From Candidatus Omnitrophota bacterium (lineage in GTDB: Bacteria > Omnitrophota > Gorgyraeia > Gygaellales > Profunditerraquicolaceae), in assembly GCA_028712375.1 (NCBI GenBank), contig JAQTQG010000004.1, forward strand, positions 5,303 through 69,302: a DNA stretch of 64,000 bases. The letters run 5' to 3'. The notes beneath the pieces are model-generated. The model was not told the DNA's origin. It ran no database searches and worked only from the letters and a program-made list of their open reading frames with translations. Below, one piece after another: positions 1 through 64,000 of this stretch. Both the position numbers and the translations under genes were made by a program. How positions within the stretch are numbered: the stretch's first letter is position 1; the number at the start of each line of letters is the position of its first letter.

Positions 1-2618
1 AAAATGATTTAAATAAAGTTGAATCAACATTAAATGATCAGCTGGCCGCTTTAACTAAGTCTAATCAGGAAACGGAAAACCGCCTGGTTCTTCTGGAAAA
101 GGATAAAGTTTCTTTAAAAGCCCAGCTTTTGCAAACAAATGATAACGCCAGATACGCGGAATTAAAACTGAATAATCAAATCAACGTTTTAGGCAAAGAA
201 GCTACTTCTTTAAAAGAACAGCTCGCCCAGGCAGAAAATAATTTAAAAGATACTAAGGCGCAATTAAGCGGACAGCTGGCAGCTTTAACTAAATCTAAGC
301 AGGAAACCGAAAACAACCTGGTTCTTCTGGAGAAAGAGAGAGATTTTTTAAAAGCCCAGCTTTTACAGGCCGCGGACAATGCCAGGTACGCGGAATTAAA
401 ACTGAACAGCCAAATTGCCGCTTTGAGCAAGGAATCGCTTTCTTTAAAAGAACAACTCACCCGGGCGGAAACTAATTTAAAAAATACTGAATCAGAATTA
501 AACGGCCAACTGACAGTTTTGACTAAATCCAAACAAGAGGTTGATGCCAAGCTTTCCCGCTTAGAAGCCAAGGTTATTCTGCAGGAAAAAGAGGCAGCTT
601 CCTTAAAAGAGCAGCTGGCGGCTTTAGATAAAACCAGGCTTGATTCCGAAAAGCAGCTGAAAGCCGAACTTTCCGGCTTGAGAGAAAAGCGGGCTTCCTT
701 AAGTAAGCAGTTGGCTGAATTGGGGAAAATTAAACTTGATTCAGAAAATAAATTAAGAACAGATATCGAGAGCCTGGAAAAAGAAAGGGCTTCTTTAAAA
801 GAATTGCTTATGCAGGCGGATGAGCGGTTAAAGAAGACAGAAGAAAGGTTAAATGATCAGTTGGCAGTTCTAACTAAATCTAAGTTGGAAACCGAAAGCC
901 GCCTGGCCGCCTTGGAAAAAGAAAAAATTGCTTTAAATAAACAGCTTACGGATTTAACCAAAGCTAAACTTGATTCTGAAAAGGAATTAAAAGGCGATTT
1001 GGATGACTTGCAAGCGGAAAAGAGTTCTTTAAAAGAACAGCTTTCGCAGACAGAGGCCAGCCTAAGGGATACTGATGCCAGATTAAATGAGCAGTTGGCA
1101 TCCTCCGCCCGGTACAAAGAAGAATCCGGCTCAAGAATCAGCCTTTTGGAAAAAGAGAAATACGCTTTGAAAGGGGATCTTTTCCAGGCAGAGAAAGCTG
1201 CCCGGGAAAAAGAAACGGAACTAAGCGATCAGTTGGCAGCTTTGACTAAATCCAAGCAGGAAGTGGAGGCCAGGCTTACTTTGGTGGGCAATGAAAGGAA
1301 TTCTTTAAAAGAGCAAATCGGTGTTTTGGAAAAGGCCAAGCTTGATTCCGAAAATAAAGCCAAGGCGGACCTGGCGATTGCCGCCGAGGAGAAATCTTTA
1401 TTAAAGAGGCAAATCAGCGCTTTGGAAGAAGATAAGCGCGATGCTGAAAATGAGCAGAATAATCTGATCAACTTTTTTAATAAACAGATCAGCGCCCTGG
1501 ATAAAGCTAAAACTGATTCCGAAAATAGATTAAAGGCGGATTTAGCCGCTTTAAGCCGTAAAAGCAAGGAAAGTGAAGATAAGTTAGCTGCGAAAATTTC
1601 TACCTTAACCATCGGCGAAGCTAACTTCAGGTCGGATATTGAACTGTTAAATAAAAGTAAAAAAGAAGCTGAAGATAAAATTAAGGCTTTAAAAGATGAA
1701 GCATCTTCTTTACAGGCGGGGTTTGATGAACAGATTGCTTCTTTAAATACCAGGATCAGCGCGCTTAATGATAAAAACACGGATTTACAGAATGAGCTGC
1801 AGACTAAGACAGAGGTGCTTAATTCTACTATGCGTTCGTCGAGCGAGGCAAAAGCCGGGGTAGAAACGTTGCTGCAGAATGAGATTGCCTCTAATACGGA
1901 AAAAGAACTTAGAATAAAAGAACTGGAAGCCAAAGTGAATGCTTTATTAAAAGAGGCGCCGGCTTATAAGGAACAGCTGGATGCTGTCGATAAAGCCAGG
2001 GAAGACGCAGAGTCAAAAGCGGCTTCCATAATTAAGTCTAAAGAAGATCTGGCTGCGGAATTTAACCGGCAGCTGTCAATACTCAAAGATGAAAAAAGGG
2101 AAGCGGAAATAAAATTAAAAAAGGAACTGATTACTCTTAAAAAAGAAAAAATAGAAATAGAAAGCCACTTAAAAAGCAGGATTGCCGGGTTGGAGAAGGA
2201 ATTAGAGAACAAAAAAATGAATATTGATCTGCCCGTGAATACTCCGGTGGTGATTGAGGAAAATATTGTAATAGATGAAACTGATGCGCAACCGGAGAAA
2301 CTAAAAATAGAGGCTATTGTGATTAAAGAGCCGGGGGCGGAATCTAAGAGCCAGCTGAAGCCGGATAAGAAGGCGGCCGGGAGGATAGTTTCTGGTTCCG
2401 TAATAAGCAAAGATCCGGCAAGCAAGGAAATTTTAGTCGATCTGGTAAAAGCTGATGGCGTGGTTTTAGGCCAGACTCTGGTAGTAGCGCATGAAAATGA
2501 AAAAGTCGCGGAGTTAAAAGTAATTAAGGTTTTGGATAGTTTTACGGTCGCCAGGGCCATATCGGATAGCGATTTTAAAGATATTGAATTGTTTGATAAG
2601 GTTGAGCTTACGCTTTAA
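1..2618 (+). CDS. Large coiled-coil repeat protein, 5'-truncated by window edge. The frame is open from nt 3, and the track start at 129 is an internal TTG.
   Basis: Continuous ORF in the frame of 129..2618, open back to position 3. Heptad-rich, Lys/Glu/Leu-rich translation with a recurring ~78-aa unit (NARYAELKLN..., LAALTKSKQE...). The C-terminal ~150 aa are non-coiled. Confidence 0.6.
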   Translation, partial: NDLNKVESTLNDQLAALTKSNQETENRLVLLEKDKVSLKAQLLQTNDNARYAELKLNNQINVLGKEATSLKEQLAQAENNLKDTKAQLSGQLAALTKSKQETENNLVLLEKERDFLKAQLLQAADNARYAELKLNSQIAALSKESLSLKEQLTRAETNLKNTESELNGQLTVLTKSKQEVDAKLSRLEAKVILQEKEAASLKEQLAALDKTRLDSEKQLKAELSGLREKRASLSKQLAELGKIKLDSENKLRTDIESLEKERASLKELLMQADERLKKTEERLNDQLAVLTKSKLETESRLAALEKEKIALNKQLTDLTKAKLDSEKELKGDLDDLQAEKSSLKEQLSQTEASLRDTDARLNEQLASSARYKEESGSRISLLEKEKYALKGDLFQAEKAAREKETELSDQLAALTKSKQEVEARLTLVGNERNSLKEQIGVLEKAKLDSENKAKADLAIAAEEKSLLKRQISALEEDKRDAENEQNNLINFFNKQISALDKAKTDSENRLKADLAALSRKSKESEDKLAAKISTLTIGEANFRSDIELLNKSKKEAEDKIKALKDEASSLQAGFDEQIASLNTRISALNDKNTDLQNELQTKTEVLNSTMRSSSEAKAGVETLLQNEIASNTEKELRIKELEAKVNALLKEAPAYKEQLDAVDKAREDAESKAASIIKSKEDLAAEFNRQLSILKDEKREAEIKLKKELITLKKEKIEIESHLKSRIAGLEKELENKKMNIDLPVNTPVVIEENIVIDETDAQPEKLKIEAIVIKEPGAESKSQLKPDKKAAGRIVSGSVISKDPASKEILVDLVKADGVVLGQTLVVAHENEKVAELKVIKVLDSFTVARAISDSDFKDIELFDKVELTL

Positions 2619-2647
2619 AGTTAATTAAGTTTATTTAAAATTAAAAT

Positions 2648-2687
2648 GGGCGTTTCCTTTGGTTTATAGAGGAAGCGCCCTTTTTTA
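2648..2687 (+). terminator. Rho-independent terminator after the coiled-coil gene
   Basis: GC-rich hairpin gggcgtttcc...ggaagcgccc followed by a tttttt tract. Confidence 0.5.
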
Positions 2688-2734
2688 GTTAGATTTGTTC
2701 TATCTCTGCGTCAATTGTAAGAGAGAGGATAAAA

Positions 2735-3415
2735 ATGGCTATTAATAATTGGCCTATAGAAGACCGGCCCAGAGAGAAATTAATTAAGTATGGTGAGCAC
2801 GCTTTAAGCAATTCTGAGTTATTGGCGATTATTTTGCGGACAGGCAGAAGCGGACAAAGCGCTTTAGATTTAGCAAGGGCGATCTTAGCCGTTTTTGGTT
2901 CATTCCGCCGGATTGGCCGGGCAGATTTATGCCATTGGAATAAAATAAAAGGTTTAGGCAATGCGAAAATCAGCCAGATTAAAGCCGCGATTGAAATAGC
3001 CAGAAGGTTTAGCGAAGAGAAGCTTAAGGAAAAGCGGGTAAAAATAAAATCCTCAGAAGACATTATTGCTATCCTTATGCCCAGGATGCAGGATTTAACC
3101 AAAGAAATATTTAAGGTTTTGTTTTTGGATTCGCAAAATAGAATAATCGCTATCGCGGAAATAGAGGAGGGCTCAGTGGATCAGGCAAAACCCATCATCA
3201 GGGAGGTGTATCAAAAAGCCCTGCAGAAACAGGCATCGTTTATTATCTGCGTGCATAATCATCCTTCGGGTAGCCCCCGGCCCAGCCGCCAGGATAGGCA
3301 GTTTACCCGGGCTTTAGTGACAGCCGGAGAGAGCTTATCTATAAAATGCCTGGATCATATAATTATCGGAAATGGGCGGTATTTTAGTTTTTCGGATCAG
3401 GGAATTATTCGATAA
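2735..3415 (+). CDS. radC: RadC-like JAB-domain protein (UPF0758/DUF2466), copy 1
   Basis: 226 aa. N-terminal HhH-like LSNSELLAIILRTG and a C-terminal JAMM-type motif HNHPSGSPRPSRQD, typical of RadC. Confidence 0.85.
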   Translation: MAINNWPIEDRPREKLIKYGEHALSNSELLAIILRTGRSGQSALDLARAILAVFGSFRRIGRADLCHWNKIKGLGNAKISQIKAAIEIARRFSEEKLKEKRVKIKSSEDIIAILMPRMQDLTKEIFKVLFLDSQNRIIAIAEIEEGSVDQAKPIIREVYQKALQKQASFIICVHNHPSGSPRPSRQDRQFTRALVTAGESLSIKCLDHIIIGNGRYFSFSDQGIIR

Positions 3416-3626
3416 AATAGCGAAGGGTTTTCTTATAGACCGCCGCGAATTCATTCAGCTGGACGGTGTCCACGCGGCGCTGCCCGGCTTCAATCTTGGA
3501 GACGTAGGATTGTGTCTTGCCTAATTTCTTAGCCACATCTGCCTGTTTAAGCTTAGCGTTTTTACGCGCCTTGATTAAACGGGCGACTAAATCCTGATGC
3601 GCTTTCGTAAAAATCGTTTTATCCAT
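3405..3626 (-). CDS. XRE-family helix-turn-helix transcriptional regulator
   Basis: 73 aa with a KQADVAKKLGKTQSYVSKIEAGQR HTH_3 signature. Convergent with radC and divergent from the S74 gene. Confidence 0.8.
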   Translation of the reverse strand: MDKTIFTKAHQDLVARLIKARKNAKLKQADVAKKLGKTQSYVSKIEAGQRRVDTVQLNEFAAVYKKTLRYFIE

Positions 3627-3668
3627 CTGCTTGACACCTCTTGTTTTTTATGATAACTTGTTTTAGTT

Positions 3669-3689
3669 AATATTCCAAAATGGAATATT
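3669..3689. promoter_or_regulatory. Perfect 9-3-9 palindromic operator AATATTCCA-AAA-TGGAATATT in the divergent intergenic region
   Basis: Exact inverted repeat seen in the sequence between the XRE regulator start (3626) and the S74 gene start (3729). Confidence 0.5.
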
Positions 3690-3728
3690 AGATTTTAGCA
3701 GAAAATCCTAGAGCAGGAGGCTTAAACT

Positions 3729-4787
3729 ATGTCAAATTTAAGGTTTGTGATGATTTTACTTTTATTGTTTTTTCCGGTTTTTATTTTTGCCGAGGAAGTT
3801 ACAATTACTACTTATTATCCTGCGCCTTATGGAGTCTATCGGGAATTAAGAGCTACGCGTATTGCCATCGGAGATAATTATATTCAAAGCGGTACTTATG
3901 ATTGGGAGATTACCGACGGAGATGGAGGGGAGGTTGACTCCCTGGCGGACTTAGTGGTGGAAGGCAATGTTGGTATTGGGACAGCGAGCCCCGGAACGAA
4001 GTTAGAGTTAAAGGGTGGGCATGGGGATACTTTACTAAAGCTTTATTCGATTGGAGACGGTGCTTCTGGTGACGCGACACTTAATTTATGGGCGAGTGAG
4101 CCAGGTTGGACTTATACTGGGGCAGGGATTGGTAATAATATAAATAAAAGCGCTTATTATGGAAGATTGAATACGGCTAGAGGAGCATCTTATATAAGGT
4201 TATTAGATAATGCTATTTATTTTGATACTATTAATAGTGCAGGAGCAGATGTGGTCAATTTATTTCTTTCGGCTGGCAACGTTGGCATCGGCACGACGAG
4301 CCCTACCTATCAATTACAGCTTTCGACAGACTCCGCAGCTAAGCCTTCCACTAATACCTGGACGGTTGCCTCTGATATGCGGATTAAAAAAGATATCCGT
4401 CCCTATACGAACGGCTTAGAAATAATCAAAAAGATCAAGCCAGTTTGGTTTAAATACAATGGTAAGGGCGGATTTGCCCAGGACAACCAGGATCACGTGG
4501 GAGTTGTTGCGCAGGAGATTGTTAAAGCCGCTCCTTATACTATTAATACTTTTCGGGCGAAATTGAATCCTGAAGATAAGGAAGAAACCGAGCTTTTAAA
4601 CTTCAATTCCCATGCTTTAACCTTTGACCTGATTAACGCAGTCAAGGAGTTGGATGGTAAGGTTACCGATCTTGCCCGGGAAAACCAGGAATTAAGAGAA
4701 GCGAATAAATGGTTAAAATCTGCGATTGAAACTTTAAAATCCCAAGTAACCTGCCTGGAAGCAAATATGGCATCGGGATTATTCTAA
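3729..4787 (+). CDS. Secreted tail-fibre-like protein with a Peptidase_S74 (intramolecular chaperone / endosialidase chaperone) C-terminal domain
   Basis: N-terminal signal peptide (MSNLRFVMILLLLFFPVFIFA). Duplicated GNVGIGTxSP...L motif typical of tail-fibre repeats. SDMRIKKDIRPY auto-processing-site-like motif followed by a C-terminal coiled coil. Confidence 0.7.
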   Translation: MSNLRFVMILLLLFFPVFIFAEEVTITTYYPAPYGVYRELRATRIAIGDNYIQSGTYDWEITDGDGGEVDSLADLVVEGNVGIGTASPGTKLELKGGHGDTLLKLYSIGDGASGDATLNLWASEPGWTYTGAGIGNNINKSAYYGRLNTARGASYIRLLDNAIYFDTINSAGADVVNLFLSAGNVGIGTTSPTYQLQLSTDSAAKPSTNTWTVASDMRIKKDIRPYTNGLEIIKKIKPVWFKYNGKGGFAQDNQDHVGVVAQEIVKAAPYTINTFRAKLNPEDKEETELLNFNSHALTFDLINAVKELDGKVTDLARENQELREANKWLKSAIETLKSQVTCLEANMASGLF

Positions 4788-4945
4788 TTTAAAAAAGAAA
4801 ACAGATAAATGTAGAACTTATTAAAAAAAGTATTAGCCCGAGAAGTTATAATTAGGTTTGCGGCAGGCCAAAAAAGATAGAAAATAAATCTGGCCCCATT
4901 ATTGCAGCTGTAAGTTGTAAGTGAGCTTACGGCCATTTTTTTTGT

Positions 4946-4973
4946 TTGCTAAACGGCGTTTTTTTGCTATAAT
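4946..4973 (+). promoter_or_regulatory. Sigma70-like promoter for purB (-35 TTGCTA, 16-nt spacer, -10 TATAAT)
   Basis: Seen in the sequence about 30 nt upstream of the AAGGAG RBS (4991-4996) and the ATG at 5004. Confidence 0.4.
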
Positions 4974-5003
4974 TAAACTCTCAAAAACAAAAGGAGCCCG
5001 ATA

Positions 5004-6296
5004 ATGATTGCTCGATACAGCCTGCCGAAAATGTCCGCGATTTGGCAGGAAGAGTTTAAATTTCAGACCATGTTGGCCATCGAAATCCTGGCTTTAGAGG
5101 CTTACGCTACCAAAAAAATTGTTCCCCTTCAGGCGGTAAAACGCATTAAACAAAAAGCTAAATTCAACATTTCCCAAATCCAAAAAATTGAAGAGAAGAC
5201 ACAACATGATGTTGTGGCTTTTGTTTCCAATGTAGCCCAATATATAGGCAAAGACGCGCAGTATCTGCATATGGGGCTGACCTCTTCCGATATTTTAGAC
5301 ACTACGCTAGGGGTGCAGTTAAAGAGCGCATCTGAAATATTGATCGCAGATTTAGAGCAATTGCTCAAAGTCATCGCCCAGAAAGCCCGCCTTTATAGAG
5401 AGATGGCTTGCATTGGCCGCACACACGGAGTGCATGCTGAACCGACTACTTTTGGTTTGAAGCTGGCACTCTGGTACGATGAAAGCAGAAGAAATTTAGA
5501 CCGGCTTAAACAAGCCAAAGATGGTATATGCCTGGGTAAACTTTCCGGCGCGGTGGGCACATATTCTAACATTGAGCCTTATGTGGAAAGCTATGTTTGT
5601 AAAAAACTCGGGCTTAAGCCGGTAAACATTGCCACGCAGGTTATACAAAGGGATGTATACGCACAATATATGGTTACTTTGGCGGTCATCGGAGCATCCT
5701 TAGAAAAATTCGCTACCGAGATCAGGCATTTGCAGAAAACCGAAGTGCTGGAGGTAGAGGAGCCTTTTGGCAAGGGGCAGAAAGGTTCCAGTGCCATGCC
5801 ACATAAACGTAACCCGGTGATTTGTGAAAGGATTTGCGGCCTGGCCCGTCTTTTACGTTCAAATTCTCTGGTGGCTTTAGAAAATGTGGCGCTCTGGCAT
5901 GAACGGGATATCAGCCATTCTTCCGTGGAGCGGGTGATTTTTCCGGATTCCACTCTGGCTTTAGATTATATGCTGAATAAATTTATCCAGGTAGTTTCGG
6001 GGATGAAGATTTATCCGGAGAATATGCTGGCTAATCTGGCTAAGACGCGCGGATTAATATTTTCGCAGCGGGTTTTAATTGCTTTAATGAATAAAGGGCT
6101 GCCCAGGACCCGCGCTTATGATTTGGTGCAGGCAGCGGCGATGCAGACCTGGAAGGGCATCGGTAATTTTAGAGACAATCTTTTATCTGTCCCGGGAGCA
6201 GCTAAATATTTAACGGTTAAAGAACTGGATAAAATATTTGATTTGGATTATTATTTGCGCAACGTTGATAAGATTTTCCATAAGGTCGGTTTGTAG
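5004..6296 (+). CDS. purB: Adenylosuccinate lyase
   Basis: 430 aa. Fumarate-lyase signature GSSAMPHKRNP and overall PurB-like N-terminus (MIARYSLPKMSAIW). Confidence 0.9.
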   Translation: MIARYSLPKMSAIWQEEFKFQTMLAIEILALEAYATKKIVPLQAVKRIKQKAKFNISQIQKIEEKTQHDVVAFVSNVAQYIGKDAQYLHMGLTSSDILDTTLGVQLKSASEILIADLEQLLKVIAQKARLYREMACIGRTHGVHAEPTTFGLKLALWYDESRRNLDRLKQAKDGICLGKLSGAVGTYSNIEPYVESYVCKKLGLKPVNIATQVIQRDVYAQYMVTLAVIGASLEKFATEIRHLQKTEVLEVEEPFGKGQKGSSAMPHKRNPVICERICGLARLLRSNSLVALENVALWHERDISHSSVERVIFPDSTLALDYMLNKFIQVVSGMKIYPENMLANLAKTRGLIFSQRVLIALMNKGLPRTRAYDLVQAAAMQTWKGIGNFRDNLLSVPGAAKYLTVKELDKIFDLDYYLRNVDKIFHKVGL

Positions 6297-6336
6297 CATT
6301 AACTAACCCTTCCTTTTTTAAGAAACTTCTTTAATT

Positions 6337-9237
6337 ATGCAGTACAAAATCGAAGTAGTAGATAAGCCTGGTATTTTTGATGCTGTGGGCCAGGGTGTAA
6401 GCAGGGATATTGCTGACCTGGGTATTAACGGCGTTAAAGACGTTAAGTTTATCCAGGTTTATATCCTAGACGGCGACCTGGCGCAAGGCCAGGTGACCAG
6501 TATCTGTCAGGAGCTCTTGATCGATAAGGTGGCGCAGGATTACAAGATTTTGCCTGAGGGATCCCTGCCGGCTGCTAAATCCAGCCAGCATGTTGTGGAA
6601 GTCGCGTATAACCCGGGAGTGATGGATCCGGTAGAGGCTTCCGTGTTAAAAGGTATTAAGGATTTAGGGATTGGCGGGGTAGGCTCAGTGAAAACCGCCA
6701 AGAAATATATAATCTCCGGAAAACTTTCCGCGGCACAATTAAGAACCATTTCCGATAAACTCCTCTATAATAAACTTATCCAGCATATTGTTAATCCGCA
6801 AATTACTGAATCAGGCATCAAGCAGCTTCCCGCGTATAATTTTAATCTTGTTACCGTAGATTTATTAAATGCTTCTGATCGCCGGCTTCTGGAGATCAGC
6901 AAAAGAGGCCAGCTTTTCTTGAATTTAAATGAAATGCGCCAGATCCGGGATTATTTCCGTAAACTTAAGCGTAATCCTACGGATTGCGAATTGGAGACTG
7001 TGGCGCAGACCTGGAGTGAACATTGCTATCACAAGACTTTCCGCGGCAATATAACCTATAAAGAAAAATCAGCTACTCCTTGCCTGGGAAACATGGCGAT
7101 TAAAAACCTGCTTAAGTCCACAATTATGAAGGTGACCCGGGAACTGGATAAGAGCTGGTGTGTTTCCGTATTTAAAGATAATGCCGGAGTAATCAAATTT
7201 GATCGAAAAAATAATATTTGTTTTAAGGTCGAGACGCATAATCATCCGTCGGCCCTGGAGCCGTTTGGCGGAGCCAATACCGGTATCGGCGGGGTAATCC
7301 GCGACGCGATGGGCACAGGGCTGGGTGCTAAGCCGATTTTAAACAGCGATATTTTTTGTTTTGCTCCCGTGGATTTGCCGTTTAGCAAAGTTCCTTCCGG
7401 CGCGCTGCACCCTAAGCGGGTGATGAAAGGGGTGGTGAGCGGCGTGCGCGATTATGGCAACAAGATGGGGATTCCTACGGTGAACGGGGCGGTATTGTTC
7501 CATGAAAATTTCGCCGGGAATCCGTTGGTATATTGCGGGACCGCCGGGATTATCCCTAAAGATAAATCTTTTAAACAAACTAATCAAGGTGACCTGGCGG
7601 TGGTGGTGGGAGGAGCAACCGGCCGCGACGGCATACATGGGGCAACTTTTTCCAGCGGTGAATTGACGCATGAATCTGAAACTGTCTCCAGCGGCGCCGT
7701 GCAGATCGGCAATCCTATTCAGGAGAAAAAAGTTTTAGATACAATTCTACAAGCCCGCGATCAGAATTTATATAGCGCGATTACCGATTGCGGAGCCGGA
7801 GGATTATCCAGCGCGATCGGAGAAATGGGCGCGGAATTAGGCGCCCGGGTTTATCTGGATAAAGTGCCTTTAAAATATTCCGGCTTAAGTTACATGGAGA
7901 TTTGGATCTCTGAATCGCAGGAAAGAATGGTTTTATCTGTCCCGCCTAAGAATATTGATAAATTAATCAGCGTGTTTGCGAATGAAAATGTGCAGGCAAC
8001 CGTGATCGGTGAATTTACCGGCACCAAGCGCTTAGAGCTTTATTATCAGGATGAGCTGGTTTGCGATTTAGATATGCAATTTTTGCATGAAGGCATACCG
8101 CAGATTGCCAAGCAAGCCGAATATATTCAAGTTAAGCATCATGAGCCAAAAATTGCGCGGAAAAAAGATTATACCGGCGACTTGCTAAAATTATTAGGGC
8201 ATTTGGATATTTGTTCTAAGGAATGGGTGGTGCGGCAGTATGACCATGAGGTGCAGGGCGGCTCAATCATTAAGCCCCTGGTGGGTATTAAAAACGACGG
8301 GCCGTCTGATGCCAGCGTAACTAAGCCGCTATTTGATTCCAATAAAGGGATTATTATTTCTAACGGTATAAATTTCCGTTTTGGTTTTATTGATCCTTAC
8401 TGGATGGCAGCTGGCTGCATTGATGAGGCTTTGCGCCAAATTATCAGCGTGGGCGGTGCGTTAAAAGAAGTGGCAATTTTGGATAATTTCTGTTGGGGTA
8501 ACCCGGATAAGCCCGACCGTTTAGGCGCTTTAGTGCGCGCGGCTTTTGGTTGCTATGATACGGCAAAAGCATACGGCGTGCCGTTTATTTCGGGTAAAGA
8601 TAGTTTTTATAATGAATTCAGCGTGCGCGGTAAATCTACCCCGATTCCCGGAACACTGCTTATTTCGGCCATTAGCGTAATGGATGATGTAAATAAAGCC
8701 GTTTCCATGTATGCTAAAGAGCCGGGTAATTTGATTTATGTTCTGGGTAATACCCGCGATGAGTTGGGGGGGAGCCATTACTATGATTTGCATAAATCTA
8801 TCGGAAATCAGGTGCCGAAAGTATATCCTCAGGAATCTTTAGCTTTATTTACTGCTTTAAGCAAGGCGTCTGAAAAAGGCCTGGTTAAATCTATTCATGA
8901 TTGTTCCGACGGAGGGCTGGCTGTGGCTTTGGCGGAGATGGCTTTTAGCGGCGGTTTGGGCATGCAGGTATTTTTACAAGAGGTTCCTTACGTTAAATCT
9001 CCCGGGATTAGTAACGAGTCAATTTTATTTTCAGAATCAAATTCGCGTTTTGTGGTGGAAGTAGAAAAAGCCAGGCAGAAAGATTTCGAAAAACAATTAA
9101 AAGGCCGCCCGTTTGGACTGGTGGGATGTTTAACTGCTAAGGCTGATTTTAGAGTGCATGGTTTAGACGGGAAAATCTGCGTGGATGCGGATGTGAGTAA
9201 ATTGAAGGAGGCTTGGAGGGCGCCGTTAAGATGGTAA
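6337..9237 (+). CDS. purL: FGAM synthase subunit PurL with two N-terminal PurS-like domains (PurS-PurS-PurL fusion)
   Basis: 966 aa. PurL core starts near residue ~175 (WSEHCYHKTF, AIR-synthase-like repeats). It is preceded by two ~80-aa PurS-like repeats (MQYKIEVVDKPGIFDAVGQGV... and HVVEVAYNPGVMDPVEASV...). Confidence 0.9.
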   Translation: MQYKIEVVDKPGIFDAVGQGVSRDIADLGINGVKDVKFIQVYILDGDLAQGQVTSICQELLIDKVAQDYKILPEGSLPAAKSSQHVVEVAYNPGVMDPVEASVLKGIKDLGIGGVGSVKTAKKYIISGKLSAAQLRTISDKLLYNKLIQHIVNPQITESGIKQLPAYNFNLVTVDLLNASDRRLLEISKRGQLFLNLNEMRQIRDYFRKLKRNPTDCELETVAQTWSEHCYHKTFRGNITYKEKSATPCLGNMAIKNLLKSTIMKVTRELDKSWCVSVFKDNAGVIKFDRKNNICFKVETHNHPSALEPFGGANTGIGGVIRDAMGTGLGAKPILNSDIFCFAPVDLPFSKVPSGALHPKRVMKGVVSGVRDYGNKMGIPTVNGAVLFHENFAGNPLVYCGTAGIIPKDKSFKQTNQGDLAVVVGGATGRDGIHGATFSSGELTHESETVSSGAVQIGNPIQEKKVLDTILQARDQNLYSAITDCGAGGLSSAIGEMGAELGARVYLDKVPLKYSGLSYMEIWISESQERMVLSVPPKNIDKLISVFANENVQATVIGEFTGTKRLELYYQDELVCDLDMQFLHEGIPQIAKQAEYIQVKHHEPKIARKKDYTGDLLKLLGHLDICSKEWVVRQYDHEVQGGSIIKPLVGIKNDGPSDASVTKPLFDSNKGIIISNGINFRFGFIDPYWMAAGCIDEALRQIISVGGALKEVAILDNFCWGNPDKPDRLGALVRAAFGCYDTAKAYGVPFISGKDSFYNEFSVRGKSTPIPGTLLISAISVMDDVNKAVSMYAKEPGNLIYVLGNTRDELGGSHYYDLHKSIGNQVPKVYPQESLALFTALSKASEKGLVKSIHDCSDGGLAVALAEMAFSGGLGMQVFLQEVPYVKSPGISNESILFSESNSRFVVEVEKARQKDFEKQLKGRPFGLVGCLTAKADFRVHGLDGKICVDADVSKLKEAWRAPLRW

Positions 9238-9911
9238 AGAATAAACATTGTGCGAATAAAGATATTCTGAAAGAAGACGATTTCACTAAAGAAGATACCT
9301 GGCGGATATTCAGGATTATGTCGGAATTCGTGGACGGTTTCGAGGTGCTTTCGAAAGTGGGTAAAGCTGTTTCTATTTTTGGGTCGGCCAGAACCAAACC
9401 GGATACCAAATTTTATAAATTAGCCGAAGAGGTCGCCTATCATATCGCTAAAGCCGGGTTTGCGGTAATTACCGGCAGCGGGCCCGGCCTGATGGAGGCG
9501 GCCAATAAAGGCGCCCGGCGGGGGAAAGGGCTATCTATCGGGTTGAATATCCATTTGCCCTGTGAGCAAAAACCGAACCAGTACGTGGATACGGTTTTAG
9601 GTTTTCGCTATTTTTTTGTGCGCAAGGTGATGTTTGTAAAATATGCCAAGGCTTTTGTAATTTTGCCCGGAGGTTTCGGCACGCTGGATGAATTTTTTGA
9701 GGCGATTACGCTTATTCAGACCGAAAGGATCGCTAAATTTCCGGTAATTCTTTTTAACAGCCAATACTGGAAACCGTTATTGGAGTGGTTAAAGAAAACA
9801 GTTTATGCTCACGGTAATGTGGATAAAAATGATTTGGATATATTTATTTTAGTGGATGACCCTAAAGAAGTAGCTTTAGCGATCAAGAAATTCTATGCTC
9901 AAAAATCCTAA
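9231..9911 (+). CDS. LOG-family (TIGR00730) nucleotide 5'-monophosphate nucleosidase-like protein, copy 1
   Basis: GSGPGLMEAANKGA and PGGFGTLDEFFE motifs. The ATG at 9231 overlaps the purL stop (ATGGTAA). The track start is 9213. Confidence 0.8.
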   Translation: MVKNKHCANKDILKEDDFTKEDTWRIFRIMSEFVDGFEVLSKVGKAVSIFGSARTKPDTKFYKLAEEVAYHIAKAGFAVITGSGPGLMEAANKGARRGKGLSIGLNIHLPCEQKPNQYVDTVLGFRYFFVRKVMFVKYAKAFVILPGGFGTLDEFFEAITLIQTERIAKFPVILFNSQYWKPLLEWLKKTVYAHGNVDKNDLDIFILVDDPKEVALAIKKFYAQKS

Positions 9912-10692
9912 GGTTTGTATTTTAAGAAGCGCGGGGACAAATTGCGACCAGGAAACTGCCGCGGCATTTTCGCTTGCCGGCGGGGCGCCGGAATTGCTGC
10001 ATATTAACAGCCTGGTCAGCGCAAACAGGCAGCTGGATGATTTTCATATTCTGGCTTTGCCCGGCGGATTTAGTTATGGCGATGATGTGGCTTCGGGGAA
10101 GATTTTTGCCAATGAATTAAGATTTAAACTGGCAGAGGCATTGCGTAAATTTATTGCCGACGGTAAATTGATTATCGGTATTTGTAATGGTTTTCAAATC
10201 CTGGTAAAAAGCGGTTTTTTACCCGGCAGCCCTGCGCGCAGCAAAGAAGAACTGAATCAGGAAACCAGTTTAATCCTCAATGATTCAGCGAAATTCGAAG
10301 CACGCTGGGTTTATCTGAAACCCGGCGGACGGTGCGTCTGGACTAAGGGGTTAAAAAAAATAATCTATCTTCCGGTGGCTCACGGTGAAGGTAAATTTGT
10401 AGTGCAGGATAAAAATGTACTGAACCGCCTGAAGAAAAATAACCAAATTGTTTTTGAATATTGCGACGCGCAGGGGCAGCCCGGCGGGTATCCGGTTAAC
10501 CCCAACGGTTCTTTGGAAAATATCGCGGGCATTACCGACCCCACCGGCAGGATTTTAGGTTTAATGCCCCATCCGGAAAGGCATCTATTGCCCGCGCATC
10601 ATCCGCGAAAGGACCAAATAAAGTTTAAGCAGGAAGGCGACGGCTTACAAATATTTAAGAATGGAGTGAAATATGTTAAAGAAAATTTCTAA
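9895..10692 (+). CDS. purQ: FGAM synthase glutaminase subunit
   Basis: 265 aa. Class-I amidotransferase with GICNGFQIL catalytic Cys motif and HPE(R)H near the C-terminus. Confidence 0.9.
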   Translation: MLKNPKVCILRSAGTNCDQETAAAFSLAGGAPELLHINSLVSANRQLDDFHILALPGGFSYGDDVASGKIFANELRFKLAEALRKFIADGKLIIGICNGFQILVKSGFLPGSPARSKEELNQETSLILNDSAKFEARWVYLKPGGRCVWTKGLKKIIYLPVAHGEGKFVVQDKNVLNRLKKNNQIVFEYCDAQGQPGGYPVNPNGSLENIAGITDPTGRILGLMPHPERHLLPAHHPRKDQIKFKQEGDGLQIFKNGVKYVKENF

Positions 10693-12121
10693 TGATGAGC
10701 CGAAAGAGTATTGCGGATTATTCGGGATAACCAATAACCGCCAGGCGATTTGGCTTACTTATTTAGGGCTTTTTGCCCAGCAGCATCGCGGCCAGGAGGC
10801 TTGCGGTATTGTGGCCAATAACCAGGGCGCGCTTTCTATTCATAAAGATATGGGGTTGGTCAGCGATGTGTTCAGCGAAAAAGTACTTAGCCGGCTTAAG
10901 GGGAATATGGCAGTTGGCCATGTGCGTTATTCGACTACCGGTTCCAGTGTTTTAAAAAACGCGCAGCCGCTTCTGATTGATTATGCTAATGGTTCGATTT
11001 GTATCGCGCATAACGGTAATTTAGTGAATTCTTTTGAGCTGCGGCAGAAACTGGAAAAATCCGGTTCAATATTTCAGACTACTACCGATTCAGAATTAAT
11101 TATTCACCTGATGGCGCGCAGCAATAAGCGCAGTCTGGAAGACAGTCTGGTTTATGCTTTAAAAAGAGTCAAGGGCGCGTATTCTTTGGTAATGATGAAC
11201 AGCGAGTATTTGATGGGGATGCGGGATCCGCATGGTTTCCGGCCGTTGGCTTTAGGTAAGCTGGGTTCTTCGTATTGTTTTGCTTCAGAGACATGCGCTT
11301 TTGATTTAATCGGCGCTAAATTTATCCGCCAGGTTGATCCGGGAGAGATAGTTTTTATTAATAATCAGGGGGTGGTAAAATCGATTAAACCCCGGGAGTT
11401 AGTTGCCAGCCATTACGCGTTTTGCGCTTTTGAACATGTTTATTTTTCCCGCCCGGATTCTAAAGTATTTGGTGATACGGTGCATACTGTGCGCAGGAAA
11501 TTCGGAGCGCAATTGGCTAAAGAGCATCCGGTCCAGGCGGATTTTGTAGTGCCGGTTCCGGATTCCGGATTTTCCGCGGCGTTAGGTTATTCGCAGGAAT
11601 CCGGTATCCCCCTGGAAATGGGGATTATTCGTAATCACTATGTCGGCAGGACTTTTATCCAGCCGGCGCAGGACGCCCGGGATATGGGGGTGCGGGTAAA
11701 ATTCAATACCTTAAGGGATGTTTTGAAAGGCAAGCGTATTATTGTCGTGGATGATTCCATTGTACGCGGGACTACCTCTAAAATCCGCGTGCGTAATCTG
11801 CGTAAAGCCGGGGTTAAAGAAGTGCACTTGAGGATTTCCTGCCCGGCGCACCGCTACCCGTGTTTTTATGGGATTGATTTTCATAAATCCAGCGAGTTGA
11901 TTGCGAATAAATATGAAACACTGGAGAAGATCAGTAAATATTTGGAAGTCGACAGCCTGGGTTATTTAAGTTTACCCGGGATGCTTAACTGTTTGGCCAG
12001 TGGTAAGGAGAATTATTGTACTGCCTGTTGGACAGGTAAATATGCGGTAAGGGCCGAAAAGAAACACAGTAAATTTTCTTTAGAGAGGCGCTGCTGCGGG
12101 CAGGGGGAAATTCAAAAATAG
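10673..12121 (+). CDS. purF: Amidophosphoribosyltransferase
   Basis: 482 aa. N-terminal Ntn nucleophile CGLFGI, a PRTase domain (VDDSIVRGTT) and C-terminal Cys residues. Confidence 0.9.
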   Translation: MLKKISNDEPKEYCGLFGITNNRQAIWLTYLGLFAQQHRGQEACGIVANNQGALSIHKDMGLVSDVFSEKVLSRLKGNMAVGHVRYSTTGSSVLKNAQPLLIDYANGSICIAHNGNLVNSFELRQKLEKSGSIFQTTTDSELIIHLMARSNKRSLEDSLVYALKRVKGAYSLVMMNSEYLMGMRDPHGFRPLALGKLGSSYCFASETCAFDLIGAKFIRQVDPGEIVFINNQGVVKSIKPRELVASHYAFCAFEHVYFSRPDSKVFGDTVHTVRRKFGAQLAKEHPVQADFVVPVPDSGFSAALGYSQESGIPLEMGIIRNHYVGRTFIQPAQDARDMGVRVKFNTLRDVLKGKRIIVVDDSIVRGTTSKIRVRNLRKAGVKEVHLRISCPAHRYPCFYGIDFHKSSELIANKYETLEKISKYLEVDSLGYLSLPGMLNCLASGKENYCTACWTGKYAVRAEKKHSKFSLERRCCGQGEIQK

Positions 12122-12201
12122 TATATTAGCGGGTCCCCGCCACAAAGCTTGGCGGGCAGGCTGCCGATGATGCAGTTATCGTCATGCGCTAATATCTATG
12201 T

Positions 12202-13224
12202 TTGGTGATAGGAGGAGTGGTGAAAAAGATTACTTATAAAGATTCAGGAGTAGATATTAAAAGCGCCAGCATCTTTAAATCTAAAATTAAGCCTTTGGTG
12301 CGCAGTTCTTTTCGCCCGGAAGTCTTAACAGATATCGGAGGTTTCGGAAGCTTCTTTAAGTTAAATAAGAATAAATATAAGGATCCGGTTTTAGTTTCTT
12401 CCAGCGACGGAGTGGGCACGAAATTGATGATCGCCAAGTTGGCGAATAAACACGATACCGTGGGTATTGATGCGGTAGCGATGAATGTGAATGATATTCT
12501 GTGCACCGGAGCCGAATCTCTATTTTTTCTGGATTATATTGCTTTTACCAAGGTTAAAGAAAGCGTCTTGGTGGATATCGTGAAAGGGATTAATGACGGA
12601 TGCCGCCAGGCAGGTTGTTCTTTAATCGGCGGGGAGACTGCCCAGATGCCGGGGATGTACCGGAATGGCGAGTATGATATCGCCGGTTTCTGCGTGGGGG
12701 TAGTGGAAAGAGAAAAGATTATTAATGGCTCAAAAATTAAACCTACGGATGCGGTAATCGGAATTGCTTCCAGCGGCCTGCATTCCAACGGTTATTCTTT
12801 AGTCCGGAAAGTTTTAGGCCCTGCGGAACAAAAAAGGATGAGCGCGCAATTACTGGAACCCACGCGTATTTATGTCCAGCCGGTACTTAATCTGCTTAGC
12901 CGTTACGTCGCCGCGATCCATGGTATCAGCCATATTACCGGCGGGGCTTTTTACGATAAGATCAGCCGGATATTGCCGCAGAATATTGATGTGTGTATCG
13001 AGAAAAGCTCCTGGAAAGTGCCTGAAATATTCAGGCTTATTCAATATAAAGGCAATATCGCTGATTTGGAAATGTACCGCACCCTGAATATGGGGATTGG
13101 CCTGGTTTTAATTGCGCAAAAGCAAGAAGCCGGGCGGATTATGAAAAGTTTAGCGGAATTAAAATTGAAATCCTGGATTATCGGGGCGGCGGTAAAAGGG
13201 CATAAACAGGTGAATATACTTTAA
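12202..13224 (+). CDS. purM: Phosphoribosylformylglycinamidine cyclo-ligase (AIR synthetase). The true start is probably the GTG at 12217/12220, after AGGAGG.
   Basis: KKITYKDSGVDI N-terminus and an AIRS/AIRS_C fold. Confidence 0.9.
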   Translation: MVIGGVVKKITYKDSGVDIKSASIFKSKIKPLVRSSFRPEVLTDIGGFGSFFKLNKNKYKDPVLVSSSDGVGTKLMIAKLANKHDTVGIDAVAMNVNDILCTGAESLFFLDYIAFTKVKESVLVDIVKGINDGCRQAGCSLIGGETAQMPGMYRNGEYDIAGFCVGVVEREKIINGSKIKPTDAVIGIASSGLHSNGYSLVRKVLGPAEQKRMSAQLLEPTRIYVQPVLNLLSRYVAAIHGISHITGGAFYDKISRILPQNIDVCIEKSSWKVPEIFRLIQYKGNIADLEMYRTLNMGIGLVLIAQKQEAGRIMKSLAELKLKSWIIGAAVKGHKQVNIL

Positions 13225-13282
13225 GTCAACCGGCGCTAATCTAAATGCGTCGATACGGTGTTTACGCACAAAGGAGGCAGGG

Positions 13283-14152
13283 ATGAGTTTAATTGGATTA
13301 ATTATTGTCGGAGCAGTGGTGATTTTCTTTATGGGAATTAGAATTGTGCGGCCGACTCACCGCGGCCTGGTGGAAAGATTAGGTAAATATAACCGTTTTG
13401 CTAATCCGGGATTTAATTGGGTAATCCCGATAGTTGAGAATCTCTACCAAATTAATATTACCGAGCAGATGGTTGATGCGGAACCGCAGGAGATTATCAC
13501 TAATGATAACTTGAATGCGAAAGTGGATGCGCAGGTTTATTTTAAAGTAAAAGCTGATGAGGAAAGCGTAAAAAGCACGCAGTATAACGTGAATAATTAT
13601 CAGTGGCAGATTGTAAATTTAGCGCGGACTACCTTAAGGAATATCATCGGTACCCTGACTTTGAAGTCGGCTAACAGCGAGAGGGGTAAAATCAACGCAG
13701 AGTTGCATAAAACGCTCTGCGAGGAGACCGCCAGCTGGGGATTGGAGATTGTCCGGACCGAACTTAAAGAAATTGATCCGCCTAAAGATGTCCAGGAAAC
13801 GATGAACAAAGTAGTCAAGGCGGAGAACGAAAAACTTTCCGCGGTGGATTATGCCACGGCCACGGAAACGGTTGCCGACGGGCAGAAGCGCGCGGAGATC
13901 AAAAAAGCCGAAGGTATTAAGCAGGCCAGGATCCTGGCGGCCGAAGGCGAGGCGGAAGCCATCCGGTTAGTTAATGAGGCAGCGGAGAAATACTTTACCG
14001 GCAATGCGCAGGTACTGCGTAAGTTAGAAGCGGTGGAGAAATCTCTGGAGCATAATGCCAAGATCGTGGTTCCGGCCAATACCGAATTAGTCAATGTCAT
14101 TGGAGAGATGGCCGGTTTTTTACCAATCAAAACCAAAGAAGATAAGAAATAA
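13283..14152 (+). CDS. SPFH/Band-7 (stomatin/prohibitin-like) membrane protein
   Basis: N-terminal TM segment followed by a Band-7 core (RFANPGFNWVIP..., TLKSANSERGKIN...). Confidence 0.8.
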   Translation: MSLIGLIIVGAVVIFFMGIRIVRPTHRGLVERLGKYNRFANPGFNWVIPIVENLYQINITEQMVDAEPQEIITNDNLNAKVDAQVYFKVKADEESVKSTQYNVNNYQWQIVNLARTTLRNIIGTLTLKSANSERGKINAELHKTLCEETASWGLEIVRTELKEIDPPKDVQETMNKVVKAENEKLSAVDYATATETVADGQKRAEIKKAEGIKQARILAAEGEAEAIRLVNEAAEKYFTGNAQVLRKLEAVEKSLEHNAKIVVPANTELVNVIGEMAGFLPIKTKEDKK

Positions 14153-14204
14153 ACCGTAGATCAGTATTATTTAGTAAAACAAGTTAACCATAAGGAGCCA
14201 GCAG

Positions 14205-14630
14205 GTGTCTGGAGCAAGCATTGTTAACAGTGAATCTATAAAACCCAAATCAGTAATTATGGGAGTGCGTTTTTTGTATGCTGCCATTATTGTCAGTTTT
14301 TTGCGCGGGATAATTGTGGGGCGGCAAATAGGTGAGGTTGAAAATATTCCGTTTGTTTCTGTAATTTTGGTTTTGATTTTTGTTTCATGCCTAACATGGT
14401 TTTTGGTATATAAAATCAGCCTGGGGAAAAATTGGGCCAGAATTCTTTATACGATATTGTTTATTATCGGCAATGGGCTTACTATTTTTCCGTTAATTGC
14501 TTCTGTAGTAAAACATCCTGTCTCCGGGTTGTTAGGGATCGGGCAGGCTGTTTTAGAATTAATCGGAATGATGATGCTGTTTTCCGTTTCATCTAATCAA
14601 TGGTTTAAGTTAAGCAGGATAAAGGAGTAA
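14205..14630 (+). CDS. Hypothetical multi-pass membrane protein
   Basis: 141 aa with hydrophobic segments. No recognisable family. Confidence 0.4.
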   Translation: MSGASIVNSESIKPKSVIMGVRFLYAAIIVSFLRGIIVGRQIGEVENIPFVSVILVLIFVSCLTWFLVYKISLGKNWARILYTILFIIGNGLTIFPLIASVVKHPVSGLLGIGQAVLELIGMMMLFSVSSNQWFKLSRIKE

Positions 14631-14636
14631 CGCCTG

Positions 14637-15020
14637 GTGAAGCCGCTTAAGTTGTGGTTGCCGGTCATTATTTGGGCAGGCATTATTTTTTTATTTTCCA
14701 GTATACCAAATTTAAAAACAGACCTTGAATATGATTTTTTCTTAAGAAAAGTAGCCCATATTACCGAATATTTTATTTTTACTTTTCTTTTGTTTAGGGC
14801 ATTTGCCGGTTCTTTCAGGATGGGCGGAGTTTCTTTTATTTGCCCGGCTGTTTTTTCGTTCCTTTATGTTATTTCCGATGAAATCCATCAATATTTTGTC
14901 CCGGGCAGGCATTGTTCTTTTGCGGATATTTTGATTGATAGCACAGGTATTATTTGTTTCTATATTCTGGTTGTTTATCAAAGAAGGGCCCGGGGCCGTT
15001 TGTTTAGTGAGGCAAGATGA
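14637..15020 (+). CDS. VanZ-like family membrane protein
   Basis: 127 aa, 4 TM-like segments. VanZ-like pattern (RKVAHITEYFIF...). Confidence 0.55.
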   Translation: MKPLKLWLPVIIWAGIIFLFSSIPNLKTDLEYDFFLRKVAHITEYFIFTFLLFRAFAGSFRMGGVSFICPAVFSFLYVISDEIHQYFVPGRHCSFADILIDSTGIICFYILVVYQRRARGRLFSEAR

Positions 15021-15499
15021 AAATAATTTTACTAGCAGTTTCGGGGATTATATTTTTTGCCAGCCTGTGTTTTGCCCAGGATCATTATGCTTTGGTGGAA
15101 GTGTTGATTAAAAATGACGCGGGTTTAGCTTTTACCATGAATACGATCACTAAAACTCCGGACCAGGAAACCTGCCAGAGCGTATTGCTGCCGATAGAGC
15201 AGTTAAAAAATAAATATACAGTGAGAACCGGATGTGTCAGCGGGCCGGAATGGGATAAAATTTTGGCGGATACTTTCGCGAATAAGCCCACCTCGTCATT
15301 ATATATTTCTTATAAAGACCCCAAGGGCCATGAAACCAGGATTAATACGAAAGTGTTATCAGGCTCAGGCTCCCAGACTCCCGGTTTACCGGTAGATCCG
15401 CCGGCAGGAGAGATTGTGCTTTGGGCCAGCGCGATGATGGATGCGCTGGAAAAAGGCGGGATTAAAAATGCCAGGATAATCTATCCGGCTAAAAAATGA
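15017..15499 (+). CDS. Hypothetical secreted protein
   Basis: Signal peptide MKIILLAVSGIIFFASLCFAQ. No family recognised. Confidence 0.4.
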   Translation: MKIILLAVSGIIFFASLCFAQDHYALVEVLIKNDAGLAFTMNTITKTPDQETCQSVLLPIEQLKNKYTVRTGCVSGPEWDKILADTFANKPTSSLYISYKDPKGHETRINTKVLSGSGSQTPGLPVDPPAGEIVLWASAMMDALEKGGIKNARIIYPAKK

Positions 15500-15509
15500 A
15501 AGGATAATT

Positions 15510-15806
15510 ATGTTTGATAAAATGAAGGGGTTGTTTGAAATGCAGAAAAAGATGCAGGAGGTCAAGCGTGTATTAGAAGAGACAAATTTTGACATACAAA
15601 GCTCTGATGGCCTGGTAAAGATTACGATGAACGGCGCGCAGGAGGTGCAGGCAATCACGGTTAAAGATAGCCTTACGGAACAAGATAAAGCCCGCCTGAA
15701 TGCCGCGCTAAAAGATACCTTTAACCGTTCTATTAAACGTTCACAGGAGATCGCCGCTTCGAAGATGCGGGAAGTTACCGGAATTAATATCCCGGGCCTT
15801 ACATAA
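15510..15806 (+). CDS. ybaB: YbaB/EbfC nucleoid-associated protein
   Basis: 98 aa with a GLFEMQKKMQEV...VKITMNG pattern. Confidence 0.85.
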   Translation: MFDKMKGLFEMQKKMQEVKRVLEETNFDIQSSDGLVKITMNGAQEVQAITVKDSLTEQDKARLNAALKDTFNRSIKRSQEIAASKMREVTGINIPGLT

Positions 15807-16114
15807 TGTTTATTTTAGCTAATTTTATATCCGCAGCTGCCCATATTTTTGATGTTTTACTGAACATCGCTTATTGGCTAGTGCTCATCCGGGCATTGAT
15901 CAGCTGGGTAAATCCGGATCCGAATAGCCCGATTGTGCAGTTTCTTTATAAAACTACCGAGCCGATTTTAGAGCCGATCAGAAGGCGCCTGCCTTTGAGT
16001 TTTCGATTCGGCTTGGATATTTCGCCGGTAATCGTAATCCTTGCCGTGATGTTTTTAAAGTCATTTTTGATAAAATCCCTGTTTGACCTTAGTATGTGGA
16101 TAAGATTCAAATGA
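15806..16114 (+). CDS. YggT-family membrane protein
   Basis: 102 aa. The LIRALISWVNPDP motif is characteristic of YggT. Confidence 0.7.
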   Translation: MFILANFISAAAHIFDVLLNIAYWLVLIRALISWVNPDPNSPIVQFLYKTTEPILEPIRRRLPLSFRFGLDISPVIVILAVMFLKSFLIKSLFDLSMWIRFK

Positions 16115-16812
16115 AAAACTGGATAAAAAGTATTTTTCTTGCTGTGGTAATGGTTCTTTCTTCTTTGGTTTCGTCCTGGGCGCAGGATTGGGAAAAGCAG
16201 GGGGATTATTATTACCTTACCAAAAATAACCGGGATAGTTTCAGCCTGCCTGGGGCAGGGCCGAATAAATTCGCCAGTAAATATCTGCAATATGACGGGA
16301 TTGATTTTTTGGTGCGGGGAGCCGGCGATTGGCAGGATTATGGCAGGCTTAATCTTGAGTATGATAATATTTTTTCTGTGCCGATACGCCATGGAATGAA
16401 GGTCGATGAGCTGCATCTATTGGCGGGAGGAAACTACAGCAATAGTTATGAGCATGACGGGTTAATGCGCCTGTATGGAGATAAATATTTTTACGCTACC
16501 CTGACGGTGATTTTTGTTTACGAAGACGGCGCATACCAGGAGCTTTCTGTGCCGGTTTTTTGGGATTGGTTTCATATCGGGCCGGGTTCGTGGGGTAAAA
16601 ATGGGGCAAAGATCAAATCTTTAGGTGAGAATCCCGTCCGCAAGGATTGCAATATGTTTCAAGTCAGTTTTGTTAATCCCCGGCCGGCAGAAGCGCTAAA
16701 GGATATTTTAATTACGGATAGCTGGATCAGCGACCGTCCTTTTTCAGATGTTTTTGCAGTGACCTTGAAATCCACAGATATTTTGGAAGCATTACCGAAA
16801 GAAGGAAGGTAG
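16111..16812 (+). CDS. Hypothetical secreted protein
   Basis: Signal peptide (MKNWIKSIFLAVVMVLSSLVSSWAQ). Aromatic-rich. No family recognised. Confidence 0.4.
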   Translation: MKNWIKSIFLAVVMVLSSLVSSWAQDWEKQGDYYYLTKNNRDSFSLPGAGPNKFASKYLQYDGIDFLVRGAGDWQDYGRLNLEYDNIFSVPIRHGMKVDELHLLAGGNYSNSYEHDGLMRLYGDKYFYATLTVIFVYEDGAYQELSVPVFWDWFHIGPGSWGKNGAKIKSLGENPVRKDCNMFQVSFVNPRPAEALKDILITDSWISDRPFSDVFAVTLKSTDILEALPKEGR

Positions 16813-18111
16813 ATGAGAATCTTAGTGATTGGCTCAGGCGGACGCGAACATGCTTTAGCCTGGAAGATCAAACAGTCTAAATTGTGCGATAAATTGTTTT
16901 GCGCACCCGGTAACGGCGGGATAGAGCAAATTGCCGAATGTATTGATATTAAGGCCGATGATGTTGCCGGGTTACTGGATTTTGCCAGAAAAGAAAAAAT
17001 CGATCTTACGGTGGTAGGGCCGGAGAAGGCTTTAGCGCTGGGGATTGTTGACGAATTTACTAAAGCCGGGTTAAAAATTTTCGGGCCGAATAAAAAAGCG
17101 GCGAATTTAGAGGCGAGCAAAGTTTTTTCTAAAGAGTTGATGGCTAAATATAATGTTCCTACCGCCAAATTTAAAATTTTCGATAGCCCGGATGCGGCGA
17201 AAAAGTATATTGAAGAAAATGGCGCTCCCTGCGTAGTGAAAGCAGACGGCCTGGCGGCGGGCAAAGGGGTGGTGGTGGCTAAAACCGTGGATGAGGCTAA
17301 AACCGCTGTCACTTCTATGATGCAGGATAAAATCTTCGGGGATGCCGCCAAAAAGATAATTATTGAAGACTGCCTGATCGGGCAAGAGGCCTCGATTTTA
17401 GTAATTACAGATTCTAAAGCAGTGTTGGCTTTGGCCAGCGCGCAGGATCATAAAAGAATATTTGATGATGACCGGGGGGCAAACACCGGCGGAATGGGCG
17501 CGTATTCTCCGGCGCCGATTGTGACGGATCTCATCTTAAAAGAAGTAATGGATAAGATAATTTTTCGTACTATCGATGGGCTGGCTAAAGAAGGGATTGA
17601 TTACCGCGGAGTTTTATATGCCGGCGTAATGTTGACTAAAGACGGCCCGCAGGCTTTGGAGTTTAATGTGCGTTTCGGTGATCCGGAGACGCAGGCTATC
17701 CTGCCCAGGTTAAAATCTGATTTAATAGAAGTAATGCTGGCAGCCGGCGCGGGGAAGCTTTCTAAGATCGGCGCTTTAGAATGGGACAGCAGGGCTTGCG
17801 TGTGCGTAGTTTGCGCTGCCGGCGGTTATCCCGGGAATTATGCAAAAGGAAAAGTAATCAGCGGTTTAGAGGAGGCAGAGAGCATAAAAGATGTAGTGGT
17901 TTTTCACGCCGGCACAGAGTTAAGGACAATCAATGACGTGGGGCAGAGGCAGGAGCGGGAATATTTAACCAGCGGCGGCAGAGTATTAGGTGTGACCGGC
18001 TTAGGCGCGACAATTAAAGAGGCGATTAATAAAACTTATCAGGCAGTGGATAAAATTAAGTTCGAAGGGATGCAATATCGTAAAGATATTGGTAAAAAAG
18101 CTGTGAGTTAA
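16813..18111 (+). CDS. purD: Phosphoribosylamine-glycine ligase
   Basis: 432 aa. N-terminus MRILVIGSGGREHALAWK and an ATP-grasp fold. Confidence 0.9.
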   Translation: MRILVIGSGGREHALAWKIKQSKLCDKLFCAPGNGGIEQIAECIDIKADDVAGLLDFARKEKIDLTVVGPEKALALGIVDEFTKAGLKIFGPNKKAANLEASKVFSKELMAKYNVPTAKFKIFDSPDAAKKYIEENGAPCVVKADGLAAGKGVVVAKTVDEAKTAVTSMMQDKIFGDAAKKIIIEDCLIGQEASILVITDSKAVLALASAQDHKRIFDDDRGANTGGMGAYSPAPIVTDLILKEVMDKIIFRTIDGLAKEGIDYRGVLYAGVMLTKDGPQALEFNVRFGDPETQAILPRLKSDLIEVMLAAGAGKLSKIGALEWDSRACVCVVCAAGGYPGNYAKGKVISGLEEAESIKDVVVFHAGTELRTINDVGQRQEREYLTSGGRVLGVTGLGATIKEAINKTYQAVDKIKFEGMQYRKDIGKKAVS

Positions 18112-18168
18112 GGCACCCGGCGCTAATCGGTATTGCGCCGGTGTCGTTTAGGTAAACGAGGAGGATAA

Positions 18169-18651
18169 ATGAAAAAAATCAGCATTCTTATGGGCAGCCA
18201 GTCGGATTTAGAAACAGTGAATGAAGCGGTTAATGTCTTAAAGGAATTTAAAGTTGATTTTGATCTGAAGGTTTTATCCGCGCACCGGACTCCGCGGGAA
18301 GTGGCTGCATACGTGGAAGCGGCTCCGAAAAGGGGAACGAAAGTATTTATTGCGGCTGCCGGAATGTCGGCGGCTTTAGCCGGTGTGGTTGCGGCACACA
18401 CTACTTTGCCGGTTGTCGGTATTCCTATTGAAACGAAAAACTTAAAAGGCATTGATTCTCTTTTATCTACCGTGCAGATGCCTCCGGGAATTCCCGTGGC
18501 TTGTATGTCAATCGGTAAGGCGGGGGCCAAGAATGCCGCGCTTTTTGCTTTGGAAATATTAGGAACCAGTGATGCTAAAATCAGCACTAAGCTGGTTAAT
18601 TATAAAAAACAGATGCGCCTTAAGATCATCAAAACAAAAATTAAGTTATGA
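18169..18651 (+). CDS. purE: N5-carboxyaminoimidazole ribonucleotide mutase
   Basis: 160 aa. ILMGSQSDL and AAGMSAALAGVVAAHTTLPVVGIP signatures. Confidence 0.9.
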   Translation: MKKISILMGSQSDLETVNEAVNVLKEFKVDFDLKVLSAHRTPREVAAYVEAAPKRGTKVFIAAAGMSAALAGVVAAHTTLPVVGIPIETKNLKGIDSLLSTVQMPPGIPVACMSIGKAGAKNAALFALEILGTSDAKISTKLVNYKKQMRLKIIKTKIKL

Positions 18652-19709
18652 GTTTAACAAAAATTATTAAAGTCGATCCTTTATCCCTGCAGGATGATAT
18701 TGTGCGCCAGGCAGCCAGGGTTTTAACTGACGGCGGTTTAGTGATCATTCCCACGGAAACGGTTTATGGGATCGCCGCGAATGCCTTGAACAAAAAAGCG
18801 CTTAACCGGCTTTATAAGATCAAGAACCGGCCGAAGAATAAGCCGTTTGCTATTTTGATCGGGCAGGAGCAAAAAGTGCGGGAGCTGGCAGCGGAGGTTC
18901 CCGTAGCCGCTTATAAATTAATGCATGCATTTTGGCCGGGCCCGTTGACGGTAATATTAAAATCTTCTGTTCAGGGTAAAGTCGGGTTGCGCATGCCGGA
19001 TCATCCGGTGGCTTTAGCGATTGCCGCGCAAGCCGCTGTTCCGTTGGCTTGCCCTTCCGCGAATATTTCAGGCCAGCCGGCGCCGGCAGATTTTGAGCAG
19101 GCAATCAAAGATATGAATGGCCTGGTAGACCTGGCGATTGATGCCGGAGCGGCTAAAGTGGGCTTGGAATCGACGGTGGTGGATTTAACGGTTGAGCCCG
19201 CGCAGATAGCCAGAAGCGGGGCAATTAAAGATGACGAAATAATGCGGGTAATTAAATCTAAAAATGTGCTTTTTGTCTGTACGGGAAATTCCTGCCGTTC
19301 GGTTATGGCGCAGGAGTATTTAAAGAAGATTTTGCAGAATGAACACCGGACAGATATTCAGGTTAGCTCTGCCGGGATCATGGCGCTATCCGGTATGGGC
19401 GCCAGCGAAGGCACGCGGGAAGTTTTAGCCAGGGAAGGAATTGATGCCGGTGCGCACCGCAGCCAAAAGGTAACCCAGGAACTGCTGGATCGTTCCGATA
19501 TAATTTTAGCGATGGAAGATGTGCACGAGGAGCAAATATTGCATCTTGCCCCGGAGGTTAAAAATAGGATGTTTTTATTAAAAGAATTTGCTAAAATAAA
19601 AGATAATAACTTAAATATTTCTGATCCTGCCGGAGGTTCTTTGGAGTTTTATCAGGATACTTTTTTAATGATTAAGGATGCTGTAGAAAGAATAAGCAAA
19701 ATATTATGA
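18648..19709 (+). CDS. Fusion of L-threonylcarbamoyladenylate synthase (Sua5/YrdC/YwlC-like) with a C-terminal low-molecular-weight protein tyrosine/arginine phosphatase (YwlE-like)
   Basis: N-terminal YrdC domain (GGLVIIPTETVYGIAANA). C-terminal LMW-PTP P-loop VLFVCTGNSCRSVMAQ (CX5R motif). Confidence 0.8.
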   Translation: MSLTKIIKVDPLSLQDDIVRQAARVLTDGGLVIIPTETVYGIAANALNKKALNRLYKIKNRPKNKPFAILIGQEQKVRELAAEVPVAAYKLMHAFWPGPLTVILKSSVQGKVGLRMPDHPVALAIAAQAAVPLACPSANISGQPAPADFEQAIKDMNGLVDLAIDAGAAKVGLESTVVDLTVEPAQIARSGAIKDDEIMRVIKSKNVLFVCTGNSCRSVMAQEYLKKILQNEHRTDIQVSSAGIMALSGMGASEGTREVLAREGIDAGAHRSQKVTQELLDRSDIILAMEDVHEEQILHLAPEVKNRMFLLKEFAKIKDNNLNISDPAGGSLEFYQDTFLMIKDAVERISKIL

Positions 19710-19779
19710 GCCCCGCACCTTCAGATATTTTAATATTTAATGTGCCGGGTTTAACTGAAAATAAGAAAGAGGGTGCGGG

Positions 19780-20223
19780 ATGGATAAGTTGTTAATTGCT
19801 TCAGATCACGCCGGATTTGTTTTAAAAGAAAAGCTGAAAGCTTACCTGGAGAAAAAATCAATCGGCGTAGAAGATTTAGGTACCTATTCCAAGGATCGCT
19901 GTGACTATCCGGTTTATGCTTATGCGTTGGCCAAAAGAATTTCCGACGGTAAATCCAAGCGCGGGATACTGATTTGTAAAAGCGGGATCGGTAATTCTAT
20001 CGTCGCTAACCGGCTGAGCGGCGTGCGCGCGGCGCTTTGCCATAATCTTAAAATTACCAAGCTTAGCCGCCAGCATAATGACAGCAATGTTTTAGTTTTA
20101 GGTTCAGGATTTGTAAAAGCGGATTTAGCCAAGAGAATGGTTTCAGCCTGGTTAGAAACTAAGTTCGAAGGCGGCAGGCATTTAAAGAGAGTAAAATTAA
20201 TTGACCAGATTAAAAAAAGATAA
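19780..20223 (+). CDS. rpiB: Ribose-5-phosphate isomerase B
   Basis: 147 aa. RpiB/LacAB N-terminus [14 protein letters not shown]. Confidence 0.85.
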
Positions 20224-20236
20224 GGAGCAAGATAAA

Positions 20237-21484
20237 GTGAAACATTTAAAACAATCAGACCCGGAGATTTACGCAGCGATTCAAAAAGAGTTAGGCAGGC
20301 AGAATGATAATTTAGAGTTGATTGCCTCGGAGAATTTTGCGTCACTAGCGGTTTTAGAGGCGCAGGGTTCGGTCTTAACGAATAAATATGCCGAAGGATA
20401 CCCGGCTAAACGCTGGTATGGCGGATGCGAATATGTGGATATCGTGGAAACTTTGGCGATTGAACGGGCCAAAAGTATTTTTGGCGCCGAGCATGTTAAT
20501 GTCCAGCCGCATTCCGGCTCGCAAGCTAACATGGCAGTTTATTTTGCCGCGCTTAATCCCGGAGACACAGTGCTGGCGATGGACCTGGCAGCCGGCGGCC
20601 ATCTTACCCACGGCCATCCGCATAATTTCTCCGGTAAACTTTTTAATATGGTCGGCTACGGGGTGGATAAGAAAACTGAGGCTTTAGATTATGATGTTAT
20701 CCAGGAATTAGCTAAACAACATAAGCCAAAAATGATCCTGGCTGGAGCTTCCGCTTATCCCCGGACAATTGATTTTAAGCGGTTCCGCCAGATTGCCGAT
20801 AGCGTGGGGGCATATTTATTTGTGGATATGGCGCATATTGCCGGTTTAGTGGCAGCCGGATTGCATCCGTCTCCGGTGCCTTATGCGGAGTTTGTCACTT
20901 CCACCACCCATAAAACTTTACGCGGCCCGCGCGGCGGGTTTATTCTTTGTAGACAGGAGTTTGCCAAAAAAATTGACAGCCAGATCTTCCCCGGGATCCA
21001 GGGCGGCCCGTTAATGCATGTGATTGCGGCCAAAGCGGTAGCTTTCGGTGAAGCGCTGACTGCGGAATTCCGGCAGTATCAGACGCAGCTATTGCATAAT
21101 GCCGAAGAGTTAGCCAAAGCCTTAGAGAAAAAAGGTTTCCGGATTGTCTCCGGAGGCACGGATACGCATTTAATGCTGGTGGACCTAAATCCTAAGAATG
21201 TTACCGGCAAGGATTCCTCCCGGATATTAGGCGAGGTGAATATTACCGTCAACAAAAACATGATTCCTTTTGATGATAAAGGCCCGTTAGTTACCAGCGG
21301 TATCCGCTTAGGTACTCCGGCGGTAACTACGCGTAATATGAAAGAGGCGGAAATGCAAAAAATAGCCAGCCTGATTAATGATGCGCTGGAAAATCCGGCT
21401 AATTCTGAAAAGCTGGAGCAGGTGAAAAAAGAAGTAATTGCTTTAACCAGGAAGTTTCCATTATACGCGGAGTTATTTAAATAA
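20237..21484 (+). CDS. glyA: Serine hydroxymethyltransferase (probable GTG start at 20237 after AAGGAG; track start 20201)
   Basis: SHMT signatures [11 protein letters not shown] and [12 protein letters not shown] (PLP lysine). Confidence 0.9.
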
Positions 21485-21485
21485 A

Positions 21486-21947
21486 ATGAAAAAGAAAATC
21501 CAGCAGCATAAACGCCCTAGTTGGGATGAATATTTTTTAGAGATGGCCGGGTTAGTGGCTAAACGTTCCACCTGCTTGCGCCGCAGCGTGGGCGCAGTTT
21601 TAGTCAGAGACAAAAGAATTCTGGCTACCGGTTACAATGGCGCTCCCAGCGGACTGGAACATTGTTTTGAGGTCGGCTGCCTGCGTTTAAAATTAAAAGT
21701 TCCTTCCGGAGAGCGCCATGAATTATGCCGCGCCCTGCATGCAGAGCAGAATGCGTTAATCCAGGCATCTTTACACGGGATAAGCGTTAAAGGCGCTACT
21801 TTATATGCTACCACGCAGCCCTGTGTGATTTGCGCTAAAATGCTGATTAACGCCGGGATAAAAGAGATTGTAATTACTGAAGGCTATCCGGATAAAATGG
21901 CGATGGATTTTTTAAAACAGGCGAAAATTAAAGTAAGGAAGTTATAA
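21486..21947 (+). CDS. dCMP deaminase (ComEB-like)
   Basis: 153 aa. Zinc-binding HAEQNAL and PCVICAKML motifs. Confidence 0.85.
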
Positions 21948-22414
21948 TGCGTTGTCCTTTTTGTGGATTTAAAGAAGATAAAGTAGTCGATTCCCGCGCA
22001 ACCGCCGAGGAGTCCGCGGTCAGGCGCAGAAGAGAGTGCCTAAAGTGCGGCAAGCGTTTTACTACTTATGAATATGTCGAAGAGACTTCTTTGCTGGTAA
22101 TTAAGAAAGACGGCCGCCGCGAAGCTTGGGATCGTAAAAAAGTTTTAGCCGGGATTATCCGGGCTTGCGAGAAGAGGCCGGTGAGTGTGGAGAAGATGGA
22201 AGAAGTGGTGACGCAAGTGGAGCACGCCATTCAAAAGAAAAGCGACCGGGAAGTGCAAGCCAGCCGGATTGGCGAGCTGGTCATGGAACGCTTAAAATTA
22301 ATTGATGATGTAGCTTACGTGCGTTTTGCCTCCGTGTACCGACAGTTTAAGGATGTGGGGCAGTTCATGGTAGAGTTGAAGGATATTCTGGGTAAAGATA
22401 AAAAGAAGAAGTAA
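21947..22414 (+). CDS. nrdR: Transcriptional repressor NrdR
   Basis: N-terminal zinc ribbon MRCPFCG...CLKCGKRF followed by an ATP-cone. Confidence 0.9.
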
Positions 22415-22420
22415 ATCTTT

Positions 22421-22520
22421 GGCGGGTCCTGTCTTGGGTATTATTGCATGGACACACCTCGCGCTAATTGGAATTGCGCGAGTGTTCGCCAGGTGGCGAA
22501 AAATACCCAAGCCACCCGCC
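22421..22520 (+). ncRNA. Candidate structured RNA or regulatory element (three-way-junction-like), unclassified
   Basis: Long closing stem ggcgggtcctgtcttgggtat / atacccaagccacccgcc. It encloses hairpin ctcgcgc-TAATTGGAATT-gcgcgag and hairpin ttcgcc-aggt-ggcgaa. No ORF. Strand is uncertain. Confidence 0.3.
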
Positions 22521-22671
22521 ATTTAATTTTTAAGCTTTACTCAGAATAAGGGCTGGGAGATAGGGGCGAGATGCTATTGTGAGGAGTCTGCCTAGGTTCT
22601 GTGGCGGACGACGCCTGCCCGTCACGGTTTGTGGCGGGAAGCAATCTAATAAAACCTAATAAAGTTTAAGT

Positions 22672-22708
22672 AAAAAAAGCCGTTTCTTTTAAGGAAACGG
22701 CTTTTTTG
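22672..22708 (+). terminator. Rho-independent terminator (looks bidirectional)
   Basis: aaaaaaa-gccgtttc-ttttaa-ggaaacggc-tttttt hairpin flanked by A and T tracts. Confidence 0.5.
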
Positions 22709-22789
22709 TTGTTATTTTGTTAGATTTGACCTTTTTTTGCGTCAATTATTGTAGGAAAAGAATAATAACGCGAGAAAGGAGAGGGCAAA

Positions 22790-23818
22790 ATGAAAAGCGC
22801 AATAAGCGAAGAATATATTGATTTCTTGAATGAAATAAAATCGCGCATTGTTACGGCGCGGGTTCAAGCGATTAGGTCGGTCAATAAAGAGCTTATAAAA
22901 TTATATTGGGATATTGGCAAAACTATTGTACAGAGGCAGAAGAAATATAGGTGGGGAGATGCGGTAGTTGTGAAACTCGCCAACGATTTGAAAGAAGATT
23001 TTAAAACAACATTTGGCTTTTCAACCCAAAATCTCTGGTATATGCGTCAATTTTATCTTGAATACAAAGAAGACTCAATTCTCCAACAGCTTGTTGGAGA
23101 ATTACCGTGGGGGCATAATATACTTATTTTCTCCCGGATCAAAAACAAAATAGAAAGAGAATATTATTTAAAGTCATCGGCACAGATGGGTTGGTCAAGA
23201 AATGTCCTTCTTAATCAGATTAAGGCCGGCGCCTATCATTATCAAAAAAGTATGTTGAAACAGCATAATTTTTCAAAAGCTCTCCCGGTTTATCTTAATG
23301 AGCAGGCGGATGAATCCATCAAAAGCGTTTATAACCTGGATTTTCTGGATATCACAAAATCCGTAGTGGAGCGGGAGCTAGAACGCCGCCTTGTAGAAAA
23401 AATTAAGCGTTTTATGCTCGCATTGGGTAAAGGGTTTTCATTTCTTGGCCACCAATATCGTCTCGCGTTGAGGAATAATGAATATTTTGTTGACCTTTTG
23501 TTTTTTAACCGGGTATTGAAATGCTTGGTGGCGGTTGAGCTTAAGACTGGCAAGTTTGAGCCTGAATATGCCGGGAAGATGGATTTTTACCTGCAGCTAT
23601 TGGATGAACAAATAAAGCTGAAAGATGAGAATCCGTCAATAGGCATTATTCTGTGCGCGGCTAAGGATAATATTGTAGTTGAGTATGCCTTGCGCAGTGT
23701 TAAAAAGCCGATAGGAGTTGCTGAATACTATCTTACTAATAAACTTCCTAAATATTTGGCTGGAAAACTTCCTGATGCCAGCGCATTGAGGCTACCGATA
23801 CGAGAGGAATTAAGATAG
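22790..23818 (+). CDS. DUF1016/YhcG-family PD-(D/E)XK nuclease
   Basis: 342 aa. N-terminal region ELIKLYWDIGKTIV...FGFSTQNLWYMRQFYLEY is typical of DUF1016. C-terminal D...ELK motif (VDLLFFNRVLKCLVAVELKTGKF). Confidence 0.75.
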   Translation: MKSAISEEYIDFLNEIKSRIVTARVQAIRSVNKELIKLYWDIGKTIVQRQKKYRWGDAVVVKLANDLKEDFKTTFGFSTQNLWYMRQFYLEYKEDSILQQLVGELPWGHNILIFSRIKNKIEREYYLKSSAQMGWSRNVLLNQIKAGAYHYQKSMLKQHNFSKALPVYLNEQADESIKSVYNLDFLDITKSVVERELERRLVEKIKRFMLALGKGFSFLGHQYRLALRNNEYFVDLLFFNRVLKCLVAVELKTGKFEPEYAGKMDFYLQLLDEQIKLKDENPSIGIILCAAKDNIVVEYALRSVKKPIGVAEYYLTNKLPKYLAGKLPDASALRLPIREELR

Positions 23819-23838
23819 TTACAGTAGAAGGATAAGCT

Positions 23839-24522
23839 ATGACGAGGCAAAACCTAACTATCCGCGATCTGCCCAGGATTGAGCGCCCGCGGGAGAAACT
23901 TATAAAATACGGAGCAAGCAGGCTTTCAAATATAGAATTGTTAGCGATTCTCTTGCGTACAGGTAAACAAGGGGAGAGCGTTTTAGCTTTTGCTGCTCGC
24001 TTTCTGCGTCTGATCAGCTTAGAAAAAATAACCGATCTATCATTTGAAGAATTTAGAAAGGTCTCAGGCATTGGCCCGGCTAAAGCTTGTGAATTGCTTT
24101 CTTGTGTGGAGCTTGGCCGCAGGATTTTTGAGCATAAAAAGGCCCAAATCTCCCAATTACTTTCCCCGGAGGATGTATTTAACAATCTAAAGGATGTCCG
24201 TTTAAGTAAAAAGGAACACTTTGTGGTTTTCTTCCTGGATTCCCGTAATCAGGAGATTAAGCGTGAGATCATTTCGGTTGGCACGATTAATGCCAGCCTG
24301 GTCCATCCGCGGGAGGTTTTTGAGCCGGCAGTGAAATACTTGGCGGTACAGATCATTCTTGCGCACAACCATCCTTCCGGCACCCTGGAGCCATCCGAGG
24401 ATGATTTGGCGGTGAATAAGCGTTTAACTGAAGCCGGGAAAATCCTGGGGATAGAAGTCCTTGATCATATTATCGTTACTAAAGACAGCTTTATTAGTTT
24501 TAAAGAAAAGGGGCTATTATGA
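23839..24522 (+). CDS. radC: RadC-like JAB-domain protein, copy 2
   Basis: 227 aa. LSNIELLAILLRTG HhH and HNHPSGTLEPSEDD JAMM motif. Paralogous to 2735..3415. Confidence 0.85.
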   Translation: MTRQNLTIRDLPRIERPREKLIKYGASRLSNIELLAILLRTGKQGESVLAFAARFLRLISLEKITDLSFEEFRKVSGIGPAKACELLSCVELGRRIFEHKKAQISQLLSPEDVFNNLKDVRLSKKEHFVVFFLDSRNQEIKREIISVGTINASLVHPREVFEPAVKYLAVQIILAHNHPSGTLEPSEDDLAVNKRLTEAGKILGIEVLDHIIVTKDSFISFKEKGLL

Positions 24523-24845
24523 AGAAAAAAGAATTTGACAAGGCACATAAAAGTATATACAATTGTATATACTTTGAATCGGGGAAAATGCTCTCTGGCC
24601 CAATAAGGTGGAATGCGTTAAAGAATATCCGCTTGAAGCTAACCCGGCGTATATCTTTTGAAGAAATTATACATGCTAGATTATTAGATCTTACTGATCA
24701 TCCGAATCGAAGTGACCAAAAAATCTTGGTATGTGAATATAAGGGATATGTGTGGGTAGTGCCATTTATTTTTGAAGAGGATGGTGTTTTTCTAAAAACC
24801 ATATATCCAAGCCGTAAGTATAAAAAATCTTATGAGAAAGGTTAA
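24519..24845 (+). CDS. brnT: BrnT-family (DUF497) ribonuclease toxin
   Basis: 108 aa. W..KN....ISFEE...D...HPNR...EYKGY.WVV.F..EED..FL.TI.PSRK..K.YE pattern resembles DUF497. Start overlaps the radC stop. Confidence 0.6.
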   Translation: MKKKEFDKAHKSIYNCIYFESGKMLSGPIRWNALKNIRLKLTRRISFEEIIHARLLDLTDHPNRSDQKILVCEYKGYVWVVPFIFEEDGVFLKTIYPSRKYKKSYEKG

Positions 24846-25116
24846 TCTTATGAAAAAGAAAGATGATTTTATTAAAAGTATTAAATTAACTAAAGAAGAG
24901 CAGTGGATAGAAGATCATATGGAAGAATTCGTCCCAATAAAAGGCCCGGAGTATGATTTTATCGTAGCTTCCATAGAGCGCAAGAAGAAGGAAATGGTTT
25001 TGAATATGCGCATTAACCGGGACGATCTGGAAGCGATTAAGCAAAAAGCCCGCAAAGCCGGGATTAAATACCAGACGCTTATCTCCGAGATTCTGCACAG
25101 GGTCGCCCAAAATTAA
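24832..25116 (+). CDS. brnA: BrnA-family antitoxin (ribbon-helix-helix C-terminus)
   Basis: 94 aa. Overlaps the brnT end. C-terminal LEAIKQKARKAGIKYQTLISEILHR matches the BrnA GIPYQ.LI..LH signature. Confidence 0.6.
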   Translation: MRKVNLMKKKDDFIKSIKLTKEEQWIEDHMEEFVPIKGPEYDFIVASIERKKKEMVLNMRINRDDLEAIKQKARKAGIKYQTLISEILHRVAQN

Positions 25117-25137
25117 GGTGTTATCACGAGTCTGAAT

Positions 25138-25240
25138 GGATTAGGCTAGTTTTTAGCTTGTGTCATTGCGAGCCCCGCAGGGGCGAAGCGACGAGGGCGA
25201 AACGCCCGAGGAAGTGCCTAGCCCAGAGAGGCTAGGCTAA
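25138..25240. repeat. GC-rich cluster of three near-perfect hairpins in an otherwise AT-rich spacer
   Basis: Hairpins gagcccc-gca-ggggc, gagggcg-aaa-cgcccgag and gcctagcc-cagaga-ggctaggc. The last is a perfect 8-bp inverted repeat. Confidence 0.3.
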
Positions 25241-25296
25241 TCTATCTTTTAAAACTATAATCTTCTACGTTTTTCCTGTCATTTTCCCTCCAAAAG

Positions 25297-25400
25297 TGCT
25301 ATAATTTAAGCTTCTTAGGAGAAATTATGTCTTTATTTAAGTTTGCGTTTAATTTATATTTATAGCTATTTTTAACCCAGCCGTATAAGCTGGGTTTTTG
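25297..25400 (+). promoter_or_regulatory. Putative extended -10 promoter (TGcTATAAT), 12-codon leader ORF (MSLFKFAFNLYL, 25327..25365, RBS AGGAG) and intrinsic-terminator-like hairpin (25376..25400). Forms a candidate attenuator immediately upstream of the PLD-SNF2 gene.
   Basis: All elements seen directly in the sequence. Hairpin cccagc-cgtataa-gctggg is followed by ttttt, 19 nt before the ATG at 25419. Confidence 0.35.
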
Positions 25401-25418
25401 TTTAAGAAAGGTAGTTAA

Positions 25419-28400
25419 ATGCATACAGATCTAACATTCTTTACTAATGAGAAAGATTCAACCTTGCTCCAGCGTTTTAAGGTAACTCTAGAGAATAACA
25501 CTCAATTTTTTGATGTCTTAGTTGGTTATTTTCGCACTAGCGGTTTCTTTCATTTGTATAAATCGCTGGAAAAAGTTGAGAAAATTCGTATTCTCGTTGG
25601 AATTAATGTGGACAGGCAGACTCACGACCTCACCGTGAAAGCCAAAGAAGATCAGCTATCGATTAAATTCTCCCACAAAGAAGCTAAGGATACTTTTTCT
25701 GAGCAAGTAGCGCGTGAAATGGAAGAATCTGAGGATAATGTCGATGTTGAACTTGGCGTCCAAAAGTTTATTGAGTTTATTAAATCCGGAAAACTCCAAA
25801 TCCGCGCTTATCCCTCCGGAGATATTCACGCCAAGGTTTATATAATCCGCAAAGATATTAATAAAAGTGAGGATTATGGGCGGGTGATTACTGGTTCAAG
25901 CAATTTTTCATATTCCGGCCTGCATGATAATTTAGAGTTTAACGTCGAACTTAAAGATAGTAGGGATGTTAAATACGCCCTGGAGAAGTTTGAAGAACTC
26001 TGGAAAGACGGAGTTGATATCTCCGAAAAATATGTTGAAACCATTAATGAAAAGACCTGGCTTAATGATACCATTGTGCCTTACGAACTTTATCTGAAAT
26101 TCCTTTATGAATATTTTAAAGAAAAGATCAACGAGGATATGGACTCGATCTACAAAGATAAGCGTTTCCTTCCTGAGGGATTCATGGATCTAGAATATCA
26201 GGATGAAGCGGTCAAGGATGCTTTAACTAAGCTGGGTGATTACGGTGGGGTATTTCTGGCTGATGTTGTCGGTTTAGGTAAAACTTACATTTCTGCTTTA
26301 CTTGCTCAGCAGTTAGAGGGCTATACTTTGGTTATTTGTCCGCCGGTACTTATGGATTACTGGCACGATACGTTTAGAGACTTTGGCGTTCGTGGTTTTG
26401 AAGTTGAATCTTTAGGGAAATTAGACAAACTTATTGAGAATGGGGTTGAGAAATACCGGAACATCTTCATCGACGAAGCGCATCGCTTTAGAAACGAAAC
26501 CAATCAGACTTATGAGAAGCTTAAACAAATTTGTTGGGGAAAAAGGATAATCTTGGTGTCCGCAACTCCATTGAATAACACGCCGTTTGATATCTTGAGT
26601 CAGATTAAACTTTTTCAGAAAGGCCATAACAGTACCATCCCTAATGTTCGCGATCTTGATAAGTTCTTTGCTGGATTGCAGAAGAAACTAAAATCCGTAG
26701 ACCGTAAGGAAATTAAGAATTATCTCAAATTGGTCAAAGAGAACTCTTTGATTATCCGGGAAAATATCCTTAAATATCTTATGGTAAGAAGGACCAGGAC
26801 TGAAGTTTTGAAATATTTTAAGAAAGACCTACAACAGCAGAGGTTGAAATTCCCGGAAGTTGCCGAACCAAGACGAGTCTATTATCAGTTTGACGCGCAG
26901 CTTGATAAAATCTTTATGCGTACTATTGAGTTGATTAAAAATTTTAAATACACCCGCTATATGCCGCTGTTATATTTAAAGAACCCTGATCCACAGGAAG
27001 TATCCGGTCAGCGCAACCTCGGGCGTTTTATGCGTATATTGCTAGTCAAGCGATTGGAAAGCAGTTTCTACGCTTTTAAGATGACCCTGGATAGATTTAT
27101 TCATTCTTACGATGTCTTCATCAAAATGCTTGATAAAGGTACAATTTATATCAGCAAGAAACACAGTGAGAAGATCTACGAAGCCTTAGAAAATGATGAC
27201 ATAGACAGGATCATGGAATTGGTTGAGCAAGATAAAGTGCAGAAATACGAAGCCAATGATTTTGGTAAACCGTTTAGAGAGAATCTAAAAGATGATTTGG
27301 ATATTCTTCTTGAGATGAAGAAGCTGTGGGATGGTGTTCAAGCTGATCCCAAGATTGATCAATTTAAATCAATTCTTACCAAGGATAAGATACTTAAAGA
27401 AAATAAGCTGATAATTTTCACTGAATCCAAGGAAACTGCCGAGTATTTAGATAGGAATTTAAGGCAAGAATTCGGTGATAAAGTTATATCTTATTCCAGT
27501 AAATCCAGCGCATCGGTCCGTGAAACGATAATTGATAACTACGATCCGAAGCACAAGAACCAAAAAGACGATATCCGTGTTCTTATCACTACCGATATCT
27601 TGGCCGAAGGCGTTAATTTGCACCGCGCCAATGTAGTTATTAATTATGATATCCCCTGGAATCCTACTCGAGTTTTGCAACGTGTAGGCCGCGTTAACCG
27701 TGTTGATACCAAATTTGATGATATCTACGTCTATAACTTCTTTCCCTCGGTTCAGGGCAACAATGAAATCAAGCTGGAAGAAGCGGCCATAGCTAAGATT
27801 CAGGCTTTTCATGATACGCTTGGCGAAGACGCACAATATCTAACCGAAGGCGAGGAGTATACTTCTCATGAGTTGTTCAATCGTTTGAATTCCCAAAAAC
27901 TCTTGGCAGAAGGTGGGGAGGAAGATGAAGATTCAGAATTGAAATATCTTTCTGAGATCAGGGATATCCGGGATAACAATGCTGCTTTATATGAAAAGAT
28001 AAAACGCCTGCCCAAGAAAGCCCGCAGTGCCAAAGTGTATCCTGATTTTAAGGAAGCAGTGGTTACGTTCTTTAAGAAAGGCAAATTGCGAAAGATTTAT
28101 ATTGCTGACGCGAAGGAAGCTAAAGAACTCGATTTCTTCAATGCCGCCGTAATTTTAAAATCTGAAAATACGAAAAAGAAAGAAAAGCTTGCCGCCGATT
28201 TTTACAAGCTTTTGGCTCAAAACAAGGATCAGTTCAAGCTTGCCACTACCGAAGAAGCGCGTGAATTCAAGCAGGAAGGCGGCCGCAGCAATGAGATAAC
28301 GCTTGTTAGAACAATTAAAGCCATTAAGAAGTTTTCTGGGTTTACGGATGAGGACGAAGAATACTTGGAAAGAGTGTTAAAAGCCTTAGAAGAGGGAGCT

Positions 28401-28586
28401 TTACCTAAACAGACTAGTAAAACTCTAGTTAAACAGATAAAAGGGGAAAGCAATCCTTTGAAAATTCTTTTCAAGTTTAAGCAGGGGATCCCGCATAATT
28501 TCTTCTCTGAAGGATTTGTAGATAATCCATATTATAACACGGCTCCCAGAGAAGTTATTTTGTCAGAATATTTGATTAATAAATAA
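25419..28586 (+). CDS. Fusion of an N-terminal PLD-family (HKD) nuclease domain with an SNF2/SF2 helicase (DEAH box)
   Basis: 1055 aa. HKD motif DIHAKVYII...ITGSSNFS. Walker A LADVVGLGKTYI. DEAH box IFIDEAHRF. Helicase-C motifs ITTDILAEGVNLH...NYDIPWNPTRVLQRVGRVNR. Confidence 0.85.
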   Translation: MHTDLTFFTNEKDSTLLQRFKVTLENNTQFFDVLVGYFRTSGFFHLYKSLEKVEKIRILVGINVDRQTHDLTVKAKEDQLSIKFSHKEAKDTFSEQVAREMEESEDNVDVELGVQKFIEFIKSGKLQIRAYPSGDIHAKVYIIRKDINKSEDYGRVITGSSNFSYSGLHDNLEFNVELKDSRDVKYALEKFEELWKDGVDISEKYVETINEKTWLNDTIVPYELYLKFLYEYFKEKINEDMDSIYKDKRFLPEGFMDLEYQDEAVKDALTKLGDYGGVFLADVVGLGKTYISALLAQQLEGYTLVICPPVLMDYWHDTFRDFGVRGFEVESLGKLDKLIENGVEKYRNIFIDEAHRFRNETNQTYEKLKQICWGKRIILVSATPLNNTPFDILSQIKLFQKGHNSTIPNVRDLDKFFAGLQKKLKSVDRKEIKNYLKLVKENSLIIRENILKYLMVRRTRTEVLKYFKKDLQQQRLKFPEVAEPRRVYYQFDAQLDKIFMRTIELIKNFKYTRYMPLLYLKNPDPQEVSGQRNLGRFMRILLVKRLESSFYAFKMTLDRFIHSYDVFIKMLDKGTIYISKKHSEKIYEALENDDIDRIMELVEQDKVQKYEANDFGKPFRENLKDDLDILLEMKKLWDGVQADPKIDQFKSILTKDKILKENKLIIFTESKETAEYLDRNLRQEFGDKVISYSSKSSASVRETIIDNYDPKHKNQKDDIRVLITTDILAEGVNLHRANVVINYDIPWNPTRVLQRVGRVNRVDTKFDDIYVYNFFPSVQGNNEIKLEEAAIAKIQAFHDTLGEDAQYLTEGEEYTSHELFNRLNSQKLLAEGGEEDEDSELKYLSEIRDIRDNNAALYEKIKRLPKKARSAKVYPDFKEAVVTFFKKGKLRKIYIADAKEAKELDFFNAAVILKSENTKKKEKLAADFYKLLAQNKDQFKLATTEEAREFKQEGGRSNEITLVRTIKAIKKFSGFTDEDEEYLERVLKALEEGALPKQTSKTLVKQIKGESNPLKILFKFKQGIPHNFFSEGFVDNPYYNTAPREVILSEYLINK

Positions 28587-28587
28587 G

Positions 28588-31500
28588 ATGAAAAATCTGG
28601 TAAGGCAGACCTTAGAGAGAGATTTTGATCTTCCGCAATATACCGAATTCGTAAAAAATCTATTTAATGAGATTCAAATTCAGCCCCAAGAAATCAAAGT
28701 CCCTGACAGCTCTCAAGAATTTATCAAGAAAATAACATTTCTTTCTGAATTCTCTGATACTCAGAAGAAAACCATAGATGTTTATGCAGTTGAGCTTGTC
28801 GGCGGCACAAAAGTAGAGCGCGCCCGTTCCTTTCAACGTAACATTATTTCAAAACTGCTCAAGGATAACACTAAAGACGCTGGATTAGTGGCTTTTTACT
28901 CTAAGGATAACCCTGACTGGCGGCTATCTTTTATTAAACTGGACTATAAACTGACTGAAAAGGGCGTTAAAGTTGAAGTCGGTACTCCCCCTAAGCGTTA
29001 TTCCTTCCTGGTAGGCAAATCAGAGCCTTCTCACACTGCTCAGAAGCAACTTTTGCCAATCCTGGAAGATCAAAAGAGTAATCCGCTACTTTCAGATTTG
29101 GAAGTAGCTTTCAGTGTTGAAAGAGTAACCAAGGAATTCTACGAGCGCTACAGAAAATTATTCGAAGAGCTCTCTAAAGACTTAAAGAAAAATAAAGCAT
29201 TTCAGATCATTGCTGAAAAAGAAAATATTGATATTGATAACTTTGCTAAGAAATTACTTGGTCAGATAGTATTTTTATATTTTCTGCAGAAAAAGGGTTG
29301 GATAGGAGTGCCCCAGGATAAGTCATGGGGTCAGGGAGATAAGTTCTTCTTGACGCATCTGTTTAGCAAAGCGAAAGCCGGGAAACAAGATTTCTATGAT
29401 CATTATCTTGAGCCTCTTTTCTACGATACGTTGAATAATCCACGTCGCGATGAGGTCGACCCCGCATACTCGCGTTATTTTGACTGTAAAATCCCATTCT
29501 TAAACGGCGGTTTATTTGAGCCTGACTATGATTGGAAAAATACCCTTGTTTATCTTGGAAATGATATTTTTGAAGAAATCATTGATACTTTTGATCTTTA
29601 TAACTTCACTGTTAAAGAAGATGAACCGCTGGAAAAAGAGGTTGCGGTTGACCCGGAGATGTTGGGTAAGGTCTTTGAGAATCTTCTTCTTGAGAACATG
29701 CGCAAAGGCCAGGGCGCGTATTATACGCCCAGAGAAATTGTGCATTATATGTGCCAGGAAAGCCTCATTAATCATTTAAATACGGAAACTAAAGTTGATG
29801 CCGACAGAATAAGAAAGTTGATCGCTTTTAAAGATGAAGATTTGGTAAATGGCAATGGTTCGCGAAAAAAAGCCTTGGGATTTTCTGATGGTGAGGCTCA
29901 AAGCCTTGACTGGGCCTTAGCAAATATTAAAGTGTGCGATCCTGCCTGTGGTTCAGGAGCTTTCTTAGTGGGTATGCTTAATGAAATCGTCAGCGCCAGG
30001 CGAATTCTAGAACCGCGCTCGGAATATAAGCTCAAGAAGGAAACGATTCAGGAATGTATCTATGGCGTTGATATTGATCCCGGCGCAGTAGATATCGCGA
30101 AACTTCGCCTTTGGTTAAGTTTAGTTGTTGATTTCGAACTCAGGGATATTGAGCCTTTACCGAATTTGGATTATAAGATAATGTGTGGCAATAGCTTAAT
30201 TGAAGAGTTGATTGTTGGGGAAGAATCAATCAAGTTATTTGACGAGCGGCTGTTAAACATTAAAGAATTTAAAAACACTCCTCCGCAAGATGTGAGACTG
30301 GAAGAATTAAAAGAACAGTTTAAGGAGAAGCAGAAAGAATTACTTGAACTGCATGCCATGAATAAGCTTAGTATGGTGAAGAAAAATGAGCTTGATCTTC
30401 AGATTCGAACAATCAGTAAGGAACTTAACCCTATAGCGAAAAAAACAAAGTCTGAACCGTATCATCCGGTTTTATTTACTGATCAGGCAGATATATATTT
30501 TCAACGTCTTCGAGAGTTGCATAGACAGTTTTTTACCGAATATGATCCAATCAAAAAGAAGGGTCGGCGTAAGCAGATTGAAGAGATTGAGCTCGAGTTT
30601 ATTAAAAGCTCGATTAAAGAAAAAGTGGATGAGCTTGACTCAAAGATTCAAAATCTGAATATGCAAGATTCGCGAGATAGAAATAAACAAGCAGTATTGA
30701 TGAAAAAAAAGCTTGAATATTTAGCTGTTCCGGATCAGATGCGCAATTCAAAAACGAAGCCATATTTCTTGTGGAAGATGAATTTTTTCGAAGTATTCCA
30801 GGAAAAAGGTGGATTTGATGTTGTAATAGCTAATCCACCGTACGATGTTTTAAATGAAGCAGGAAACAATAGAGATCAAAGAAATTTCCTAGATTTAATT
30901 AAAAGGGGGAGATTATTTGAACATTCCCTCGGAGGAAAAATTAATCTATTTAGACTATTTATAGAAAAGGGATTTTATTGCACAAGAAAAAATGGTTTCC
31001 TGACCTATATAGTACCAAGTACGATATTAGCAGATAAAGGAACTACAAATATACGAAAATTGTTGGCGAATAATACAACAGTAAGGTTCTTTTTAGAGTT
31101 TCCCGAAAAAAGTAAAGTGTTCGAAAGCGTTACGCAGGCAGTAGCTATTTTCTTGTTTCAAAAAAAAATCGAGAATAATAATTTCTTTATCTCAACAAAC
31201 ATTCAATCTCAAAACTTGCCTCCGGAAGAAAAATTTTTTACTAACTGGTTAGAAATAAAACAGATTTCAGGAGACGACTTAGCCATTCCTTTGGTCAAGA
31301 ATGCTAAAGAATACGCAGTTTTAGGTAAAATGCTGACCAATAATATACCTTTGGGCAAACTAGTGGAAATTAAGCAAGGCGATATTAATTTAACTTTTCA
31401 TAAAATGTTTCTGTCCGATAAGCCATCGGAAAGAATTTTGGTAAGAGGAGAACATATTCAAAGGTTTCGCGTTAATTTAGATACATTAGATAAGGATCGT

Positions 31501-32028
31501 AGATGGGTCGATTGGGAAGCAATGAAAAGAGAATTAGGGGAACTTAAAATTGAAACAATAAGGATAAATTCTAGCGTTGAACGTATTGTTCTCCAGCAGG
31601 TTGCAAATATGGGTCTAGAGAGAAGGATTGTTGCTTCAATTATTCCCCGAGACGTTATTGTCGGAAATTCAGCTAATTTTATAATACCTAGGAAAGATTA
31701 TGAACGTGTTGATATGCAATCGATATTAGCCATATTATCATCCAAAGTTATAAACTGGAAATTTAAAAAAACTAGTACAAATAATCATGTAAATATATAC
31801 GAATTAGAAAATCTTCCATTTCCCAAGCAGCTTTTAAAAGAGAAAAATGATTATCTTGGTAAATTGGTTACAGAAATTCTTAATATTACGCGAGAGGAAA
31901 GCTATTTGGCTAATGCCAGCATGCAAGCTAAGGTCAAAGAATATGATCGTCTGATCGACCAAATCGTATATAAACTTTATGGACTTACTCTTGATGAAAT
32001 TAAACTAGTAGAGAATTTCAATAAATGA
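28588..32028 (+). CDS. Large gamma-class N6-adenine DNA methyltransferase with C-terminal TRD-like region (Eco57I/PglX/DrmMI-like)
   Basis: 1146 aa. IPFLNGGLFE helical-domain motif. Motif X GAYYTPREIV, motif I DPACGSGAFL, LPNLDYKIMCGNSL, and motif IV VIANPPYDV. Start is 1 nt after the upstream stop (translational coupling). Confidence 0.85.
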   Translation: MKNLVRQTLERDFDLPQYTEFVKNLFNEIQIQPQEIKVPDSSQEFIKKITFLSEFSDTQKKTIDVYAVELVGGTKVERARSFQRNIISKLLKDNTKDAGLVAFYSKDNPDWRLSFIKLDYKLTEKGVKVEVGTPPKRYSFLVGKSEPSHTAQKQLLPILEDQKSNPLLSDLEVAFSVERVTKEFYERYRKLFEELSKDLKKNKAFQIIAEKENIDIDNFAKKLLGQIVFLYFLQKKGWIGVPQDKSWGQGDKFFLTHLFSKAKAGKQDFYDHYLEPLFYDTLNNPRRDEVDPAYSRYFDCKIPFLNGGLFEPDYDWKNTLVYLGNDIFEEIIDTFDLYNFTVKEDEPLEKEVAVDPEMLGKVFENLLLENMRKGQGAYYTPREIVHYMCQESLINHLNTETKVDADRIRKLIAFKDEDLVNGNGSRKKALGFSDGEAQSLDWALANIKVCDPACGSGAFLVGMLNEIVSARRILEPRSEYKLKKETIQECIYGVDIDPGAVDIAKLRLWLSLVVDFELRDIEPLPNLDYKIMCGNSLIEELIVGEESIKLFDERLLNIKEFKNTPPQDVRLEELKEQFKEKQKELLELHAMNKLSMVKKNELDLQIRTISKELNPIAKKTKSEPYHPVLFTDQADIYFQRLRELHRQFFTEYDPIKKKGRRKQIEEIELEFIKSSIKEKVDELDSKIQNLNMQDSRDRNKQAVLMKKKLEYLAVPDQMRNSKTKPYFLWKMNFFEVFQEKGGFDVVIANPPYDVLNEAGNNRDQRNFLDLIKRGRLFEHSLGGKINLFRLFIEKGFYCTRKNGFLTYIVPSTILADKGTTNIRKLLANNTTVRFFLEFPEKSKVFESVTQAVAIFLFQKKIENNNFFISTNIQSQNLPPEEKFFTNWLEIKQISGDDLAIPLVKNAKEYAVLGKMLTNNIPLGKLVEIKQGDINLTFHKMFLSDKPSERILVRGEHIQRFRVNLDTLDKDRRWVDWEAMKRELGELKIETIRINSSVERIVLQQVANMGLERRIVASIIPRDVIVGNSANFIIPRKDYERVDMQSILAILSSKVINWKFKKTSTNNHVNIYELENLPFPKQLLKEKNDYLGKLVTEILNITREESYLANASMQAKVKEYDRLIDQIVYKLYGLTLDEIKLVENFNK

Positions 32029-32072
32029 ATTGGAGAAGCCTAGGGCATAGTTTGTAATAAAGGAGGAAGTTG

Positions 32073-32930
32073 ATGCTTAATTTGCTTTTGACGGATAAGC
32101 CAGAGATCCGCAAGATGGAATTTGTATTTTGTCGGTTTCATTTCGAAGGATTATTCTCTCAGGATGTACTTACCAGAATGAAGGAATTCTTAATGAAATC
32201 AGAAGAAAAATCAATAGAAGAAGAAAGATTTAAGTGGGCTTTTGGAGATGTTGGAATCCAAAGCATCAATAATGATGAAATAATCTATGGAAGGCTTGGT
32301 AGGACGATTAAACAGAAATTCGGGACAGTATACGATCAAAATAAGCACTCCTATAAGAAAGATCTAATAAAAAGTAGTGAAGCGGCATATTCAAACTTTT
32401 TTATAATGCCAAAATTTAACATAATAGCTTTAGAGGATAAGTATAATTTAACTAAAAAGTTATTCATTAGTAAGTTTAAGGAATTTTGGGATAAAAATGA
32501 CTATACCGACATAAAATTTGAATTTTTAAAAGATGAAATAGAAATATTTGATTTAGTCAAGAGCTGGGATAGGCTTTCTCGCGCAACATTTGATTTGGTT
32601 CCTTCTAATCCTAGTTCACGAGACGACTGGAAAGAAGTTGATGAAATAATCCGAAAAGCTGAGGCCAAAAGAGCTAAATTAGAATTTGAAAATAGAGAAA
32701 AGGGTTTAGCGAAACAAGGAAGCGTTATTCAAAAAAGCATGTCTATGGCAGCAGATGGGTATGGAGAATTTAAGTTAAAAGGATGGATAGGTAATGTTGG
32801 CCAAACCTTCAATTCTTTATCAACAATAATCAAAAAGGAAATACATAGTGTAGATGAATTACCTGCGATTTTAGGGCAGCTATATAAAGAAATCAAAAAG
32901 ATTTTGGAAAGGAAAAAGGAGAATGGGTGA
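32073..32930 (+). CDS. Hypothetical protein (unknown family), first of four small genes downstream of the MTase
   Basis: ATG at 32073 with AGGAGG RBS. The track lists a TTG at 32070. Lys/Glu-rich soluble protein. No motif recognised. Confidence 0.4.
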   Translation: MLNLLLTDKPEIRKMEFVFCRFHFEGLFSQDVLTRMKEFLMKSEEKSIEEERFKWAFGDVGIQSINNDEIIYGRLGRTIKQKFGTVYDQNKHSYKKDLIKSSEAAYSNFFIMPKFNIIALEDKYNLTKKLFISKFKEFWDKNDYTDIKFEFLKDEIEIFDLVKSWDRLSRATFDLVPSNPSSRDDWKEVDEIIRKAEAKRAKLEFENREKGLAKQGSVIQKSMSMAADGYGEFKLKGWIGNVGQTFNSLSTIIKKEIHSVDELPAILGQLYKEIKKILERKKENG

Positions 32931-33468
32931 AAGCAATTATGATTTAAAAAATTTATTCAAAAAATATGGGGGTTGGGTTAGAATATTCAAGTCTTTTGAT
33001 TTCATTTTTGCTTTCATCTTTGCTATGTTTGTTTTTTGTTATATGACATGGCCTGATGCTACTGGTCGGGGTTATTTCGCCAAAGAATTGGCCTCAGTTT
33101 TATTAAACATCTCTGCCAGTTTATTCGGAATATTATTTGCAGCCTTCGCAATTATACTTTCGCTATCTGATGAAAAATTCATAAAATTCCTAAGAAAGCA
33201 TAATGTGTTGGATAAGATTCTATTTCCATTTTGGTTTATTTCTTTTTTGTACATAATTAATATAGCTCTCGATATTTTAATAAAATTCTTTCCTGATAAT
33301 ATTGCCAAATATTTTACTACTATTTCTATTTTACTATTCTTTTGGGCTATTTTTGGTACGGCATATCTTATTAGTGATACAGTTTCTTTCGGGATAAGAA
33401 GGGCAGATTATTTAGAATTTGAGAAAGAAATAGGGGAATTAACGAAAGATACAAAGCAGACGCGATAA
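32923..33468 (+). CDS. Hypothetical multi-pass membrane protein
   Basis: 181 aa. About 4 hydrophobic segments. Overlaps the upstream gene by 8 nt. Confidence 0.4.
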   Translation: MGESNYDLKNLFKKYGGWVRIFKSFDFIFAFIFAMFVFCYMTWPDATGRGYFAKELASVLLNISASLFGILFAAFAIILSLSDEKFIKFLRKHNVLDKILFPFWFISFLYIINIALDILIKFFPDNIAKYFTTISILLFFWAIFGTAYLISDTVSFGIRRADYLEFEKEIGELTKDTKQTR

Positions 33469-33522
33469 ATGTACGCTTTACGTCTTAATGTAAAAATGTC
33501 TTATAGCTGAGATGGAGGGGGT

Positions 33523-34140
33523 ATGGACGAAAAATTACAGAATATCACAGTATTAGAGAATATGCATAAGTTATTTCTTGAAGCTTTGCGTCATCGTGAA
33601 CAAGAAATTTTTCATTATCTTGCCATACTCGGCCCAGCACTTGTTGGTTTTGGATGGATTTTATATTATCGAGAAGGGCGTGCTGTTGAATTCGCTTGTG
33701 TGACAATAGTAGTTTTAGCACTTTTATTGCTAGGAGCGATTTATTCTTTGGCTTTAGGATACAACTATCGGTATATTGTTCTGGAATTAGCCAAATTGGA
33801 AGCGGTGTTAAAGATTAAGAATGCTATGCTTGTTGGTTGGCCTAGATCGAGAGAAGAATTTCTCTTGCGGTACAGGTTTTTACGCTATATCCCATGGTGC
33901 ACACCTCCCGAGATAATTAAAGTCTTTTGGTGGGCTTTCTTAGTAGCGATAATTTTAGTAATGATGATAGCTTATAAACTTAATCATAGTTATAATAATC
34001 TGATGCTTGGATTTGGGTTACTTTGTTTAGTACTAGGTTCTTTTCTGTTTCCAATCTATTTCGGTCGTAAGTTACGAAAAAATTGTAAACAAGAACCAGA
34101 AGCTTGGATAGAAGAAAGTACAAAAAGCAAGATTGCATGA
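33523..34140 (+). CDS. Hypothetical multi-pass membrane protein
   Basis: 205 aa with ~4 predicted TM segments. Basic C-terminus. Confidence 0.4.
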   Translation: MDEKLQNITVLENMHKLFLEALRHREQEIFHYLAILGPALVGFGWILYYREGRAVEFACVTIVVLALLLLGAIYSLALGYNYRYIVLELAKLEAVLKIKNAMLVGWPRSREEFLLRYRFLRYIPWCTPPEIIKVFWWAFLVAIILVMMIAYKLNHSYNNLMLGFGLLCLVLGSFLFPIYFGRKLRKNCKQEPEAWIEESTKSKIA

Positions 34141-34209
34141 GATTTTCGATAGACAAAATAAGTAAAATTAGCATTTTAGTCTAAGTAGTTATCGTAGAGA
34201 GCGCTTATT

Positions 34210-34680
34210 ATGGGACGATGGGAACGAAAAGACGTGCCTCATAAAGGATGGATTTGCGTTGATTACTATGATTTACATGCAAATGGAGAAGTAGGGTATG
34301 CTACTTGCGAGATGTGTAACAATGAAAGAATTAGATATATTCATATAATGCGTCATGAAAGTTATGCTAAAGAGTTAAAAGTTGGTTGTATATGTGCAGA
34401 AAAGATGGCTGACGACTATGTGGGGCCTAAAAGTCGGGAAAAACTACTCAAAAATCGATCAATTCGCCGCAAGAATTGGTTAAAAAGAAATTGGAGACAA
34501 TCTTCGCGGGGGAATGATTATTTGAATGTAGACGGGCACAATGTTACTATTTTTCCAGATAAAAACAGGGCTGAGCATTGGAAATTTAAGATAGACGATG
34601 ATTTTAGTTTAAAAAGCTATGTCGAAAAGAATCAGGCGAAGATAGCGGCTTTTGATGCGTTAATGAAGAAGCGAGAATGA
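34210..34680 (+). CDS. Hypothetical Cys-containing protein (possible zinc-binding)
   Basis: 156 aa. C...CEMC...CIC spacing. No family recognised. Confidence 0.35.
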   Translation: MGRWERKDVPHKGWICVDYYDLHANGEVGYATCEMCNNERIRYIHIMRHESYAKELKVGCICAEKMADDYVGPKSREKLLKNRSIRRKNWLKRNWRQSSRGNDYLNVDGHNVTIFPDKNRAEHWKFKIDDDFSLKSYVEKNQAKIAAFDALMKKRE

Positions 34681-34747
34681 TTGCTCACCAAAAGGGAGTA
34701 TCCCTTTTTCATATACAACTCAAAGGGTATATGTTAAGTGGGGCTTT

Positions 34748-34826
34748 GGGCGGCTGGTGGAATGGCAGACACACAAGCCTTGAAAGCTTGTGGACTTAGG
34801 TCCGTGAGGGTTCGACTCCCTCGCCG
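34748..34826 (+). tRNA. tRNA-Ser (anticodon TGA)-like gene with a non-complementary 3' acceptor strand. Possibly truncated, a pseudo-tRNA, or an att junction.
   Basis: 5' acceptor gggcggc, then tg. D-arm gtg/gaatggcaga/cac. Anticodon arm caagc-cttgaaa-gcttg (TGA at positions 34-36). Long variable arm ggac-tta-gtcc. T-arm gaggg-ttcgact-ccctc. The following 7 nt are gccggaa, not the expected gccgccc. Confidence 0.55.
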
Positions 34827-34884
34827 GAAATTATTTGAAAGATTAACATAGATTTTTCAATTGATTCAAGCAGGAGGCATAGGA

Positions 34885-36153
34885 ATGGCCGAACAAACTA
34901 TCATTTGTCCTTTTTGTAAGAAAGAAATTCCGTTAACTCAGGCTATCACTCAGAAAATTGGAGCAGACCTGCGTAAGGAGATGGAGGAAGATTTCGCTAA
35001 GCGTGACAGTGAATTGTCAGGCCGAGAAAATACGCTGGTTGCTAAAGAGCAGGCAGTAGCTAAGTCGGCGCAAGAGGTAGATAAGAAAATTGAGGATGAG
35101 GTCGCTCGAAAACTTGTCCTTGAGAGAGAAACAATACTTAAAGAGGCAAAAAAGAAAGCAGAGGAAGAAAATTCCTTGCAACTCAAGGTTCTTCAGGAAG
35201 ATTTGCATTCGAAAGATAAGCAGCTTCAGGAAACGCAGAAAAACGAACTTCTGCTTAGAAAACAAAAGTCTGATTTGGAAGCAAGAGAAAGAAATGTAGA
35301 TTTGGAAGTTGCCAGAAAGATTGATTCTGAACGGGCTAATATTTTCTCCGAAGCGTCCCAGAAGGTTGCTGAAGATTTTCAGTTAAAGGATAAGGATAAA
35401 GACAAGAAAATAGCGGATTTGAGAAGCCAGATAGAAATACTTAATAGAAAGATGGAGCAAGGATCGCAACAGGCCCAGGGAGAGGTTTTAGAGATTGAAT
35501 TGGAGCAGATGCTTAAGTCCGCTTTTCCTTATGATGTTATCGAGGCGGTGCCTAAAGGGATTAAGGGCGCAGATGTTTTGCAGAAAGTTAATAATCCTAT
35601 GGGGCAGTATTGCGGAACAATCATTTGGGAGTCTAAGCGGACAAAAGGCTGGAACGACGATTGGATAGACAAGCTAAAAGATGACCAAAGGGAAGTTAAA
35701 GCGGATATCGCGGTTTTAATGAGTATCACGCTTCCTAAAGAGATTAATGGTTTTGCTCAAGCAAAAGGTGTCTGGGTGACAAGTTATCCTTTGGCTATTG
35801 CGCTTGCCGTGGCATTGCGAGGAAGTCTTGTGGAAGTTGCCAATGCCAAGCAATCTGCGGTCGGTAAGGCCGAGAAGATGGAAGCGATTTATAACTATCT
35901 TTCCGGCACAGAATTTAAGCAAAAGGTCGAGGCTATTGTAGAGGCCTTTGCAACCATGCATTCTGATTTGGCTAAAGAAAAAGCTGCTATGGAGAAGCTT
36001 TGGGGAAAACGAGAGCAGCAGATTAAGAAGGTTATGCTCAATACGGCTAGGATGTATGGAGATATGCAAGGTATAATTGGTGCGTCTTTACCGGAGATTA
36101 AGAGCTTAGAGTTAAAATCTTTAGCTGATGAAACAGAAGAAAAAGCAGAATAA
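34885..36153 (+). CDS. DUF2130-like protein (N-terminal zinc ribbon, central coiled coil, conserved C-terminal domain)
   Basis: ATG at 34885 after AGGAGG. CPFCKKEIPL zinc ribbon. Long K/E-rich coiled coil. C-terminal IIWESKRTKGWNDDWIDKLKDD block recalled as DUF2130-like. Confidence 0.5.
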   Translation: MAEQTIICPFCKKEIPLTQAITQKIGADLRKEMEEDFAKRDSELSGRENTLVAKEQAVAKSAQEVDKKIEDEVARKLVLERETILKEAKKKAEEENSLQLKVLQEDLHSKDKQLQETQKNELLLRKQKSDLEARERNVDLEVARKIDSERANIFSEASQKVAEDFQLKDKDKDKKIADLRSQIEILNRKMEQGSQQAQGEVLEIELEQMLKSAFPYDVIEAVPKGIKGADVLQKVNNPMGQYCGTIIWESKRTKGWNDDWIDKLKDDQREVKADIAVLMSITLPKEINGFAQAKGVWVTSYPLAIALAVALRGSLVEVANAKQSAVGKAEKMEAIYNYLSGTEFKQKVEAIVEAFATMHSDLAKEKAAMEKLWGKREQQIKKVMLNTARMYGDMQGIIGASLPEIKSLELKSLADETEEKAE

Positions 36154-36538
36154 AATTAATTGCTTAAAACGGAAGGATATACCTGTGATCACGTTAAAGG
36201 TATATGGAGAAACACGTTGTTCAACAAAAGAAAATTGGCAGAAAGTCATTTGTTTTGTTTCTTATTGTTGTTTCTCTAAGCATAGACAGATTGTTGAGAA
36301 CTCGTTTCAGGATTATCTAAAGTTAGATTTAGATGACATGAGGGAAAATCATTCCGAGCTTTTTTTAGAACCGCACAATATTGGGAGAGCGATATTGCTC
36401 TATCATTATTTTAGGGAAAGACACCGTTTCTTTAAAGATAATCATTGGGAATATGAGAATCCTGAATCAATACCTATTCGTGAGCCCGATACTGAAGGGG
36501 AAGATTATAAGCTTTGGGTTTGTGAAGATGAAAATTGA
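36128..36538 (+). CDS. Hypothetical protein
   Basis: 136-aa ORF overlapping the previous gene's end. No recognisable motif. Confidence 0.3.
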   Translation: MKQKKKQNKINCLKRKDIPVITLKVYGETRCSTKENWQKVICFVSYCCFSKHRQIVENSFQDYLKLDLDDMRENHSELFLEPHNIGRAILLYHYFRERHRFFKDNHWEYENPESIPIREPDTEGEDYKLWVCEDEN

Positions 36539-36585
36539 GTTGTTTAATTTGAAAATAATGAAGACTTTTTATTTAAAATGATAAG

Positions 36586-37071
36586 ATGAAAAGAAACGCA
36601 ATTCCCGACAGTTTAAGGCAACTTTTATTTCAAGAGGCTAATTTTCAGTGTGCTTATTGTGGGCATCGTGATGGCTTAAATTTAACCTGTCATCATATTA
36701 AATCTAGCGGGGAAAAGGGAGAAACTCATTACAATAATTTGATAGCTTTATGCTATAACTGCCATAATAGGATACATGAGTCCAAAACAATAAACGATAG
36801 CGATATTAGAAGAATAAAACGACACTTAGTCCATAATTTTTTAACTCAATCTGGAGTAAACGCATTAAAGATAGCATATAATGATATAGACGGTTTTGTT
36901 TATGCCGTGCCTTCTTTATTGGATCATCTTGAGGAAAGGGGTTTAATAGAATCTGAGAGCATAGGGTATTCAGCAAAGATAAAAATAAGTACCCCGGCCA
37001 TTAATAATGTTCGTTATAGAATTACTGATGAAGGTAAAAGATTGTATGAAATTTGGCTTAAATCAAAATAA
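36586..37071 (+). CDS. HNH endonuclease
   Basis: CAYCGH...CHHI...NLIALCYNCHNRIH HNH/zinc motif. Confidence 0.75.
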   Translation: MKRNAIPDSLRQLLFQEANFQCAYCGHRDGLNLTCHHIKSSGEKGETHYNNLIALCYNCHNRIHESKTINDSDIRRIKRHLVHNFLTQSGVNALKIAYNDIDGFVYAVPSLLDHLEERGLIESESIGYSAKIKISTPAINNVRYRITDEGKRLYEIWLKSK

Positions 37072-37135
37072 ATTAATAGTTGTTTTGTATCTAACTGGTA
37101 GAAAGCATATTCGTAGGTTTTAGTAGACGAGAACC

Positions 37136-37507
37136 ATGCAAATTAAAATTACCATAAATAAACTTACAGTTTTCGCGGAACTCAATGCCTCTAAAACCGC
37201 GCAATTGATTTGGGATAGTCTACCGCTTGAGGCTGATGCGGAGCTTTGGGGCGATGAAGTTTATTTTTATATTAAACCCAAGACGGGTATTGAAAAAGAA
37301 TACGCGCGCCAGGTGGTTGAGGTTGGTGATGTTGCCTATTGGCCGCAAGGGCCTTGTATGTGCTTATTTTTTGGCATGACTCCCAATAGCCGGGATGGTA
37401 AGATTATGCCGGCGAGCGCGGTAAATGTATTTGGTAAGTTAAAAACTGATCCTTTAGTGTTAAAGCAGGTTAAAGAGGGGCAGCGGATTAAGGTTGAGCA
37501 AGCCTAA
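37136..37507 (+). CDS. Cyclophilin-like-fold protein (DUF3830-like)
   Basis: 123 aa. The pattern KITINKLTVFAELNASKTAQ...VAYWPQGPCMCLFFG resembles the uncharacterised cyclophilin-like family. Confidence 0.45.
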   Translation: MQIKITINKLTVFAELNASKTAQLIWDSLPLEADAELWGDEVYFYIKPKTGIEKEYARQVVEVGDVAYWPQGPCMCLFFGMTPNSRDGKIMPASAVNVFGKLKTDPLVLKQVKEGQRIKVEQA

Positions 37508-37592
37508 GTAAATATATAAAACGGCCTGTCCATATTTGTTCTGTAGTTAAAAGAACTGCAAGTAGCTAAGTAATCGTTTATTATCTTATCCT

Positions 37593-38915
37593 ATGAAACT
37601 TTTCTCCCACCAAACAATCGCCAATGATCAGCTTCCGGAAAATCTTGATATCAACGATGAGTTTGAAAAGGCGTTTGAGCTGATGGAGCATACCAAAGAA
37701 TGCCTTTTTATCACCGGTAAAGCGGGCACCGGAAAATCTACGCTTTTAAAATATTTTAAAGCTAATACCGGAAAGAATATCATTGTCTTGGCTCCCACGG
37801 GGGTTGCCGCGGTGAATGTCGGCGGCCAGACAATTCATTCCTTCTTCAGGTTTCCTCCTAAAATCATTCAAAAGGAGACGATAAAACGCCTGCGGGATAG
37901 GAGCTTATTCGAAAACCTGGATATGATTATTATTGATGAGGTCTCCATGGTGCGTTCAGACCTGATGGATGGGATAGATTACGCGTTACGCCTTAACCGC
38001 GGCCGGATGAAAGTGCCTTTTGGCGGAGTGCAGATGGTATTTTTCGGAGACCTTTTTCAATTGTCTCCGGTAGTAGAACATGAATCCAGAAAACTTTTAG
38101 GAGAGCGGTATTTAAGCCCTTATTTTTTTAGCGCTAAAGTATTTGACGATTGCCACCTGAGGACCATTGAACTATCGACGATTTACCGGCAAAAAGATAG
38201 CGCGTTTATGGAGCTTTTAAACCGGGTGAGGAATAAAGAGCATACCGGAAAGGACTTGGCGATATTAAATAAGAAGGTGCAAAAAGATGTTACCGTTTCC
38301 CGGAAAGATTCAACCGTGATTCTGACGACGACTAACAGCCTGGCCAATGCGATTAACCAGGAGCGTTTATCCAAGCTGCCCGGTAAAGAGATGGTGTATA
38401 AAGCTAATGCTACCGGTAAATTTGAAGAGTCGGCATATCCTACGGAATCATCGCTCAGGCTTAAAAAAGGCGCGCAGGTAATTTTAATCAAAAATGATCC
38501 TGATAAAAGATGGGTCAACGGTACGCTGGCCAAGGTTGCCGCTTTATCGCCAGATTCAATCGTCGTGGAGATCGATGGTTTTACCTATGATGTCCCGGTG
38601 GTAAAGTGGGAGAAAGTTGAATATAGCTATAATGAAGATGAAGATAAAATAGAAGATGAGGTGGTGGGGGAGTTCGCGCAGTATCCCTTAAAGCTGGCCT
38701 GGGCAATTACTATTCATAAAAGCCAGGGGCAGACTTTTGATAAGGTGATTATTGACCTTGGATATGGTGCTTTTACCCACGGCCAGTTATATGTTGCTCT
38801 TAGCAGATGCACTTGCCTGGACGGTATAAAGCTTAAACGCCCGGTGGCCCACAGCGATATCATCTTTGATGAGCGTATTTATGAATTTAACCAGCGGTTT
38901 GCCAGCTTATTTTAA
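37593..38915 (+). CDS. Pif1/RecD-like SF1 DNA helicase
   Basis: Walker A ITGKAGTGKSTLLK. Motif II IIIDEVSMV. C-terminal ITIHKSQGQTFD typical of Pif1/RecD-like helicases. Confidence 0.8.
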   Translation: MKLFSHQTIANDQLPENLDINDEFEKAFELMEHTKECLFITGKAGTGKSTLLKYFKANTGKNIIVLAPTGVAAVNVGGQTIHSFFRFPPKIIQKETIKRLRDRSLFENLDMIIIDEVSMVRSDLMDGIDYALRLNRGRMKVPFGGVQMVFFGDLFQLSPVVEHESRKLLGERYLSPYFFSAKVFDDCHLRTIELSTIYRQKDSAFMELLNRVRNKEHTGKDLAILNKKVQKDVTVSRKDSTVILTTTNSLANAINQERLSKLPGKEMVYKANATGKFEESAYPTESSLRLKKGAQVILIKNDPDKRWVNGTLAKVAALSPDSIVVEIDGFTYDVPVVKWEKVEYSYNEDEDKIEDEVVGEFAQYPLKLAWAITIHKSQGQTFDKVIIDLGYGAFTHGQLYVALSRCTCLDGIKLKRPVAHSDIIFDERIYEFNQRFASLF

Positions 38916-38930
38916 AATAAGCTGGTTTAA
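38902..38930 (+). terminator. Terminator hairpin overlapping the helicase stop codon
   Basis: ccagcttatttt-aaaataagctgg inverted repeat followed by ttt. Confidence 0.4.
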
Positions 38931-39060
38931 TCTCCGGCTGCAAAAAGCCATTTTTATTTAATAAATATTTCTGAGAATTTTCCGTATTTGTTCTATAATA
39001 CTATGTAGCATAAGTATCTATATGAACTGTCTGTTATGGCCGCATAGTTGCTGAAAGGTT

Positions 39061-39642
39061 TTGCGATTGATGAAGGATAAAAATAAGACAGTTAACTTTG
39101 GAAAAAATACAGTTTTATTTATTATCGCAATCCTGGCTTTTTCCTGTGTTTTCTTTTTTAATCCTGCTATTTCTCCGGCACAGGATGAAACAACAGAGAT
39201 TTACGCGGATAAAAACAATTTCTTTATCTTTACTCCGCCTGCGGGGTGGACAAAAAAAGAGATGGCAAATGATACTTCTTCCCAGGTAGCCTTTCGTTCC
39301 TCTGACGGCAAGGCCGAGCTGGCGGTAATTGCCCAGTTTAACGAAGGAGAGTCCAATGAGCTTTTCTCCCAGAAAAAATCCTATATTAAAGACTTCCAGC
39401 AGCGGTTTCCTAACGGCACTTTTACTCTTACCTGGGATAGATTGGGTGAACGCAAGGCAATTAAAATAAATTTTGAAATACCTAAAGTAATAAAACAGGA
39501 GCAATATTTTCTCTTTGAGCAGGGAATGCGTTTTGATTTGATCTATGGCGTAGGAAATTCCGCGGATTTTAAAAAATACCGGCAAGCAGCTTTAGATGCT
39601 TTTGTTACTGTGCAGCGTCAGGAACCGGTTAAGGGTAAATAA
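39061..39642 (+). CDS. Hypothetical secreted protein
   Basis: N-terminal hydrophobic signal/anchor (LFIIAILAFSCVFFF). No family recognised. Confidence 0.4.
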   Translation: MRLMKDKNKTVNFGKNTVLFIIAILAFSCVFFFNPAISPAQDETTEIYADKNNFFIFTPPAGWTKKEMANDTSSQVAFRSSDGKAELAVIAQFNEGESNELFSQKKSYIKDFQQRFPNGTFTLTWDRLGERKAIKINFEIPKVIKQEQYFLFEQGMRFDLIYGVGNSADFKKYRQAALDAFVTVQRQEPVKGK

Positions 39643-39674
39643 AACAAAAACACAGCCTTTAAGGATGCCTCCCC

Positions 39675-40697
39675 ATGAAAAATAAACTTCTCCAGAAACG
39701 CGCACTGGTTACCGGCGGATCCGGATTTATCGGTTCACATTTGTGCGAAGAACTGCTTGCCCGCGGTTTTAAGGTTACCGTGGTGGATAATCTGGCCACT
39801 TCTGCTAAATCCAATCTTTCCGCGATAATTAAAAACAAAAATTTTAAATTTTATAAAGGCTCGGTTCTTGACGTAAAGCTGATGCGCCGGCTTATCCGTA
39901 GTTGTGATATTGTCTATCATATGGCCGCGGCGGTGGGGGTAAAATATATTCTGGATAATCCTTTGGGCTCGATACTCACTAATATTAAAGGCACGGAAAT
40001 AATTTTTGAGTTAGCCGATAAATACCATAAAAAAGTCGTTTTAGCTTCCACTTCTGAAGTTTACGGTAAACACGCCTGCGAGCCTTTTAAGGAAGAAGAT
40101 GACCGGATATTGGGCCCGGTAAATAAAAGCCGATGGAGTTACGCGGAAGCCAAGGCGATGGATGAATTTTTAGCTTTGGCTTATCTTAAAGAGCGTAAGC
40201 TGCCGGTAGTCATTGTACGGTTTTTTAACACGGTTGGCCCCCGCCAAACCGGCCGTTACGGCATGGTCCTGCCGGGATTTATTTTGAAGGCCATCCAGAA
40301 TAAGCCGATTACCGTCTATGGCGACGGCGCGCAAATGCGTTCATTTACCTTCGTTAAAGACGCGGTGGATGCGGTAGTGGAACTTAGCCTTAATGCACAA
40401 GCCGAAGGCCAGGTGTTTAATGTGGGCGGCGCAGCCAATATATCAATTAAGGATTTGGCTTATAAAGTAAAAGAAAGGGCAGGTTCATCTTCGCAGATAA
40501 TTTTTGTGCCTTATGCGGAGGCTTATAAAGGAAATGCCGAAGATTTTGAGGATATGGTTTGCCGGATTCCGGATGTCAATAAACTGCAGAAGATGATCGG
40601 GTTTAAACCGGAATTTTCGATTGATGAAATAATTGACCGGACTATTGATTACTTTCGGAAGGTGAAAAAATGCGATTTAGGCGGCTGTTTGCGTTAG
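39675..40697 (+). CDS. NAD-dependent epimerase/dehydratase (UDP-glucuronate decarboxylase/UXS-like SDR)
   Basis: Rossmann fold VTGGSGFIGSHL and catalytic YxxxK (YAEAK). Confidence 0.8.
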   Translation: MKNKLLQKRALVTGGSGFIGSHLCEELLARGFKVTVVDNLATSAKSNLSAIIKNKNFKFYKGSVLDVKLMRRLIRSCDIVYHMAAAVGVKYILDNPLGSILTNIKGTEIIFELADKYHKKVVLASTSEVYGKHACEPFKEEDDRILGPVNKSRWSYAEAKAMDEFLALAYLKERKLPVVIVRFFNTVGPRQTGRYGMVLPGFILKAIQNKPITVYGDGAQMRSFTFVKDAVDAVVELSLNAQAEGQVFNVGGAANISIKDLAYKVKERAGSSSQIIFVPYAEAYKGNAEDFEDMVCRIPDVNKLQKMIGFKPEFSIDEIIDRTIDYFRKVKKCDLGGCLR

Positions 40698-41494
40698 CTC
40701 TAACTGTAACAGTATCTATTTATACTTTGGCGCTGGCTCAAGACCGGCCGGAGGCAGCGGCTAAACTTAGAGAAGAGCCAGCCAGGTATATTGAAGATAA
40801 CCACCTGTTTTTTAATTCTTATTATGAGTACAGCGCGGTAAAACAGGGCGGAAGAAAAGGCCAGTGGAGGCTTTTTACCAATACCGTAGGGTATTCGTTT
40901 GCTAACGGTTTTGTTCCTTATCTTGAGGTGGATTCCTGGGATCGTTTTCATAATAACGATCAGCTTTTTAATTTAGGCGCGTATCTTAAATTTAAGGATT
41001 TTTCCTATTTTCATTCTGAAATCGGTTTTGGTAACGATTTGACTTATCTGCCCAGATTCCGGTTTTTGCAGGAGTATGAACATAAACTTTCCGGCGGCTT
41101 GTCCTGGCAAGCCGGATTTAAATACCTGCATTATCCGGTTAATGACGTGTATCTGGCTTATCCGGGATTAATTTATTACTTCGGAGATAATTACCTGAGT
41201 GCTTTTTATAATATTGGTTTTACCGAAAGCCGGGGCGCAGCCAGTTCCGCGTTATTCAAGGGCAGCGTTGCTTTAAATAAATTTATCGATTTTTGGTTCG
41301 GCGGGGCAGTGGGAGACAGGCTTTATGATATCGATCTGTTGAAATCATCAAAGCAATACGGCTATATAATGTTTGCCGGTATTGATTTTAAAGTTTACAA
41401 GGATCTAAGGCTGCGTTTAGGGTATTCTTACGGCATGGAGAAGCCGGCTTTTATAACCAGGAGCATCGATTACGGGCTTTCAATAAAATTTTAA
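40670..41494 (+). CDS. Putative outer-membrane beta-barrel protein
   Basis: Signal peptide, alternating aromatic/hydrophobic pattern, C-terminal ...YGLSIKF ending in Phe. Confidence 0.4.
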   Translation: MRFRRLFALALTVTVSIYTLALAQDRPEAAAKLREEPARYIEDNHLFFNSYYEYSAVKQGGRKGQWRLFTNTVGYSFANGFVPYLEVDSWDRFHNNDQLFNLGAYLKFKDFSYFHSEIGFGNDLTYLPRFRFLQEYEHKLSGGLSWQAGFKYLHYPVNDVYLAYPGLIYYFGDNYLSAFYNIGFTESRGAASSALFKGSVALNKFIDFWFGGAVGDRLYDIDLLKSSKQYGYIMFAGIDFKVYKDLRLRLGYSYGMEKPAFITRSIDYGLSIKF

Positions 41495-41499
41495 GAAGT

Positions 41500-42456
41500 A
41501 TGAATAATTACCATATTGATTTTATCTGGCAGCTGAATAAATTTCTTATTGCTGCCTCTTTTTTTATGAGCGCTTTCATTATTGTTTATGTTGTCTCAAA
41601 AGGATTTTTGCTAAGGAGGAGGATAAGGCATCTGGTTCTTTTAAAAAAGCGGCTGGAGGCTCAGGCGGCTTCCCCAGAGCTGAGTGTTCAGGATAAATGC
41701 GATCTATTTATTGATAGGATTGACCCGCTGGAAGCAGCGGAAGTAATTAGTAATAAAAAGTTAGTTTATTCTGAAAAGTTGAATTCGGAATTGAAGGCTT
41801 GTTTTATTTCGAAGAATAAAATCCGTCAGATCGAGAAGATCGCTTTAAGCTCCAGGAACAAATGGCGCAGGATCCAGGCGATTATCAGCCTGGGTACTTC
41901 CGGGGATCCCTCTGCGCTGCAAGTTATTGAAAGCTGCCTGTCGGAGAAAGACGAAGATATTTCATATTTTTCCATGCTGGCTTTAGGGCAGCTAAAGATT
42001 GTGCCGGCAGCAACAGCCCTCCTGAACTATTTAGGTAAACATATCTACAGCGGCAATCGGATTGTTTCTTTATTAGAAGATTATCCTGAGGTAATCACAA
42101 CAGAGGTGATAAAAGCAACCCAAAGCCCTGATCCGTTTGTGCGTTTTTGGTGTGTTAAGCTTTTGGCTAAATTTAAGCCTGTAGAATATTTAAGCCGGAT
42201 AGTGGAGCTGACTCAGGATTCCTCCGCCGATGTGCGCGCTGCCGGATGTGAATGCTTGGGAAATATCGGATCCGTCCAGGCAAAAGATGCTCTAGCGCGA
42301 TGCTTAAAAGATGAAGCCTGGTTTGTCAGAATGCACGCGGTGAGAGCGTTGGCGAAGATTTTAAAAAGTGAATGCGTTACCCTGGTTAAGCCGCTATTAG
42401 AAGATAAGGAGTTATTAGTCCGGGAGAGCGCCAAGTGCGCAATTTTAGTTAAATAA
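41500..42456 (+). CDS. HEAT-repeat (PBS-lyase-like) protein with N-terminal TM anchor
   Basis: Repeated DxxVRxxAxxALGxI-type HEAT/PBS units in the C-terminal half. Confidence 0.6.
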   Translation: MNNYHIDFIWQLNKFLIAASFFMSAFIIVYVVSKGFLLRRRIRHLVLLKKRLEAQAASPELSVQDKCDLFIDRIDPLEAAEVISNKKLVYSEKLNSELKACFISKNKIRQIEKIALSSRNKWRRIQAIISLGTSGDPSALQVIESCLSEKDEDISYFSMLALGQLKIVPAATALLNYLGKHIYSGNRIVSLLEDYPEVITTEVIKATQSPDPFVRFWCVKLLAKFKPVEYLSRIVELTQDSSADVRAAGCECLGNIGSVQAKDALARCLKDEAWFVRMHAVRALAKILKSECVTLVKPLLEDKELLVRESAKCAILVK

Positions 42457-42462
42457 TTTTAT

Positions 42463-43866
42463 ATGCAGCCAAATAACGTTATCTATATTATTTTTCTTCT
42501 ATTCTTTTTTTATTTTATCATCCTGAATATTTATTATATTGGTTTGACATTTATCGCTTTATTCGAAAGCAAAAAAAGGGCCAGGGAAAATGCATCCGAA
42601 GATTACCAGCATCTGGCGGTTTCGGCTTTTACTCTGCCGGTGAGTTTCATTATCCCGGCGCATAATGAAGAAATCTGGATTTTGGATTCTTTGAAATCAG
42701 TTTTAAACCAGGATTACCCGGAGTTTGAAGTGATTGTCGTAGATGATTGTTCGACGGATAACACCTTTAAGGTTTTAGATGAGTTTTTGAAGCTGGAATT
42801 GATTAAGAAAGATTCTGCCGAGCGTTTTTCCTGCGGCGGGGAAATAGACGGGATTTTTATCTCCCGTACGCATCCTAATGTCCTGGTGGTTAGTAAAGTC
42901 GCCGGATGCAAGAAGGCGGGTGCGGTAAATTCTGCTTTAAACCTGGCAAAGTATAAATATGTTTGTTCCATTGATTCTGATACGATACTAGAGCCGGATG
43001 CTTTGTTGAAGGTGATGGCTCAGGTGGAGAAAGACCCGGATAAAATTATCGGGGCAGGTGGTTATTTTGGGCTGGTGAACGGTTTTAAGCTAAAAGACGG
43101 CCGGATCATCGAAAAAAGTTTTTCACTGAATCCACTGGTCGCCTATCAGAATGTTGAATATATCCGCTCGCTGGCGGTACATCGGATTGCCTGGAGCAAA
43201 TATAACGCAATGCCGATTGTCGCCGGAGGATTCAGCATTTGGCGCCGGGATATTTTTCTGGAGTTGGGTGGTTACTCTTCAGATTACAGTTCAGAGGACC
43301 TGGAGTTTACTTTGCGGGCACATGATTATATTATTGAAAAAAAGAAAGAGGGCTACCGGATATTGATGCTGCCGTATTTAGTCGGCTGGACAGAGGGGCC
43401 GGCGACATTAACCTCTTTTATTATCCAGCGGGACCGTTGGCAGCGGGTTACCAATGAAGCGGTTTGGAAATACCGGCACATGATCTTACGCCCCAGCCAT
43501 AAGGCCTTGGCTTTTTTGACGCTGCCGTATTTTTTATTCTACGAAGTCCTGGGAATATTTGTGGAATTAGCGGCCGTGGCTTTGGTAATCTGGGGTGTTT
43601 TTAAGGGGGTGCTAGATGTGCGGATATTTTTGACCTATCTGGTTTTTATGATCTTGTGCAATACCGTTCTTTCTTTGTCGGCGTTATTTATTTTTGTCCG
43701 TGACCAGGCGGTCTTAAGGGCCCGGGATGTAATCTATTTTATCATTCTTATTTTCCTGGAGTTTTTCTGGTACCGGTGGCTGATGGCGATTGCGAAATTA
43801 TCAGGCACGGTTCATTATTTTAAAGGGGTGCGCACTTTTGATAAGTATGAACGCCTGGCAAGATAA
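42463..43866 (+). CDS. Family-2 glycosyltransferase, processive type (cellulose/PNAG-synthase-like) with C-terminal TM helices
   Basis: VVDDCSTDNT, DSDT and QRDRW (QxxRW) motifs. N- and C-terminal TM segments. Confidence 0.75.
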   Translation: MQPNNVIYIIFLLFFFYFIILNIYYIGLTFIALFESKKRARENASEDYQHLAVSAFTLPVSFIIPAHNEEIWILDSLKSVLNQDYPEFEVIVVDDCSTDNTFKVLDEFLKLELIKKDSAERFSCGGEIDGIFISRTHPNVLVVSKVAGCKKAGAVNSALNLAKYKYVCSIDSDTILEPDALLKVMAQVEKDPDKIIGAGGYFGLVNGFKLKDGRIIEKSFSLNPLVAYQNVEYIRSLAVHRIAWSKYNAMPIVAGGFSIWRRDIFLELGGYSSDYSSEDLEFTLRAHDYIIEKKKEGYRILMLPYLVGWTEGPATLTSFIIQRDRWQRVTNEAVWKYRHMILRPSHKALAFLTLPYFLFYEVLGIFVELAAVALVIWGVFKGVLDVRIFLTYLVFMILCNTVLSLSALFIFVRDQAVLRARDVIYFIILIFLEFFWYRWLMAIAKLSGTVHYFKGVRTFDKYERLAR

Positions 43867-44023
43867 ACCGGAAAAAGTTTTAGTGAGGTTTTGGCGAGAA
43901 ATTTTATAATACCCGGCGCGCAGAATTCTCTTGCCTTGAAATAAAAATTGTGAGAATCTGAAATAACTGATAAAAATAGATTAGCAATACAGTGATTGAT
44001 TATTAAATATCCGGTAAAAATTT

Positions 44024-44575
44024 ATGATTAAAAAAGTCTGTATTTTCGGCAGTTATAAGGATCTAAGCAAAAAAGAAAAAGCTGATGTTGTCCGCCTGGG
44101 GCAATTGCTGGCGCAGCAAGGCGCTACTGTTATCTCCGGAGGCTTTGGCGGGACGATGGAGGATATTTCACGCGGCGCTAAATCTGCCGGCGGTAAAACA
44201 ATCGGGGTAACCTGGTATAAATGGGAGAAGCCTATTTATAAAGGGGCAAACGCCTTTATCGATGAAGAAATTGTTGCGGATACTCTTTTTGAGCGCATTG
44301 ATATCATGCTTAAAAAAGCGGACGCTTTTATTGTCCTTCCCGGCGGCACGGGGACACTATTAGAGTTATCTGCGGTATTGGAGCATTTGAACAAAGGGTT
44401 AATTGATCCTAAGCCGATAATTATGCTGGGTGATTTTTGGAAGCCGGCTTTGGCTTGTTTAAAGAAAGAGCCGGTATTGAGTGAAAAAACCAGAAGCAAG
44501 CGTAGGATTTCTTGCTGTAATGAGCTGGTTACTTTTGTTAGCAATGTAGATGAGTGTATTAAAAAGCTCAAATAA
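44024..44575 (+). CDS. LOG-family (TIGR00730) Rossmann-fold protein, copy 2
   Basis: ISGGFGGTMEDISRGA and LPGGTGTLLELSAV motifs. Confidence 0.75.
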   Translation: MIKKVCIFGSYKDLSKKEKADVVRLGQLLAQQGATVISGGFGGTMEDISRGAKSAGGKTIGVTWYKWEKPIYKGANAFIDEEIVADTLFERIDIMLKKADAFIVLPGGTGTLLELSAVLEHLNKGLIDPKPIIMLGDFWKPALACLKKEPVLSEKTRSKRRISCCNELVTFVSNVDECIKKLK

Positions 44576-44603
44576 TGTAAGGATATTTTAAGGGATAATC
44601 GGC

Positions 44604-44765
44604 ATGAACATGAAGCAATTGATGTTTATTTGCTTAATAGCAGCTTTTTTATGCTCCGGCTGCGGCGGCAAGCCCGCTCTTGCCAAGGGTGGAGGTAAAT
44701 ATACGATTCCTTTTGATCTTCCTTATGATAACGATGAGTTGAGCAGCGGAAGAATCGATAGATAA
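44604..44765 (+). CDS. Small lipoprotein (53 aa) not in the ORF track
   Basis: Translation MNMKQLMFICLIAAFLCSGCGGKPALAKGG... has a signal peptide and LCSGC lipobox. Confidence 0.4.
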   Translation: MNMKQLMFICLIAAFLCSGCGGKPALAKGGGKYTIPFDLPYDNDELSSGRIDR

Positions 44766-44838
44766 ATAGGTATCCCGCTTTAACCGGTAAATGTTCATTG
44801 GTTTAATTGGAAAGCGCGTTCTTTAGCAAGAAAGGAAG

Positions 44839-45171
44839 GTGGATATGGATATTTTGCACAATCTTATTAATAACATAAATCTTTTATTAAATATTACCGG
44901 CGCTTTGATTATTATCTGGGGCGTGGTTATTGCTTTGATTGAATTTCTAAAAAAAGAGATTGGGAATAGAGATAAAACCATGCAGGTAAATGAAGCGATC
45001 CGGATCCGCTTGGGAGGGTATCTGGTTTTAGCTTTGGAATTCTTTATTGCCGGGGATATTATTAAGACAATTATTACCCCCACCTGGGAAAGCCTGGGAA
45101 TGTTGGGGACGATTGTGGTTATCCGGACGGTATTGAGTTATTTCTTAACTATGGACTTAAAAAAGATTTAA
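44839..45171 (+). CDS. DUF1622-like small membrane protein
   Basis: 110 aa, two TM segments. Pattern (ALIIIWGVVIALIEFL...RIRLGGYLVLALEFFIAGDII) resembles DUF1622. Confidence 0.5.
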   Translation: MDMDILHNLINNINLLLNITGALIIIWGVVIALIEFLKKEIGNRDKTMQVNEAIRIRLGGYLVLALEFFIAGDIIKTIITPTWESLGMLGTIVVIRTVLSYFLTMDLKKI

Positions 45172-45226
45172 TGAGCAAATACCTGAAAAATAAAAAATAG
45201 AGCGATTAGCAGGAGGGAGAAGTTAA

Positions 45227-46321
45227 GTGGCTGACAAACGCAGCAGGGTGGTTTTGATGGCGGTATTTTTATTTTTTACTTTAGCGATGAATTTGTCTTT
45301 TGCCTGCACGGATTTTCAGGTTAAAGCCGAAGATGGCACGGTGGTAATTGGCCGTTCCATGGAATTTCCGGTTGATCTTCATTCGAATGTGGTTATTGTG
45401 CCGCGCGGAGAAAAGTTCATCAGTATTAATGATAAGGGTGTTGAAGGCGTAACCTGGATGAATAAATACGGCTTTCTGGGGGTAGATGCTTATAATCTTA
45501 AAAATTGTTATGTAGAGGCGTTTAATGAAAAAGGTCTGGCTTTTGACGCTTTGATGTTTACCGGCGCCAAATATCAGCCGGCAGAGCCGGGAAAATTTGT
45601 GACGATTGCCGATTTAGGCTCCTGGCTGATGGGAAATTTTGCGACGGTAGAAGAGGTAAAAGAAGCTTTAACTAAAATAAATATCACAGGTACCAGCATA
45701 AAAGAAGCCAACGGCGATTTATATATGCATATTGCCTTGCATGATGCTTTAGGAAAAAACTTAGTTATTGAGTTTATTGACGGAGAAGTTAAGGTTTATG
45801 ACAATCCTCTGGGAGTGATGACTAACCGCCCGGATTTCCAGTGGCAGATGAATAATTTGAGGAATTATATTAATTTAGATGCGCAGGACCGAAAAGACAG
45901 GATGCTTAATGGTTTGAAGTTAGAGCCTACCGGTGTGGGCAGCGGCTTGTTGGGCTTACCCGGAGACTGGACGCCCCCGTCAAGATTTGTGCGGGTTGCG
46001 TATTCTCTGGATGCGGCTTTACCGGTAAAAGATGCCGCGGGAGCGGTGAATTTGGCAGAGCATCTTTTAAACATTGTTGATATTCCTAAAGGAGCAATTA
46101 AGGAGAACCCTGCTCCTTTGATTCATATGGAAGGCTATGCTCAATGGGTAGTGATCAAAGATTTAACCAATCTCATTTTATATTACAAGACTTATGAAAA
46201 TACCGCCTGGAAAATGGTGGATTTAAAGAAATTCAGCCTTGAGCCGGGGGCTGCGCAAAAATCCATTGCCATAGATGATAAGCAACAGAAGGTTATTGAT
46301 GTAACCAGTGAGTTAAAATAA
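45227..46321 (+). CDS. Linear amide C-N hydrolase, choloylglycine hydrolase/penicillin V acylase family (Ntn hydrolase)
   Basis: Signal peptide ending ...SFA followed by a Cys nucleophile (CTDFQVKAEDG...). Family-typical length. Confidence 0.7.
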   Translation: MADKRSRVVLMAVFLFFTLAMNLSFACTDFQVKAEDGTVVIGRSMEFPVDLHSNVVIVPRGEKFISINDKGVEGVTWMNKYGFLGVDAYNLKNCYVEAFNEKGLAFDALMFTGAKYQPAEPGKFVTIADLGSWLMGNFATVEEVKEALTKINITGTSIKEANGDLYMHIALHDALGKNLVIEFIDGEVKVYDNPLGVMTNRPDFQWQMNNLRNYINLDAQDRKDRMLNGLKLEPTGVGSGLLGLPGDWTPPSRFVRVAYSLDAALPVKDAAGAVNLAEHLLNIVDIPKGAIKENPAPLIHMEGYAQWVVIKDLTNLILYYKTYENTAWKMVDLKKFSLEPGAAQKSIAIDDKQQKVIDVTSELK

Positions 46322-46334
46322 AAAGGAGGGTTAA

Positions 46335-46679
46335 ATGATGCATTTCTTAATAAGATGGGGAATCAGCGCGCTATCGATTTTTATTGTTGCCCATATCGTA
46401 AGAGGCATCGAGGTTTCCAGTACCGCCACTGTTTTGGTAATCGCTTTGGTATTGGGGATCATTAATGCTTTCTTGAGGCCTTTGATTATCCTAATCACAC
46501 TGCCGATTAATATTGTAACTTTAGGGATATTTACTCTTTTTATTAACGGAGCGCTTTTTCTTTTTGTTTCCAAGATCGTTAAAGGTTTTGTGATTACAGG
46601 TTTTTGGCCGGCTTTCTGGGGTTATATACTTTTTAGCATTATTAGTTTCTTGCTAAGTCTTTTAGTTGATTCTGTTTAA
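46335..46679 (+). CDS. Phage-holin-family-4 / DUF360 membrane protein
   Basis: 114 aa, 4 TM. The GISALSIFIVAHIV...LGIINAFLRPLIILITLPI pattern is typical of PF04020. Confidence 0.55.
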   Translation: MMHFLIRWGISALSIFIVAHIVRGIEVSSTATVLVIALVLGIINAFLRPLIILITLPINIVTLGIFTLFINGALFLFVSKIVKGFVITGFWPAFWGYILFSIISFLLSLLVDSV

Positions 46680-46751
46680 TTAAGTGATAAAAATAGGAAT
46701 GGTTTTTTTGTTCTTGTTGGGAGATGCTGAAAAGCTTATCAGGAGAGCCTA

Positions 46752-47576
46752 ATGATTACGATTGAAGTAGATAAGAAAACCTGCGCCGGAGATGGCAAGT
46801 GTGTGGAAATTTGCCCGCTGCATATATTGAAGATGAATGAAAAAGAGCACATCCCGGAATTTATCCCGGATGGCGGAGAAATTTGTATTAATTGCGGGCA
46901 TTGTTTTGCGTTGTGCCCGCGCGCATCGATTAAACTTTCTACGATGGAGGTAAAAAATTCTATTGATTTAGATCTTGCTAAGTTACCCAAAGCTGAGCAG
47001 GTGGAGCTGTTTCTTAAAGGCCGGCGTTCAATCCGCAAATATAAGGATGAGCCGGTTGCCAAAGAATCAATAGAGAAACTTTTAGATATTGCCCGCTATG
47101 CCCCCTCCGGGATTAACCGCCAGCCGGTTAACTGGGCGGTGGTTACCGGTAAGAATAAAGTATATGATTTAGGGGGATTGGTAGTGGAGTGGATGGAGGG
47201 GCTCCTGAATGCTCAATCTCAGATGGCAATTTCTTTTCGTTTTGACCGCTTGGTCATCTCCTGGAAAAATGGGGAAGATTTGATTTGCCGCGGCGCGCCT
47301 TGTATTGTGATTGCTTACGGCCTTAAAGATGATCCGATGGTACCGCAATCATGCACGATCTCGGGGACATATCTTGAGCTGGCGGCATTCGGCCTGGGGC
47401 TTGGCGCCTGCTGGGCCGGTTATGTGCAGATGGCGATTAATATGTCAGATAAGGTAAGAGAATTTACCGGATTGCCTTCCCGCGCGATGGCCGGCGCGGT
47501 GATGATGATCGGGCATCCGAAATATCGTTATAGCCGCATACCCTTGCGTAATCCCGCAAAGATTGCTTGGAAGTAA
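46752..47576 (+). CDS. Nitroreductase-family protein with an N-terminal 2x[4Fe-4S] ferredoxin domain
   Basis: CAGDGKCVEICP and CINCGHCFALCP cluster motifs, followed by a nitroreductase fold (RRSIRKY...). Confidence 0.75.
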   Translation: MITIEVDKKTCAGDGKCVEICPLHILKMNEKEHIPEFIPDGGEICINCGHCFALCPRASIKLSTMEVKNSIDLDLAKLPKAEQVELFLKGRRSIRKYKDEPVAKESIEKLLDIARYAPSGINRQPVNWAVVTGKNKVYDLGGLVVEWMEGLLNAQSQMAISFRFDRLVISWKNGEDLICRGAPCIVIAYGLKDDPMVPQSCTISGTYLELAAFGLGLGACWAGYVQMAINMSDKVREFTGLPSRAMAGAVMMIGHPKYRYSRIPLRNPAKIAWK

Positions 47577-47642
47577 GCTGGCTTTTAAAGAAAATCAGAA
47601 AATATTCTAACCGGGGTAAAGAAAAGCGGGGAGGTTGAGGAA

Positions 47643-48317
47643 ATGAAAACTAAACTTTATTTAATTGCATTGATATTTACGGTATTTTTATTGCCGGGTT
47701 GTGCTTTTATTGATAAAGCCCGCCGGGCAGACAGTCTGGAATCAGAAAATGCCAATTTAAAAAACAGGATCGCCTGGCTGGAGAAACAAAAAGTAAAAGA
47801 GGTGCAGCAGGTGGCTCAAGAGAAAGATAAAGAGGTTTCTGAACTTGAGCGCGCCAAAAGAGAGCTGGAAGCGTCTTTGAAAAAAGAGATCGGAGATTAT
47901 AAAGCTAAGCTGCAGATGACCGAACGGGGGTTGGTGATTACTTTTGTCTCGGAGATATTCTTTGATTCCGGAAAAGATAAAGTAAAAGAAGACGGCAAAC
48001 AAACTTTGGCGAAAGTGGCGGAGGTTTTAAATAAAGAAGTGCCGGATTCCCAGGTGGCTGTGGAAGGGCATACGGATAACGACCCGATAAAACATTCCGG
48101 ATGGAAATCCAACTGGGAGCTTTCTTCTTCCCGGGCGTTAGCGGTATTGCATTATCTTATTGACCAATGCCAGGTCAATCCGCAGATGCTTTCGGCAAAT
48201 GGCTATGGGCAGTATCATCCGGTAGTGGATAATGACTCTCCGGAGAATAAGCGTAAAAACCGGCGGGTGGAGATTGTTATCCTGCCCTCGAAATTAAATA
48301 AAGTAAAGGCGGAATGA
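47643..48317 (+). CDS. OmpA/MotB-domain peptidoglycan-binding protein with coiled coil (lipoprotein-like)
   Basis: Signal peptide + LLPGC lipobox. Coiled coil. OmpA_C motif VEGHTDNDPI...NRRVEIVI. Confidence 0.7.
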   Translation: MKTKLYLIALIFTVFLLPGCAFIDKARRADSLESENANLKNRIAWLEKQKVKEVQQVAQEKDKEVSELERAKRELEASLKKEIGDYKAKLQMTERGLVITFVSEIFFDSGKDKVKEDGKQTLAKVAEVLNKEVPDSQVAVEGHTDNDPIKHSGWKSNWELSSSRALAVLHYLIDQCQVNPQMLSANGYGQYHPVVDNDSPENKRKNRRVEIVILPSKLNKVKAE

Positions 48318-48324
48318 TTTAAAA

Positions 48325-49083
48325 ATGTCTAAATATTATAACGGCAGAAGGACTAAAAACCTGTTTGACCCGGCCGGCAAAAGCCCTTTCAGGTTGAGCC
48401 GTTCTAAAATCGAATTATTCATTAACTGCCCGCGTTGTTTTTATCTGGACAGAAGATTGGGCGTAGGCCAGCCCCCGGGATTTCCGTTTGCTTTGAACTC
48501 CGCTGTAGATAAATTGCTTAAAAAAGAATTTGATTTATATAGAACCAGGCAAATAAGCCATCCGTTGATAGAGGCTTCCGGGATTAAGGCGGTGCCTTTT
48601 AAGCATGAAAAGCTGGAATATTGGCGGGATGCTTTGCGCGGCGGAATAGAATATCTGCATGTTCCGACCAATCTTTTGCTTACCGGCGGTATTGATGATG
48701 TCTGGGCCGGCCCGGATGGGCAGCTTTTTATTGTCGATTATAAGAGTACCTCTAAAGAGGAGGAGGTTTCTTTAGATGCGGATTGGCAGGTTTCTTATAA
48801 GAGGCAGATGGAAATTTATCAGTGGTTGTTCAGGAAAAACGGATTTAATGTTTCTTCCGTCGGGTATTTTGTGTACTGTAACGGGATTACGAATAAAGAC
48901 AAGTTTGATGCCCGCTTGGATTTTGATATAAAAATTATTCCTTATACAGGCGATGACGCCTGGCTTGAGCAAACAATTTCAGCAATGCATCAGTGTTTAA
49001 TCAGCCCGGTGGTTCCTGAATATAGCCCGGAATGTGATTATTGTATATATCATCAAGCGTTGAAGGAAGTTCAGGGTAAGTGA
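48325..49083 (+). CDS. PD-(D/E)XK nuclease, Cas4/RecB-like with 4-Cys cluster (no CRISPR context)
   Basis: N-terminal CPRC. Central IVDYKST (D..K core). C-terminal CDYC. Confidence 0.6.
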   Translation: MSKYYNGRRTKNLFDPAGKSPFRLSRSKIELFINCPRCFYLDRRLGVGQPPGFPFALNSAVDKLLKKEFDLYRTRQISHPLIEASGIKAVPFKHEKLEYWRDALRGGIEYLHVPTNLLLTGGIDDVWAGPDGQLFIVDYKSTSKEEEVSLDADWQVSYKRQMEIYQWLFRKNGFNVSSVGYFVYCNGITNKDKFDARLDFDIKIIPYTGDDAWLEQTISAMHQCLISPVVPEYSPECDYCIYHQALKEVQGK

Positions 49084-49135
49084 ATAGGCATTTGCTAGGA
49101 TAAGAATGCTATTAAGTTAATGATCGACAGAAGGA

Positions 49136-49501
49136 ATGAAAAATAAAGGAGGTTTAAATATGCGTATAGCGCGGATAATGAGTATTTTGGTTCTATCTTC
49201 TATGGTAATTAGTTCTGGGTGGGCAGCCGATAATGCCCAGAGCCAGAAAAAGATTTCCGGTAAGATCGTGGATGTGGATCACGCCGGTTCGATTATCACG
49301 GTGCGCTATGTTGACTCCGCCGGCTCGGTGGATGAAATTAATATTATTGTTCCTGATGATGCCGAAGTCCTCAATGGCACTAAAATAAAATCTTTTTATG
49401 ATGTGCAGCAGCTTGATCCGGTTGTTGTTACTTACTACGACGACGGGGTAAGCGGCCTAAAAGCGGTACGTATAGCTGATCTTAACCAGGCAAACAGGTA
49501 G
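49136..49501 (+). CDS. Hypothetical secreted protein
   Basis: Signal peptide (MRIARIMSILVLSSMVISSGWA). No family recognised. Confidence 0.4.
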   Translation: MKNKGGLNMRIARIMSILVLSSMVISSGWAADNAQSQKKISGKIVDVDHAGSIITVRYVDSAGSVDEINIIVPDDAEVLNGTKIKSFYDVQQLDPVVVTYYDDGVSGLKAVRIADLNQANR

Positions 49502-49539
49502 TTGGCGCAGTTAAGAATAATACGGTGATATAAAGTGCA

Positions 49540-50178
49540 TTGATTTACATTATGAAAAAATTGGCATTAAAGAATAAAAATACTATTAAAAAGCTCACCG
49601 GCCATGTCGCGAAATTGCTTAGGTGCAGGAAATGCCGGAAAATGTATCCGCCGGTTGTTAGCGGAGGGGCGGTAGCCAGTAAGATTTTATTGGTGGGGCA
49701 AGCGCCGGGGGACAAGGAGCCAAAACTCGGCCGGCCGTTTGCCTGGACTGCCGGCAAAACTCTGTTTGGCTGGTTTAATGCTGCCGCCGGGATAAGTGAA
49801 GCAGAATTTCGCGCCGGGATATATATGGCCGCGGTATGCCGCTGTTTTCCCGGGAAAAATCCTGCCGGCGGAGACCGGGTTCCTTCGCCACGGGAAATAT
49901 TAAACTGTTCTACCTGGCTTAAACAGGAGATAGATATTCTTAAGCCATCTTTAGTGATCCCGGTCGGCAAATTGGCGATTGCCCAGTTTATCCCATTACA
50001 AAAACTTGACCAGATTATCGGAGAAAAATTTACAGTTACTTACTCCGGGCACGCTTTTGATCTTATTCCCTTGCCGCATCCCTCAGGCGCTTCACCCTGG
50101 CACCGTAAAGAGCCGGGTAAAAGTTTACTTAAGAAAGCTTTAAAACGGATTATTAAACATCCTGCATTTAAACGATGA
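49540..50178 (+). CDS. Uracil-DNA glycosylase superfamily protein (family 4/5-like)
   Basis: GQAPGDKE...FAWTAGK and C-terminal HPSGAS motifs. Confidence 0.65.
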   Translation: MIYIMKKLALKNKNTIKKLTGHVAKLLRCRKCRKMYPPVVSGGAVASKILLVGQAPGDKEPKLGRPFAWTAGKTLFGWFNAAAGISEAEFRAGIYMAAVCRCFPGKNPAGGDRVPSPREILNCSTWLKQEIDILKPSLVIPVGKLAIAQFIPLQKLDQIIGEKFTVTYSGHAFDLIPLPHPSGASPWHRKEPGKSLLKKALKRIIKHPAFKR

Positions 50179-50245
50179 GGATTTATTGTTGTTCGGTTAT
50201 CCGCCGGCGTTTCAGTGGCGGATAAATTTAAAAGAGGTTAAAGAT

Positions 50246-50452
50246 ATGGATTTTAAACTTAAATCTGAATTTATTGAGTTGGATAATTTACTGAAAGTAA
50301 CGGAGTTGGTATCCAGCGGAGCAGAAGCTAAACAGTATATTCAGTCAGGCCAGGTGAAAGTCAACGCCCAGGCCGAAAACCGTATCCGCCGCAAACTGCG
50401 CGCAGGAGATATTGTAGAATTCCGGCAGCAACAAATTAGTGTTATAAAGTAA
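50246..50452 (+). CDS. S4-domain RNA-binding protein (YaaA-like)
   Basis: ATG at 50246 after AAAGAGG. Short S4-like fold (VKVNAQAENRIRRKLRAGDIVEF). The track lists a longer frame from 50186. Confidence 0.55.
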   Translation: MDFKLKSEFIELDNLLKVTELVSSGAEAKQYIQSGQVKVNAQAENRIRRKLRAGDIVEFRQQQISVIK

Positions 50453-50595
50453 CAAGCAGGCAGATGCCGCTTCGTTTGTAATCTTGGGAATAACCGGTTT
50501 TTTAAAACCCCGAATTTTCTTGTAAATCTCTCCCGCAAGCCGTATAATAAATATCAATCAATATTATAACTCGCCTGGAATATAGAGGAGCAACA

Positions 50596-51009
50596 ATGAT
50601 AGAAATGGAATTAAATAAAATCGTGATTGACGAAAAAAGGCACGATCAGTTGATTGCCTTAAAAGAAAAAGGCGGCTCCAGGGTTTTACCGATTGTAATC
50701 GGCTTAAATGAAGCCTCGGCTATAAAATTAAAGATCAGCGGCTTTAATCCTCCGCGGCCGTTGACCCATGATTTGATCTTTATGATTATTAAAGAGCTTG
50801 AAGCAACTGTAGAGAAGGTGGTTATTGATAAGCTGCAGGAGAATACTTTTTTTGCCAAAATTGTTATTAAGACTGTTTCCGGGGAGTTAAAGACGGTTGA
50901 TGCCCGGCCAAGTGACAGTATTGCCCTGGCAGTAAGGTTTCATGCGCCAATCCTGGTTGATGATGAGATTATCCGGCAGTATGAACTGTTTAATAAAGAG
51001 AAGCAGTGA
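50596..51009 (+). CDS. Bifunctional nuclease family protein (DUF151/BFN)
   Basis: Pattern RVLPIVIGLNEASAI...RPLTHDL typical of DUF151. Confidence 0.7.
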   Translation: MIEMELNKIVIDEKRHDQLIALKEKGGSRVLPIVIGLNEASAIKLKISGFNPPRPLTHDLIFMIIKELEATVEKVVIDKLQENTFFAKIVIKTVSGELKTVDARPSDSIALAVRFHAPILVDDEIIRQYELFNKEKQ

Positions 51010-51084
51010 CCCCTGCTGTTTAACCATAAAAAATTTTTAGTTTAATTTTTTATGTATGATGGGATTCACTGGATTTAAATCAAG

Positions 51085-52530
51085 GTGCTCAAATTTAGCC
51101 TAAAAGATCAAAGTGTCCTAAACCCCATTTATAATTTTGCTAAAACCAAGAAAGTAAAATTATATTTAGTGGGCGGAGCCCTGCGGGATTTAATTCTGGG
51201 CAGGGGTAAAGAAAATCCGGATTTTGACTTTTGCCTGAAATCCGGAGCTTTAAAGTTTGGCGAGAAGCTGGCTTGTCAGTTAAGGTGTGCTTTTGTGGTG
51301 CTGGATGAAGAGCACGCTGCCTGCCGTTTAGTTAAAAAAATAGACCAGAAGATTTATACTTTCGATTTTTCGGATTTTCGCGCGGCCACTTTGGAAAAAG
51401 ACCTGCTGCACCGCGATTTTACGATAAACTCCATGGCCTTGGCTTTGCAGGATGTGTTTGGCCGGCAGGATTTAAATACCCTGATTGTCGACCCGTATTC
51501 CGGCAGGGTGGATTTGGCAGCCGGAATAATTAAAGTGACCGGCGCGGGTTCTTTTAAAGAGGATCCGTTAAGGATATTGCGGGCTTTTAGTTTTAGCTGC
51601 CTGCTTGGTTTTGCCCTGGACAAAGAAACATTACGCCTGGCAAAAAAAGAAAAGGATAAGATCCGCTTGGTATCCAGCGAGCGCGTCCGCGAAGAATTGT
51701 TTAAGATTCTGGACAGCTCTATGGCGTATACCTGTTTAGTTAACCTGGATAAATTAAAGATCCTGGAAATTATCTTTCCGGAGATTAAGCCGATGCGCAG
51801 GATCGGCCAGGGGCCATACCATCACCTGGATGTCTGGCAGCATACCTTGGAAACTTTGAGCCAGTTTGAATTAATTATCCAGTGGGCCAAAAAAACTCCC
51901 GGTATATATAATTATTTGCAGGAAGAGATTGCCGGCCTGCGCAAAAGATCCAGCCTTCTCAAGTTAGCCTGTATCCTGCATGACGTAGGTAAGCCAAAAT
52001 CACTGCGCCGGGAAAAAGGTAAAATTATTTTTCACGGGCATGAGCGGATAGGGCTGGGTTTGACGCGCGTAATTTCACGCCGTTTAAAATTATCTAATGA
52101 AGAATGCCGCCATTTAGAAAGAATTGTGTTATGGCATTTAAGGCCGGGGTATCTGGCGGATAATCCCCGTCCCACCGCCCGGGCGATTTTCCGTTATTTT
52201 CGGGATACCGGCACTGACGCGCTTGCCGTGCTTTTGTTATCTCTGGCCGATCAGCGTGCCACTAAAGGGCCGTTGACTACAGCGCTTTCCCGCCTGCGCC
52301 ATGAGAAAACAGTTAAAGCTTTGATCCGCAAGTTATTAAAGAAAAATGACGAAAAAAAACCGGTCCGTTATTTGAATGGCAACGATCTTATGCATAGATT
52401 TAAATTGCCGGCTTCGCCTTTGATCGGGAAGCTTCTGGCAGAGCTGGAAGAGGCGCAAGCTATCGGTAAGATTAAAAATAAAAAAGAAGCCTGGCAGTTA
52501 GCCGCTAAATTAGCCACCAACCGCAAATGA
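51085..52530 (+). CDS. CCA tRNA nucleotidyltransferase / poly(A)-polymerase-family enzyme with HD domain
   Basis: PolyA_pol head LVGGALRDLILGR and an HD motif (ILHDVGK). Confidence 0.8.
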   Translation: MLKFSLKDQSVLNPIYNFAKTKKVKLYLVGGALRDLILGRGKENPDFDFCLKSGALKFGEKLACQLRCAFVVLDEEHAACRLVKKIDQKIYTFDFSDFRAATLEKDLLHRDFTINSMALALQDVFGRQDLNTLIVDPYSGRVDLAAGIIKVTGAGSFKEDPLRILRAFSFSCLLGFALDKETLRLAKKEKDKIRLVSSERVREELFKILDSSMAYTCLVNLDKLKILEIIFPEIKPMRRIGQGPYHHLDVWQHTLETLSQFELIIQWAKKTPGIYNYLQEEIAGLRKRSSLLKLACILHDVGKPKSLRREKGKIIFHGHERIGLGLTRVISRRLKLSNEECRHLERIVLWHLRPGYLADNPRPTARAIFRYFRDTGTDALAVLLLSLADQRATKGPLTTALSRLRHEKTVKALIRKLLKKNDEKKPVRYLNGNDLMHRFKLPASPLIGKLLAELEEAQAIGKIKNKKEAWQLAAKLATNRK

Positions 52531-54959
52531 AGAAGTTTATTATAGCTTTTTCCATCCTACTTTTAATTATTTCCGGCGTTACGGTATATTTAAATAAAGT
52601 TCTTTTACCGAAAAAGATTAAAGCGCTGATTATTTCCACCTTGACTGAACAGACCGGCAAGCATGTCACTCTGAAATCCCTGGAGTTTAGCATTTTCAGG
52701 GGGCTGGTCTTGCGTGACCTGGTGATTTCTGACGGGGAAAAAGTAATTTTAAGTACGCGCCAGGCAACCTGCACGGTTTTTATCTGGCCGATTTTTAAAA
52801 AGCAGATCATTATCCCCAGCGTTAATTTTAAAGCCCCGTATATTTTTATCCAGCGCCGGGCGGATAACAGCTTTAACCTGCAGGATTTTTTTGTTTTAAC
52901 TAAACCCGCCGCTAAAAAATCCGATTTTAGCGTCGCGGTTTTTAAGCTTGTCATTTCTAGCGGGAATATTGCTTTCCAGGATGATGCTGTGGCCGGCGGT
53001 TTTAAAAAAGAACTCCGCAATATCCAGCTTAATCTGCATTTGGGCCTGCCGGTAAAGCTTAAGTTTAATCTTGCAGCAGAGCTAGCCGGCCAGCCGGCAG
53101 CTTTTATTAATGCCTCCGGAGAATATAAAATCCTGAATCGTGAGTTAACCGGCGAGTTTAATCTTAAGAATTTGTCGATACAGGAGTTGGGCGCTTATAG
53201 TAATTTAGGAGATATGATTTCAGGGTTAGTGAATCTGCAGGGGCAGGTAAATCTCAAAAACCAGCTGCTGCAGGTTAATCTATCCGCCGGGGGGCAGGGG
53301 TTTATTTTTACCAAGGAAGATTTAAAGGCCAAACTAGACTCTACCTTACAAAGCAAGATCAACTATAACCTGGATACTAAAAAACTGGAGTTTAATGGTA
53401 TTTGCGATATTCAAAAAGCAGATATTGCCGGATTGGAGTTCTTGGGCCAAGTAAAAAATTTAAATGGTAAATTTGTTTTTGATCAGCGTTCTCTGGTTGC
53501 CGACAGCTTAAAGGCTGAATTAATGGGGCTGCCTTTTAAGGTTAATCTGGGGATTAAAGATTTTAGCACCCGGGTGCTCAATATAAGTACGGATTTTGAT
53601 TTAAGCATCCTGCCGGCTGTGGCTAAAGAAAAATTTAATTTTTCCGGGATTACTTCATCCGGCGGCAGCGCGGTTTTATCCGTAAAGTTGCATCCGGATA
53701 ATCAGGGGTCCTGGGTAGTTCAGGGGGACCTGGGTGTCACCGGGGCGACTCTAAAGCTGGATAAGATAGAAGGTTTGTTCGAAGATATCCGCGCCACCCT
53801 GGAGTTTAGCAAGCAGGGTTTAAGTTGGAAAGATACGAAGTTCAGGTATAAAGGGATAAGTTATCAGACCGGCGGGACGCTTTCGAATTTTACCGCCCCC
53901 CAGATTAAAGCCAGATTTTCTTCCGACGATTTATCTTTAACCGGGGACCTTAATTTGTCAGGAAAAAGAATTAAGATCGTTCAGCTTAAAGGAAAATACC
54001 TGGATTCGCAGTTTTTAGTCAGTGGTGATATTGATCAGTCTGATCCGGCTAAGCTGCAGGCGGCTTTGACCGGAAGCGTTAATCTGGAACTGAGCAATTT
54101 AAATAAGCTGCTGGAAAAAATATACCCGGCGGTTAAAACAATCTCTCCCGCGGGCCAATTGGATACACAGTTTAGTTTAAGCGGCCCGATTGCGGATTTT
54201 AAAAACTGTTATCTGCAGGTAAAGTCGACCAGCAGTAATTTATCTTTATACGGTTTGAAAGTCACGGATTTATCTTTAGGTATTTTGCTGGAGCAGGCAA
54301 TTGCTAAAATTACCGCTGTTGATATTACTTTCTATGACGGAGTAATTCAGGGGTCGGGCGCGTTAAATCTGAGTACCAAGGATTTAGCTTATCAGCTGGA
54401 ATTAAAGGCTAGCGGAATTGATTTAGGGAAGCTTAAGCTGGATACGCCGTCGAAAAATAAAAATATTTCGGGAACTTTTGTGGGAGAGGTTAAGCTTAAT
54501 GGGGCAGGCAGTAATTTAGATAGTTTGGATGCCGCCGGCAGCTTTGCCGTCAGCCACGGGAGACTGGGTGAGTTAAATCTGCTCCAGGGGTTAGGAAAAC
54601 TGCTTTTGGCTAAAGACCTGGCCAGTATTGAATTTACAGGATGTAGTTGTGATTTTTTATTAAAAAATAAATTTATTTATACGGACCGTTTCAAAATACA
54701 TAGTAATATCGTTAATTTGACCGGCCCCGTAAAAATTGGTTTTGATAATTCATTAGAAGGGGCTTTAGACGTGGAGATATTAAGTGAAATGATCCCCTTG
54801 GATGGCACATTTAAGGATGTGACTACGGCCATTATCGGTAAGGGCGGTAAGTTTGGCGTAATCAAGTTAAGCGGCTCCTTGAGCGAACCGAAATATTCAT
54901 TTAAAACAGCGGTTGGCAGTATTATTCAAGGGTTGACAAACATGATCTTTAAAAAATAA
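52527..54959 (+). CDS. AsmA-family protein (outer-membrane assembly)
   Basis: 810 aa. N-terminal TM anchor. Long beta-rich repetitive region. AsmA-like organisation. Confidence 0.55.
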   Translation: MKKFIIAFSILLLIISGVTVYLNKVLLPKKIKALIISTLTEQTGKHVTLKSLEFSIFRGLVLRDLVISDGEKVILSTRQATCTVFIWPIFKKQIIIPSVNFKAPYIFIQRRADNSFNLQDFFVLTKPAAKKSDFSVAVFKLVISSGNIAFQDDAVAGGFKKELRNIQLNLHLGLPVKLKFNLAAELAGQPAAFINASGEYKILNRELTGEFNLKNLSIQELGAYSNLGDMISGLVNLQGQVNLKNQLLQVNLSAGGQGFIFTKEDLKAKLDSTLQSKINYNLDTKKLEFNGICDIQKADIAGLEFLGQVKNLNGKFVFDQRSLVADSLKAELMGLPFKVNLGIKDFSTRVLNISTDFDLSILPAVAKEKFNFSGITSSGGSAVLSVKLHPDNQGSWVVQGDLGVTGATLKLDKIEGLFEDIRATLEFSKQGLSWKDTKFRYKGISYQTGGTLSNFTAPQIKARFSSDDLSLTGDLNLSGKRIKIVQLKGKYLDSQFLVSGDIDQSDPAKLQAALTGSVNLELSNLNKLLEKIYPAVKTISPAGQLDTQFSLSGPIADFKNCYLQVKSTSSNLSLYGLKVTDLSLGILLEQAIAKITAVDITFYDGVIQGSGALNLSTKDLAYQLELKASGIDLGKLKLDTPSKNKNISGTFVGEVKLNGAGSNLDSLDAAGSFAVSHGRLGELNLLQGLGKLLLAKDLASIEFTGCSCDFLLKNKFIYTDRFKIHSNIVNLTGPVKIGFDNSLEGALDVEILSEMIPLDGTFKDVTTAIIGKGGKFGVIKLSGSLSEPKYSFKTAVGSIIQGLTNMIFKK

Positions 54960-54988
54960 AGCCTACTGACAAATAATAAGGAGAGAAT

Positions 54989-56383
54989 ATGCTGACCAGA
55001 AAGATCCTGCTTGCAGAAAAAGATATCCCCAGGCAATGGTATAATCTAGCTGCGGATTTGCCTACTCCCATGCAGCCGCCTTTGGGTCCGGATGGGAGTG
55101 CGCTTTCGCCTGAAATGCTGGAGCGGATTTTCCCCGCCAATATCATTGAGCAGGAGGTTTCCACTTCTCGTTGGATTAAAATCCCTGAAGAGATCCTGGA
55201 TATCCTGACTTTATGGAGGCCTGCGCCGCTGCGCCGGGCTTTAGCGTTAGAAAAGTATTTAAAAACACCGGCGCGTATTTACTACAAGGATGAAAGTGTA
55301 AGCCCTGCCGGCAGTCATAAGCCTAATACTGCCGTAGCCCAGGCTTGGTATAATAAAAAGTTCGGGATCAAAAGATTGACCACGGAAACCGGAGCCGGGC
55401 AATGGGGTTCGGCTTTGGCGTTTGCCTGTAATTTGATCGGGCTTAAATGCCGGGTTTATATGGTGCGGATTAGTTTTGATCAGAAACCGATGCGTAAAAC
55501 TATGATGCAGACCTGGGGGGCGGAATGTGTGGCCAGCCCCAGCCCTTATACGCGGGCCGGACGGGCAATCCTTAAAGAAATGCCGCATACTCCCGGAAGC
55601 TTAGGGATTGCCATCAGTGAGGCAGTCGAAGATGCGTTGTCTGATAAAAGCGGTAAATCCCGCTATACTTTAGGCAGCGTGCTTAACCATGTTTTATTGC
55701 ACCAAACGATTATCGGCTTAGAAGCGAAAAAACAGTTAAAGATTGCGCAAGAGAAAAAGCCGGACGTGGTGATTGGTTGTGTCGGCGGAGGAAGCAATTT
55801 CGCGGGAATCGCCTTTCCTTTTATTTACGATAAAATTAACGGTGACAAAATTGAAATAATTCCGGTGGAGCCGACAGCCTGCCCGACATTGACCAAGGGC
55901 CCGTTTGCTTATGACTTTGGGGATATCGCCGGGCTTACTCCGTTACTGCCGATGTATACGCTGGGGCATAGGTTTGTGCCGGAACCGATCCATGCCGGCG
56001 GATTACGTTATCACGGGATGGCGCCTTTGGTCAGCCAGGCGGCAGTGGAGGGTTTAATTAAGCCGCGGGCTTTTGATCAAATCAAATGTTATGAATCAGC
56101 TTTGCTTTGGGCAAAAACTGAAGGGACCATTCCGGCTCCGGAGACATCACATGCGATTGCCTGCGCTATTGATGAAGCAAAAAAAGCCAAGCAGGAAGGA
56201 AAGCAGAAGGTAATTTTGTTTTGTTACAGCGGGCACGGATTAATGGATCTGGCCGGTTATGATAAATTCCTTTCCGGTAAGCTTACCGCTTATTCTTTGC
56301 CGAAACATAAGATTCAGGATTCGTTATGCGCTTTGAAAAAATTCCCCCGCCCCAAAAAAGTAAAAACCGGGAGATGGCAATGA
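54989..56383 (+). CDS. TrpB-like PLP-dependent enzyme (tryptophan synthase beta, TrpB2-type)
   Basis: PLP-lysine region [21 protein letters not shown] glycine loop. Confidence 0.8.
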
Positions 56384-56796
56384 AAGTTTATACTCAGGAA
56401 CTAATTTTTAATACCGCCCAGCGCCAGGAGTTCATTAATATTACCGATCAGGTGCAGGAAGCTTTAGCCAAAAGCGGGATTAGAGAAGGACTTTGCCTGG
56501 TTAATCCTATGCATATTACTGCCAGTGTTTTTATCAATGATGATGAAAGCGGCCTGCATCAGGATTTTTCTATATGGCTTGAGAAATTAGCGCCGTTTGG
56601 AAAAGATAAATATAAACATAACCTGACCGGTGAGGATAACGCGGATGCGCACCTGAAGCGTACGCTTATGGGCAGGGAGGTGGTCGTGGCGGTAACCGGC
56701 GGTAAATTACATTTTGGCCCCTGGGAGCAGATTTTCTACGGAGAGTTTGACGGCCAGCGGAAGAAAAGAGTGCTGATAAAAATAATCGGAGAATAA
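56380..56796 (+). CDS. YjbQ/UPF0047 family protein (secondary thiamine-phosphate synthase-like)
   Basis: [10 protein letters not shown]...HITASV...MGREVVV pattern. ATG at 56380 overlaps the TrpB-like stop. The track start is 56326. Confidence 0.7.
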
Positions 56797-56875
56797 AAAA
56801 TTCGCGCTTGTTTCTATGAATAAATTTGCTTAGGCAGAACCAGAAATAACCTTATAAGGGTTAAATTGTGATTAA

Positions 56876-58048
56876 GTGAAAATAAAATACTTGAGGTGGC
56901 TGGATAAATATTTAGGGTTTTTATTTATTATCCCGCTCAGCATATTTAAAATTTTTTCTCGAAAATCCCGCCTTACTGATACCCGGAAGATCAACAAGAT
57001 ATTAATTATTAAATTTTGGGGGTTTGGGAGTATAGTTTTAGCGTATGATTTTTTCCAGGCTATCCGTCAAAAACATCCGGATGCTTATCTTTGCGTTTTG
57101 ACCTTAAAACAAAACAGCCAGATCTTTGAGCTGGCCGGCCTATTTGACCGGATAATTGGCATTGATATTAAAAACATATTCAGCTTCGGCTGTAATATAA
57201 TCAAAGTAATTTTGGAATTGAGAAAGCAGAGTTTCGATGTGTCTTTTGATTTTGAATTTACTTCCAGGTTTTCGGCGATAGTTTCCTGTTTAATTAATGC
57301 TAAAAGAAGCGTTGGTTTCGATTATGACGGAGTATGGAGGGGAAAGTTTTTTTCTGATGTCCTGCATTTTCAGGAAGATAAAAAATTAAGAGTTTCTTAT
57401 TTAGAGATGTCCCGTTTGATCGGAGGGGATAGCGATTTTGCTTTTGCCCCTTTGCAACTGCAAATAGAAAATGAACAAAAAGTAATTGTTGATAACTTGC
57501 TTAAAGAAGAGTCGCTGGATGAATTAGAATCTTTTATCGGGATCAATATTAATGCCAGCGAATTGAGCCTGCTGAGGCGTTGGCCAAAAGAGTATTTTGT
57601 GATTTTAGCCGAGGAGCTAATTAACCTGTATTCTTTGCACATCATATTTTTAGGCTCGAAAGATGACCTGGAATATGTTGATTCCGCGATTGGCCTGATA
57701 CATCAGAAGAAAAAGGCATATGTCCATGATTTTTCCGGCAGGCTTTCTTTAACGCAAATGGCTTACCTCATGGGCAAGTTCAAATTATTTATTTCCAATG
57801 ACAGCGGGCCGCTGCATTTGGCGGCATATTTAAAGATACCCACGGTATCTTTCTTCGGTCCGGAAACACCGCTTATTTACGGCCCGGAGGGGGATAAGGA
57901 CATTGTTTTTTATAAAAATTTAAGTTGCAGCCCCTGCATGCGCGTTAGAAATTATAAACACGCCAAGTGCCAGAATCATCAATATTGCCTGGTTGAAATA
58001 AAACCTTCGGAAGTCTTAAATGAAATCAAGCGAAAAAACATATTTTAA
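56876..58048 (+). CDS. Family-9 glycosyltransferase (heptosyltransferase-like)
   Basis: GT9 architecture. C-terminal ISNDSGPLHLAAYL motif. Confidence 0.7.
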   Translation: MKIKYLRWLDKYLGFLFIIPLSIFKIFSRKSRLTDTRKINKILIIKFWGFGSIVLAYDFFQAIRQKHPDAYLCVLTLKQNSQIFELAGLFDRIIGIDIKNIFSFGCNIIKVILELRKQSFDVSFDFEFTSRFSAIVSCLINAKRSVGFDYDGVWRGKFFSDVLHFQEDKKLRVSYLEMSRLIGGDSDFAFAPLQLQIENEQKVIVDNLLKEESLDELESFIGININASELSLLRRWPKEYFVILAEELINLYSLHIIFLGSKDDLEYVDSAIGLIHQKKKAYVHDFSGRLSLTQMAYLMGKFKLFISNDSGPLHLAAYLKIPTVSFFGPETPLIYGPEGDKDIVFYKNLSCSPCMRVRNYKHAKCQNHQYCLVEIKPSEVLNEIKRKNIF

Positions 58049-58739
58049 TAAAATTTCTGACAGTTTTGATACCGGTTTTAACGTTTATGGCAAGCCGGCG
58101 GGCAATCTGCGCGTGCTCAGGAGGGTGGAGTTGTTTGCCAAATATTGTAGTTTAAAAAAAGGATCCAAGATCCTTGAAATCGGCTGCGGTACCGGTGAAT
58201 ATAGCAAGGCTTTGCTCAAAGATGATTTTTCATTGCTGGCTACTGATTTGTCTATAAACATGCTGGCGAAAGCGAGGATAAAATTAAATGCCGCAAAGAA
58301 TATAACTTTTTTTGCTTCCGATGCCGGGTATCTGCCGATTTCGGATAGCAGTTGTGATGTCGTCCTGGGGAATTCAGTTTTGCATCATCTGGAGACAGAA
58401 AGCGCCTTAAAAGAAATATACCGGGTAATGAAGAAGGGCGGCCGTTTTGCTTTTTCGGAACCGAACATCTTAAACCCCTATATTTTTCTGCAGAAAAATA
58501 TAAAATTTATTAAAAAACTAACCGGTGATTCTCCTGATGAGCGGGCTTTTTCCCGCAGGAACCTAAAAAAAATGTTTGAGGGTGCGGGATTTAAAAGTGT
58601 GTTTATTAAACCGTTTGATTTTTTGTTCCCGCATACTCCGTCTTCGTTTGTGAACTTAGTTAATAAGCTGGGTTTACTTTTAGAAAAAACATTGTTGAAA
58701 GAAATTGCCGGGTCATTATTTGTAACGGGTGAAAAATGA
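58020..58739 (+). CDS. Class I SAM-dependent methyltransferase
   Basis: Motif I ILEIGCGTGEY and motif post-I LLATDLS. Confidence 0.7.
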   Translation: MKSSEKTYFNKISDSFDTGFNVYGKPAGNLRVLRRVELFAKYCSLKKGSKILEIGCGTGEYSKALLKDDFSLLATDLSINMLAKARIKLNAAKNITFFASDAGYLPISDSSCDVVLGNSVLHHLETESALKEIYRVMKKGGRFAFSEPNILNPYIFLQKNIKFIKKLTGDSPDERAFSRRNLKKMFEGAGFKSVFIKPFDFLFPHTPSSFVNLVNKLGLLLEKTLLKEIAGSLFVTGEK

Positions 58740-60154
58740 AAGTATATCTTGTTAATCCTCCTGCCTGTGATGGCATAAAAATGGTCAGAGAAGGCCGGTG
58801 CATGCAGAGAAAGGGGGCTTGGACCACGGTGTGGCCTCCGGTTACTTTGGCCACCATGGCGGCTATGTTTTTAAAAGAAGGCATCGAAGTAAAATTAGAT
58901 GATTGTATTGTGGGAAATATATCTTTTGACCAATTAAAATTAAATATCAGGCAGTTTGACCCGGATCTGTTGGTGATTAATACTGCCACTGCGTCCATAA
59001 ATTCGGACTTGAGTTGTGCAAAAATCGCCAAAGAAGTTTCTGCGCGGATAAAGACTTTGGCCTTTGGCCTGCATGTTACGGCGTTGCCGGATGAGTCGCT
59101 AAAGAGCCAGCCGGCTTTAGATTTTGTAATCCGCGGCGAACCCGAATTTTGCCTTCTAGAGACGGTTAGAGCATTAAAAGATAGCTGCCTCAAAATTAAT
59201 ACCATAAAAGGCTTGTCTTACCGTAGCCCGGGAGGAATAAGCCATAACCCGGATTTAGAATTTAACGATAACCTGGATGTTTTACCCTTTCCCGCCTGGG
59301 AGCTGATTGATGTTAATCACTATCTTTTGCCTTTAAGCGGGGAACCTTTTTTGCTGATTATGACGGCTAAAGGGTGCCCGCATGCTTGCTTATTCTGCCC
59401 GGCAAAGCCTTATTACGGAAGCCGCCTGCGGCAGCGGGATCATAAAATTGTGGTTGATGAGATGGAGTATGATAAAAGAAGATTTAAAGTCCGCCAGTTT
59501 CTTATCTGGAGTGAGTCTTTTACGGAAGACCGGGAGTATACCGTTAAATTGTGCAATGAAATAATTAACCGTAAGATTGGCGTATCCTGGGTATGTAACA
59601 GCCGCGTGGATAAGGTGGATTTAGAGTTGCTTAAGCTGATGCGGCATGCCGGCTGCTGGATGATCGGTTATGGCATAGAATCCGGTAGCCAGGAGATACT
59701 GGATGCGGCAAACAAAGGCACTACAATTAAGCAAATAGAGGATGCGGTTAATATGGCCAAATCCGCCGGGCTGGAAACTACCGGGCATGTTATTTTTGGT
59801 TTGCCGAAAGAAACAATGGAAAGCGGTTTAAAAACAATAAATTGGCTTAAAAAATTAAATATAGATTTTATTCAGGTTTATTGCGCTGTTCCCTGGCCTT
59901 CCACAGCTCTTTATCATATCGCCAGGGAGAACGGGTGGCTAAAGACGCGAAATTGGGAATTATATGAACAGAATAATTGTGTGATGGAGGCGGGAAGGGC
60001 CACTGTTAAGCAAGTCGAATCTCTAAGGAAAATGGCAATTGTAAAATTCTATTTATCTCCCAAGCGTATATTCAGGGTATTAAAAAAAATAAATTCATTT
60101 AAAAAAGCCGGAATGCTTTTTAATATGTTTAAAGAATTTGCCGATTGGATATAG
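58736..60154 (+). CDS. B12-binding-domain radical SAM protein
   Basis: N-terminal B12-binding-like domain. CPHACLFCP (CxxxCxxC) radical SAM cluster motif. Confidence 0.8.
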   Translation: MKVYLVNPPACDGIKMVREGRCMQRKGAWTTVWPPVTLATMAAMFLKEGIEVKLDDCIVGNISFDQLKLNIRQFDPDLLVINTATASINSDLSCAKIAKEVSARIKTLAFGLHVTALPDESLKSQPALDFVIRGEPEFCLLETVRALKDSCLKINTIKGLSYRSPGGISHNPDLEFNDNLDVLPFPAWELIDVNHYLLPLSGEPFLLIMTAKGCPHACLFCPAKPYYGSRLRQRDHKIVVDEMEYDKRRFKVRQFLIWSESFTEDREYTVKLCNEIINRKIGVSWVCNSRVDKVDLELLKLMRHAGCWMIGYGIESGSQEILDAANKGTTIKQIEDAVNMAKSAGLETTGHVIFGLPKETMESGLKTINWLKKLNIDFIQVYCAVPWPSTALYHIARENGWLKTRNWELYEQNNCVMEAGRATVKQVESLRKMAIVKFYLSPKRIFRVLKKINSFKKAGMLFNMFKEFADWI

Positions 60155-60157
60155 CTG

Positions 60158-62059
60158 ATGAATAAAAATAACGTTCCTAATCTTGTAATTTTTATTTTCT
60201 TTTTTGTTGTGTGTTCTATCTTGTATTTTAATGCTTTGAATAACAGTTTCATATTAGACGATAAGTTCTTGATAGTGGAAAATCAGTATGTAAAAAACTT
60301 TTCTCTGCAGAAAATATTTTCTGCGGATGTTTTTAGTTTTAAGCCTCAAGTAGCCGGTGATTCCGGAGGATACTACCGCCCGCTTCAGCTGTTAAGTTAT
60401 TCTCTGGAATATTTTATCTGGAAGCTTAATCCGCAGGGGTACCGTTTTGATAATATCCTCCTGCACAGTATTAACGGGTTTCTTATATTCCTGCTTATTT
60501 TTTTAATTCTTAAAAATAAGATTTTAGCTTTTTTAAGCGGGCTGTTTTTTTGTATTCACCCGGCGCAGGTATGCCTGGTGGCTTTTATTGCCGGCCGGTC
60601 AAACCTGCTGGAAACTTTTTTCATGTTTTCTTCGCTTTTTACTTTTATTTATTTTTTTATAAACCGGAAAAAACTGTTTTATTTTTGTTCTTTGTTTCTT
60701 TATGCCGCAGCGCTGCTTACCAGGGAGGGGGCTTTATTGCTTCCCGTTTATATTATAATATGCGCCGTATTTCTGAAGATCAGGAAGAGGGAGATATTTT
60801 TTCTTTTGCTTCCATATATTGCGCTGGCTTTAATTTATCTTATCTTGCGTAATTTATTTATGCCTTGCGATAAAATTAATATTCCTGGCAGCCTGCCTTT
60901 GGGGGGAATCGCTGATTTTGCAGTATTGCTGCAGAGTTATTTTTGGCAGCTTATTCTTCCGTTGAACCTGAAAATTGTTTTAGTAGATGCCAATGTTATT
61001 GTTAAATTTATTTTATATTGTTTTTCTTTTTTGATTTTTATCTATCTGGCGGTTAAGTCCGTTGTTACTAAGAATAAGGTAATTGCTTTTGGGTTGATAA
61101 TTTATCTTGCGGGTTTATTGCCGTTGGTAAAACTCGATGAAATTATGCGTTATTTCGGCCCGGCTCTGACCGAGCATTATGTATATAATGCCTCTATCGG
61201 GTTCTGTATTCTTTTGGCATGGTTATTTACGGGCCTATATTTACATTTCCAAAAAATTACGAAAATTTTATTTGTTTTAGTTTGTTTTTATTTTTCGGGC
61301 TTAACTGTAATAACTAACCGTTATTATAAAGATGAGGCGAGCTTCTATAAATATGTCTTAAGTATTGATAAGCACAATATGATTGCTCATCTTAATCTGG
61401 GGAATGTGTATTATTCAAATAAAGATTACAGTAAAGCGGCTGATGAAGTGAAAGAAGTTTTAGGTATTGAGCCGGATGCCTGGGATGCCTATCTTCTGCT
61501 GGGTAATATTTATAAGGAGCAAGGACAACCTCAACTAGCCATAGCGGCATACCAGAAGGCATTTTTATTGAACCCGCGCTCCGATATAGCGTTGAATAAC
61601 CTGGGTTTAATTTATAAAGAGGCAGGCAATTATGCTGCTTCTTTAGGGGCCTTTGAGCAGTCGCTTAAGATAAAGCCTGATTCACCTTTGGCGTTGGAAA
61701 ATATAGTCTATCTATTTATTAAAAATAAAGAATATGATAAGGCATTTAAAATTTGCGAAAAAATTACGGCAGTAAACCCGGACGATGATAAAGAGTTAGT
61801 TAATGTTGGTGTTTATTGGGCGCAAGCAGAGCGTTTTAAGGAGGCGGAATTTTTTCTACAGGAGGCTTTGCGGTTATTTCCATCTTCAGCCGGGGCGATG
61901 GAGAACCTTGGGTCATTATATGGGAATATCGGCGAATTTGATAAAGCGATATTCTGTTTTAAGCGGGCGCAAGAGCTCAGGCCGCTGGATAAAAAATTGA
62001 AGAAATTGCTTGATGCGGCTATAATGTTGAAGAAACAAACGCAGGCCCGAAGCGGATAA
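60158..62059 (+). CDS. Polytopic membrane protein with C-terminal TPR repeats (PMT/ArnT-like glycosyltransferase family 39/83-like)
   Basis: About 11 TM N-terminal domain. About 7 TPR units in the C-terminal 250 aa. Confidence 0.55.
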   Translation: MNKNNVPNLVIFIFFFVVCSILYFNALNNSFILDDKFLIVENQYVKNFSLQKIFSADVFSFKPQVAGDSGGYYRPLQLLSYSLEYFIWKLNPQGYRFDNILLHSINGFLIFLLIFLILKNKILAFLSGLFFCIHPAQVCLVAFIAGRSNLLETFFMFSSLFTFIYFFINRKKLFYFCSLFLYAAALLTREGALLLPVYIIICAVFLKIRKREIFFLLLPYIALALIYLILRNLFMPCDKINIPGSLPLGGIADFAVLLQSYFWQLILPLNLKIVLVDANVIVKFILYCFSFLIFIYLAVKSVVTKNKVIAFGLIIYLAGLLPLVKLDEIMRYFGPALTEHYVYNASIGFCILLAWLFTGLYLHFQKITKILFVLVCFYFSGLTVITNRYYKDEASFYKYVLSIDKHNMIAHLNLGNVYYSNKDYSKAADEVKEVLGIEPDAWDAYLLLGNIYKEQGQPQLAIAAYQKAFLLNPRSDIALNNLGLIYKEAGNYAASLGAFEQSLKIKPDSPLALENIVYLFIKNKEYDKAFKICEKITAVNPDDDKELVNVGVYWAQAERFKEAEFFLQEALRLFPSSAGAMENLGSLYGNIGEFDKAIFCFKRAQELRPLDKKLKKLLDAAIMLKKQTQARSG

Positions 62060-62159
62060 GAGAAGGCAGCCTGTTGGCTTTGGCAGTTGTTTTCGAGTTA
62101 ATATTTATGGATAAAGATGGGGATGGCGAGATTGGTTTTGAGCCTGTTTACTGATAAAT

Positions 62160-64000
62160 ATGCGTAAAATAACCTTGCTGAATTTTATTGTTTTTCTGGC
62201 ATCATTTCTGTTATTTCAAATCGAATTGATTATATCCAAAATATTGCTTCCGGATTTTGGGGGTAGTTATTCGGTTTGGGGGGCATGCGTAGTTTTTTTT
62301 CAGGCAGTATTATTCCTGGGGTATTTCTTTTCGTATTGTTGGCTTAAAAAGGCCGGGATGAAACATCTTCGGCGGTTTTATTTTGTTTTATTTTTATTTC
62401 CGTTATTCTTTTTCCCCGGTAAAAGTTTTTCCTTCGGCAATCCTGTTAATTTGGGAATTCCTCTGGTTATAAATGTCTTTTGGTACCTTTTTTTCTCTAT
62501 CGGCGCGGTTTTTTTTGCCTTGTCCACAGTTAGTGTGATACTGCAGTCTTGGCTGGGGAATTCGGATTTAGCGGAAAAAAACAATCCCTATGTTCTTTTT
62601 GCTGTTTCTAATCTGGGATCTTTTACGGCGCTAATTACTTATCCGTTATTTTTCGAAGTTTTCCTGGATCTAGATCAGCAGCTTTGGTTTTGGAGGGCGA
62701 TGTATTTTTTGCTTGCAGGGTTGATCATTCTGGCTACCTATTTGGTTAAAGTTTCCGGGCACCATAAAGCAGATAGTAAAATTTTTAAAATGAACGGGAT
62801 TTCTAAAAATAACTGTTGGGAGTGGGTGTTGTTTAGCGCCGCCGGAGTAGTGATGTTTCTTTCGGTGACTAACATTATTACTTATGAGGTTGCCCCGATC
62901 CCTTTACTCTGGGTAGTGCCTTTATGTATTTATCTGGCTTCATTCGTGTTAAATTTTAAACGTAAAAGCTGGTATCCCGCGTGGATAGAGGATAAATTTT
63001 ATTTAGTTTTTGCCTGGAGCGTCCTTTTATTTTTTATAATTTTAATGAGAATCCTGCCATTTATCCTGGAGGCGGTAGTTATCTGTTTATTTTTATTCTA
63101 TATCTGCATGTTTTGCCAGTACCGCCTGTATAAAACTAAACCGGTTGATCTGGATAATTTGCCATTATTTTATTTAATTATATCTTTTGGCGGGTTTCTT
63201 GGCGGGTTATTTGCTACCTGGGTGATGCCGGTTATTTCCACGTCGATTAATGAATATCTTGTAGGCCTTACTTTGATTGCGCTGGCTTTATCCATTGGTG
63301 TTAAGCCCCGGCTGATGGGTTGGCGTAATTTAGCTTTTGTGGTTTATATCTGGTTAACGCTTATTATTTGGCCGATGATCTTTAAAGAATATAATCTTTG
63401 GGGGTTGATTATAATTTTCTTAATTTTTAAAATATGCTATAAGCGCCTTTTTAAATATCCACGCGCGCTCTTTCTTAGCACTTTAATAATATTGTCGCTT
63501 GCTCCATTTATTGATTCCATATGGAAAGATACTAATCTTGTTTTCCGCTACCGTAATTATTACGGATTATATGAAGTGTATGTAAAAAACCAAAAGTACG
63601 TGTTAATGAACGGTACGACCATTCATGGCGTTCAATATCAGGATAAACATAGAGAAAATATCCCTTTGGCTTATTATCATAAGTTTACTCCGGTTGGAGA
63701 GCTGCTTAATTCATTCGGGGGGAATAAAAACATCGGTGTAATCGGCTTAGGCGCTGGCAGTTTGACCGCTTATGCGCAAGCCGGGCAGGAGGTTGATTAT
63801 TTTGAAATTGACCCGGATGTTTATTTTATTGCCAATAATTTATTTACTTTTCTTAAACATTCCAAAGCCAAAATCAATCTTATCTTTGGCGATGCGCGAG
63901 TGCAGATGAAAGAAGCCCCGGCTAAGCGTTATGATATGCTGGTGGTTGATGCTTTTAGCGGTGATGCTATTCCGGTGCACCTTTTAACTACTGAAGCAAT
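62160..64000 (+). CDS. Spermidine-synthase-like protein fused to an N-terminal polytopic membrane domain. 3'-truncated by the window edge.
   Basis: ATG at 62160. Long hydrophobic N-terminal half. C-terminal GLGAGSL...FEIDPDV...DAFSGDAIPVHL aminopropyltransferase motifs. The frame runs open to nt 64000. Confidence 0.6.
   Translation, partial: MRKITLLNFIVFLASFLLFQIELIISKILLPDFGGSYSVWGACVVFFQAVLFLGYFFSYCWLKKAGMKHLRRFYFVLFLFPLFFFPGKSFSFGNPVNLGIPLVINVFWYLFFSIGAVFFALSTVSVILQSWLGNSDLAEKNNPYVLFAVSNLGSFTALITYPLFFEVFLDLDQQLWFWRAMYFLLAGLIILATYLVKVSGHHKADSKIFKMNGISKNNCWEWVLFSAAGVVMFLSVTNIITYEVAPIPLLWVVPLCIYLASFVLNFKRKSWYPAWIEDKFYLVFAWSVLLFFIILMRILPFILEAVVICLFLFYICMFCQYRLYKTKPVDLDNLPLFYLIISFGGFLGGLFATWVMPVISTSINEYLVGLTLIALALSIGVKPRLMGWRNLAFVVYIWLTLIIWPMIFKEYNLWGLIIIFLIFKICYKRLFKYPRALFLSTLIILSLAPFIDSIWKDTNLVFRYRNYYGLYEVYVKNQKYVLMNGTTIHGVQYQDKHRENIPLAYYHKFTPVGELLNSFGGNKNIGVIGLGAGSLTAYAQAGQEVDYFEIDPDVYFIANNLFTFLKHSKAKINLIFGDARVQMKEAPAKRYDMLVVDAFSGDAIPVHLLTTEA

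What the first reader, a model, noticed from the sequence alone, without database searches (positions are those of the whole stretch)
34748..34830. tRNA-Ser(UGA)-like gene whose 3' acceptor strand does not pair with its 5' strand
The D-arm, anticodon arm (cttgaaa loop, TGA anticodon), long variable arm and T-arm (gaggg-ttcgact-ccctc) are all canonical. The 5' acceptor gggcggc predicts a 3' strand gccgccc, yet the sequence reads gccggaa. Only 4 of 7 pairs form, and no CCA is encoded. Divergence exactly after position ~69 is where integrases of tRNA-targeting elements cut. So this could be an att junction with a chimeric or truncated tRNA, a pseudo-tRNA, or an unusual acceptor stem.
Basis: seen in the sequence. 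Interest (0 to 1): 0.55.

Follow-up and report, generated by a model that had tools for sequence, protein, structure and literature searches.

The report
tRNA-Leu-derived mimic upstream of nuclease gene
The odd "tRNA-Ser" is a conserved RNA gene derived from a leucine tRNA, with a non-leucine anticodon and an acceptor end that never pairs, and it always sits in front of a DUF2130 nuclease gene in Omnitrophota defence islands, so it looks like a working tRNA mimic, not an integration scar.

Summary
At 34748-34830 (+) there is a clean cloverleaf with anticodon UGA. Its acceptor strands (gggcggc / gccggaa) form only 4 of 7 pairs, and no CCA is encoded.

The interpretation needs revision in three ways.
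1. The body is tRNA-Leu type, not Ser. Genuine tRNA-Leu genes share its 5' half.
2. It is not unique. Seven homologous copies exist in other Omnitrophota metagenome contigs, each about 55 nt upstream of a DUF2130 (PD-(D/E)XK nuclease) gene.
   - All seven carry anticodon UCC.
   - All show the same non-pairing acceptor top: 5' GGG invariant, 3' R-A-W.
3. It is under selection.
   - The UCC copies are 93-100% identical, while four-fold sites of the adjacent gene are 46-66% identical.
   - Every stem difference between the window copy and the others keeps pairing.

No integrase, no repeated tRNA fragment and no empty-site relative with an intact tRNA was found.

Best reading: a non-chargeable tRNA mimic made together with the DUF2130 nuclease mRNA, acting as its regulatory or partner RNA. 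That mechanism is inferred, not shown. It resembles the irregular "allo-tRNAs" in concept but fails their structural definition. I rate it a new variant of a known kind, of moderate to high interest.

The parts
34690..34709 (+). Terminator-like hairpin (AAAAGGG-agtat-CCCTTTT+T) that closes the upstream gene (ORF 34210-34680). It marks the start of the block conserved with L002, L006, L012 and L014.
   Evidence: Read from the sequence. Conserved in 5 of 7 aligned loci. Not called by the simple terminator scan.
34728..34747 (+). Conserved 20-nt leader tatatgttaagtggggcttt. Either the promoter/discriminator region of the RNA gene or the 5' part of the RNA. Bases 34730-34736 can pair with 34844-34850.
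   Evidence: 85-100% identical between loci although neutral sites are 46-66% identical. gttaagtgggg is retained even in L009, L015 and L030, whose upstream DNA is otherwise unrelated. Helix P0 is 100% paired in 7/7 with two one-sided changes. The transcription start is unknown.
34748..34830 (+). tRNA-like gene: a tRNA-Leu-type class II cloverleaf with anticodon UGA (34781-34783). Four-bp acceptor base (34751-34754 / 34823-34826). Non-pairing top GGG (34748-34750) opposite GAA (34827-34829). A at position 73 (34830). No CCA.
   Evidence: sequence, ARAGORN, Rfam. (Leu-type body). (all four arms 100% paired in 7 homologues with 4 both-sided compensations; pairs 2:71 and 3:70 paired in 0/7). (canonical register has the best energy).
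34834..34843 (+). Small trailer hairpin with a GAAA loop (ttt-gaaa-gat here; cgcc/cacc-gaaa-ggyt in the other loci).
   Evidence: helix 7: 95% of cells paired, one pair changed on both sides (C-G to U-A in the window copy).
34844..34857 (+). 3' strand of the possible leader/trailer helix (ttaacata, 34844-34850), followed by a T-run (34853-34857).
   Evidence: The T-run is seen in the sequence and in 4 of the other loci.
34872..36153 (+). AGGAGG ribosome-binding site (34872-34877) and the DUF2130 gene (ATG 34885 to stop 36153, 422 aa). The protein has an N-terminal CxxC hairpin, a long coiled coil and a PD-(D/E)XK nuclease core with D230 and E249-x-K251 invariant. It is the only constant neighbour of the tRNA-like gene.
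   Evidence: Pfam PF09903, E 3.4e-70. 100% identical to an NCBI 'Candidatus Omnitrophica bacterium' MAG protein. Invariant residues. AlphaFold model and weak Foldseek hits to PD-(D/E)XK nucleases. Neighbourhood comparison.

Best explanation
The feature is one member of a small, conserved family of tRNA-like RNA genes derived from a tRNA-Leu gene.

The RNA keeps everything needed for the L-shape:
- U8, A14, A15-U48 and G18G19;
- the T-loop TTCGAYT;
- the D, anticodon, variable and T stems.

It also has two features that take it out of normal translation. The first is a non-leucine anticodon (UGA here, UCC in the seven relatives). The second is an acceptor end whose top three positions are purine-purine or G.U juxtapositions with no CCA.

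LeuRS does not read the anticodon (established knowledge). A chargeable version would therefore put Leu at common Gly or Ser codons. The broken acceptor end makes the RNA a non-chargeable tRNA mimic.

It is transcribed just downstream of a terminator hairpin, as the first part of the DUF2130 transcription unit. It most likely serves as a regulatory or partner RNA of that PD-(D/E)XK nuclease. One model is a decoy or autoregulatory mimic bound through its tRNA body, by analogy with tRNA-mimicking operators such as the thrS leader.

Shown:
- family membership and Leu-type descent;
- the conserved broken acceptor;
- selection for structure;
- exclusive linkage to DUF2130;
- absence of att hallmarks.

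Inferred:
- that it is not aminoacylated;
- that it is co-transcribed with DUF2130;
- that the DUF2130 protein or its expression is what it acts on.
For: (1) Eight loci (window, L002, L006, L009, L012, L014, L015, L030) carry the element 53-55 nt upstream of a DUF2130 start codon on the same strand. Genes on both sides of this pair differ between loci.

(2) Genuine tRNA-Leu(CAA) and tRNA-Leu(GAG) genes found by the same pattern share the 5' half GGGCGGCTGGYGGAATGGYAGACRC and have the full acceptor GGGCGGC/GCCGCCC-A-CCA. E. coli leuZ and leuV share the D-arm signature, while serT and tyrT do not.

(3) Acceptor pairs 2:71 and 3:70 are unpaired in 7/7 distinct sequences, and the 5' GGG is invariant. 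All other stems are 100% paired. Both-sided compensations occur at 11:24, 28:42, 31:39 and 50:64. All 7 stem differences between the window copy and the UCC consensus preserve pairing.

(4) The RNA is 93-100% identical among UCC copies and 77-82% identical between the window copy and the others. Four-fold-degenerate sites in the adjacent CDS are only 46-66% identical.

(5) In the DUF2130 tree, loci with and without the element interleave, and the element is either intact or wholly absent. That is the pattern of an optional functional module, not of decay.

(6) GGA is 19% of Gly codons in the window's core genes and occurs 2-9 times in each DUF2130 gene next to a UCC copy. Decoding GGA as Leu would not be harmless.

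(7) A trailer hairpin and a leader/trailer helix are also conserved, so the selected RNA is larger than a tRNA.
Against: - There is no expression, processing or binding data, and the transcription start is unknown. If transcription starts at G1, the leader/trailer helix cannot form.
- The family is narrow: 8 loci, one Omnitrophota DUF2130 clade of 78-95% identity. Seven of the 8 copies are nearly identical, so the covariation rests on few events, mostly in the window lineage.
- Close DUF2130 homologues work without the RNA (L001, L003-5, L016, L029). More distant ones never have it. The nuclease therefore does not need it.
- Nothing shows that DUF2130 binds RNA. Structural matches are weak and are to DNA nucleases.
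- A slipped 8-bp acceptor register pairs in 87.5% of cells and cannot be strictly excluded.
Confidence: 0.45

Rival explanations
1. Processing or stability leader only. The tRNA-like fold is a cis signal in the 5' UTR, for example an RNase P or RNase E entry or blocking site, or a stable 5' cap-like structure. It sets the 5' end and half-life of the DUF2130 mRNA when the gene has its own promoter, with no interaction with the DUF2130 protein.
For: - The element is present only where DUF2130 is separated from the previous gene by a terminator-like hairpin and about 200 nt.
- It is absent where DUF2130 follows the previous gene by 11-66 nt and is presumably read from that gene's promoter.
- The leader, trailer hairpin and spacing to the RBS are conserved.
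- tRNA-mRNA co-transcripts and tRNA-like processing signals are established biology (tufB operon, MALAT1/mascRNA; own knowledge).
Against: - RNase P, RNase Z and the CCA-adding enzyme depend mainly on an intact acceptor/T minihelix. That is exactly the part which is defective here.
- The anticodon and variable arms are unnecessary for such processing, yet they are kept by compensatory changes.
Confidence: 0.2
2. A real decoding tRNA with an irregular acceptor: a missense or recoding tRNA charged with Leu (A73, Leu-type body) that reads GGA or UCA. It would use either the slipped 8-9-bp acceptor with a 3-bp T stem (allo-tRNA-like 9/3 geometry) or post-transcriptional repair of the acceptor end.
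For: - All core tRNA elements, U33 and a purine at 37 are kept, and A73 is present in 7 of 8 copies.
- The slipped register gives 7 of 8 pairs in every member. In the window, L009, L015 and L030 it gives a 9+3 = 12-bp branch.
- Irregular class II tRNAs with non-cognate anticodons that work in E. coli translation are documented (PMC5389517).
- The invariant 5' GGG opposite a drifting 3' R-A-W is what templated 3'-end repair would allow (own inference).
Against: - No register gives a fully paired acceptor.
- The slipped register has an invariant G.G mismatch and no covariation.
- It is 2.3-3.8 kcal/mol worse than the canonical fold in all 7 sequences.
- It leaves the compensatory change at T-stem pair 50:64 unexplained.
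- There is no CCA.
- GGA codons are common in host core genes and in the adjacent gene, so Gly-to-Leu decoding would be broadly damaging.
- The element is dispensable: it was lost cleanly at least 4 times.
- No repair enzyme gene such as a Thg1-like protein was seen among the annotated neighbours.
Confidence: 0.1
3. Non-functional relic: the 5' portion of a tRNA gene whose 3' end was replaced when a DUF2130-bearing element integrated (an att junction). It would have been copied passively with the island since then.
For: - Compared with genuine tRNA-Leu genes of identical 5' half, homology stops after G69: GCCG|CCC-A-CCA versus GCCG|GAA-A. Some tRNA-targeting integrases act at the 3' end of tRNA genes (Williams 2002, own knowledge).
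- The locus lies in a low-GC defence island at about 22.5-39 kb.
- Presence among close relatives is patchy.
Against: - No integrase and no repeat of the tRNA 3' segment.
- The anticodon is not a Leu anticodon.
- The RNA is 93-100% conserved where neutral sites are 46-66% identical.
- Every stem substitution is compensated.
- No intermediate decay states are seen.
- The variable DNA lies 5' of the element, whereas tRNA-targeting integrases insert 3' of the crossover.
Confidence: 0.1

Closest known systems
Bacterial tRNA-Leu (class II tRNA)
   Same: - The 5' acceptor strand and D arm are identical to those of genuine tRNA-Leu(CAA/GAG) genes (L007/L010 and L008/L011/L013).
- The D-arm signature TGGYGGAAT(N)GGYAGACRC is shared with E. 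coli leuZ and leuV.
- The variable arm has the same 1+4+4+4+2 layout as E. coli leuV.
- A73 is present.
   Different: - The anticodon is UGA or UCC instead of a Leu anticodon.
- The top three acceptor pairs are never Watson-Crick.
- No CCA is encoded.
- It is embedded in a conserved leader and trailer in front of a nuclease gene.
Allo-tRNAs and irregular class II tRNAs of Mukai et al. 2017 (PMC5389517), especially the inactive allo-tRNA-UAU group
   Same: - A long variable arm combined with anticodons that do not match the body's identity.
- Stem-destabilising features.
- Location next to toxin-antitoxin or mobile genes in uncultured bacteria.
- The authors proposed roles as suppressors or regulatory non-coding RNAs.
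   Different: - Allo-tRNAs are defined by an 8/4 or 9/3 acceptor/T branch, a tRNA-Sec-like D arm (long stem, tetraloop) and mostly Ser identity (G73/U73).
- This RNA has a Leu-type D arm and A73.
- Its T stem is supported by covariation as 5 bp.
- It is a different lineage (Omnitrophota) with a fixed DUF2130 partner.
tRNA mimics used as regulatory or partner RNAs (thrS operator, bacterial YrlA Y-RNA tRNA-like domain, B. cereus tRNA-Other, mascRNA; own knowledge)
   Same: A tRNA-shaped fold that is not used for decoding and is tied to one protein or transcript. As in tmRNA and YrlA, the ends may be closed by an outer helix.
   Different: - None of those derives from tRNA-Leu with a full anticodon arm and variable arm.
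- None is linked to DUF2130.
- Rfam finds only the generic tRNA model here, with no YrlA, tmRNA or T-box match even at E up to 10.
tRNA-gene att junctions of integrative islands
   Same: Divergence from the parental tRNA at the 3' end of the acceptor strand, and a setting in a defence island.
   Different: No integrase, no flanking repeat, the same junction in 8 loci, strong purifying selection and an altered anticodon.

Membership tests
Bacterial tRNA-Ser(UGA) | Anticodon UGA in a 7-nt loop with U33 | tested here: met
   Loop cttgaaa at 34779-34785. The seven homologues have TCC instead.
Bacterial tRNA-Ser(UGA) | Ser-type D arm and variable arm, with G73 discriminator | tested here: not met
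   The D arm matches tRNA-Leu genes, not E. coli serT (TGGCCGAGCGGTTGAAGGCAC). Position 73 is A.
Bacterial tRNA-Ser(UGA) | Seven-bp acceptor stem | tested here: not met
   4 of 7 pairs in the window. Pairs 2:71 and 3:70 are paired in 0 of 7 family members.
Bacterial tRNA-Leu | Leu-type D arm, variable arm and A73 | tested here: met
   Same 5' half as tRNA-Leu(CAA/GAG) in L007, L008, L010, L011 and L013. Same signature as E. coli leuZ and leuV.
Bacterial tRNA-Leu | Leu anticodon (NAG or YAA) | tested here: not met
   UGA in the window, UCC in the 7 relatives.
Bacterial tRNA-Leu | Paired 7-bp acceptor stem, and aminoacylation by LeuRS | tested here: not met
   The stem criterion is not met. Aminoacylation is not testable with these tools.
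Rfam RF00005 tRNA | Score at or above the gathering threshold | tested here: met
   37.2 bits against 29, but as a local match to model positions 4-67.
tRNA-gene att junction of an integrative element | Integrase or recombinase gene next to the tRNA 3' end or within the island | tested here: not met
   Pfam scans of every ORF of 94 aa or more between 22.8 and 39.6 kb found none. Six of those ORFs have no Pfam match.
tRNA-gene att junction of an integrative element | Direct repeat of the tRNA 3' segment at the other island end | tested here: not met
   No second match to the T arm/acceptor with up to 3 mismatches, no repeat family, and no covariance-model hit in the 64-kb window. A repeat of only 4-7 nt could not be recognised.
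tRNA-gene att junction of an integrative element | Relatives with an empty site carrying the intact tRNA | tested here: not met
   Loci lacking the element (L001, L003-5, L016, L029) have no tRNA at all upstream of DUF2130.
Allo-tRNA (PMC5389517) | 12-bp acceptor branch in 8/4 or 9/3 configuration | tested here: inconclusive
   A slipped 8(9)/3 register pairs in 87.5% of cells. However, it has an invariant G.G mismatch and no covariation, and its energy is worse by 2.3-3.8 kcal/mol. T-stem pair 50:64 covaries as in a 7/5 tRNA.
Allo-tRNA (PMC5389517) | tRNA-Sec-like D arm (long stem, tetraloop) | tested here: not met
   The D arm is a 3-bp stem with a 10-nt loop of Leu type. Definition taken.
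Allo-tRNA (PMC5389517) | Long variable arm with an anticodon foreign to the body's identity, near TA or mobile genes | tested here: met

The most novel reading that the evidence does not exclude
The tRNA-like RNA and the DUF2130 PD-(D/E)XK nuclease form a previously unrecognised two-component RNA-protein immunity or toxin-antitoxin module. In it, a non-chargeable class II tRNA mimic is the sensor, decoy or antitoxin of the nuclease, and its anticodon arm sets specificity. That arm was re-tuned from UCC to UGA in this genome by 9 substitutions, all stem changes being compensated.
Probability: 0.15. Interest if true: 0.85.

Novelty: new variant of a known kind. Interest (0 to 1): 0.6.

Why it matters
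Automatic annotation will file this locus as tRNA-Ser, and its relatives as an impossible long-armed 'tRNA-Gly'. In fact it is a selected tRNA-Leu derivative that cannot be an ordinary tRNA.

If the RNA works with the DUF2130 nuclease, two things follow. It gives a first functional handle on a widespread domain of unknown function that sits in defence islands. It also adds a tRNA-mimic RNA component to the list of bacterial immune or toxin-antitoxin parts.

It also shows how a tRNA with a dangerous anticodon-identity mismatch can be kept in a genome, namely by disabling its acceptor end.

The family is small and confined to uncultured Omnitrophota, so the reach of the finding is uncertain.

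Tried and rejected
- **Strict pattern scans.** A pattern of D loop + UGA loop + T loop gave 0 hits in genome, viral and metagenome contigs. The exact UGA variant is so far unique to this genome.
- **BLAST.** A search against E. coli genomes found nothing. A search against phages gave only weak hits (74-89% over 37-76 nt), those with an annotation being tRNA-Leu genes. That was the first hint of the Leu type.
- **Exact-protein look-ups.** Look-ups for the window's DUF2130 and NrdR proteins found no record.
- **Conserved alternative acceptor.**
  - ARAGORN's slipped register and a GGG-bulge model were both counted and scored.
  - Neither beats the canonical fold.
  - U-1.R70 and U-2-A71 can pair in 7/7.
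- **Minimum-free-energy folding.** Folding of the whole leader-to-trailer RNA does not return a cloverleaf and is only marginally better than shuffles (z -2.0 and -1.0). This was not informative.
- **Anticodon loop pairing with the downstream RBS region.**
  - The window loop CUUGAA is complementary to ttcaag at 34865-34870.
  - L006 has the same ttcaag with a UCC loop, so I treat the match as chance.
- **Promoter scan.** No sigma-70-type site was found upstream.
- **DUF2130 function.**
  - There was no PADLOC or NCBIfam family and no sequence match to solved structures.
  - Foldseek hits to PD-(D/E)XK DNA nucleases were only weak.
- **Codon-avoidance test.** No avoidance of GGA or UCA was seen in the adjacent genes.
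- **More distant DUF2130 loci.** Seven viral contigs, L017 and L031-33 carry no tRNA-like element.

Full report
**1. The observation**

- 5' strand: gggcggc.
- D stem: gtg/cac.
- Anticodon arm: caagc-cttgaaa-gcttg.
- Variable arm: 15 nt, with a 4-bp stem.
- T arm: gaggg-ttcgact-ccctc.
- 3' strand: gccggaa, then a-ttattt.

Only the four inner acceptor pairs form, and no CCA is encoded.

ARAGORN finds this as the only tRNA in the 64-kb window, at 34746-34829. It calls it tRNA-Ser(tga) only by slipping the 5' strand by two bases. That costs two T-stem pairs and leaves four bases before the D stem.

Rfam's tRNA model scores 37.2 bits (gathering score 29), but as a local match to model positions 4-67. 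It therefore omits precisely the three outer acceptor pairs.

**2. Setting**

The window is a chromosomal segment with nearly all genes on the + strand. It carries purine-biosynthesis genes, Sua5/YrdC, SHMT, dCMP deaminase and NrdR, and later sugar-nucleotide and glycosyltransferase genes.

Between about 22.5 and 39 kb, GC falls to 0.33-0.40. The genes there are typical of a defence island:
- YhcG/DUF1016 nuclease and RadC;
- a CopG-antitoxin pair;
- an HKD-SNF2 helicase and a type IIG restriction-methylase;
- four unknown ORFs;
- the tRNA-like gene and a DUF2130 gene;
- a small HNH protein, a cyclophilin-like protein and a Pif1-type helicase.

No integrase or transposase was found among the ORFs of this stretch.

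The DUF2130 protein is 100% identical to one from an NCBI 'Candidatus Omnitrophica bacterium' MAG.

**3. It is Leu-type, not Ser-type**

The best phage BLAST hits were weak, and those with an annotation lay on tRNA-Leu genes.

I then ran a pattern built from the 5' acceptor strand, D loop and T loop against JGI metagenomes. It returned only two kinds of sequence.
- Genuine tRNA-Leu(CAA) and tRNA-Leu(GAG) genes. They have the same 5' half (GGGCGGCTGGCGGAATGGYAGACGCGC) and a complete acceptor, GGGCGGC/GCCGCCC-A-CCA.
- Homologues of the present element.

In an alignment with E. coli serT, tyrT, leuZ and leuV, the D-arm signature TGGYGGAAT(N)GGYAGACRC is shared with the Leu genes and not with Ser or Tyr. 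The variable arm also has the layout of leuV.

'Ser' is therefore only the anticodon. The body is a tRNA-Leu body with A73.

**4. It belongs to a family**

Contexts of close DUF2130 homologues and two further pattern scans gave seven more copies:
- L002, L006, L009, L012, L015 and L030;
- L014, from the GTDB genome 'Candidatus Omnitrophica bacterium UBA1562'.

Each lies 53-55 nt upstream of a DUF2130 start codon on the same strand.

ARAGORN labels all seven 'tRNA-Gly(tcc)' with a long variable arm, which no normal tRNA-Gly has.

All eight copies have the invariant 5' strand GGGCGGC. Their 3' strand is GCCG followed by GAA, AAT or GAT. On the seven-sequence alignment, pairs 2:71 and 3:70 form in 0 of 7 sequences, and 1:72 is G.U in 4 of 7.

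The unpaired acceptor top is thus a family trait, not an accident of this genome.

**5. Selection**

Between loci, the DUF2130 proteins are 78-92% identical. Four-fold-degenerate third positions are 46-66% identical, apart from the near-duplicate pair L009/L015.

By contrast:
- the 83-nt RNA is 93-100% identical among the UCC copies;
- the 20-nt leader is 80-100% identical across all pairs;
- the window copy is 77-82% identical to the others.

The window copy has 15 differences from the UCC consensus. Nine of them lie in the anticodon arm. All seven that fall in stems keep pairing:
- 28:42 U-A to A-U;
- 31:39 U-A to C-G;
- 50:64 G-C to A-U;
- 49:65 G.U to G-C.

L002 adds a compensated change at 11:24.

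In the counting test, the D, anticodon, variable and T stems are 100% paired. Five pairs changed on both sides, and 0 of 500 shuffles reached that value. With seven closely related sequences, this rests on few events.

The tertiary-interaction positions are invariant: U8, A14, A15/U48, G18G19 and T54-A58.

**6. Which acceptor register?**

ARAGORN's slipped register pairs in 87.5% of cells across the family. It has three weaknesses.
- It has an invariant G.G mismatch and no covariation, and it needs the T stem cut to 3 bp.
- It leaves the compensated change at 50:64 unexplained.
- Its evaluated energy is 2.3-3.8 kcal/mol worse than the canonical cloverleaf with a 4-bp acceptor, in all seven sequences.

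A model in which U-1 and U-2 pair with R70 and A71 around a GGG bulge is possible in 7/7, but is energetically no better.

I keep the canonical register and note the alternatives.

Outside the cloverleaf, a trailer hairpin with a GAAA loop (34834-34843) shows one compensated pair. A 7-bp leader/trailer helix (34730-34736 with 34844-34850) is paired in 7/7. Whether the leader is transcribed is unknown. It could instead be the promoter and a GC-rich discriminator, with transcription starting at G1.

**7. Linkage and distribution**

DUF2130 is the only constant neighbour. The genes upstream vary (AAA_15 ATPase, unknown ORFs, type I R-M). So do the genes after DUF2130: HNH follows in L002 directly and in the window after one short ORF, and other genes follow elsewhere.

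Close DUF2130 homologues without the RNA exist: L001, L003-5, L016, L029 and the contig of P0005. In these, the gene follows the previous one by 11-66 nt, and homology ends at the ribosome-binding site.

In a neighbour-joining tree of the proteins, loci with and without the RNA interleave. The element is therefore probably ancestral to this 78-95% clade and was lost cleanly at least four times.

More distant DUF2130 loci have none: seven IMG/VR contigs, L017 and L031-33.

A covariance model of the family finds no second copy or fragment in the window.

**8. What it most likely is**

An att junction or decaying pseudo-tRNA does not fit. There is no integrase, no repeat and no empty site with an intact tRNA. 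The junction is identical in eight loci and the anticodon is foreign. Conservation is strong and substitutions are compensated.

The position of the break relative to genuine tRNA-Leu (GCCG|CCC-A-CCA) leaves an ancient 3'-end disruption open as the origin.

A decoding tRNA is unlikely.
- No register gives a sound acceptor stem.
- LeuRS ignores the anticodon (established knowledge), so a chargeable form would insert Leu at GGA or UCA.
- GGA is 19% of Gly codons in the core genes and occurs 2-9 times in each adjacent DUF2130 gene, with no avoidance.

What remains is a tRNA-shaped RNA kept for its body, not its acceptor end. That is a non-chargeable tRNA mimic made with the DUF2130 transcription unit.

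The defective part (the acceptor) is the part that processing enzymes need, and the anticodon and variable arms are maintained. So I favour binding of the tRNA body by a protein over a pure processing-signal role. DUF2130 is the only candidate protein the data offer. That step is inference.

DUF2130 itself is a PD-(D/E)XK-superfamily protein of unknown function (PMC3424549).
- D230 and E249-x-K251 are invariant.
- The model shows a long coiled coil.
- Fold matches to Bax1, SPARDA, DdmD and BamHI-type nucleases are only weak.

**9. Comparison with known things**

The nearest concept is the allo-tRNAs and other irregular class II tRNAs found in metagenomes. These carry non-cognate anticodons and sometimes destabilised stems, and they lie near toxin-antitoxin genes. 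Their authors suggested roles as suppressors or regulatory RNAs (PMC5389517).

The present family fails the allo-tRNA definition. It lacks the 8/4 or 9/3 branch and the Sec-like D arm, and it has Leu rather than Ser identity. It is also tied to one protein family.

Rfam has nothing but the generic tRNA model for it.

I therefore rate it a new variant of a known kind (tRNA-derived mimic RNAs), of moderate to high interest. The limits are the narrow distribution and the absence of any functional data.

Noticed in passing
window 22500-39700: A low-GC (0.33-0.40) defence island inserted between nrdR and sugar-nucleotide genes. It holds YhcG/DUF1016, RadC, a CopG-antitoxin pair, an HKD+SNF2 helicase (PADLOC C3a139/DrmD-like) followed by a type IIG restriction-methylase, four ORFs with no family, DUF2130, an HNH protein with weak PtuB similarity, a cyclophilin-like protein and a Pif1/RecD-like helicase. 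No integrase was found.
   Followed up: partly
window 25160-25240: A GC-rich stretch of three consecutive hairpins (gccccgcaggggc, gggcgaaacgccc, cctagcc..ggctagg) lies in the AT-rich gap between the CopG-like gene and the HKD-SNF2 helicase gene. Folding z-score is -2.9, with 0 of 200 shuffles as stable. There is no Rfam match at gathering level. It could be a small RNA, a terminator cluster or a repeat element.
   Followed up: partly
window 34710-34733: A 7-bp inverted repeat, CATATAC-N10-GTATATG, lies directly between the terminator-like hairpin and the leader. Its 3' arm overlaps the 5' strand of the possible leader/trailer helix, so the two pairings exclude each other. It is conserved in L002, L012 and L014, nearly so in L006, and absent in L009, L015 and L030.
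   Followed up: no
L002 4181-7773; window 36586-37071: In L002 the order is AAA_15/AAA_21 ATPase, tRNA-like, DUF2130, HNH (161 aa, 78% identical to the window's HNH). With the DUF2130 unit removed, this looks like a Septu-like PtuA/PtuB pair. In the window the ATPase is missing. It is unclear whether DUF2130 and its RNA are inserted into, or work with, such ATPase-HNH pairs.
   Followed up: no
L010 1-6273 (WNGL01000031.1): A dense cluster of 18 tRNA genes in 6 kb in a high-GC metagenome contig. One is called by ARAGORN with a four-base anticodon (tagg) at 534-609.
   Followed up: no
window 34865-34870 versus 34779-34784: The window's anticodon loop CUUGAA is perfectly complementary to ttcaag, which lies just upstream of the DUF2130 ribosome-binding site. 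L006 has the same ttcaag with a UCC loop, so this is probably coincidence.
   Followed up: partly
L009 3841-3915, L015 3790-3863: In the loci whose upstream DNA differs, a partial second copy of the leader motif (gtttaagtggg) lies about 50 nt upstream of the real leader (gtgttaagtgggg).
   Followed up: no
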